This document shows positions 1 to 41,385 of a DNA stretch of 41,385 nucleotides, piece after piece. The position numbers and the translations under genes were made by a program. The notes below the pieces were generated by a model. It had not been told where the DNA came from, made no database searches, and saw only the letters and a list, made by a program, of their open reading frames with translations. This DNA is from Macrostomum lignano (Eukaryota): the NCBI GenBank assembly GCA_002269645.1, contig NIVC01004582.1, positions 1 to 41,385 on the forward strand. Reading direction: 5' to 3'. Numbering within the stretch: position 1 is the first letter of the stretch; each line of letters opens with the position of its first letter.

Positions 1-88
1 TCTCTTCTTTTAGTTCGCTTCAAGTTATTTGGCGGTCTGTGCATCGGGAGCTGCGGATAACGGTGGTAGGAGACGGGGAGACAAGGAA

Positions 89-273
89 TATGAGGAGACA
101 TGGAGATGGAGGCTCAAAAGTAATTTGTGACAAAAAAAATAAGTAAAGAAACAGTACAGCTCGTAATTAAACCAAAAAGGGAAATACTAAATTGCGATCA
201 TGCCAAACCTTTTTTTGCTTTTGTCTTTTTGTCACAAATTACTTTTGAGCCTCCATCTCCATGTCTCCTCATA
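89..273. repeat. Perfect 48-bp inverted repeat (arms 89-136 and 226-273, 89-bp spacer); MITE-like or hairpin
   Basis: TATGAGGAGACATGGAGATGGAGGCTCAAAAGTAATTTGTGACAAAAA at 89-136 is the exact reverse complement of 226-273. The outer TA dinucleotides could be a TA TSD. Confidence 0.9.
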
Positions 274-1360
274 ACTCAAAATAAGTTTTGAGACTTTGCC
301 GCAACAGTTCGTTCTTTATTCAATGTTAAACTGAACATTGTATACCAAAACTCTGTCACAGAAACTCTTGTTTGAGTTTGAGATTTGTCTGAGAGCTCAT
401 TCTAACTCTGGTGAGACTGGTATGAATTCAGTTCCCCGTTACACTATTTAGGGTTGCTATCAGGGGTGAGATTTTCACTGAATGCTTGAAATGGTCTCTC
501 CTCCTCCCTCCACTTCTGTCCGCCCCTCCTATCCTCGTGCTCTCCCCCTTCCCTTTCCTCTCTTCCTTCTCCTTTCTCATTTTAAGGAAGAGACCTGCAC
601 CAGTGATTTCGGGGAGGTGAAAAGGCGTCAACTTTTCATTTTATAAAAGCAAAATCTGAAGCAAATTGTTCGCACTTTGCTGCTTCTATCCAACCAAAAT
701 ACACTACTGTCAAGTTTTACCGCGAATAGTAGCATCTTGTCTTGAACAGATTGTTTCGATCCCGTAGCCACATTTTCCCCACTAAGGCTTGAATTACTGG
801 CTCAATTGACGTGGAAAATGATTTATCCCCTTTGGCGCCGCGTAATATGCAGCTTAAACTGGCACCCGATGATATCAGTAGCGAATGAACTCAAGGTCTT
901 ACTGGCCGCATCGGCCGCCGCCAAAGAATCCGCCGCCAAGTGGAGCACTGTACTGCTGTTGCTGCTGCTGCTGGTGGGGTCTTGTAGCCTATGGTTAATT
1001 TATCTGCCGGCAACGCTTTTGCCCCATTCTGGAGTGTCTCTTTATTTGTGTGGCTATTTAAATACACCCGTTGCAAGCCCTCTCTCCCTTGCTAAGTTTG
1101 GCGAAGCAACCACGAAATTATCGTTTACACTTTCAAATTTCCAGCTAAGCCGCCACCGTTCGGCCTGTCTTAATGAGCGAGGTCACCGACGTGAAAAAAA
1201 TTATACGCTTAAGACCGTCAAGTAGGTCTTTTTTGAATGATGAATGTAGTTTAAATTCCCATAGAAGAGTTTTTACCTGTCGAACTTTTAGCTCATTCTT
1301 CTGAACTTTACGAAAGGAAGGTTAACACTACCAAACTGTTGTCTTTATTATTGCTTTCAG

Positions 1361-4300
1361 CTCTTCTTGAAAGTAGTTCTGCCGATGATTTCAAATTTGA
1401 AGATGAACTATGTAAGTTTTACAATCAAGTTTTGCTAAAATTTTCCTTGCAAACGAACTAAAATACGCGATGTACAGATTTTACACTGTGTTGAGACTGG
1501 TAGTTCAAGTAGAATCCTGTAGCTATTTCTGCTTTGCTCAGAGCGGCGACCCTTACTACTAGAGTTATAGAACTGAACTAAGCTACAATAGCAAAGAAAA
1601 CATGCTGGTCTCTTGAATAGCCAACTATGAAAAACCCTATGCCAAATAATGATATTTAAGGTTCCCGAAGATTGGCTCTGTTCTTCGACGCTCGCAATGA
1701 GTCAGTGACAGATGAGTACGCCGACTTTCTAAAAGAGTGCAGTTTTAACGTAAAGAGGAGCCTGGAACAGCAGTATGAAAGCAAACTGGGCTCGTGTCTA
1801 TCCGACTCGTGAACAATTCCGAGGTCCAGCAGCTAATTGTAGTCGTGATAGCTGCAATGCTTTCATGAAGGACGTCCTAGATTTCATGACAATGGGTACA
1901 TTTCCCAACTGCCAAAACAGATGTTTATTATTTTGTCGCGCTGGTGAAGAAAGCCTGGATGACACGAAACTTGCAAACGAATTTTCGAATGCGAATTTTA
2001 AATACAAGTGTACAACTATCGCTTACATCGTGGCTAAGGAAACTAAAAGCGTACAGGGCTTCTATAGAAGCTTCCTGGATGACTGCAGGTGCAGTTGGAG
2101 ACTAAAAGTATATTTTATATGGAGACGGCATTGAAGCTACCACTCGCTTACGAGTCCCTTTCTCTGTATCATAGAGAAGGAAAGCTCGGTGGAGATTTCC
2201 TGCGCGACATATTCAAATTTATCAGGGAACCCAAGAGCAACCTTGATGAAGTTGATGCCTTACCAGCAGCATCAGAGCAGACTGCTCAAGACAAACCGAC
2301 TGATTGGATGCGCGAGAATGCCTCAATAATCTATCCGAATCGGCGCAATCTGAAAAAGCCTCGAGCGTTGGTCATCATCAAATATGACCGAGGAGACTCT
2401 CTATAACTCTGCTCTGCAAGTTGACCGCAGCAGAGTTATGCGTATGCTAAAAAATCTTGGCTACATTGTAACGGACGTGCAAACCCGCTCCAATGACGCC
2501 TTGAAAAGAAGGATCGAGCTTTTTTCAGAAGATACTGAACACGGTGACTCCTGCATCCTTGTCGTGCTGTCCCAGACGCAGCAGCAGCTGAGCAGCTCTA
2601 CTGTCATGAATTTGTACAAAAGCTTGGCTATTGGCGAAAAGCTCGAGCCAAGCCCCGACTCTTTATTCTGCACGAGTGGGATGTCACAACACTGCAGACA
2701 GACTCTGTTACTGATGGTTTCAGCAGCAATACTTATGAGATCATTGAAGATGCTGTGGACGGTTTGCAGGCCTATTTTCGCAATCATGATTCAACCATCA
2801 AGGTTCATCCACACAGCGGCATGGTGTTCGGTCGATCAGTTAGTAGCGATGTGACAAGAGCAGAGGGCAGCGCTTTTATTCAGACACTGTGCGAAACTTT
2901 CAGACAGTATGGTCACACAGAGGACGTGGCCTCTATGATTACCATAATTAATGAGCACAAACGACTAGATGAATCTGTGCCCAAGTGGTTTATTCAGACT
3001 GGCAAGCTCTTTTATCTCATGGGAACAGACGGAATCCAGGTAAGAGAACTTTTTTTAGCTCAATGCATGTATACTTTTCAATTCGAACTTTGGCAAAAGT
3101 GATTTCAGTTTTGGCAACACGATAAATTATGACTGTCACTGTTACTGTCAAAGTGACTTAAAATTCTTTGTGATCAATATCATTGTAGTTCTGTAGCTCA
3201 GACTGCTTGTGCCACCGCCAACATTTTTTGGTGTTAGTGTGCGACACTGGTGGTGTAAATTTTGACCTAACGGTTCCTTCTAGTTGCCTTTAAACAATAC
3301 AATCTTGAATGACAAATCTGTGATTGACTGCTTTGGCCGTGTTTACATTTATGTCGAGGTACTTCACTAGTCGTCTTCAGTCTCTCCTTGTTGTTGTCAA
3401 AATTGGTCACTTTTGCCAAAGTCGAAATTGAAAAGTTACAACTATGCAGAAATCATTATTGCATAATCATTTGCACTATTTTGCTTTTAGCTACCGGTCA
3501 GGAGGTTTCGCAACAAAGTCTACAGAAGAAATCTAAAGAGCCTAAACAAAGTCTAGAGAAGAAATCTAAAGAACCTGAAAGCGCCAGAATTGGTAAGTGG
3601 CATAATAAATTATCGAGAAACACCTCTTACGACGTAGAGATCCGATTCATGCGTTATAGCCATATAAAGCTATGTGCAACATCTTTTCAAGACTACTCAC
3701 TTCTAATTATACTGGTATCTGTTCCGTTTTGCTGCGATGTCCAAACATTTTTATCCTATCAAGAATTATTTGATCTAAAAACCTTCTGATAAGTACATGT
3801 ATTTCAGAAAGATACGCTTGAGTTTTAAACATTATTAGATTCATGTATTAAAGAACACCTGTGCCTGTATAAGCCAATAAAACTCGCTAATCTCAGCAAA
3901 GCTCAGTTGTACTTGCACTTTTACGCTCGTATTTTCAGCTCGAACAGGATTTGCGATGATTCTCACCGAAGGACAGTATGATGGGGCCAGAAACTATCAG
4001 ATGTTTCTGGAGTATGCAGCCTTCAAAGTGCTCTTCGATTAAACGGATGGCAATTCGAGCTCAATCAAGACAGCCATCAGGCTTCCAAAAGAAACTGAAG
4101 GAAATGTTGTCCTTTATCTAATTGTACGCACGCATCGCAACGACAACCTCTTGCAAGAAATAGTCGATGAACTTTCAAAACAGCAATCGTCTCAAAAGTG
4201 CAGCAGTAGCATTTTGCTTATCTTCTGCGAAGTGTACGAGTCTGAAGAGAATTTCGCGAACGCTCAGATGCCAGAGGAGCTACCCGAGAAGTTTAGCCTT

Positions 4301-5401
4301 GTCAGAGTTTGCAGGAATCGGTGCGGCGTGATTGAATTTCTGGACTCCCTGCTGGAATCTCCCAGGAAGAACATCTCTCTCAATGGCAGCTTTGTGGTTG
4401 GTAGAGATTTTTCCTGCCACTCCTGCCATCACGGAATAATGCACTGCAAAGTCAATGACGAAAACCCAGGCTGGAGGAAGAGAATCACTTGGCTTGAAAA
4501 CTTTTATATAGAAGAGAGTTCATCGCACCCAAATCTGTCTTCAATTGACGTTAGTGACGACACGCAGACGAGACCAGCAATAAGAGGTTCTCTCCGATTA
4601 GAGAGTTTCAGAAGCGAATGGAATGCACCTGGATTAGATACTCAAGAGTGCAAGGCTGTAGCCCTCATCGTTCACAACGTTGTCTTCCAGAAAAAGGAAC
4701 TATCTACTCGGTTCGGAAGTCAGTACGACTGCCAGCGAATGGCTGACACTTTGCTCAGGCTTGGCTACTCAGTGAGCATCAGGTCGAATCTCACCAAAGT
4801 AGAAATTGAAAGCGAATTAGACATGTTTTGCAGTGACGCACGACACGGCAGCTCAGTCGTAGTTGCTTTTATGTCTCACGGATGTCTCGGTGAAGTAGTT
4901 GGTTTCGACGGCGAATCAGCGAAGGAAAGTAAAATTCTAAAACGAATTTCCAAAGGAAACCGCACAAGTGAAAAGCAGCAATTGGTCATCTTCCAGAACT
5001 GTCTAGACCCTGGTCGATTGCCTAAATCAGAGCTGTCGTTTTTTCCTGGCATGATCGTCGCTCACTCGACTTCGCCGAATGAAAGCAGCTATCGAATGAC
5101 AGACAGAGGCAGTCGGTTCATCCAGTGTCTGTGCACTGTTCTCGACCTGTTCGCCGACACGTGCGACATTGCGTCAATGGTTCCTATCGTTAATTATGTG
5201 GTGCAAAACGCTACTTTTTATATGGGCATCAGCCAGCTGCCCTGGTGGTCTGTGCAGACAAGCAAGAAATTTTGGATTCGAGTCAATGAGCCTCCTCAAA
5301 GCAGTCGTGAATCGCGCCATCAAGCCAATTCAGCTAGGAACCAAACAACGAATGACTGCAGGGTTCAGGTGACGGAACTTCTTCAAAAAATGCGGTTGTA
5401 A
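1361..5401 (+). pseudogene. Caspase-family gene 1 (cryptic domain - dead caspase - cryptic domain - caspase); disrupted as assembled
   Basis: Predicted exons 1361-1411, 1661-3039, 3491-3592, 3939-5401 with AG/GT sites. Colinear with gene 2 (KPRALVII..HGDSCILVVLS..KPRLFILHEWD vs KPYALIV..HGDSCCLVVLSEG..KPRLIIIQEYQ). About six frameshifts between 1800 and 3040, plus an in-frame TAA at 4040-4042. The 5' start was not located. Confidence 0.8.
3939..5401 (+). CDS. Last exon of caspase gene 1: cryptic domain plus peptidase C14 domain with His/Cys retained
   Basis: STRFGSQYD, VVVAFMSHG, QQLVIFQNCLD, p10 GMIVAHSTSP..SYR..GSRFIQCLC. Phase-1 acceptor at 3938; premature TAA at 4040. Confidence 0.85.
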
Positions 5402-5771
5402 TAATCTACGCAGAGGCAGTTTATCAATTTGACTATTGTGGTGACTGAATAGGTTTAATTGCTTATATTGTAGCTACCAGTGGCAATATTTTAATTCTTA
5501 CATTTTTTCTTAGCGGTTCAAAATCTGATGAATTTCTGTGAGAGCGGTATATATGATTTTAACATTCAAACCATAAAAAATTTACTATTGACAACTGTTG
5601 GGACAATTAAAGATAACGCCTGTTTATAGGCGTTTGTAAATTTGTTTTACTTTGAAGACTTTTTACACAAATATTAAATTAATAAACTGCTAGTTAGCTT
5701 CTTGGTTAGAGGCAGGGGGCTGTTTACCCTGGTGCACTTTAAGCGACATTGTCACACAATCAGCGAGAGGC

Positions 5772-6040
5772 ATTACTGCCCATTCCGCCGGCTCCCCTAA
5801 GCAGGCACACAAGCAAGCGCGCGGATATGTATACAGTCATTCGTAAAGGCACACACGCACACAGGGGTGTACAGTGGCTTTAACAATTTTTATCGCTAGG
5901 CATGTACACTTTACTGTGTCTTGAGGTTGGCCCTTAAGGCCGTTACTTGCATGAGCAGAGCCAAGCTGACTGCACTTGGAATCGAGTATGGACCGCTGGC
6001 ACATCAGAACGCCGCGTTAGACCACAAGGCTACGGCCCCC
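5772..6040 (-). mobile_element. tRNA-derived SINE, family B
   Basis: Minus strand begins GGGGCCGTAGCCTTGTGGTCTAACGCG (A-box-like) with CTCGATTCC (B-box-like). Its 3' part GCCACTGTACACCCCTGTGTG..CGCGCGCTTG..GGGGAGCCGGCGGAATGGGCAGTAAT recurs at 22232-22370. Confidence 0.7.
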
Positions 6041-7174
6041 GTAATAAATTACTACGTAGTATAATAACATAATTATTACAAAAGGAGCGTGTTTCCGTAA
6101 GTGCTTCGATGGAACAAATTTGTTTTTATTGTTTTAATGAAAGACGTTAGACTGACCATTCTAAACAGTTTAAGCCAGTCTAAGTTAAAAACAGCAGCAG
6201 AAATGCTCTCGCTATAACTAACCGTTGCCGAATTTTTAATTGAGAAAAATGTTATCCTAGTGTATGTTTTCATTATTAAAACTAATTATAAATGATTACA
6301 AAGTTTTCCTGATTTTTAATGTTTTATTGAAAGAAGTATAATTAGCATTGGAGTACGAGTTGTATTTAATGTAATCGATCTTTTGAATTTGAATGTATCA
6401 AAATCGCAAACTGCGACTGGCCCTCGATAGTAGTGCATCACTGCATTAGATTTTCCTCCAGCTCTGATTATTTTATTTATAGTAAACATAAAACTAACAG
6501 GCTCGTAAACTGCTGATTCCTAATTCAATTGTTTATTTAAATGTGAACGATTATCTAATCAAGTACAACAACTAAGTTCAAATAAATCAAAGGAAACTAA
6601 GAGTTTTCCGCTTGTCACCAAATGTCTGCTTTTTTTATTTTGACCAACGTTTAGTATAACTTAGCTAGTTAATATATAGGTGTATCTACAAGTGTATAGG
6701 AGTACGAGTGCATATAGTAGTATAGAAAGTATATATACACGGTTACTAGCTTAGCTAGCTTAGAATTAGTTTTACATTACAAAAAAGCTTTATGGGATAT
6801 TTTAACTTTCCATCCAACAATCCAAATTTCCCCCTTTCAGATGAATTACAAAAAAATTGTTATATAACTAAGCCTTATCTGGTATTCGAAGAAACGATCC
6901 AACTCAGTATCGATGGCTGATTTTCCTGACACATTTGAGACCGAAAGCCCAGCTACTAGTAAGTGCAAACCTACAATAAAATTATTTAGCAAATAAATTC
7001 GAACAAACATAGGCTGATTGATTCCTCTGAGTAATTTTTCCCACATTTAAATTTTCAGTATTGCATGAAATTTCAACAGCTTCAGGTCTGTTAGATGTTT
7101 AAAACCAAATTTATTACTTATTTAAAATCATTCTCCAATACTTTTAACAAGCTGCTTATGCTTCATAATTGCAG

Positions 7175-10100
7175 AAACTACAGAAGCAAGTCGTGTTACT
7201 CGCAGTGAATTTGGTAAGATGCGCGCATAGGGGGGTTTGGGGGGGGGGGGCAGAGCTGCTCAGCGGTTCGTCGGATCGAAATTGGCCAAGAAGGGTTTTT
7301 CATGCTATTTAAACCCCCGATGACCAGTACTCAACACACAGAGAGTGTGCATGTTGGACGATTAGACAGTCAAGGGCCGCTGTACACCCTGTGTGAGCAT
7401 GTGTGTATGAATGTGTATTGGCGCGCTTGCATTTGCTCAGGAGTCAGAAAAGTTTTTAGGGCCTTCGGCGAGGGGTGCCACGAATATCCTACTAAATATT
7501 ATAAAAAGTATCTAATTGTTTCTTTTTAAATATATTTGTTTATAGATTAATTTTTGCTCTAAATTGCAACAAAAACGTACAGGCATCATTCAAGATGTAC
7601 AGGCAGTATCGAAGCTTCCCAGCTGGCAGGGAACATTCGGTGAGCACTTCTCAAAGACACATTAAGTAGACTTTTTTAGTTGTATTTTGCACTTCAACTA
7701 TAACATACAGTTTTGCAAAACTTTTACAATTGCAGCTCATCAAAGGCTACTGCTAGTATTCGCTGATGAGACTACAGCAAAGATGGACAGCTACATTGAA
7801 TTTATGAGCTCTCGTTGCGGCTTTTACACTGAGAAGCTCGCCCTGAACAGTCACCTTGCCGAATCCGAGACCCCGTCTCGAGCACCAGTCAGGCAGATTG
7901 TCTGCCTAGTGATTTTCTCCGCTTCGCAGCCACAGCGCTACATGAAGGCCTACCTAGATTTTCTAAACCAATTTGACGAATCCGTGGATCAGCTACTGCT
8001 GTACTGCAACTTGTCCGAGACAGAGACCCAAATCGATCAGGATCTGCGAAATCAATTCTGCAGCAGTGCTTTTCCTTATCGAAAGTCTAGCATTGCTTAC
8101 ACTTTCGGAACTTCCTATGGAGTCGGACGATTTTTTGATAAATTTAAGAACGATTGCAACTTGAAATGAAATCGTACTGTTGGCCTTTGTGACGTCCTGG
8201 AATCACTTGATATGGACCAGTCGTCTAAACTTTACATTAAAAAACCTAGAAGCGAAAAGTGTTTCTTCCCGCGCGAAATATTTTACCCTTGCAGCTCACA
8301 AGAACTGATCAAAATAGCCGGCATTGAGTCCTTCACCAACCGAGTTGACCCGGATACTCTGGCGTTATACGGTGATTTTATATATCTGAACAGCCGCATA
8401 CAAAAGCCGTACGCCTTGATCGTTCTAAACATCAAACTAGAGAGCGGCAAGACAAACAAGTCAATGCACGCAGACTGGAGGCGCCTTCTTTGGCTGTTTG
8501 ATAAGCTCCAGTTCGAGGTCAAAGACGTTCAAACAGACGCGTCAAGCTGCAGTCAGCTTGAAGAATGCGTGAAGACTTTTGCTGATTCTGAGTTGCACGG
8601 TGACTCTTGCTGCCTGGTTGTGCTCTCCGAAGGCTGGCTAGCAAACAGCTGCATTGGCAACATCAGTAAGAGCATGGCCTTCGGAAAGCTTATCAAGGGT
8701 AAGCCGAGGCTGATCATCATTCAGGAGTACCAACCGAAGTCCTCAGAAGCATCGGATGCTGCGCCGAAGTCGCTCCCCCAATTCCTGCCTGACGCAGTGG
8801 AAGCGATGCGATTGCAGTTCAGAAACGACAAGCCTGAGGTCAGAGTCCATCCGCTAAGCGGAACCGTCTGGTGTCAGTCCGAAGCGTCGGACACCGAAAG
8901 CGACAATGCGACACCGCTGATTGGATCCATCTGCGAGACTTTCATCAATCACTCAGCCATCGAGGATTTGGTTTCGATGATTTCAATCATCAACGAGAGA
9001 CTGCAGGACGCCCCACCCACTTGGTGTGTGCAAACTGCCAAACTTTTCTATGTTGGAAATACTGAGTTCACAGGGAGCGGAAGCGCAAGTAAGTTTGTTT
9101 GAGTTTTTGAAAAAATAAGCAGATTGTTTAATAAAGTTTTCTGTCAAAATTTTCAATTTCAGGCAAGGCTCAATCCGAAAATACCCCTGAAAATCCTGCA
9201 CCTGCAACCGATCCGTTAGCGACTTTGCAGACAATGCAAGGCTTAGCAGCAGAATCGGACAAGCCGCGTCCCATTCTCGATCAAAACAGTAAGTATGAAC
9301 TAAAAATTTGAGACAAAAATCGATTTGGAGGTCCCAAAATTTTTGAAGCTATAAACTTAATGAATTTCAGATCGCCCTGGAGTAGCACTGATTCTCACTG
9401 AAGGCTTGTTCGACAAAGTCCGAGATTATCAAATGTTTCTGGATTTTGCTGGCTTTCAAGTAATCTCGGAACGAATCGATGGTATTAGCGCTTCTTTGAG
9501 AGAAATTGTGACTTCATCGGCCGCTCAAAGCCCGCTAGCAGTTGTGCTGATCGTTAAGAAGCACCAGGCCGGAGCCGGCGTAGATGATGTAATTGCGTGC
9601 ATGTCGGAGACTGCAACCAAGCACGAAAACAGTTCCCTACTCATCTACTTTGAGATACTAGGTACTGATGAGCTGCCCTCTGAGATTCGCTTACCGGATG
9701 AACTGCCAGAGAAGTTCAGCATGGTTTGCTACCAGGGCACTCGAGACCGAATCAATCTCTGCCTTGACTTATTTCTAAAAACGCCGAGGAAGAATCTTAA
9801 AAGCAGTCCAATTGTTGGTTACAATTTTGAGAAGCTACGTACTAGGAAAAAAGAGCCAAAAATGATTTACCAATACAGCGATAGCAATCCTGGTTGGAAG
9901 CTGACACCCAAATGGCCAGAGAGCCGAAATATCAGGGGTGACGACATCATGAAACAGGACTTATTCCGCACAGCCAGTATGCGAAAGAAATGGTTCCCAA
10001 AGAAACCTATTCTACAGAATGTCACTATGCAGAGCAGGGCTCTAATCGTTCAGAATATTGTCTTCAAATCCGGCGAGATCAGATTTGGCACCCAGAACGA

Positions 10101-10800
10101 CTGTCAGAGGCTGACGGAATGTCTTACAGGCTTGGGGTTTCGAGTGTCAATCAGAACGAACCTCACGGCAGCTGAAATCTTGCAAACTGTGCAGCTCTTT
10201 GCTGGTGCCAACGACCACGGCCGCTCCTGCGCCTTGGCAATCATGTCCCACGGATATCTGGGAAAAATTTTGGGATGCGACGAAAGGAATGTGAAAGAAG
10301 CAGATATTCTTGATCAGCTGAGCAAGGGCAGTGGGCTTCAGGGTAGATCAAAGTTTGTTGTGTTTCAGGCGTGCAGGCGATTGGAAGAACCACATTCCAG
10401 CAGCTCAGCAGAGCGATTGATTAGACCCTATCCCGACATGGTGATTGCTCACTGCACCTCCCCAGAGGAGTTCGGTTATCGAAACCGCTTCCAAGGCAGC
10501 TGGTTCGTGCAGAGCCTGTGCTCCGTGCTGAATGAATGCGGAGCCGATGCGGACATCCTATCAGTGATAACTGCGGTGAACTGCATGGTCCTGACCTGCT
10601 TCAATCGGTCCGACTGTAAAGATGAGCGGACTCAGCAGCCGTGGTGGCTGCTGCAAACGAGAGGTGCTTTTGTGCTCGGCAGCGGCACACCAATGAAAGA
10701 GATCGGCGACACCAATCGTAGTGCAGCTGCACCTGCTGGGAGCCGAAAGTGTCGGGCAAGCGTTTGGAAAAAGTTGGAGGCATTCTTCGCGAGGTGGTGA
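7175..10800 (+). CDS. Caspase-family gene 2, about 1000 aa: cryptic domain - dead caspase - linker - cryptic domain - active caspase; one in-frame TGA at 8167-8169
   Basis: Predicted exons 7175-7213, 7583-7639 (weak acceptor), 7736-9088, 9163-9288, 9371-10800. All introns are phase 1 and internal exons are multiples of 3. ORFs 7687-8169 and 8212-9102 are in the same frame across the TGA. The start codon exon was not found. Confidence 0.8.
7375..7452 (+). mobile_element. Diverged SINE-B-like 3' tail inside a gene 2 intron
   Basis: GGCCGCTGTACACCCTGTGTGAG..GGCGCGCTTGC..CTCAGGAGTC resembles 5772-5880 (rc) and 22265-22350. Confidence 0.5.
8212..9088 (+). CDS. Catalytically dead caspase domain of gene 2
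   Basis: Caspase pattern ALIV..D..RL...F..L.FEV..HGDSCCLVVLS..KPRLIII..EDLVSM..IN..W.VQT.K.FY, but SHG is replaced by SEG and QACxG by QEYQP. Confidence 0.8.
9371..10800 (+). CDS. Last exon of gene 2: cryptic domain plus catalytically intact caspase
   Basis: IRFGTQND, ALAIMSHG, FVVFQACRR, p10 PDMVIAHCTSP..GYRN..GSWFVQSLC..QQP. Confidence 0.92.
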
Positions 10801-11267
10801 ATTCATACTTCTTGTGTTATTATTGAGAAACTTTGCTTATTTGCTTCTCAACTCTTGATTAGATAGTGTAATCCAATTTTTTTTCTCTGGCCTTATTATT
10901 TTTCAGCGTTAAATCTAACTGCTAATGCTTTGTTTGAGTCTTAATAATATGAAGATCGCAGAAATTATTAAAAAATGTCTGACATTGAGGGTTGCTACAA
11001 GTCCGATTGGTTGTCATAACAAAACTAAAGTGCCACTGTAGGAGACTATATGCTGCACCGCAAATTCTAAAAACATTAGACGTTTTAACTCAAATTAAAA
11101 AAGTGGTCACTATTTTTGCTTGAGTTCCACAAATAGAATGTCGATTTCGCCCCAAGAACTGATGCATCTGTTGATCTATATTTTATGGCTGTTGCAGTTG
11201 CCGAGGTATTTCAGTTAGTAAATACCTGTAGGTCCCAAATGCCCATATTTTGCATTATTCGATACTC

Positions 11268-11525
11268 GTAACCGACAGCTCAGCCGCAGCTACTGCGCGG
11301 CGCATCTGAAGGCAGCGTACGGCTGTTCAGTCCAAGAACTGAGGGGGGGGGGTCACCACACACCCTCAATTACCCCAGCGAATGCTGGTAGCTGAGTGAC
11401 CTGAAGCACTGCAGAGTTTAGTGTCTTGCTTAAGAACACAAATTGTTCCGTATGGGTCGAGAATCGAACCCCCGATCTTTCAGTCGTGAGTCCGACGCTC
11501 TAGCCACTAGCTAGGTCACAACCCC
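11268..11525 (-). mobile_element. tRNA-derived SINE, family A
   Basis: Reverse-complement copy of 33863-34135; head contains TAGTGGCTAGAGCGTCGGACTC and GGTTCGATTCT (A/B boxes). Confidence 0.85.
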
Positions 11526-12259
11526 TCATTATATTTCGTATTATTTGAGACATTGAGCCAGTTGGAACAATCTCTAAGCGAAACTGACCTTTTATGTGTG
11601 CGTGAAGTGCAACGAAAAAGTGACCTCTTATTATTTTGGGGTGACACATCCAGTGTTTTTGGGATCGTACGCTAATTGTATCGATCTAATACAACAGGTG
11701 ATATGCAACAACTTCTTTTTTATTATTTTTTTTTATCTGATTATTTTAAAGCCTAATAAAACTGAAGCATGACAAAACTAACAAGAAAACTGTAAACTGT
11801 AAACAAGTGAACTGAAGCACTGTAACTTCCTGTACGTCGTATTTCATTGGCTCGAATTTGAGCGAGAACTTTAAACATTGTCAGATACTGTTGAATTTTT
11901 TTAATGCTACGAGAGTACGATTTAGTAGTCTGACTAATACTCTCTTATCTAGCGATGGCGAATAACTATTTTTATTGTCTTTAAAAATTCTAAATAGACT
12001 GGTACCTACATATTTACAGGCTTCATGTTGTATCAGATACACTTCAGTGTAAAAACTATAGTCTCTAATTCTCAGTGCTGTGTCATTGCAATGTTTCGCA
12101 AATTTGCGGCTTCTTTGCCAACGAGTATCTAATTGCTCAAGGACAGGCTGTCGGATATTTGTTTAAGTTTCCTAGCTCGTACATACAATGGCTTAAAACA
12201 CGCAAGAAAAAGTACGACCTTATCTTCATGGCGGGACTTGTACTTTTAATTCCCTCTAT

Positions 12260-13054
<795 letters not shown>

Positions 13055-13547
13055 GGCTATGCCAGCATTTTGTCATAGATAGATAGATTTGTCTGATGCA
13101 TTAAGTTAGTAATTGCTTTCCCGCTGCACTCTCATATTTCAAAAATAAAAAGTAAGCTAAAAAAAGTTTTCACCGTGTTTCGCAGAACTGATGAAATAGT
13201 AAATTCGGGATAGTCCGTTTATATTAAGTTTGATAGTTAAATAAAAACGGGATAGCAACGTGTCCCTAGATAAAGAAATGATAATCGACGGGGTTTCTAA
13301 TATATAATGACGGCTGACTTGGAGAGGAAAAAGGTTATTGTTACACACTTTTTAACAACTACGCTCGTATTAGTCACAATCTGAGAGCCGATTTTCGTTC
13401 AAATAAATAACATGCTTTGAATTTGAACTCAAGAAGATTCTATCGTAATGTAGAACAGTTTAGAGAAGACGGCAATATAGGATCTTGAAACAGCAAATAT
13501 TTGATACTGAGCATAAATAGCTTTACTGCATTCAACCAGTTTTTCTT

Positions 13548-15217
13548 CTATAAGTGATTCTCCGACACCTCTCCGGAGAGAGGAATTCGGCTTGACTTGG
13601 GCTGCTGTTGATCCACCCGATCCGCCATCGCTTCTGCCGGCCCTTCAAATAGACTCTGCGTACTAACAAGGAAAAACTTCTTATGCGTCTGCACTGTCCA
13701 GCATGGCAGCTGTAGTGACAGAACTTCTCCATTCAGTTCAGGCTGTTTAAATCCGCGAACCATGGCGAAGTTGATCCTGGTGAGCATGGAGACCAGATCC
13801 TCTTTATGGGCGAACTCGTAAAAGGTTGCGCACAGGGCTAAAATGAAGCGACTGCCGTAACTACTTCGAAAAGCGAAGTCCCCAGGCGATGTCGAATGGG
13901 CCACGATCAGCCCGCTCTGCTCAGGCGGCGGCTCAGATCCGCTGGCAGGATTGCCTTGGTGAATGCCCACCTGGATGGCCATCTCCGTCATCATCGCGCA
14001 GACTCTCTCCGAGTTCGCCGCCAGTTTTCCGGCGACGGCCTCGCTCAAATCGATCCGACAGGCTTGAATGAGAACCAGTCTGGGCTTGGCCCTGACACCG
14101 GCGCCTCTGGACATCAGTTGGAGTATTTCAAACTCTTCAACGATGCCCAATTTTTCCCCTCTTCTGTAGTCTGTGCCGCAGATAATGCCGAGGCTACCGT
14201 GCGACATGATAGCCAGGACGCAAGCGTCTCCATGGCTGTCATCGTTGGCAAAGTTTCTCACCGCCTCCCGCATCTGCTCAGCTGTCAGGTTAACCATTTC
14301 TGTCACACTGAACTGCATAAGAGTCAGCACGTGACGCAGGTTCTTAAAATCCATGTAGCTCTCGGGTCGATTCGAGGTTGGAAGCACGAAACTTACGTTA
14401 TGAATTATCAGAGCTTTTTTAGTAGCACGATTTCCAATGTAGTAAACCAGATCGTCAATCGGATTGGGATCAGTCTTCAGTCTCTCGGCTGTTTCGGCGT
14501 CCAGCTGCTTCAGGTGCGATCCGTCGCCAATAATTCTGGCGAACTCCTCCCTGTCCTTCAGCATTTTCACCGGCAGCCGTGGCTGGATGAACTCGCCAGT
14601 CAAGCCATTCTGCGTCTTCAACCTGAACTTATCGAAAACTTCGCTCTCGATTTCGTACTGAATCAACTCGCCGAGACCTCTGCTGTGCCATTTTTTCTTT
14701 TTTAGATCAGCGAGCAGCTGCAGGAAGGTCCTCACTTCATCTCGCATCTTCACGGTGATGCTCATGAGCACCATGTTGCGCAGATTCCTTCGACATTCGT
14801 CTGGCCTCATCAGCTTAACGCAGTCGGCTTTCTCTTCGGAGTACGTGTTGGAGATTCTGCAGAATATAAGCAGCTTCTGCGTTGAGTCATTTGCAGCCAA
14901 AAGCAGTTTGACAATTTCGTCAAGGTCGGCGGGTTCGTCAGACTCAAGCAGTACGACCACAACCAGCTGTTTGGCGTCCTTCGCTACGCCCTCGATTCCA
15001 TTTTTTATGTCGTTAAAATCGGTCGATGGTACATAGTTGACAATGAATCCGCAGCGGTCCAAGAAGCACTCATAGTCGCGAACTTCTAAGCAGCAGTTGA
15101 CTTCCTGATTGTATGTCTGGCTGAATATAACAGCCCTGCATTGTCCACTGAATGAAGGCAGCTGGACGGGTTTCGGCGTTGGCGTTGTTTGCGGACTCGG
15201 TAGCAAAATTGGTTCGA
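13548..15217 (-). CDS. Caspase-family gene 3, main exon: cryptic domain plus catalytically intact caspase
   Basis: Uninterrupted 552-aa frame with NRPESYMD, CVLAIMSHG, PRLVLIQACRI and p10 GLIVAHSTSPG.FAFRSSYGSRFI..EDLVSMLTRIN. Phase-1 acceptor TTTCAG at 15218; upstream exon not identified. Confidence 0.92.
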
Positions 15218-16195
15218 CTGAAATTTAAACAAATTTAGAATACTTTTTCAAAACTACTGATGTGCACTGCTCATGGTCTTAGTACAATATATAGCATATA
15301 GTAGCATATATATTGCAATAGTTACGTAACGAGCTTCCATTTTATATCTGCTGTACGCTCGTATACTGCTACCTGTACCAGCATAGAAGTGCTTTGTCAG
15401 TGTCCCAGCAGCCCACACTGCACCAGGCCGAAAATTCGCGTCCAAAATCCATATTAGGCAATCTCTCTACCAGAAGCGTCCCAATGCCCGAAGACCACTC
15501 GCTATATAATACTAATAGTAACAACAGTGGTCTGGGGCTTAGAAACCTTCACTGGCACTACAAACGCGGACCTGATATAAGTCTATCTAGCTCTATTTTA
15601 AATGATGAGACTGTAAAGCAAAGGACTGAGTTTGGTGCCACTGTCACTCAGGTAAGAGTCATTCGAATTTCGCTTAAAAGTATTTCAAATAGTCTAAAGA
15701 TTCATTGACAACCTCAAAGATATTAAAAAATTAATATCTGTTAATATAAATTTAGAACGGCTTCGACATAAAGAAAAACGAAAGCGTACCTTCGCCTTCG
15801 GTTTCGTTTGGAATATTTGTGGGAGCAGTCGATCGTTTAGGGGCATCGCAAGCCTCGGCCATGGTGGGTAGCATCGGATGCTATATAGCTTGTTTTGTGG
15901 CTTCTGCTTGAAAACACAGCAACAAGAATGTATAGCTACAGTGTATAGCTGCTTTTTATAGAACCTACAGTTAGAGGCTACGTGTATAGAGCCCATTTAT
16001 GGTGCCAAACGTAAATTGTGACGTCTGTTTCTATAATTAAACAGTTCTGGAAAAGAGATTTGCTAGATAGATACGCTTTATATGGCCTAAGGGCCCAGAT
16101 ATTCTGCAGTTTAATACAGACTGCTTTGCATGATATGGAAGATACGAATTCAAGAAATATACGAGCGTACGATGCAATTTACGCAACTGTAATAC

Positions 16196-17112
16196 TGAAG
16201 AGTTTAAGAGTGGTGATCAGTCACTCAAAAACTCCCACTTCTAGACACGGGGGAACAAGTGCCTAGGTATTTATCAGTTCAAATAACTTACTTCAGCGGA
16301 TCCTCTTGGGGTCGGCAGCCGGTGGAGTTCTGTGGCGCGTCGGGATAGCAAGCTTGCTGAGCGGTTACGGCGACCGGTTCCGGTGAACCACTGTTTTTCT
16401 TTGGTGTCCTTAACTTTATCTGTGGGTCGACCAAACGAGAGCGAATCAGAACTTCTTAACGGTCCTCGAGCTCGGAATTCACAATAGAACGTGCGCCCTA
16501 ATGAACAATTGAATTCTCTAATTTTCTGTGATAGGTCCTCCTGAAGGGCGGCTTCTTCGTTACGTCCGAAACGTAACGGATAACTCAATTAAATCAATAA
16601 ATCCTCTAGGAATATCCTAGGAAACAAGGAGGCCTTTCTCAAATGTATCGACAATGAACTGCTCTCGTATACTCAATCAATCACTTTATTAGCGCTACTA
16701 ACAATTAACTAAATCGGGTAAACGCTTACCAATTGGACAGGGATGGTCCCTCAGAGATTGGTCTTCTTATTTCTTCGGTGTCTTCTTAGAGACCGCTCCG
16801 AGTCTGAATTTTGACTTGAATTTTCACTTATATTTATAGCAAAATTTTGGAAAAAAACCGGTTTGGGATTGGGTATTTACTTAGGTCAAAAATGTTTGAT
16901 TAAGCGGTCATGCATGTTTGAGCATTACCATATATGGAGTTAAACAAATACAGCTGTTGAAATCCGGTTCCTTGATCAAACAATGTAGGGTTCTAAATCA
17001 TTCTGTTTGCGCGTGATTCCTAAAATAGATATGACTCATTTTGAAAGAAATTGACTTCCTTAGAATATTACTTTAAGTAGAGCATTACGGTATGGTCTAA
17101 TAACTCTCTACA
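16196..17112 (-). repeat. 3' LTR (917 bp)
   Basis: Same length as 19990-20906, with no difference seen on visual reading; TATAAA at 16833-16838 and AATAAA at 16685-16690 on the minus strand. Confidence 0.95.
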
Positions 17113-17115
17113 ATA

Positions 17116-17127
17116 TCTCCCCTTTTC
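17116..17127 (-). promoter_or_regulatory. Polypurine tract
   Basis: Minus strand GAAAAGGGGAGA, 3 nt before the TG of the 3' LTR. Confidence 0.85.
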
Positions 17128-17305
17128 ACAAAAAATTCGTCCCGAATTTTAAAGTTAAAGCGGTGAAGTGGGGTTTTATCTTCTAATAAACATGAAAATG
17201 TATTTAAGGATTAGAAATTTTGAACCAGTAGTAGTATAGTAGATGGATAGGTAGATAGGTAGGTCACATTGTTATTGTGTTGCTTGGCAGGATGCATTGT
17301 TATTG

Positions 17306-17905
17306 TTAATAGGAAAGCGTATTATTCAGTATATCGTTTACTTTGGTTGTCAATCTCGCGAGTGGCCACAGTAAGTGCTGTATCGGCGTAAATTGTGTTG
17401 ATTCGGTGGCGTTGAGGAATTCCAGGTAGATCTCTTCAGTTGTACTCGTAGTATTTATTGGATGCGCCGCATATTGACGTACCAAGTCAAAAAGATATTC
17501 CAAATGGTCTCTCTTGTTGAATGGTATTGGCCATGTTCGTATAGCTGTTGCTAGTTCCTTGGCCGTCATACTGTCCATGGTCTCCTTTGTAAGTTGGATC
17601 TTTGGTAATGTTGTTGTTCCGGCGTAAATTTCCTTAGATATTGGCGCTGCACAAGTTATGCAATGCTTATAGTCGCGGCACCGAATTTTTAGAGCACAAT
17701 CTCGGCAGACCCAGTGTCCGTTGGCGCACATCCTTTGTTGCGGTGTTGTATTGCATACCTGGCTCAGGGTAGGTGGTGCGCGGCATAGCGGGCATTTGTC
17801 TATTCTATCCGTTGTGCAGCAGTTATAGCAGAACTTATGCCCATGCTGACAGTAGACATACTGTTCAGTGTCTTCATAACAAACAATGCACTCGTCGCTA
17901 TCCAT
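17306..17905 (-). CDS. Cargo ORF B: tandem SINA-type RING fingers plus C-terminal R-T-WPIP domain
   Basis: MDSDECIVC..CQHGHKFCYNC..CPLC, then VC..CANGHWVCRDC..CITC (first Cys of finger 2 lost). Likely ATG at 17905 by analogy with ORF A; the open frame extends to 18052. Confidence 0.85.
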   Translation of the reverse strand: MDSDECIVCYEDTEQYVYCQHGHKFCYNCCTTDRIDKCPLCRAPPTLSQVCNTTPQQRMCANGHWVCRDCALKIRCRDYKHCITCAAPISKEIYAGTTTLPKIQLTKETMDSMTAKELATAIRTWPIPFNKRDHLEYLFDLVRQYAAHPINTTSTTEEIYLEFLNATESTQFTPIQHLLWPLARLTTKVNDILNNTLSY

Positions 17906-17978
17906 GTCTGAAAAATGGTCAATGTGATAAGTAATATCTGTGCAAGAATGGTTGCAATATCTGTGGGTGCATGGTATT

Positions 17979-18628
17979 TTAATCAATTTCTGAAGCGGAA
18001 CTATTATAGTCATATGATTCTTGGGGTGGTAATATATAAGACAAGTCCTCATTACGCAGAATGAGTGCAGGTAGAGTTGTACAGAGGATGGGGCATGGGT
18101 GAAAATTCATATCGTTAACAATTTTAAACAGCTTATGTTCAATTTCTTGTGGAGATAATTGCCGGAGTCTAGAACCGTAGGAAGAGGAATAGCGAACGAG
18201 GTATTTACGTGTTTTATGAGCAGCACGTGGTATGGGCCATGATCTGAGGCGGATAATTATAGCATGTGATGGAAAAAGAGCATAAGTGAATGGGTGAAGC
18301 TGTAGGTTGTAGTCCGCTTGAATGCATGCAAGTTTGTTGTTAACTTTAGGTAAAGGGTGGCATCGCATATAGGACACTGACAAATGGAGCGATAAGCAAG
18401 CTTCTTAATACATTGTGTGCACATAAAATGTTGATTTAAGCAATATTGTTCAGTGCGCCAGGAGTTGCATATCATGCATTGACGGAGATTACCTCGACAC
18501 ATAGGGCAATTTTTTAAAGGTTTTTTGTAATGTGCAAGGCTTAAGCAAGAACCACACACCTGGTGTCTATTGACACATATACAAGGTAGTTTACATGAAA
18601 ATTCTCCGAGACAGATAGGACAATCCAT
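17979..18628 (-). CDS. Cargo ORF A: tandem SINA-type RING fingers plus R-S-WPIP domain, split by a -1 frameshift near 18270
   Basis: MDCPIC..CVNRHQVCGSC..CPMC and CMIC..CLNQHFMCTQC..CPIC in 18257-18628. IRLRSWPIP in the -1 frame (17979-18383) matches AIRTWPIP of ORF B. Confidence 0.8.
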
Positions 18629-18759
18629 TGTCGTGTTTGTCGTAGTTGTGTGAGCGTTTGTAGGAAAACAAGGATTTAGTCGCCTCTTACGACAAGCTTG
18701 AGGAAGCTGTAGTGCTATTCTTTATCCCGGTCACTACACGGGGACATGAAGCGAATAAT

Positions 18760-19623
18760 TTAACGAGGTCTTAGGTTGTACGTATGACCGACAGGTGGTG
18801 CGTTTGTTGTTTGTGTTTCGGCGTGTGCAGTGGCAATGTGTTTATTTGTTGTTTTTGTGTGGTCTGGATTTTGTAGGTCTGGGAGGAATGTAGTGTCGTT
18901 AGTGATACGTTTTAGACGTTGAATGTGAACATAGAACTGAGGTTGATGTGGATCCTGGATATTAGCGAGGCGTGCCGTTGTTGCCGATACCAATGCCGTT
19001 ACTCGGAATGGTCCTTTGTATTTAAGTGCGTGTTTATGTGTATGTTGCGCAGGGTAATGTAGGTAAACGATGTCTCCGACTTGTAGAGTAGATGTATGAT
19101 TGCTGGTGGTGACTACTGCCTGTTGATTTTCTAAATTGTGTTTCGCGATTTGCCATGCCAGGTGTAGCTGCGAAGTAAACTTTTGTAGTGTTGTTGGCGT
19201 TTCCACGTACTGAGAAGGTAATAGTTTTTGAACTAGTAGGCTTGGTGGCTGATGCAACGCTTTAATAATTTTGCGGACGTCATCGACGAAAGTAAGGAAG
19301 GATTCCGTCGGACTCATTTTTCGATTATGAAGTTTGTGTAGAAGCACAGATCGATTGGTTCCACATCTGGCGAATTGTGCTCTCAGTTGTGTAACTAAAG
19401 TATGATAGTCTTGCTGTGCGGCGGCATTTAGTTTGCCATAAATTTCTCGAGCAGTACCTTCTAACAGTGGAGGAAGAAGAAGTGCCTTTTCTGGATTTTG
19501 TAGTCCGTATTCGCGAGTTACAAGGTCGAAGTGTTCAATGAAGGTGTTAAAATCTTTATCCATAGTATACATTCCAACAGTTTCCTTGACATCGCGATGC
19601 ACTGTAGGGTTTCTTCGAGCCAT
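18760..19623 (-). CDS. Gag (capsid-like) N-terminus fused in frame to integrase C-terminal (GPY/F) tail
   Basis: FIEHFDLV..YG..KALLLPPLLEGTAREIY..YHTLVTQLRAQF..L..RKM...ESFLTF is a retrotransposon Gag pattern, followed by LQVGDIVYL..KYKGPFRV..VHIQRLK and terminal YNLRPR. ATG at 19623; junction near 19255. Confidence 0.85.
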   Translation of the reverse strand: MARRNPTVHRDVKETVGMYTMDKDFNTFIEHFDLVTREYGLQNPEKALLLPPLLEGTAREIYGKLNAAAQQDYHTLVTQLRAQFARCGTNRSVLLHKLHNRKMSPTESFLTFVDDVRKIIKALHQPPSLLVQKLLPSQYVETPTTLQKFTSQLHLAWQIAKHNLENQQAVVTTSNHTSTLQVGDIVYLHYPAQHTHKHALKYKGPFRVTALVSATTARLANIQDPHQPQFYVHIQRLKRITNDTTFLPDLQNPDHTKTTNKHIATAHAETQTTNAPPVGHTYNLRPR

Positions 19624-19970
19624 ATTTTCAAATGGGAACGGCAAGAGGACCAGATCTGGATCAATTTCCAAAGGATTTTCCAGATTGGACTTTCAAAGTG
19701 GCGAACAAGTGTTGTGTGTGTGTGCAAGCTCTTATTTACTTAAAGGAAGAAAGGAAAATGGACACGGGGGCAAAAAAAATTCTGTGTTGCCTTTACCAAA
19801 GAAAGAAATTGAGATAGGATATTCGCAAATTTAACAAAAGTATAAAACGGTGCACGAAGAATCAAAGGGTCTCTATGCAAACAATGGCGGTTCGGTAAAA
19901 AGTTCAGAAAAATTTGCGCAAAGGACTTGTGTCAAAGTACTTTCAACGATCTAGCCTGGTAGCGCTTGAG

Positions 19971-19987
19971 CCTGGGCGAGATCACCA
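19971..19987 (-). promoter_or_regulatory. Primer-binding site, probably tRNA-Val type
   Basis: Minus strand TGGTGATCTCGCCCAGG, 2 nt after the 5' LTR; complementary to a tRNA 3' end CCUGGGCGAGAUCACCA. The Val assignment is inferred from resemblance to animal tRNA-Val 3' ends. Confidence 0.8.
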
Positions 19988-19989
19988 GT

Positions 19990-20906
19990 TGAAGAGTTTA
20001 AGAGTGGTGATCAGTCACTCAAAAACTCCCACTTCTAGACACGGGGGAACAAGTGCCTAGGTATTTATCAGTTCAAATAACTTACTTCAGCGGATCCTCT
20101 TGGGGTCGGCAGCCGGTGGAGTTCTGTGGCGCGTCGGGATAGCAAGCTTGCTGAGCGGTTACGGCGACCGGTTCCGGTGAACCACTGTTTTTCTTTGGTG
20201 TCCTTAACTTTATCTGTGGGTCGACCAAACGAGAGCGAATCAGAACTTCTTAACGGTCCTCGAGCTCGGAATTCACAATAGAACGTGCGCCCTAATGAAC
20301 AATTGAATTCTCTAATTTTCTGTGATAGGTCCTCCTGAAGGGCGGCTTCTTCGTTACGTCCGAAACGTAACGGATAACTCAATTAAATCAATAAATCCTC
20401 TAGGAATATCCTAGGAAACAAGGAGGCCTTTCTCAAATGTATCGACAATGAACTGCTCTCGTATACTCAATCAATCACTTTATTAGCGCTACTAACAATT
20501 AACTAAATCGGGTAAACGCTTACCAATTGGACAGGGATGGTCCCTCAGAGATTGGTCTTCTTATTTCTTCGGTGTCTTCTTAGAGACCGCTCCGAGTCTG
20601 AATTTTGACTTGAATTTTCACTTATATTTATAGCAAAATTTTGGAAAAAAACCGGTTTGGGATTGGGTATTTACTTAGGTCAAAAATGTTTGATTAAGCG
20701 GTCATGCATGTTTGAGCATTACCATATATGGAGTTAAACAAATACAGCTGTTGAAATCCGGTTCCTTGATCAAACAATGTAGGGTTCTAAATCATTCTGT
20801 TTGCGCGTGATTCCTAAAATAGATATGACTCATTTTGAAAGAAATTGACTTCCTTAGAATATTACTTTAAGTAGAGCATTACGGTATGGTCTAATAACTC
20901 TCTACA
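19990..20906 (-). repeat. 5' LTR (917 bp)
   Basis: Direct repeat of 16196-17112; TATAAA at 20627-20632 and AATAAA at 20479-20484 on the minus strand. Confidence 0.95.
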
Positions 20907-21604
20907 ATACACTACCGCTACAGTTTGACCAGTGCAATTTGCATTCGTTGCGGATGTGTTAGTTAAAGCATTGATAAATAAATCCGAAGATATAGCTACA
21001 CAAATTACCTTCAGGGGCACATTGTAGCTCTACCTGTTATTAGCCATTCTAAAAGAAAAGAGTCGAGTTACAGCTTCTGCATGATACCTTTGGTTTAATT
21101 TGTTTAATCAAATTCCTTAGCCTAATTAAGAAGCTAACGTTATGGAGCTGATTTTTGGGTGCCTTAATACTTAATTTGTTGAAAATTTAACTCAATGAAA
21201 GTACAAGTTAAGGAATATTTGACTTAGATAGAAATATAACTGCTAATTTGATAAATAAATTGCTAAGAGTTCTAGGACATATTGACAGAATCGTTATCTA
21301 GTTGATAACAATTTCTAGAAGCGAAGAATGTTTAAGTAGTTATTGTGACTTCAGCACCGATACATAAGCGAGTACATGTAAGGCTTTTCGTCCAAGTTTG
21401 ATTCACAATTGACTCAAAGTTATCAAAGTGACGTACTTGAATGCAAACTTTCATAATCGGATTTCTTTATTTGATAAAATTGTCTCTTAGCAAAAGTCAA
21501 ATCATAGCAGCGTTATCAATTTTAGAACATAGTCATATTTCGCGCATTGTCCAGCTGTCTTACATTTTTAATTCATTCTCTTTGCATTTTTCATTCTCTT
21601 CTGT

Positions 21605-22187
21605 TTGAAGATTGGGGGCCGGTGATTTTGCAGATTGAGAGCCGGTGGTTTTGAAGATTGAGAGCCGGTGTTTTTGCAGATTGAGAGCCGGTGGTTTTGG
21701 AGATCGGGGGCCGGTGATTTTGGAGATCGGGGGCCGGTGATTTTGGAGATTGAGAGCCGGTGGTTTTGGAGATTGGGGGCCGGTGATTTTGGAGATTGAG
21801 AGCCGGTGGTTTTGGAGATCGGGGGCCGGTGATTTTGGAGATTGAGAGCCGGTGGTTTTGGAGATTGGGGGCCGGTGATTTTGGAGATTGAGAGCCGGTG
21901 GTTTTGGAGATTGGGGGCCGGTGGTTTTGGAGATTGGGCGCTGGTGGTTTTGGAGATTGGGGGCCGGTGATTTTGAAGATTGGGGGCCGGTGGTTTTGGA
22001 GATTGGGCGCTGGTGGTTTTGGAGATTGGGGGCCGGTGATTTTGAAGATTGGGGGCCGGTGGTTTTGGAGATTGGGCGCTGGTGGTTTTGGAGATTGGGG
22101 GCCGGTGATTTTGGAGATTGGGGGCCGGTGGTTTTGGAGATTAGGGGCTGGTGGTTTTGGAGATTGGGGGCTGGTGGTTTTGGAGAT
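21605..22187. repeat. 23-bp minisatellite (GGAGATTGGGGGCCGGTGGTTTT variants), about 25 copies
   Basis: Directly visible; the 23-aa periodicity of the overlapping ORFs equals 3 units. Confidence 0.97.
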
Positions 22188-22231
22188 TTGTTGTTTCACT
22201 ACATGATTTGAATTCGGCTCCTGCAAATGCC

Positions 22232-22370
22232 TAAGTGTACATGCCGAACGATAAATACAGTTAGGGCCACTGTGCACTCACTGTGTGAGTGTGTGCCTGT
22301 GCGTATGACTGCGTACGTATCCGCGCGCTTGTGTGCCTGCTCAGGGGAGTCGGCGAAATGGGCAGTAATT
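22232..22370 (+). mobile_element. 3' portion of SINE family B
   Basis: Aligns by eye with the reverse complement of 5772-5910 (AAGTGTACATGCC..GCCACTGT..CGCGCGCTTG..GGCG(A/G)AATGGGCAGTAAT). Confidence 0.75.
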
Positions 22371-22602
22371 CCATCCGACATTAGCCAGTGAATGTTGTGA
22401 ACTGTTCAAGGAAAGAAAAGATATTAGAAAACTACGATATCACTACGCACTTTCTAGACATGGGTTTATAGCGCTGAAGAATATCACAAAGAGAACGAGC
22501 CAGTGCCATTTTTTAAAAAGCAGTTTGTTCAGCGACAACTGATTAATATGGAGTTTACTTCAATCATTGAGACCTCATTGGATTTTTAAAACGCACTCCG
22601 AA

Positions 22603-23439
22603 CTACGAACGAATGTAGAACTCTCCAGGTGTTTTGTACAGAGCCGGATGAGGAATCAGCGGATACCTCAGCAGGTGGCAGGCAAGTCGCAGCCCATCAA
22701 ACAGCACAGCCTCGCACTGACCAGCTTTGCACCTGGAAGTGCACTCGAGGCTGCTCATGGCGTTGTGAGTCCAGTAGAGCGGGCTGGTGTAGTTTGTGGC
22801 TGTAGTAATTGCGATGTAGTTTCTGGGTGACTCAGCAAAGCTGACGCACTCTCGGCTGCCTGAAAATATTTGTTTTGAAAAGGAACTATATACCAAATAG
22901 CTTTGATTTTCGTTTTGTTCAGAAAAATCGTAACTAACTACCTGAGTACGTCAAGGCGTAAATAGAGTTTCTATCGCGCCCGCCGCACATCTGAGAGCGA
23001 TCCCCAGGCAGGACATGTTGCACTCTTCTTTGCTGGCTGCAAACCCGTACCTGCCGTACGTATTGGAACAAGAGCAACAGCAGGCGTGCTGTACGCCAAA
23101 GTAGCTGAAGCCTCCAAGAGAGCAGACTGACGCACACAACTCCAGAGTCATGTTTCTGTCAAAAACCACAGCCTGCTGGTAAAACATGCTGTGTCCGCCA
23201 AAATAGTGCACACCGAACAGCGCATTCAGATCTCTGGCCCCGGGCTTGTTTGAGTCCACGAAGCATCCAATATAGCTGCTGGTTGCCGGCCTTGCCTCAG
23301 CAGTTTGGCAGGATGTCAGCACTAGCAGGATGAGCAGAGAAGCTGAAGGCAACAAGGCAAGAAGACGAAATGAACATCTTCCATCTTGCTGCTGTTGGAT
23401 TAGCACAACTGTTTTAGTAGCCATCATTCTTCTTTCCAC
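22603..23439 (-). CDS. Secreted WSC-domain + PAN/apple-like protein, copy A (one -1 frameshift near 23005)
   Basis: Signal-peptide-like LLILLVLTSC..AEA; WSC pattern YIGCFVD..MTLELCASVC..YFGVQ..C.CS..YG..CNMSC.G..MCGG..NSIY; phase-1 intron 22941-22860; exon 2 with SSLECTSRCKAGQCEAVLFD..ACHLL. Confidence 0.85.
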
Positions 23440-23928
23440 TGTTTAAATTTTTCATCCGTCTTAATGCGTTGGATTATATATTGAAATTTCCTGCCAATTT
23501 GTAGCAATTCACAAATGTCACTCAAACTGAAGCGTCTCGATCTACAGGTTAATTGGCAGGTGTGAACAAGTTTTTGGAGAGGAACAAATTGCAATTAAAA
23601 ATGTCTATCGTCCGACCTTGGTTCAATATTTACCCAGCAACTGATATTATTTTCAAAATAAGAATACAAAGATGCTACGCAGATCAAATGATTATCGATT
23701 TTAGTTTTGTCAATCAATTCGATATAATTGATTGCTATCTGTCCTACTGTAAGTAACCCTTTTAGAGCGGTAGCATTCGAAAGGAAAATGTGCCTTAAGC
23801 CTTGGTTATAACCTTGCGTTAAAATTGAAATGAACTATAGCAAATCGAATATGTCATACGTATTTGTTTTTAAATCAACTAATTAGTTGAAACATACAAT
23901 TCCATACACTTCCTTTCTGATTAAAAAG

Positions 23929-24443
23929 GGGATGTGAACTTAAGCTCCAGAATGGAGCTCAAATGAGGCCAGCAGACCAAACCGACTGGAATCGATAAGT
24001 TGTCGGCCCAGATGACTACAATGACTTTTGCGGGTCGTCTCCTAAGGTGGGGGGGGGGCGACCGCTTCGCTACCCGCCAGCCCGAGTGGCACTGATGGCA
24101 CCTTATGGTCTTGGGCAATTAGACCGTAAAAAATTCACGGCCTAAACCAAAAACTGAAATGTGAGGGCTATTGACTCGCTTCTTGGTTTCCAAAATAATC
24201 ACTATTCCTTAACATGGCTTAAGGGCTACAAAACACTGCGCGTTTTTTGAGATAAACTCTAGAGCCTTAAGTTCACATAAAATCCCCATTTATCCCATTT
24301 CTTCCCCAGGACCCTGCAGTAGAATAGACTCGGGTGGGATGTGTCAGCGTTTGTAGTCATCTGGGCCGACAAGTTATCGATTCCAGTCGGTTTGGTCTGC
24401 TGGCCTCATTCGAGCTCCATTCTGGAGATTAAGTTCACATCCC
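23929..24443. repeat. 93-bp inverted repeat pair (23929-24021 and 24351-24443) with 329-bp spacer; foldback/MITE-like
   Basis: GGGATGTGAACTTAAGCTCCAGAATGGAGCTC..GATGACTACAA matches its reverse complement with about 3 mismatches. No clear TSD. Confidence 0.88.
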
Positions 24444-25899
24444 TTGTTTTTGCTTGTTGTTTTTGCAGGGCCAAAGAGACTAAAACAGCTTAAACTACGC
24501 ATCATCTTAAAAGTACTTTCTAGGTAACGATCCACAGGGCCCTCGATGGCAATATATGTAGCTTCTCCAACGTTGGAATGGTCTGAGGCTTACTTAAACA
24601 GCTTATAGCGACCTTGAAGACTGTCGTGTGACAGGGAAAAAACATGTTTACGATGCTCAAATTGTATTTGCTATTCATAAATTTTGAGTCGGCCTCCTCA
24701 TCTTCTTCAGCTTAAAACTCATTTCTGGTGGTTGTAACTATATCGCAAGGCGACACACCTGACTATTGTTAAAAAAGTTCACTCACGTGTGTCTCTTACC
24801 AAGGACGAAAGCGTTTCTCAACAGCAAGACTCCCTTGTCTGTTTTACTTTCATTGTGCAGCCATGTCTGGCATAGCTTGTAGAGGCCAGTAAAGTCCAGG
24901 AAATTTTTTTCTGGCAAATAAACAAGTAGCTACGAGTATGCCCCTGCTGTGTAAGTATCAATTTATTCAAATGTACGAAGTATTGCTATTGGCAAATTTT
25001 AGAAACAGTTTTGCCCTCGTAATTCTTTTAGCTTTATGAGGGCAAGATTTAGCAAAAAAAACTTGCACTTCACTTTCAAACAAGACTCCTATATTTGACA
25101 ATCTATAGATATATTCTTCCAGATGCAAGCAAAATCATGCATTCCCATGGATGGTGGCAGTCGGTGTGGTATGAGTTCAAACTTGCCTGCTGCTAAATTC
25201 TCAACTCTTTACGAGTACTATGCTATGATAATGAAATGAAAATGCTTTTGTATGCCATTGCAGACTACATCAAGACTGGCATCCAGACTTGGGGGGGGGG
25301 AGGGGTGAGGTGCTCATTGCATCTTGCAATGAGGCAAAGGATGAGAGGTAAAACGACAGACAAGAAACAGCTTGGTCTAGGAGCTTGTAAAATGAAACTG
25401 ACGCGGGGACAATTTTTGCGGCAGGAGCAGAAAAATACCTTAAACAAAGAAACAATAGATATTCAGCAGAGAGCTGAGGTGAAAAAAAATAGGAGAGACT
25501 TGACTACTGTAGTAGAGCTGCTGTCTGGGCAAAGAAGGTCGAGGATTAACAACTAGGTAAGTGGCGCACTACTTTTAAAAGAAAGTTAGGCATATCGTAA
25601 TGTGGAAAGCAATATGTCAATCTTTAGAAATCATTTCAGAATTTCGAATGACTTCATGTATTGAGCTCGTGGATTCGCGTATTTACCAACCCAATTTTTT
25701 GGATCGACCATAAATAAAAAACACATGAATCTGAATTTTCTCTATCTTGCATTATCAGCAATATAGGAACCGAATTCCGCAAAAGTACCAACTGTCAAAT
25801 TCAGCTTTAACTGCCAGTTGCCTCGGCGTAAGAGCACATCATGATTTATTTTTTATCAAAAATATCGAATAATATTATAATTCTCGTATGTTTGTTTCT

Positions 25900-26731
25900 T
25901 CACACTCGAACGTAGAACTCTCCGGTCGTGTTGTACAGATCCGGATAAGGAATCAGCGGATACCTCAACAGGTGACAGGCCCGTCGACGCTCATCAAACA
26001 GCACAGCCTCGCACTGGCCAGCTTTGCACCTGGCGGTGCAATCCAGGCTGCTCATCACGTGGTCAGTCCAGTAGAGCGGGTCGGTGTAGGATGTGGGTGC
26101 CCTAATGGCGATGTAGTTCCTTGGAGCCTTTTTAAAACCGATGCACTTAGGACTTTCTGAAAATGATTTTTTTTTCAGAATAATCAAGTTAACAATACTT
26201 CATAAGATTTTAATAAGGCTCTTAGAATCGTATCATTGGCTGAGTAGAAATGAACCCACCTGGATATGTCAGGGCGTAAACTGAGTTCCTTCCAAAGCCG
26301 CCACATATTTGTGAGTGATTTCCTTTGCATGTCGTGTTGCACCGGCTTTCGCTAGCAGCCATTCCGTACCGGCCGTAGGAATTCGAACAGAAACAGTGGC
26401 AATAGTATTGCAAGCCAAAATACTTGAAGACTCCAAGTGAGCAGATTGCGCTGCACTTCTCGATGGTCATGCTTGAACAGTTGTAGGCCGTGCCATAGTA
26501 TGCGCTCATGGAATGTCCTCCGCTACCGAAGTACGAAACACGGAACAGGCCGTCGAGGTCTCTGGCTCCATAGGTTCCCGAATCAAGGTAGCATCCTAAA
26601 TAGCTGAAATTGGCCGGGCGTCCCTCGGCAGCAGGCGGTGACGTCATCAGGACAGCAACGGCGGCAAGTGACAGAATAGAAGCGAAACACGCTGTACAGG
26701 AGTCTCTGATCAGCTTTTTAGTCGTCGGCAT
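25900..26731 (-). CDS. Secreted WSC-domain + PAN/apple-like protein, copy B (intact)
   Basis: ATG at 26731, hydrophobic signal peptide, WSC pattern YLGCYLD..MTIEKCSAIC..YFGLQY..CFCS..CNTTCKG..ICGG..NSVY; phase-1 intron 26259-26157; exon 2 26156-25900 is highly similar to copy A. Confidence 0.9.
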
Positions 26732-27785
26732 AGCGATGCACGTTTTCAAACGTCAGCTTGGCAATGAGTTTGGACTTTACCTCAAGAAATTGGATTTTTT
26801 TGTCGCTTTTTTATGCTGCTGTACTCGGTGCAGTAGCTCTCTCCAGGAATCATTTTCCTGATTGGCTCAGATCCAAGGACTTCCAGACAATTCCTTTAAC
26901 TGCTAGTGGTCGTCGCTTATACGTTAGAGCCTGCAGCTATAGGTGTCAAAGTCTGGCAAAGTCTTTGCCAAAAGCACAGCAAAGCCATGCATCTTTCTTT
27001 CAAAAAGAGACAAACTTGCGCTCTCTCTGATGTTTTCCGCATCGCATTTTCAGTGCGACTTTGAGAAACCAAAAAGTATGTATGAAAAAAATTGGCTCAT
27101 TAGCTAATATTAGATATACTCAGTAGTATGTCTCTCAAGTAGCATAATTGACACAAAATCAAGCAACTTTTTTGTTTTTATTAAGCTTTGAAATTTGCTT
27201 TTGCAGCTTTTTATTAGATGACGGCATAAGTAGCCATGAGAAAAAATTGAATTTGATAGCAATGATGAGGACGCACTTTTTTCCAAATCCCGCGCTAGCA
27301 CACGGGCTCTAAATTTACTAGCCTACTAACAGTGGGCGATGGGCATTTTTATCCTTTTTCTGTAAATTGTCATAGAATCTATACTAGATATAATGTCTGG
27401 CCATACTAGTAGTCATAATAACATAGGCATTGCTTTTTGGGTCATAAATCATCGCTTTCGAAGCTGGTCTGACAGCCACCTGCGCCTCACTCAGTGTTGA
27501 GACGGGCGCCAGATGGTCTGAGAGGATGCGGGCGGTAGCTTTTTTCTCATCGTTTTGACAGGCCATCAAGATTTATGAGGTCAGAGCCTATTGTTCGGAT
27601 TCACTCAAGCGTGTGACAGCTTTGACAGCTATGCGTTTTACCCCTAAAAGTACTTTGGGATTAGCGATTAGCAATTCCTCTTCATTATCTTCACTTTCTA
27701 TTTAATAAGAGCTTTCTAATGTATATTTTTTCATTAATTTCTGTCAATCCTACGCGAAAAGTCATAAATCATTTTGTTGCGATTT

Positions 27786-29265
27786 TGAGTGATTTATGGC
27801 CGCACCTGTCATCTTTTTACGACCCTGTGGGAACTGATAGGATCTCTCGGTCACGTGATTCTGGGTAGCAACAAGCTTAGCCAATCAGAAAATTCGACGC
27901 TCATTTTAACAAAACGGCTCAGCCAATCAGAATCGACGTGTTCTGTTATAACAAACGGCGGTCCAGTTGGCGGCTATTTAAACCGGTGTTTTTGGCCCGC
28001 TCGGACCTCAACCTCCTGGGAACTTGGCCTAGCTAGAGACCTCCCGGAGCCTGACCGTCGTCTCTTGATCCCCGGATTGCGACTCCCCCCCGTCATCATC
28101 AAGGACGAGTCCCCCGGTCATCAGCAGCGAACATCAAGTGAAGAGCATCACCTGCTAGCTGACAGTGAAGATCTTGACAGCATCATCCCGAGTCTACAGC
28201 TGCAGAGCATCAAGCCGATTCGGTCACTGTGGATTACCTGGTCTCCGGCTGTTGAGTTTCTGATTGGTTGGGTGAGAGGCTACCTAGACTTGCTTGATTG
28301 GGTGATTCCCTATCTGTCCCCTGTTTCAGTAGCTGAATTAGGCGCACACTTTTGCTCATTTTGTTCAGTGGTGCTGTTACTGAGGCAAAATCATTCAATA
28401 ATACTGCCAGTAGTCTGAAACTCCAATTCGATCCGAAGTGTGAAGTGATCTAAGGAGAAGGTTAAATCTGACAGTTATTTTTATCGGTTTTAGTTCTTTG
28501 TTCGCCGATGGCTCAGATGAGTAGCTAAGCTAGTAGGCGCCGGTCACAGTGGACCAATGGCAAGGCGGTTCTCAGTCGATCAATCAATCAAATCAGTGAG
28601 CAAAACTGCCAGAAGTGCAGAATCGGCGCCAGAGATGTACTTTGTGCACTCTAGGTTAGCCAAGCGGCTCGGGTAATGAATCATGCGAGGTCTCTGAAGT
28701 TCGAGTTAGCCTATCATCAGCGCTATGAGAGGCTAGTTGGCGCGTTGAAGGCTAAAAGTACATATCTTCGTATTTAGCAATGTAATAGTACATGTAGCTA
28801 CCCCATAGACTCGCCACCGCAAGAATCCCCTGCACAAGTCCCCTCTGTACCTGCATGGCCAACGCGATCTAGTCCCAGCAGTGTCCCTTATCATCGGCTA
28901 TGACTTCGAGATTGACAGCAAAAAGACACTAGTTGGCAGGTAAGTGCAAAGCCCCTTCTAGTCGGAAGCCCGATTTCGAGAGTCCCGGTGTGGTGAGCCA
29001 GGGCGCACGGGCTGGTGGCAGCAAGTTAGTTGATCTGCGGATTAGCTAATTTCTACTTTCAAAATTCTCCCTGCTCGTCTCTCGCTGTCCCTCTCTTAGC
29101 TATAGGACCTAGACTGCTCGCCACACGATCAAGCTACCATGGGGCTGACCATCTGACAGGAGTGGGGGGCCAGGTCTCTAATTGATTTATTTCTGAGCCT
29201 GAGGCCCGAAGGCTTCCCTAACAAGGAGCCCGAAGGTCGAAACCCATCAGCAATATAAAACTTCA
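27786..29265 (+). mobile_element. GC-rich retroelement-like island (possible solo LTR or other retroelement terminus)
   Basis: GC-richer than its flanks; two AGCCAATCAGAA boxes (about 27879 and 27920) then CTATTTAAA (about 27974); possible TG..CA ends with ATTT flanks; hairpin/GAAAC motif at the 3' end. No recognisable protein. Confidence 0.4.
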
Positions 29266-30340
29266 ATTTTTCGTAAACTTACTTTTCATTTAATTCAGCA
29301 TCTGGATAAAAAATAGTGTGCATAATAAATATTTCATGCAAGCTATGTTTAAACTGCTAACTGAATTTGTACTGTGGCTAAACTATAAAAACGAGCGTAG
29401 CTAATATACATGTAAGCATATGAATTAGCTATAAATCAAGGTCGCACGATCAACGGCGATAAAAAAGGAAAATAAAGCATTTTTTTGCGGTTTTTTTACA
29501 GAAAGTTCGTAGATACTCCTAGAAACAAACGTATAGCTAGCCAAAACTGCTCCAGTGCCACAACTTATTTGTTTACTAAATTAATTATCAGATTACTTTC
29601 AATATTAAGTGTGAACTTATAAATTTGTTATGTTTCATATAGTAGAAACAGTAAATTATTCCTAGCAACGTTAATTCTGCTTTATAACCATAATCTGATA
29701 GAAGCTGTGGAACTGGAGTCCGAAAAGTACAATAGATTAACGAGAATCGTTAACTAAATATCAAGAAAAAGCATCAAAACAAAAAAGTTGAAACTGAAAA
29801 ACAATCAGTATGAAATAATAAGTTTGTGACACTAAATCTAAAAAAATCAATAAAATCCATGTTAACTAAAGAAAGTGCCGTCAAAAAAAACAAAATTTCA
29901 GTTATTAATTTTGTTATCGTCATTGAGCTTGAATATATAAGCACCAGCACCAGAGGGTAAAACAAAATTTTAAAAAATCGCACAGCAGGTTATAGAAAAA
30001 AATCGATGTATACTCAGCAACATCGAAAAGTCGCCATCACACAAGATTTCGTCTGTGGTCGCCCCTGTTGAGAGCGCAGGTGAAGTCTCTCAATCTTTGC
30101 GAGTGACGCAACTTACGCGCGTAGCTACCCACGCGGCAGACTTGAGTTGAGGAATGAAGTGGTGGAGCGGTGTGCGACGGTTGGACGGATGAAAGCTACC
30201 ATGATCAAGAGAAATTGCTCACTGGCGCATAGAGTGGCGACTTTTCAATGTTGCTGAGTGCATCTAATTGTTATAAAAATTCAAAGTTTCTTGTGTATAA
30301 AATAAATTATTTTGTGACATTTCTCGATCAATGTTTTTAT

Positions 30341-33300
30341 TTAGCTATCGCGGTCTCTTTGTTGCATAATCACTTCGTGAGCCAGCTGCACGGCGATGAA
30401 GATATCTTTATCGCCTCCTTTGTCTGGGTGATTTTTCAACTGGGCGGCTCTGTAGGCTTCCTGCAGTTCTTCATCAGAGCAGTACTTGTTCACATTTAAT
30501 AGCTGGTAAGCAGCTTCAGTAACAATTTCTTCCAACTGAGCCAACTGCTTCATTTTCAGTGCCTCTGATTCTGCTTGGTCTTCTTCGAAAAACATGCTCC
30601 AAAATTTGTCGCCCAAGTAGTGGTCAGCAAGGACGGAAAAAATAACGATGCCAGCTTCTACGAGTAGCACACATGGGCCACCGATCACCATCAAAGCTAG
30701 AATCGTTCCTGCAACAATTTCAAAAAAACATTATTGCCAAATTTTAAATAGAATTTTAATCTAACACAAATTCCCAAAGGAAGCTCAAGAGTACATGTAG
30801 CGTCAAACTATAAGAGATATGCTCGATAGTATACTCATGCCCCCAATAAGTTGACCCCGGGCTTGTACGATTTGCACCCTAAAATACTCCTTCACACTCA
30901 GATTAAATGAGACTGAGTCTACATGTCCACATGCCTGACGACTATAGAAAGCCAGACCTGCATGTATGAGTACGTGTCTGCGTACATAATTGTGTGCTCA
31001 GGGTGCAGCCTGCGGAATGAACATAACTACTTATCGCATCACTGACTGTGGCTCGACTGCAGTCTCGCTAACTAGCCAAACGAGACTAGCCAAACACATC
31101 AGTTTTTAAAGCCAGACAGTCTCACCTCCAGTAGTGGCTGCCACAGTGCCGCCGAGTCTGGCCAGTTGCTTGTTCCTCTCCGCTTTGCTCAGTAGACTGC
31201 GACGGTAAGCCATTAGAATTTGATACGCAGAGTAGGTGGTTGTTCCGACAAGCATTGCTGGGCCCAAAAATCTTCCGAACCCGGTTAAGGCCTTGCCAAT
31301 CGTGGTGTAGCCAACGCTTTTGCAGATTTGTCCCAAAACATTAGGGGATGTGACAACAGCTCTGATGACGCCGCCTCTGACAGCGCCGAACCCCGCGCTT
31401 CTGGCTATCCTGATGGCGCACTCGGAGCTGCTGATCTCCCCCGCGAGGTACCGGCGGACTTCCTCGTCGCAGGAGATCACGCCGGACAAAACTGCATCTA
31501 CGAAAGCGCCAATAGCAGCTTCTAGACCAATCTTTTTGATAGCGAAGTCCAGACTCTTGGTTCGGACTGAAGGATTCCTTAATCTGGCTTCTAGCCAGCT
31601 CTTGGCTTTGTTTTCAAGATTGGCAACCTCCTTTTCCAATTGATTTCGCCTGGCTTTTTGCTTTTCAAATTCATTGTTTTTTGCTTGAAGATGCCGCGAC
31701 AGACCCTTTTCAAAAGCCTCCCGTCTCTGCTGCTTGGTAAAGTTACTCTTTAGCTTTTCGATATCACTTTGCAATTTGGAAATGTCTTTGTTGCACTGGG
31801 ATAGTTTTTCCCTATCACTGTCTCTTAGGCTATTCATTGTTGACTCCAGTTCCTTGTCCTGAACAGACTTCTGATGTTCTGCTGAATATTCGTCTTGAGT
31901 CCTTAGTTTTTCGCGTTTATTCTTCAACTTTTCAAGACGCTCTTCAGCATTTCTTAGCTCCGTCGGCTTATCAATTAGTTCATATATTTTGTCGTCCAGC
32001 ATCTTTTGGTATTCGGCAATGTTGCCTTCATCCGGAACAAAAACTTGCCGCGCGCTGCCATCATGTTTGACGATGGCTTCGTGCTCTTGCAGGGACTTGA
32101 TTCGAGCCTCGAGTTCAGCAACTTCTTGAATACCTTTTCTGAGCCCGTCGACTTCTTTCTGCAGAGCGTCAATCTTTTTTATTTCGGCTAACTTCGGTTT
32201 TATCTCAGCAAACACTGAGCTCATGGTCTTGTCCTGAAGGAAATCCCGAAATGTTTCCCTGTTCTGATCGAGGAACGCCCGAATGTTATCAACAGTGTCG
32301 GTCTCGATTTCAAAGCCAATCCGGATTCTTGATTCTGCAGCACCTTCAGTGGCATCTGCGATGCCTTTGGGGCCAATCACGGTCACATTGTCCAGCTGCA
32401 GAGCTTCTGGGTAACCTTTAGCTTGTCCAAACTCGCGCTTTGATAGATTGCGGTTCCACTTGGCCCGCCAGTTGTTGATCGTGTCCACAAGGTTTTCAGG
32501 TGTGTCCGTGTACTTGAACTGCACGGCAAAGTACTCGCCAGTGTGGGTGTTTTGAAAGACTGCGTCCGTGTACTCGGGCGTCTTCAATTCGACATGATTC
32601 TTTATGGTGATCTTCCCGTTCCCATCGCCGGCGTGCAGCACTATGGGAGCGCCGCGCCTCTGCACCTCCGCCATCACCTTCGCTATTTGAAGCTCCTCGA
32701 AAGTGATGCCTAGAAGTTCATTCGGATAATAGTTTGGCTTGAGACTTTCTAGACAATTTGGCTTCTTCTTTAGCATTTCCGTTGCTGCCTTGACACCGCC
32801 ATTGCGAAGTTCTTTCACAAACTGCGCCCACGGTTCGTCTGTCTCAAGTGAGCGGGTTGCATTTCGAGCTGCGTTGGATTGATATCCGATGTTTTTAGCG
32901 GCCAATTGAGCACCCTCTTTTTCGGACTTTGCCTGCGTGAAGTTTTTGTATGCTTTTTTAAAGTCCTCCACCTCCTGTAAGCTTATGTCTTTCAACGCTT
33001 GGTCTCTCGATTTAACCCTGCCCGGATCGCACTGAATCCGCAGCTTAATTTTATGAGTAAATGTCGCATCGGCTCTCTTGTCACAGGCGCCGCTAAACAC
33101 AAGATTTACAATTTTCGTCCAAGTTTTCAGCTTGACTTCCTTCGCAACCGAATACTCAATTGTTCCCATTGTGGTAGCGGTGAGTTTGCCTTTAGCAATG
33201 AACACTGGCAGTTTAAGCTCCCGATCGGTGCCATTTAAACTGTATTTAGCCTTGTAGAGTTCCATGACCACCTCACAGCTGACAGACTCTGGTGAGCACA

Positions 33301-33826
33301 GATGGAGCTTCGCCGAGATCGGTTCAACAGACAAGCTGACTGTTGAGGGCAAACAGTTCAGTTCTGACGCCTTGCAATCGACAGTAACGGCGTCATTAGT
33401 TTGAATCAGTTTAGGAAGCAGTGAGTTCATCGACAGCCTGTCGGAGATCTCTTCGTCAAACTGGAGTCCAATCTCGGTGAAGTAGCCGCTTATCCAGTAG
33501 CGATCCAGCTCTGGAAAGTCGCACAGCCAGTGCCTCATTTTTCCTAGCACGTCAGAATTGTCGCCACCTTCAAGAACTTCGCAATCGGTATTTCGTAGGC
33601 CACTCGAAATCAAAGTAAATTTCTTTTTAGAGTTTTTATCTATCGCTTTCGTTAAAAGCTCACTCGCTTCTGCAGTTTGAAAGGCGAATTTATCTCTCAG
33701 TTCACCCAGTATTTGTTTATGCACCTTCTCAATGTCTCTTTCTGGCAGTCGGCAGGGGACCTCCATTGCTTTGGCCATTGCCTGCTTGTAGATGTCTAAG
33801 CCATTCTCCACCGTTGTTGAAGACAT
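30341..33826 (-). CDS. About 1020-aa protein: helical N-terminus, beta-rich domain, PD-(Q)xK nuclease-like motif, coiled coil, Gly-rich hydrophobic helices, C-terminal J-domain
   Basis: Exon 1 33826-31126 (GTGAG donor) and exon 2 30708-30341 (TGCAG acceptor) are phase-1 compatible. J-domain AYQLLNV..EELQEAYR..HPDKGGD..F..VQLAHEVI. Other domain calls are pattern inference. Confidence 0.85.
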
Positions 33827-33862
33827 TGTCTGAAAGTTTTAGGAGGGTGTAGGTGTCAGTTA

Positions 33863-34135
33863 GGGGGGGGGGGTTATGGCCGGTTGGTTAGAGCGTCGGA
33901 CTCAAGACTGAAAGGTCAGGGGGTTCGATTCTCGACCTACTTGGAATAGTTTGTGCCCTTGAGCAAAACACTTTAAAGTAAAGTATATTGCTTCAGTTCA
34001 CCCAGCTATAAAATGGGTGCCAGCATTAGCTGGGGTAATTGAGAGTGAGTGTGGCCGACCCCAGTCCTTGGACTGAACAGCCGTACGCAGCCTTCAGATG
34101 CGCCGCGCAATAGCTGCGGCTGAGCTGTCGGTTGC
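33863..34135 (+). mobile_element. tRNA-derived SINE, family A
   Basis: TGGCCGGTTGGTTAGAGCG (A box) and GGTTCGATTCT (B box); central CCCTTGAGCAAAACACTT..CCCAGCTATAAAATGGG is reminiscent of CORE-type SINE domains; second copy at 11268-11525. Confidence 0.85.
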
Positions 34136-34892
34136 ACATCTGGCCCAATTGGGGCATGTGTGATCAAATATTAATTATTAAATTTCAGTCAAATAGAATA
34201 GTAAATATATAGAAAATTACCTTAACGTACTGTTTTGAGCGATTGAGGTGATAATTTCAAGGTTTTTAGTTTTTAATTTTTAGTATATGGACTAGCTAGT
34301 AGAGAATTCAACCGTAGGATTCAGCAAGGTAAAGGTAGCAATAAATTTCAGAGGGGGGCAAGGCTGAGAAAGTAGAGTGGGTGAAAAAAAATTGTCGCGT
34401 TATAGCTACACCGAAAAAATAAGAGTGTTCACTATTTAATTTATAATTGTACAAGCTATTCGTGAATAGCCGCTTTGAAGTAATGAGCATTTCTTTAACT
34501 GTTACTGCTGCCAAAAGAACAATACAGGAATGTACATGTACATTGTACGTGCATTTCTCGCTAAACTGAAGTTCTCTTTTAGTGTGTACACGGTGCTTAC
34601 AAAAGCAGCCAACCGATTCGTGCCGTTCAACAAAACCAAAGTGCGAGCGTACTATAATTCCCTTTCTAAATACTGGAAAAGCGCTAGGGCTGAAATTATA
34701 TTTTTTTCAGTTAAATTTTCTAAGAATAGCACTGCTGCTGCGCCTTTGTTGACTCCAAAGACTACTGCGTTTTTAGGAAGCAGGTTTTACCAAAAAAAAT
34801 ACGAGCGTTCGCATTGCGAGTCTACGAAGGATGTCTCAAAAGTCGGTGGCACATTCTTCACACAGCCTTTTCTAACCGCGATCAGAAATATT

Positions 34893-35690
34893 TAGTGTGT
34901 ACTCGTAGCAGTTGAAGAGATTACCTGCCCGTTAAAATGACTTTCTATTTATTTCTGTATCTGCTGGCATTCTTGAGATGTGGGCATTTTTCTGCCCCAC
35001 CCCCTGTGCTACTGCTACAAATTGCCATAAACCAAAGCTTTGTACCTGATGCACGGAACAACAAAACATCCGTCCGCAACTCTAAAGCTGAAGAAAGAAC
35101 AGTCAAAGTTAATCATCAACGTTTGTCCAAAGGCTAATTATCCACATAGTCACTACTGTGCTGCACAACAACAAAATACGCTGTCAGGATGGCAAAAGTC
35201 AGCGTCACAGGGCGCGCTTCATGGCTTGGGCGCGAACAAAGGCCGCGCCACCGGCAGTGTCCGGGGCGCCGGCGTCAGCCAGCAGACAGTCGACATAACG
35301 CCGAGTTCGCGCTTGACCTCGCCGGTAGGGTGCCTGCAGCGTGAGCAGCAGCACCTCCTGCACCGGCTGTGGGCAGTACGACTCGGCGCGGATGAGATGG
35401 CCTGCGAGCTGGAGTCGCCGACGGCGCAGTAGATCGCTTGGACGTGGCAGGCCAGCGCGGCGATAGAGTGCCGCGTTGGTGACTCGCTCGACGCCGATGT
35501 TGAAGGCGGCGCGCAGCAGGCCAGCGTGCGCCGCATCGACTTGCTGTTCGAGTGAGTCCGTCAGCGTCCAGGTCTCGGCGTTGTACAGCACACATTTCAG
35601 CATCGTATCTCAAGAATGCCAGCAGATATAGAAATAAATAGAAAGTCATTTTAACAGGCAGATAATTCTCTTTTCAACTGCTTCACACTA
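34893..35690. repeat. About 75-85-bp inverted duplication (34893-34979 and 35607-35690) flanking the LINE fragment
   Basis: AGCAGTTGAA..GTTAAAATGACTTTCTATTTATTTCT.TATCTGCTGGCATTCTTGAGAT is present in opposite orientations with a few mismatches or indels. Confidence 0.88.
35198..35603 (-). mobile_element. 5'-truncated RTE/RTEX-clade LINE 3' end
   Basis: VLYNAETWTLT..L...H..LLR....VTNAALY....S..LRRRRLQLAGHLIR..V..VLL..RRG.ARTRRYVDCL is the typical post-RT C-terminal domain of RTE-like LINEs. Confidence 0.85.
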
Positions 35691-36590
35691 ACATTAACTA
35701 ACTAAAACCTGTAACTCAGTAACTAACCTGTCGAATGTAGATCGACCTTTCTCCTGACATAGCAAATAATGGCTTATAATAATAAATGTACATAGTTAGA
35801 GTTAGAGCTCATCTTTATATAGTCTAGTAGATTGTCAGAATTATAACTCTCTTTGGCTGAATTCTCTCGATTCGGTAATTAAGGGGTCGGCAAACTCACA
35901 AAAGCTCGTAGATGATGAATTCAGCTCATGGCTGAAGGCCAGATGAGAGGAAAGGCATGAGAATACATGTAGATGAGTGATAAGAGAGGAGCTGAAGCAA
36001 GAGATGGGATGAGAGAAGAGAAAAGGAAGAGAAGGGCTGAGAGGAGAGAAGAGTGAGGAGATACTGAGGTAAGTAGAAGAGACACAATTGACAAACATTG
36101 AGCCGAGCTATTGCTATTGTGAAGTTTCCAAGGACCCAAGGGCCAGAGTTTCTAGCCTAAATCATGTACATCCCGCAAGTGCAATGTTGCTTTTGAACTT
36201 CTCTTTTTCAAGTGTACAATGAACAATGACCAATAACTATGTACAACGCCGGCACTTTTGTTATGCCTTGTGCGAAACCCTTGCAACATTTCTGGTCCAA
36301 AAAAGTTACAAAAAGAGAACGAAATGTTTTTAGTAGCAACAAAAGATGCCAAATAGGCAACGATTTGTTTTGTTTATTTATTTGTATTGGCGAATAAAGA
36401 TTAATAATATACAGGGACTGTTGTATGTAAATACTAACGAATAAGTAATTTAATTTAATCACGCCATGATTATTATACACAGAACGAAATCACTGTCAGG
36501 TCATTTAGAAAGTTTTTATCGCCTATTTTTTTGGCTTTGACTGCTCATAATTTTGGCCGTGTTTCACTTTATTCGTTGCAGCTGGGGGCG

Positions 36591-36845
36591 ACTAATTTTT
36601 TGAGTAAATACTACTGTAATAGGGCAGATATGCTTTTACACTACTGTCAGTAGTTGTAGCCAGAGAAAATATTCATGATGGGGCTAGATCGTGAATTTGG
36701 GACTTCGACTAATTTTTTGAGTAAATACTACTGTAATAGGGCAGATATGCTTTTACACTACTGTCAGTAGTTGTAGCCAGAGAAAATATTCATGATGGGG
36801 CTAGATCGTGAATTTGGGACTACGACTCATTTTTTGAGTAAATAC
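36591..36845. repeat. 117-bp tandem duplication (about 2.2 copies)
   Basis: ACT(A/C)ATTTTTTGAGTAAATAC starts at 36591, 36708 and 36825. Confidence 0.95.
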
Positions 36846-37016
36846 CACATAAACGCAATAACTTCTCCGATGAACTAACTGATAAATTGCCGTATTGATT
36901 AAGAACAAGCCAATAAAAATTTGCAAAAAATAAAAGCCCTTAGACGTTCAAGAAACTTGCACAAAAATGGAAATTAAAAATGCAGCAATGAGTAAATTAA
37001 ATTTTAGAATTCCAAC

Positions 37017-40000
37017 TCAATCAGAGAACTCATCCGAGTGATCCATTTGATGCTGATGAGTGCCGGCCGTTCGCGAGTCCAAATTGAGCACGGATCGCAT
37101 AGCAACCGCGCCTTCGTGAGCTTTACGATTTTTGCTGTCCAATCTGATTGCGATCTCGTAGTGCACCAGCGCCTCCTGCTGCTGGCCGCATCGGGAGTGA
37201 CAGTCGCCAAGCAGGCGGTGCAGCTCCGCTGTGGTCTCACCAGCTGGCTCCTGCGACAGGTACATACACATTTGGGATAATTGGGATACTTAAGCGCTGG
37301 AGTACAGTTACTAGGAAGATTCTGGAGGGCCTCAACTTTGATTGGGAGATCATTTAGAATACTAACTGCTAGGGAGTATAGAGGTTGGATTATCCTGTGA
37401 TGGGGAGGATGGATGCTGGATTATCCGGTGATGGGGAGGATGGATGCTGGATTATCCGGTGATGGGGAGGATGGATGCTGGATTATCCGGTGATGGGGAG
37501 GATGGATGCTGGATTATCCGGTGATGGGGAGGATGGATGCTGGATTATCCTGTGATGGGGAGGATGGACGCTGATTATCCTGTGATGGGAGGATTGATGC
37601 TGGATTATCCTGTGATGGGGAGGATGGATGCTGGATTATCTTCACTGTGATGGGGAGATAGGACATCTACTTACCTGCTCAATCTTCTGCACGAGCAGAG
37701 CCTTGGCCTCTGGGTAGCGCTTCTTCTCCATGTACAACTCAGCCAGCACAGAGACGCACTCAGGCAGGCAGCCGCGACCGTTGAACATGGCGAAGGCGTC
37801 GGCGAGGATCTCGATGGCTTTGTCCTTGTTCTCGTAGGATGTGGCGAGGCCGTAGATGCCCAGAGTTCGAGGGTTTCGGCCTGGCAATCATTTTGGATGT
37901 TAAGTTTTTCTTACCTACTGTAAGTAATTTTAGGTTAAACTTTCCTTGAATGGCGATTCTTGATGATGGTTGATTGAGTGGCGATTCTTGATGATGGTTG
38001 ATTGAGTGGGCGATTCTTGATGATGGTTGGTTGAGTCACTTGAGTGGCGATTCTTGATGATGATTGATTGAGTGGCGATTCTTGATGATGGTTGATTGAG
38101 TGGCGATTCTTGATGATGATTGATTGAGTGGCGATTCTTGATGATGATTGATTGAGTGGCGATTCTTGATGATGGTTGATTGAGTGGCGATTCTTGATGA
38201 TGATTGATTGAGTGGCGATTCTTGATGATGATTGATTGAGTGGCGATTCTTGATGATGGTTGGTTGAGTGGCGATTCTTGATGATGGTTGGTTGAGTGGC
38301 GATTCTTGATGATGGTTGATTGAGTGGCGATTCTTGATGATGGTTGGTTGAGTGGCGATTCTTGATGATGGTTGATTGAGTGGCGATTCTTGATGATGAT
38401 TGATTGAGTGGCGATTCTTGATGATGATTGATTGAGTGGCGATTCTTGATGGTGGTTGATTGAGTGGCGATTCTTGATGATGGTTGATTGAGTGGCGATT
38501 CTTGATGATGATTGATTGAGTGGCGATTCTTGATGATGATGATTGAGTGGCGATTCTTGATGGTGGTTGATTGAGTGGCGATTCTTGATGATGGTTGATT
38601 GAGTGGCGATTCTTGATGATGGTTGATTGAGTGGCGATTCTTGATGATGATTGATTGAGTGGCGATTCTTGATGATGATTGATTGAGTGGCGATTCTTGA
38701 TGGTGGTTGATTGAGTGGCGATTCTTGATGATGGTTGATTGAGTGGCGATTCTTGATGATGGTTGATTGAGTGGCGATTCTTGATGATGATTGATTGAGT
38801 GGCGATTCTTGATGATGATTGATTGAGTGGCGATTCTTGATGATGATTGATTGAGTGGCGATTCTTGATGGTGGTTGATTGAGTGGCGATTCTTGATGAT
38901 GGTTGATTGAGTGGCGATTCTTGATGATGGTTGATTGAGTGGCGATTCTTGATGATGATTGATTGAGTGGCGATTCTTGATGATGATTGATTCAGTGGCG
39001 ATTCTTGATGATGATTGATTCAGTGGCGATTCTTGATGATGGTTGATTGAGTGGCGATTCTCAACTATGATTGAATAAACACTCACCCAGCTGTTTAACC
39101 AGCAGTTCAGCTTTAGCAATAGCATTCCTATACTTGTGCCGATTAATATAAGTCCACACAATACCGTGCTGCACTTCAAAGCTGTTAGGCGCCAGCTTCC
39201 TGGCCTCGGTGAAGTAGGACAGAGCATCGCGCTCTTTGCCATTTCTAATGCTTACATAACCGCACACGATGAGGGCGTGCACGGAGTTCGGGCTGATGGT
39301 CAGGGCTTTCTGGGCGAAGAACATTGCCTTGCTGGACCGTTTGTTGCTGTGGTTCAGGTAGCCATAGACTACGTAAGGCTCAGGCCTGTGCTCAGACACC
39401 TGAAAGATATATTAAAACTATTTATGCTACATATCGGCGATTGAAAATCGAAAGCTTTGAAGTCTTAGTCCGATAGAGGTCTTAACACGTTAGAATATGC
39501 ATAACAATACACTGTACAGGCTTGGGGGATTGCTGAGATGTCAAGTCTTGGGGGATTGCTGAGATGTCAAGTCTTGGGGGGGGGGAATTGCTGAGATGTC
39601 AAGTCTTGGGGGGAATTGCTGAGATGTCAAGTCTTGGGGGGAATTGCTGAGATGTCAAGTCTTGGGGGGAATTGCTGAGATGTCAAGTCTTGGGGGGAAT
39701 TGCTGAGATGTCAAGTCTTGGGGGGAATTGCTGAGATGTCAAGTCTTGGGGGAATTGCTGAGATGTCAAGTCTTGGGGGGAATTGCTGAGATGTCAAGTC
39801 TTGGGGGGAATTGCTGAGATGTCAAGTCTTAGGGGGAATTGCTGAGATGTCAAGGCTTGGGGGAATTGCTGAGATGTCAAGCTTGGGGGAATTGCTGAGA
39901 TGTCAAGTCTTGGGGGGAATTGCTGAGATGTCAAGTCTTGGGGGGAATTGCTGAGATGTCAAGTCTTGGGGGAATTGCTGAGATGTCAAGTCTTGGGGGG

Positions 40001-40518
40001 AATTGCTGAGATGTCAAGTCTTGGGGGGAATTGCTGAGATGTCAAGTCTTGGGGGAATTGCTGAGATGTCAAGTCTTGGGGGGGAATTGCTGAGATGTCA
40101 AGTCTTGGGGGGAATTGCTGAGATGTCAAGTCTTGGGTGGATTGCTGAGATGTCAAGTCTTGGGTGGATTGCTGAGATGTCAAGTCTTGGGGGGAATTGC
40201 TGAGATGTCAAGTCTTGGGGGGAATTGCTGAGATGTCAAGTCTTGGGTGGATTGCTGAGATGTCAAGTCTTGGGGGGAATTGCTGAGATGTCAAGTCTTA
40301 GGGGGAATTGCTGAGATGTCAAGGCTTGGGGGGAATTGCTGAGATGTCAAGGCTTGGGGGAATTGCTGAGATGTCAAGTCTTGGGGGAATTGCTGAGATG
40401 TCAAGGCTTGGGGAGAATTGCTGAGATGCAAGTCTTGAGGGAAATTGCTGGGATGTCAAGCTTACGGTGGAATAGCTGAAATGTCAAGTATGGGGGGTAA
40501 TTGCTGAGATTCTCTATC

Positions 40519-40588
<70 letters not shown>

Positions 40589-41385
40589 CCTCTCTCACCT
40601 GCATGAGACTGGCAGCCAGACACTCCAACTGCCTAGTCTTATTAGCATGCCTGTGCAGCAGTTCAGCCAGAGAGTCAATATGCCTCAGCCAGTTGCTATC
40701 CAGACTGTGCAATCGAGTCAGAATCCGTTCAGCCTCAGTGTAGTCACCGCATTGATAGAACGCCTCGCCAAGGGTAGCAAGAGATTGGAGTCGCCAGTCA
40801 TGAGATCGTTGCCGTCCAGAGCTACCAGAGCTTCGATGGCTGGTCGGAATGCTCGACCGGCCGCTTGGACGGAGGCGTCAAAGTAGCGAGCAAGCAGCTG
40901 CTCAAGAGGCCCAGTGGCGCTGGCGGCTCGCTGGGTGAGGCATCCACAGTTGGCCAGCAGCTGCAGCACTTCGGATAGGGGAGTTCGACAGGCCAGGAGG
41001 CCTTTGATCGCTTCCATTGACAGGCGCCTGTAGCTTTCACGCCAGCACTGCGGTTTCGAATTTGGAAAGAGATTTCAGGCTTGAATTTTTTAATGACATT
41101 TTAAAAAGTGTAACTTTGAGTTTCTGAGATCATCCGAGTTTTATTTATTTTGAAGAGATCACGAGTTTGAATCTTCAAAGTGAGATCCTGAGTTCGAATC
41201 TTCAAAAAGACATCCCGAGTTCGAATCTTTTAAGTGAGATCCGAGTTCGAATCTTCAAAAAGACATTCCGTGTTCGAATCTTCAACCTCTCTTAATTAAA
41301 AAAATGTATAACCGATGCCATCTTAAATCACCTTGAAAGCAGTCTGTGCAAGTTTCTCCTCGCCAGATCTCAGATAGCTCTGTCC
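37017..41385 (-). CDS. ANAPC7: Anaphase-promoting complex subunit 7, 3' part (TPR repeats); 5' end lies beyond the window
   Basis: Exons 41385-41332, about 41048-40599 (acceptor uncertain; -1 frameshift near 40778), 39399-39087, 37880-37675, 37250-37017. SEHRPEPYVV..KAMFFAQKAL..NSVHALI..EARKLAP..KQLG-RNPRTL..LHRLLGD..QEALVHY.IA.RLD matches the APC7 sequence as I recall it. Confidence 0.9.
37387..37658. repeat. 31-bp minisatellite (GGATTATCCGGTGATGGGGAGGATGGATGCT), about 9 copies, ANAPC7 intron
   Basis: Period measured between 37387 and 37418. Confidence 0.95.
37948..39061. repeat. 28-bp minisatellite (GAGTGGCGATTCTTGATGATGGTTGATT), about 40 copies, ANAPC7 intron
   Basis: Directly visible; source of the spurious 435-aa ORF. 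Confidence 0.97.
39521..40510. repeat. About 28-29-bp minisatellite (GAATTGCTGAGATGTCAAGTCTTG5-8), about 35 copies, ANAPC7 intron
   Basis: Directly visible; the G-run length varies. Confidence 0.97.
40512..40596. repeat. (TC)n microsatellite abutting an ANAPC7 splice donor
   Basis: Directly visible. Confidence 0.97.
41155..41285. repeat. Degenerate 26-27-bp tandem repeat (core GAGTTCGAATCTT), about 5 copies, ANAPC7 intron
   Basis: Core recurs at roughly 26-27-bp spacing. Confidence 0.8.

Follow-up and report, generated by a model that had tools for sequence, protein, structure and literature searches.

The window analyzed here, a 41,385-nt stretch of Macrostomum lignano contig NIVC01004582.1 (assembly GCA_002269645.1), contains a young, non-autonomous and already damaged LTR element. 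On balance, we read it as a deleted copy of an envelope-bearing Gypsy lineage whose tandem RING genes would supply accessory ubiquitin E3 ligases aimed at host factors.

Structure of the element in the window

The features of the element are collected in Table 1. In comparison with a 99%-identical copy on contig C717, ~6.6 kb of gag-env-pol were missing, and the deletion junction was found inside the 287-aa ORF, near 19243-19252, with an overlap of ~10 nt. The protease (PR), RT, RNase H and integrase core were absent. The three-ORF coding is not intact in the window copy, a deletion derivative, and errantivirus membership is a property of the lineage, not of this copy as an autonomous element.

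The initial annotation had placed two RING genes, each as one ORF, on the same strand between the integrase tail and the polypurine tract. This location was correct for the RING coding sequence (integrase tail stop at 18760), but gene A was not a single ORF: owing to a 1-base frameshift near 18358, its fingers lie in one ORF (18257-18628, 123 aa) and its WPIP part in another (17979-18368). Gene A was open across 216 aa in near-identical sister copies; the window copy is no longer able to produce the full gene A protein. The start of gene B is most likely at 17905 and not at 18052, because a splice acceptor lies 2 nt upstream and, in six sister copies, the frame is not open as far back as the upstream ATG. 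Two tandem fingers per gene proved to be the family pattern, except that the first zinc-ligand position of finger 2 of gene B (17764) is Ser in the window copy. Three complete C-x2-C..C-x3-H-x2-C-x2-C fingers were counted in the 2.9-kb interior, against none in 2000 shuffles, and the RSWPIP and RTWPIP motifs were both present. The A/C-rich bias attributed to the two genes was seen in gene B (A.33, C.25, versus.35 and.26 in pol) and less so in gene A (T.31), and a different subfamily has cargo without it (A.19, G.31).

Table 1. Features of the LTR element, in positions of the window
Feature	Position	Strand	Remarks
Whole LTR element	20906 to 16196	-	4.7 kb, interior 2.9 kb
5' LTR	19990..20906	-	917 bp, TG...CA, identical to 3' LTR
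3' LTR	16196..17112	-	917 bp
4-bp target site duplication	5' copy 20907..20910; 3' copy 16192..16195		
Splice donor in 5' LTR	20084..20086	-	Exon ends 20086, intron starts GTAAGT
Primer-binding site	19974..19987	-	2 nt after 5' LTR
287-aa ORF, Gag N-terminus fused to integrase C-terminal tail	18760..19623	-	
Conserved structured RNA, predicted H-type pseudoknot and two hairpins	18676..18743	-	Between pol stop and gene A
RING gene A (double RING and helical WP domain)	17979..18628	-	Frameshifted
Splice acceptor, pyrimidine run and CAG	17908..17916	-	2 nt before gene B ATG
RING gene B	17306..17905	-	199 aa, open
Polypurine tract	17116..17127	-	

The parent lineage and its predicted gB-like envelope

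The lineage shows the hallmarks of a Ty3/Gypsy LTR retrotransposon (Metaviridae), namely TG...CA LTRs, a primer-binding site, a polypurine tract and a target duplication within the expected 4-6 bp, and the Pol order PR-RT-RH-IN, deleted in the window copy, is present in full-length relatives. The C717 copy (~11.3 kb) encodes a single 2480-aa Gag-ENV-Pol frame, in which Gag with its zinc knuckle is followed by a signal-like stretch (~aa 593-612), a cysteine-bearing ectodomain in which an RHKR site occurs at 925, a TM-like stretch (~1195-1217), PR, RT, RNase H and IN. When a model of the env ectodomain, of low confidence (pLDDT 57), was submitted to Foldseek, all listed rows were herpesvirus gB (best E 1.7e-18, TM 0.23-0.36). 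The env Pfam match was Monjiviricetes_fusion, and a class III (gB-like) fusion fold is predicted for the lineage env from this model.

The RING genes had been described as standing in the env position. By location this is right, and they occupy the usual place of env; however, the gB-type env of the parent lineage sits between Gag and protease, that is, it has moved upstream and is still present. Since the parent lineage retains this env in its Gag-ENV-Pol frame, the RING genes supplement env and do not replace it.

GAG-ENV-POL elements with a gB-type env have been described in Platyhelminthes (Chary and Hayashi, PMC13524379). Mlig_errantivirus_2 of M. lignano and the gB-type errantiviruses share with the present lineage the Gag-ENV-Pol order and the gB-like env, and the 12-nt primer-binding site of Mlig_errantivirus_2 is that of the window element. 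The terms RING, accessory, zinc finger and ubiquitin do not occur in the main text of that paper, and the lineage studied here goes beyond the published elements in having up to four added RING genes, a splice from the LTR to the cargo and a pseudoknot that is conserved. The M. lignano errantivirus listed there (PMC13524379) has an LTR of 863, a length of 10,591 bp and 16 copies, and a truncated-cargo subfamily found here has an LTR of 864 and, by arithmetic, a length of ~10.6 kb. Judging from this match of sizes, which is not a sequence comparison, the published element may correspond to the truncated-cargo subfamily, and this may be why the cargo escaped notice.

A survey of the openly searchable literature turned up no LTR element described as carrying RING genes, in agreement with the earlier remark that no described Gypsy lineage was known to have this exact cargo. 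Bdelloid LTR retrotransposons have a family-specific non-env ORF3 downstream of pol (Rodriguez, Kenefick, Arkhipova, PMC5408684). In the accessible part of that article, the ORF3 products are GDSL esterases, DEDDy exonucleases, and TM and coiled-coil proteins, and neither RING nor ubiquitin is mentioned. The bdelloid ORF3 substitutes for env; the lineage described here has an env as well.

Distribution of the RING genes

Searches of genome G000 gave at least 150 matches to gene A (150 of 237 candidates scored) and at least 132 to gene B (150 of 183 candidates scored). The family consists of ~200-aa RING-RING-helical proteins, encoded by up to four genes in tandem after integrase: intact elements have two or three RING genes, with gene A first, and four were found in one nested cassette. 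From 120 stretches around gene A/B matches and the window itself, 76 blocks with 116 cassettes were obtained. Seventy cassettes started within 600 bp of an integrase match and a further 40 shared flanking DNA with integrase-linked elements, so that 110 of the 116 lay in an element context. The proposed long residence and duplication inside the element lineage are supported. The other six cassettes showed neither sign, and no intact host gene could be demonstrated among them; three of them were inside arrays of the same elements and the others were short. In a quick RT-RH tree of 56 rows, built from G000 sequences only, 41 rows fell into one clade (SH-aLRT 99), all with whole or truncated cargo, a count that is biased because nearly all rows were fetched through a RING match.

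Nested arrays of the same lineage were observed in G000 at C2121:1-70000, C87:225001-285000, C1130:1-50000, C272:355001-425000, C1405:240001-290000 and C4009:30001-60000. In each of them, every RING match and close polyprotein match was on one strand, which recalls a unistrand piRNA cluster or could reflect self-targeted insertion.

Full-length matches among 1.84 billion representative proteins were limited to P0001, a UniRef M. lignano gene model stitched from RING cargo, and three unnamed proteins of 206-214 aa. Protein P0002 clustered with gene A in a quick tree with long branches, which implies that the split between A and non-A genes predates these sources. Word-indexed protein searches gave one additional protein match; they yielded two matches with the mixed alignment and none with gene A, and are insensitive here because the gene A query missed P0002.

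Sister Gag-ENV-Pol lineages were found via env, at 24-35% identity. RING genes were present in none of their 17 loci, 14 of which were read 3.5 kb past the last pol match. Other 3' ORFs, of two families, were found in 10 of the 17; with these unexplained ORFs, Gag-ENV-Pol elements may carry overlooked accessory genes more generally. The first is an unrelated ORF of ~318 aa after pol with no Pfam match (L124, L125, L126, L130, L131, L139 and L140). The second, of 254-260 aa (L133, L134 and L135), also follows pol and had a sub-threshold Pfam match only; its ATG is preceded by CAG, as if it were spliced in the same way as gene B.

No close intron-containing host orthologue was found for the RING cargo. 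The host SIAH gene (L141) and the TRIM-like genes on C210 gave matches of at most 24 bits, which spanned finger 1 only, apart from one weak longer match; with such weak matches, no donor can be named. The genes at L142-L145 on C210 of G000 are tandem host TRIM-like genes with a C-x3-H RING and a B-box-like motif.

Fold and signatures of the RING proteins

The model of the intact gene B product (pLDDT 89, pTM 0.81) consisted of two zinc-finger modules followed by five or six helices. With Foldseek, stretches of ~45 residues superposed on the RINGs of IDOL, cIAP2, BIRC7 and RNF8 at ~2 A, the matches being weak by E-value (none at E<=0.001). With VIA, RINGs were matched by residues 1-46 and, independently, by residues 44-96. 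Finger 2 alone matched RNF146 and Nse1, and the sequence matches of finger 1 in the PDB were RING1B, SIAH1 and TRIM21. As modelled, the protein has the eight zinc ligands and the fold of a RING.

In order to compare the two fingers, 25 of 29 proteins that fit the two-finger pattern were used; the four that were dropped include the window gene B. Arg follows the last Cys in finger 1 of all 25 proteins and in finger 2 of none. Finger 1 also has Pro in 24/25 and a hydrophobic I/V before the second Cys in 21/25, and these residues are kept across 20-40% overall protein identity. From RING biochemistry, we take the Arg after the last Cys to mark finger 1 as the likely E2-activating site. An E3-type signature is thus apparent in finger 1 only, and the RING genes are likely to encode ubiquitin E3 ligases. 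The E3-like character given to these proteins in the initial annotation is supported by the modelled RING fold and by the signature of finger 1; finger 2 lacks the Arg.

Trp-Pro is the one invariant feature of the helical domain. The domain had no clear match in the Atlas, nor in the PDB with Foldseek or VIA (best Z 5.9, a score that common arrangements also reach); this does not make the helical fold new. Without a clear structural or sequence match, nothing in this domain points to a specific host target.

The C-x3-H spacing had been read as that of a SINA/SIAH RING. SIAH proteins combine a single RING with two zinc fingers and a TRAF-like beta domain. The cargo does share the C-x3-H RING with SINA/SIAH; it consists, however, of a pair of RINGs separated by 4-6 residues and followed by a helical domain, its C-terminal half is all helical with no Pfam family for SIAH zinc fingers or a TRAF-like domain, and the C-x3-H RING also occurs in the host TRIM-like genes. 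Sina_RING scored 19-29 bits by hmmscan, below the cut-off of 29.3; in a genome search, 10 element places reached 30-33 bits. The RING cargo proteins are not members of the SIAH family. They are not RBR proteins either: no IBR family was found between the fingers (Pfam).

Small virus-encoded RING E3 effectors include herpesvirus ICP0 and RING proteins of baculoviruses and giant viruses. The cargo resembles these effectors and the accessory genes of complex retroviruses in encoding small RING proteins and in the putative use of a spliced subgenomic RNA. The lentiviral proteins Vif, Vpx and Vpu act by hijacking host ligases and are not known to contain a RING themselves. The look-alikes listed from the Atlas and BFVD were viral RING or hypothetical viral proteins (all Atlas rows were viral, and BFVD is viral by design). 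These matches differed in being weak and at the level of the finger only (score < 0.9, E > 0.01), and so do not indicate homology of the whole protein; no whole-length relative was found in scans of BFVD, the Atlas, IMG/VR and metagenomes.

Splice joint and structured RNA

Contigs of four coded runs (X1, X5, X6 and X19), which hold no strand or level information, were aligned to the C717 copy. X1, X5 and X6 are putative RNA by the guess of a tool, none of them being recorded as RNA, and X19 is DNA-like. Parts of pol had no contig cover in X1, X5 and X6, to which we attach no weight. A joint at 563-9322, which skips 8758 bases with GT..AG borders, links the 5' LTR with the position 2 nt upstream of the gene B ATG. 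This joint was present in X1 and X6, which come from two studies and are two of the three putative RNA runs, and absent from X5 and the DNA-like X19. It was observed on the sister copy L121 and then mapped to the window, where a canonical donor and acceptor are found (20086 and 17907). The same donor motif lies ~95 nt before the LTR end in three of six elements checked, and 13 of the 18 listed non-A genes have a CAG at most 12 nt before the ATG. A spliced LTR-to-gene form of gene B is therefore supported in the putative RNA runs; a spliced subgenomic RNA had been suggested as a check, and the joint in these runs speaks against a lack of transcription.

No joint to gene A was among those listed, and gene A has no adjacent CAG acceptor. 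A contig of X1 covers most of gene A with no gap and thus does not derive from the allele of the window; the deletion joint of the window itself was not listed in any of the four runs.

Two other deletion joints were present in all four runs. One belongs to a second non-autonomous form (L006-L011), in which Gag and part of env are fused to the integrase tail; this form is 6.9 kb long in five complete copies and both of its RING genes are open. The other, a third deletion joint (L121:1801-9877), leads from Gag to the end of gene B with a 7-nt overlap.

Upstream of gene A, a 68-nt RNA element was conserved across families with differing flanks. Its predicted pseudoknot-plus-hairpins was paired in 95.9% of cells and two pairs of the pseudoknot helix were changed on both sides, figures that come from 16 related sequences with few independent events and for a structure derived from the same sequences. 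The 18-nt core of the element had 101 exact matches in G000, compared with none for the reversed control. Plain folding of the spacer was unremarkable (z -0.6), as expected if a pseudoknot is involved. The only Rfam match among 4227 families was at chance level (E 9.8), and a scan of 12 sister loci revealed no comparable pseudoknot downstream of pol (in L123 and L124, the stretch was not the true pol end). Candidate roles are internal initiation, a decay block or a replication signal, any of which the pseudoknot may serve; gene A might be translated with its help, by internal entry or from a decay-resistant subgenomic RNA. Readthrough from pol to gene A was considered and rejected for the window lineage, in which the 131-nt spacer is out of frame. 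The LTR contained no three-unit heat-shock element.

Selection, apparent exchange and loss of the RING genes

Selection was followed in 72 pairs of open genes, which are non-independent and were chosen for their open frames. All 27 pairs with dS 0.1-2, which are between families, had dN/dS values of 0.12-0.30. In eight pairs with dS > 2 the values were 0.15-0.26, 30 pairs were saturated, and the seven very close pairs, with few changes, were scattered from 0.21 to 2.57. The comparison of copies called for in the initial annotation thus indicates that the RING genes are under purifying selection.

In other families, identity to the C717 copy was 74-99% for RT-RH, 63-94% for env and 70-97% for Gag, and 38-86% for gene A and 29-44% for the best gene B match. 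In the C583 element, the RT was 99% identical to that of C717, yet the second RING gene was just 33% identical, which suggests an exchange of cargo. Furthermore, numerous elements hold only a truncated gene A. The RT-RH of these elements and that of two-gene copies are identical, so the cargo is dispensable in cis, and many copies have multiplied with truncated cargo, which counts against the reading favored here. Such copies could be helped in trans, or be less reliant on the cargo.

Proposed function and alternatives

According to the reading favored here, finger 1 is predicted to bind an E2 and finger 2 would be structural. The fast-evolving helical domain is predicted to select host restriction or silencing proteins for degradation, so the target would be host defence. 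By analogy with viral RING effectors, a counter-silencing or anti-death function may be considered.

A broader version of this proposal, which we put forward tentatively and regard as somewhat less probable than its opposite, would make these elements an invertebrate "complex retrovirus". The move of env into the Gag-Pol frame would have left the 3' slot open to accessory genes that can be swapped; the double-RING ligases would destroy antiviral or piRNA factors of the flatworm; expression would use alternative splicing from the LTR donor and an undescribed pseudoknot; and an arms race would account for duplication, exchange and loss.

The alternative that stands up best, although we consider it unlikely, is that the RING proteins serve the particle, by ubiquitinating or binding the element's own Gag or Env and steering processing, trafficking or budding. 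The arenavirus Z protein, a myristoylated RING matrix protein, would be the model. Lassa Z is among the weak fold matches and the lineage polyprotein encodes a membrane glycoprotein. In addition, gene A of the C2121, C240, C102 and C11 families starts with MGNxxS(K/R), which we take to be a myristoylation-like motif, and the truncated C102/C3 form keeps this start and both fingers. The window lineage, however, has no such start, and since RING genes are lacking in the 17 sister Gag-ENV-Pol loci, this architecture does not need them. The cargo has also been swapped and changed much faster than Gag or Env, a better fit to a changing host target. In the other main branch, the MGNxxS(K/R) start was observed in gene A at L041:9187-9852, L058:2689-3354, L081 and L090, and it was retained even in truncated subfamilies.

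It is less probable still that the RING proteins are non-catalytic regulators or decoys, which would aid transcription or export of the element RNA, or jam host RING ligases through their E2s or partners. A precedent for an LTR element making a regulator from spliced RNA is CERV of C. elegans Cer1 (PMC10309623), likewise a Gypsy accessory protein, which differs in its RNA-export function; "RING finger" and "RING domain" do not occur in the accessible part of that article. The missing Arg of finger 2 (25/25) would suit such a role, but finger 1 keeps its I/V (21/25), Pro and Arg despite 20-40% identity, as for a working ligase.

Domestication, meaning that the genes have come to work for the host and that the element context is only a record of their past, seems very improbable. 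Long same-strand arrays of these elements do exist and the UniRef model P0001 is stitched from such cargo; yet open copies sit at many loci in young elements with 99-100% identical LTRs, and the cassettes outside an element context, among those read, are decayed fragments (C356 visibly so; C1465 has stops). Passive capture of a host RING mRNA followed by neutral decay, suggested by the broken window copy and by a C-x3-H finger common to host SIAH and TRIM-like genes, is contradicted by the dN/dS of 0.12-0.30 at dS up to 2; the conserved splice acceptors and host matches of 24 bits or less that lie nearly all over finger 1 only also speak against it, and we regard it as hardly credible.

If the RING proteins are ligases aimed at host factors, a family with present, absent and swapped variants could reveal its substrates, and with them the host factors that restrain envelope-bearing retroelements in an animal capable of regeneration. 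To our knowledge, few transposon-encoded counter-defence proteins are known in animals. Transgenesis has been reported in M. lignano (PMC12801592).

Other features of the window

Clustered caspase-domain (Peptidase_C14) ORFs, which occur on both strands, adjoin the element (818-14810); four of them were scored by Pfam. The ORFs 4268-5401 and 8212-9102 have FQNCL and IQEYQ, respectively, in place of the QACR found in two others, and may thus be inactive paralogues. We abandoned a link between the element and this cluster, since an ORF scan of 60 loci showed no separate caspase-motif ORF, the QAC tags lying in RING ORFs.

Two related, secreted-looking ORFs were found at 22951-23427 and 26222-26731, the second being a WSC-domain protein (Pfam). 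A 906-aa intronless ORF (31106-33826) has long coiled-coil-like stretches and no Pfam family above the cut-off. Finally, simple or tandem repeats with units of 4, 23 and 28 nt, which yield spurious long ORFs, were observed at 12105-13100, 21489-22303 and 37872-40497.

Follow-up and report, generated by a model that had tools for sequence, protein, structure and literature searches.

A Candidate Membrane-Associated J-Domain Protein with a PD-(D/E)xK-Like Core in the Flatworm Macrostomum lignano

A Two-Exon Gene Encodes the Protein

The window analyzed herein is a stretch of 41,385 nucleotides from Macrostomum lignano (contig NIVC01004582.1). Its minus strand carries two ORFs, one of 906 aa at 31106–33826 and a second at 30341–30694. 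When position 31126 is joined in frame to 30708, a spliceosomal intron with canonical borders is removed (donor GGAG/GTGAGA, acceptor TTGTTGCAG/GAACG), and the resulting 1022-aa product shares 100% identity, from end to end, with NCBI protein PAA47020.1 from the same species, whose sole annotation is “J domain-containing protein.” Thus, the two-exon model is the annotated model, and the initial annotation was right to splice the two exons into one product (Table 1). An in-frame TAA lies five codons upstream of the ATG of exon 1, and the N-terminus of the protein, which has no features resembling a signal peptide, coincides in alignments with those of its limpet and eel homologues.

The flatworm assembly contains three identical copies of the gene, and beside one of the three the called neighbor within the flank examined is a TPR gene. 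A cluster of five caspase-domain ORFs is located approximately 15 kb from the gene. Searches with ARAGORN and Rfam revealed no tRNA or other RNA family inside or adjoining it.

Table 1. Features of the gene and its predicted product (positions in the window)
Feature	Residues (aa)	Positions	Strand	Description or basis
Coding exon 1	1 to first base of codon 901	31126..33826	-	2701 nt; ATG at 33826; ORF list and splice reconstruction
N-terminal helical domain	1-142	33401..33826	-	AF2, pLDDT mostly 80-95
Sheet of very long beta-strands	143-275	33002..33400	-	AF2; strands 181-197, 200-233, 250-266
Long helix and helical lead-in to core	276-368	32723..33001	-	AF2 models
PD-(D/E)xK (restriction-endonuclease-like) core	369-534	32225..32722	-	Alignment, AF2, Foldseek
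Charged helical or coiled-coil-like linker	535-760	31547..32224	-	Composition, weak heptad signal
Gly/Ala-rich hydrophobic and amphipathic helices, two repeats	761-890	31157..31546	-	Family alignment, hhalign
Hydrophobic hairpin, LGGTVAATTGGTILALMVIGG-P-CVLLVEAGIVIFSVLADHYL	891-935	30605..31156	-	Kyte-Doolittle, family alignment; intron interrupts
Intron, spliceosomal		30709..31125	-	417 nt, GT...AG, phase 1; splice-site letters, spliced product identical to PAA47020.1
Coding exon 2	901-1022	30341..30708	-	Ends in TAA stop; ORF list and splice reconstruction
C-terminal J-domain	965-1022	30344..30517	-	Pfam PF00226, PDB J-domain matches

The J-Domain Points to a Class C Co-Chaperone

The extreme C-terminus of the protein, beginning about 30 residues past the hydrophobic hairpin, matches the Pfam family DnaJ (PF00226) with 37 bits over aa 967–1020. 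The J-domain recognized in the initial annotation is therefore genuine, given that the curated cutoff of this profile is 27.8 bits, and it is conserved in each full-length relative. The motif HPDKGGD occupies aa 994–1000 (from 30430), and its HPD tripeptide (aa 994–996) is retained in all aligned relatives. Eight homologues were scanned against Pfam, and in none did a family other than DnaJ give a significant match; DnaJ matches at the C-terminus in all eight and reaches or exceeds the cutoff in six. A G/F region and a zinc finger are absent: DnaJ alone scores above its Pfam cutoff, and neither DnaJ_CXXCXGXG nor DnaJ_C is matched. Judged by its profile match, its HPD tripeptide, and the absence of a G/F region and zinc finger, the predicted product is a class C (type III) J-domain protein.

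Hsp70 specificity comes from J-domain proteins, and several class C members are linked to membranes, including Escherichia coli DjlA, Tim14/Pam18, Sec63, DNAJB12/14, and auxilin. The flatworm protein shares with this group a J-domain that has the HPD tripeptide, lacks the G/F region and zinc finger, and adjoins a membrane-binding element. This last feature suggests that Hsp70 is recruited locally to one dedicated task. The placement of the J-domain at the extreme C-terminus is likewise seen in DjlA. However, homology to these proteins is limited to the J-domain, none of them is known to contain a nuclease-like domain, and the flatworm anchor is a hairpin that follows a repeated Gly/Ala-rich module. 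A looser analogy can be drawn with sacsin (DNAJC29), a large cytosolic animal protein in which a J-domain adjoins a C-terminal HEPN nuclease-like domain. Both proteins combine a J-domain with a domain of a nuclease superfamily, but the fold (HEPN versus PD-(D/E)xK), the domain order, and the other domains differ, and sacsin is not known to have a membrane hairpin.

The Core Has Restriction-Endonuclease-Like Topology

The initial annotation had read segment 32720–32300 as a PD-(D/E)xK fold on the basis of three short motifs, which indeed lie where it placed them, as does HPDKGGD: LLGITFEE at aa 371–378 (32716–32693), YTDAVF at aa 419–424 (32572–32555), and FAVQFKY at aa 433–439 (32530–32510). 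An AF2 model of the core is of high confidence (pLDDT 90.1, pTM 0.87) and forms an alpha-beta-beta-beta-alpha-beta unit with its elements in the expected order. Specifically, helix a1 carrying E377 is followed by a strand (395–399), a G400-D401-G402-x-G404 loop, a hairpin, D421 at the opening of strand 422–426, strand 432–437, helix a2 (443–463), and strand 482–484. Q436 lies late in strand 432–437 and K438 just past its end, so that the E..D..QxK residues occupy the expected helix and strands.

Among 22 family members of approximately 25–47% identity, no variation is seen at G400, D401, G402, G404, D421, Q436, and K438, and very little at F376, E377, and P486. Given this conservation across divergent members, the motifs of the core are, by the alignment, not due to chance. 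The secondary-structure positions of E377, D401, D421, Q436, and K438 in the model suggest that these residues may form one site.

Structural comparisons support a restriction-endonuclease-like fold for the modeled core. Of its 50 best PDB matches by Foldseek, 39 are PD-(D/E)xK nucleases, including PfoI, Can2/Card1, BamHI, MunI, AddB, PaqCI, NucS, R2 endonuclease, and arenavirus L endonucleases. Most named matches in BFVD are also of this superfamily, such as an Mrr-domain protein (prob 0.89) and many RecB/Cas4/YqaJ-type nucleases. Single matches are weak and below significance, with best E values of 0.038 (PDB) and 0.0023 (BFVD), none below 1e-3 in either database, and TM-scores of 0.2–0.47. 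The nearest fold neighbors are the Mrr-type, Can2/Card1, type II restriction endonuclease, and RecB/Cas4-type nuclease domains. With the superfamily at large, the flatworm core shares the alpha-beta-beta-beta-alpha-beta arrangement, an acidic residue on a1, an Asp opening one strand, and a Q-x-K sequence ending the next. It differs in that an extra beta-hairpin and the invariant GDGxG loop separate the first strand from the Asp strand, and in that it forms part of an animal protein that also carries a membrane anchor and a J-domain. In addition, its sequence shows no recognizable similarity to described families (Pfam, NCBIfam, PADLOC, PDB profile search, and hhalign).

Several more specific assignments were rejected. 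Sequence profiles do not place the core among Mrr-like type IV restriction enzymes: an hhalign comparison to E. coli Mrr gives a probability of 0.14%, Pfam Mrr_cat is not matched, and one of the 22 members reaches Mrr_cat_2 at E = 0.2, which leaves the fold likeness to the viral Mrr-domain protein as the sole link. We dismissed weak matches to HslU and DrmE_C as noise. The GDGNGK loop does not qualify as a P-loop, since its Lys varies among members and is not followed by Ser or Thr. No accessory nucleic-acid-binding domain was recognized elsewhere in the protein.

The motif of the core has Q in place of the usual acidic residue of (D/E)xK, and many PD-(D/E)xK domains are catalytically dead. 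It is therefore worth weighing whether this domain is a noncatalytic relative of the nucleases, with its conserved residues serving ligand binding or fold stability. The protein would then be mainly a coiled-coil Hsp70 co-chaperone or tether bound to membranes, with a role in the shaping of organelles, in trafficking, or in protein quality control. Besides the Q substitution, this possibility is favored by the lack of sequence similarity to active nuclease families, by structural neighbors that include inactive PD-(D/E)xK domains such as CidB ND1-ND2, and by a long helical linker and C-terminal membrane anchor of the kind found in tethering proteins. However, the canonical catalytic positions hold five polar or charged residues that are retained across the family, cnidarians and a vertebrate included, while overall identity is about 25%; four are invariant and E377 is nearly so, a pattern more typical of an active site. 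Moreover, D-QxK is an active configuration reported for Mrr-type enzymes. On balance, we give the noncatalytic alternative an appreciable but minority share of the probability.

Regions Flanking the Core

The N-terminal helical domain has no Pfam or PDB match. The sheet of very long strands that follows it returned no confident Foldseek match in the PDB (best E 0.058, prob ≤ 0.12, TM ≤ 0.13). A resemblance of the N-terminus to the helical bundle of GBP and atlastin proteins, noted earlier, did not hold up: the Pfam scan revealed neither a GTPase domain nor GBP, and no GBP or atlastin is among the 50 best Foldseek matches listed for the N-terminal model. In addition, the N-terminus is complete, and thus an upstream GTPase exon is not missing. 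The flatworm protein has a helical N-terminal region in common with this group, and atlastin also has a hairpin membrane anchor near its C-terminus, but we reject membership given the absence of the GTPase domain that defines the comparison.

The linker had been described as about 200 aa of coiled coil. The region is certainly charged and poor in Pro and Gly (in aa 535–765, 41% of residues are K, R, E, or D, and four are Pro), but its heptad periodicity is weak (z = 2.3 relative to shuffled sequences) and is absent from aa 600–700. Its length and sequence vary among homologues, and its alignment is gappy and unconserved.

The two repeats of the Gly/Ala-rich module each carry the motif Y..G(E/D)IT..E, and an hhalign comparison of one half to the other gives a probability of 69% and an E value of 4.4e-5. 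Next comes the hairpin, a hydrophobic helix-GGP-helix of approximately 40 residues that is conserved across the family, with the motifs IGGP.GL.VGAG and LGDKFW. Its mean Kyte-Doolittle hydropathy reaches 2.3 over 19 aa, and it is the sole such segment in the protein. Overlapping the hairpin is a juxtamembrane motif (aa 927–943, to 30581) that reads GD(H/Y)FLGDKFW..F..DD in the family and ADHYLGDKFW in the flatworm protein. Because the hydrophobic hairpin is conserved, membrane association of the predicted protein, as originally proposed, is likely. The Gly/Ala-rich helices of the initial annotation are likewise real and conserved, but their description as toxin-like or pore-forming is not supported, as Pfam, PDB-sequence, and homologue searches link them to no toxin family. 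Indeed, the same searches found no Pfam or PDB match and no relative outside the family for the C-terminal module.

A Small Family of Animal Proteins

An exhaustive HMMER search of 1.84 billion proteins yielded 35 relatives in total. Every named relative comes from an animal, namely limpet, moray eel, soft coral, or hydrozoan, with no named prokaryote among the 35, and the bit scores fall in the order of the species tree (Lottia 443, eel 248, Dendronephthya 110, and Clytia 64). A full-length, word-indexed homologue search had returned the query itself only, probably swamped by low-complexity coiled-coil words, and the homologues were recovered by searching domain by domain. Family alignments reveal the same module order in full-length members: an N-terminal helical and long-strand domain, the core, a charged linker, the Gly/Ala-rich module with its hairpin, and a C-terminal J-domain. 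One homologue also has a spliceosomal intron.

A single viral protein deserves mention. A Foldseek comparison of the modeled core to BFVD recovered a Bodo saltans virus entry of 1002 aa, likewise named “J domain-containing protein” (UniProt A0A2H4UU33; prob 0.99 and TM 0.47 over 206 columns). A scan of viral contigs with a long degenerate family motif gave 0 matches, and when family HMMs were compared to the ORFs of 116 viral loci with an AT-rich YHPDK pattern, the best E value was 0.04. Literature searches on Bodo saltans virus and DnaJ, and on the locus tag, returned nothing relevant.

Proposed Function and Its Alternatives

The explanation we favor, to which we assign a roughly even chance, is that the gene encodes the M. 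lignano member of a small, undescribed family of metazoan class C J-proteins that is membrane-anchored and whose PD-(D/E)xK domain probably cleaves nucleic acid. According to this model, the hairpin would anchor the protein in an endomembrane with both of its flanks in the cytosol, and therefore the J-domain would sit at the membrane surface, where it could locally activate cytosolic Hsc70 ATPase. The helical linker would keep the nuclease-like and N-terminal domains off the membrane and probably dimerize them. The PD-(D/E)xK domain is predicted to bind, and probably cleave, nucleic acid in a metal-dependent manner, whereas the N-terminal domains may be the regulatory or recognition part. By analogy with other membrane-bound J-proteins that direct Hsp70 to a single dedicated client, recruitment of the chaperone would most likely remodel the assembly, through its activation, its disassembly, or the insertion or extraction of the hydrophobic module. 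We infer both the nuclease activity and its gating by Hsp70, and a role in defense or cell death is possible.

A bolder version of this last idea is that the protein is an ancient effector of animal innate immunity or cell death, possibly also present in giant viruses, in which Hsp70 recruited by the J-domain gates a membrane-anchored nuclease and the N-terminal domain acts as a sensor. If so, the patchy distribution of the family, the nearby caspase cluster, and the Bodo saltans virus match would all reflect host–parasite conflict. We regard this proposal as unlikely.

Quite improbable, in our estimation, is that the protein permeabilizes membranes, with the Gly/Ala-rich helices, and perhaps the N-terminal sheet, inserting to kill cells while Hsp70 either keeps the protein soluble or triggers insertion. 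The conserved 180-aa Gly/Ala-rich hydrophobic module with its internal repeat would suit such an effector, and, for the N-terminal model, Foldseek lists aerolysin-type and Cyt-type pore formers among its lower-ranked matches. However, these matches are not credible, with values no better than those given above for the sheet and rmsd of 20–36 Å, the C-terminal module resembles nothing outside the family, and only one segment has the hydrophobicity needed to cross a bilayer. The clustering of five caspase-domain ORFs could also be taken to favor cell killing, but gene neighborhood carries little meaning in animals, and the TPR gene is found beside one of the three copies.

Recent horizontal acquisition of a bacterial or viral gene that now resides in the flatworm, which the initial annotation had entertained, is highly improbable: the patchy distribution (flatworm, limpet, one eel, and two cnidarians) and the viral match to the core might suggest it, but the gene and one homologue have spliceosomal introns, the flatworm assembly holds three identical copies, similarity declines from limpet to eel to cnidarians as in the species tree, each named relative is an animal, and the scans of viral sequences gave no significant match. 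An older exchange with giant viruses may nevertheless have occurred.

Implications

Returning to the favored model of a membrane-anchored J-protein with a probable nuclease domain, the architecture is new, although its component domain types are known and it is their combination that is unusual. In the literature searched, we came across no account of a protein in which a J-domain is joined to both a conserved nuclease-fold domain and a membrane hairpin, and a search on J-domain and PDDEXK returned nothing relevant. A new J-protein architecture points to a new job for Hsp70. If the nuclease is active, the family would represent a chaperone-controlled, membrane-localized machine for nucleic acid cleavage in animals. 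Two or three sizeable domains of the family have no recognizable relatives and are thus useful targets for structural genomics. The family is known from cnidarians, lophotrochozoans, and at least one fish, and the usual model organisms have no close relative; tractable systems for its study include M. lignano, which is amenable to RNAi and transgenesis, and Clytia.

A J-Domain Protein with a New Architecture

The two open reading frames (ORFs) of the J-domain gene on NIVC01004582.1, a contig of Macrostomum lignano assembly GCA_002269645.1, are linked by a canonical phase-1 intron (donor GGAG|GTGAGA after position 31126, acceptor TTGTTGCAG|GA before 30708). From end to end, the spliced 1022-aa product matches NCBI PAA47020.1 (UniRef A0A267DEL5) with 100% identity, which upholds the exon joining proposed in the initial annotation, whose quoted motifs were also all found in place. 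The protein is already public, as “hypothetical protein BOX15_Mlig024987g1” and “J domain-containing protein” only, and its gene is present as three identical copies on three contigs. The ATG is preceded, five codons upstream, by an in-frame stop, and the N terminus lines up with those of homologues, so that no upstream exon encoding, for example, a GTPase domain is missing.

Full-length family members share one module order (see table). Pfam matched only the C-terminal DnaJ domain of the query (aa 967-1020, 37 bits versus a cut-off of 27.8) and a PDB sequence search returned only J-domains. When eight homologues were scanned, DnaJ was likewise the sole family that Pfam matched significantly in each, and six of them reach the cut-off. 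These scores, and an HPD motif invariant in the family, confirm the J-domain recognized initially. Literature searches turned up neither the family nor an architecture combining a J-domain, a PD-(D/E)xK domain, and a membrane hairpin. The architecture is a new variant, assembled from known kinds of domain plus two or three modules of unknown fold relationship. This finding would surprise specialists in both chaperones and nucleases and can readily be tested.

Features of the J-domain gene, its product, and the surrounding sequence
Feature	Position	Strand	Remarks
J-domain gene, ORF 1	33826-31106	minus	906 codons
J-domain gene, ORF 2	30694-30341	minus	117 codons
Module 1, N-terminal region			~330 aa
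Helical domain	aa 1-142		AlphaFold2
Sheet of unusually long strands	aa 181-197, 200-233, 250-266		AlphaFold2
Long helix	aa 283-328		AlphaFold2
Module 2, conserved core			~200 aa
Module 3, charged helical linker			variable, about 100-230 aa
Module 4, Gly/Ala-rich			~180 aa
Internal duplication in module 4	aa 761-900 (31126-31546)	minus	two repeats
Module 5, motif			GD(H/Y)FLGDKFW..F..DD
Module 6, linker			short, acidic
Module 7, J-domain			extreme C terminus
Caspase-domain ORFs	2384-2854, 4151-5401, 8212-9102, 9406-10800	plus	Peptidase_C14
Caspase-domain ORF	13548-15206	minus	Peptidase_C14
WSC-domain ORFs, paralogous	22951-23439, 26222-26749	minus	Pfam E 1e-9 and 5e-15
RING-finger ORF and adjoining 303-aa ORF	17306-19671	minus	zf-C3HC4_3, E 7e-7
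Tandem repeats read as ORFs	12246-13076, 21591-22277, 37935-39242		long
SINE-like sequence	33880-33990	plus	tRNA-like

The Core Is Predicted to Adopt a PD-(D/E)xK Fold

In an alignment of 22 core sequences (22-47% identical to the query), G400, D401, G402, G404, D421, Q436, and K438 are invariant, and F376, E377, and P486 nearly so. The AlphaFold2 model built from this alignment is confident (pLDDT 90.1, pTM 0.87). Lead-in helices precede helix a1, which spans aa 369-391 and carries E377. Next come a strand (395-399), the GDGxG loop, and a small hairpin, and then a strand that has D421 at its start (422-426) and one carrying Q436 (432-437), directly followed by K438. Helix a2 (443-463) and another strand (482-484) come after these, ahead of further elements. 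In the model, the elements thus succeed one another as in PD-(D/E)xK nucleases (alpha-beta-beta-beta-alpha-beta), and the conserved residues occupy canonical positions.

No PDB structure was an individually significant Foldseek match to the core (best E 0.038, TM about 0.28), and 39 of the best 50 were PD-(D/E)xK domains. These neighbors include PfoI, Can2/Card1, CidB ND1-ND2, the R2 endonuclease, BamHI, MunI, AddB, PaqCI, NucS, arenavirus L endonucleases, SwaI, and the splicing endonuclease. Among predicted viral structures (BFVD; best E 0.0023), the matches were dominated by Mrr-domain, RecB/Cas4, YqaJ, and “PD-(D/E)XK superfamily” proteins. Given these nuclease-rich matches and canonical residues, and since no sequence method linked the core to any described family, we accept for the modeled domain the restriction-endonuclease-like fold that was the key initial claim, and treat it as a new, divergent family within the superfamily. 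The conserved residues may meet in space, and the core may be catalytic.

Of all viral matches, the highest probability and TM belong to A0A2H4UU33, a “J domain-containing protein” of 1002 aa from Bodo saltans virus (core model aa 322-537, prob 0.99, TMq 0.47 over 206 columns). The core model itself lacks a J-domain, yet it matched a protein annotated with one. This independent J-domain and the similar length suggest that the viral protein may be a homologue of the whole architecture. A scan of viral contigs by motif and HMM for the family found nothing.

A Possible Membrane-Anchored Cochaperone

The duplicated segment of the Gly/Ala-rich module was recognized in the family alignment. Each repeat comprises a hydrophobic helix, the motif Y..G(E/D)IT..E, and an amphipathic helix, and hhalign supports the relationship of the halves (prob 69%, E 4.4e-5). 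The ~45 residues that follow (aa 891-935), with a conserved central IGGP, are the only part of the query hydrophobic enough to span a bilayer. If it forms a helix-turn-helix hairpin, its two flanks would face the same compartment, presumably the cytosol, since the protein has no signal peptide; there, the J-domain could meet Hsc70.

The linker (aa 535-765) is 41% charged with four prolines, and its sequence is not conserved across the family. The coiled coil proposed initially is retained in part: over the whole linker the heptad signal is modest (z = 2.3), and aa 600-700 show none. The linker is most safely described as helical and probably partly coiled coil.

In the mechanism that we consider most likely, the protein would be anchored by its hairpin at the cytosolic face of an endomembrane, where the J-domain would recruit and activate Hsc70. 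The linker would project, and probably dimerize, the N-terminal module, as a recognition or regulatory part, and the PD-(D/E)xK domain, which would bind or cleave nucleic acid. Hsp70 would then remodel the assembly, an idea based on analogy with other dedicated membrane J-proteins. We regard this overall picture as having about an even chance of being correct. Another possibility, which we consider rather unlikely, is that the core is a catalytically dead binding domain within a chaperone tether.

A pore-forming effector is improbable. Aerolysin-type and Cyt-type pore formers are scattered among the Foldseek matches to the N-terminal model (pLDDT 81.5), but no match is credible (prob <= 0.12, TM <= 0.13), and these probably reflect the long strands only. 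Moreover, no relatives of the Gly/Ala-rich module turned up beyond the family, nor any match in Pfam or the PDB, and so its description as toxin-like is unsupported, though conceivable. Resemblance of the N-terminal region to GBP/atlastin proteins also finds no support, as none is among the best 50 Foldseek matches, neither Pfam nor a PDB profile search gave a hit, and no GTPase exon is missing.

The Family Is Found in Animals

When the N-terminal 534 aa were used in a word-indexed search, one relative, 31% identical, emerged on a metagenome contig. A profile of these two sequences, scored against all 1.84 billion representative proteins, recovered only 35 at E < 1e-3. All named relatives are animals, labeled only “uncharacterized” or “J domain-containing”: the limpet Lottia gigantea (two loci, 443 bits), the moray eel Gymnothorax javanicus (248), the octocoral Dendronephthya gigantea (110), and the hydrozoan Clytia hemisphaerica (64).

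At one homologous locus (GCA_013332895.1, JAAUXW010114179.1, 836-4444), a prokaryote-style gene caller divided the homologue into two ORFs, one of 449 aa for the N-terminal part and one of 651 aa for the core plus J-domain. A canonical intron lies between them (AAG|GTAAGT...TTGCAG|), and thus at least some short unnamed hits are eukaryotic exon fragments rather than distinct architectures. On another contig, the J-domain occupies a separate small ORF downstream. Introns in both the split locus and the J-domain gene, together with bit scores that fall in species-tree order, favor an old metazoan gene that has been lost many times and make recent horizontal acquisition, despite the viral match, very improbable.

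Genomic Surroundings

The caspase-domain cluster (2384-15206; three ORFs strong, E 1e-29 to 5e-34, two weak or partial) lies ~15-30 kb from the J-domain gene. A Peptidase_C14 gene is also near another copy (L004). Such closeness to caspases hints at a cell-death or immunity neighborhood, although this is weak evidence in an animal genome, and another copy of the gene has a TPR gene as its called neighbor within the fetched flank.

The 303-aa ORF, which has no Pfam match, may be a transposon remnant with retroelement gag- or integrase-tail-like sequence. Both ORFs for WSC, a carbohydrate-binding domain, begin with a hydrophobic, signal-peptide-like stretch. The SINE-like sequence (…GGTTAGAGCGTCGGACTCAAGACTGAAAGGTCAGGGGGTTCGATTCTCGACC…) sits directly upstream of the J-domain gene ATG, after a poly-G run; the window contains it only once, and neither ARAGORN nor Rfam calls it. 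The tandem repeats, of (SIYL)n microsatellite-like, ~22-aa P-, Q-, and N-rich, and ~27-aa (…IIKNRHSINHHQESPLNQSSSRIATQS…) types, fall where GC skew is extreme, at 0.62-0.65 across 12001-13000 and 38001-39000 when measured per 1 kb.
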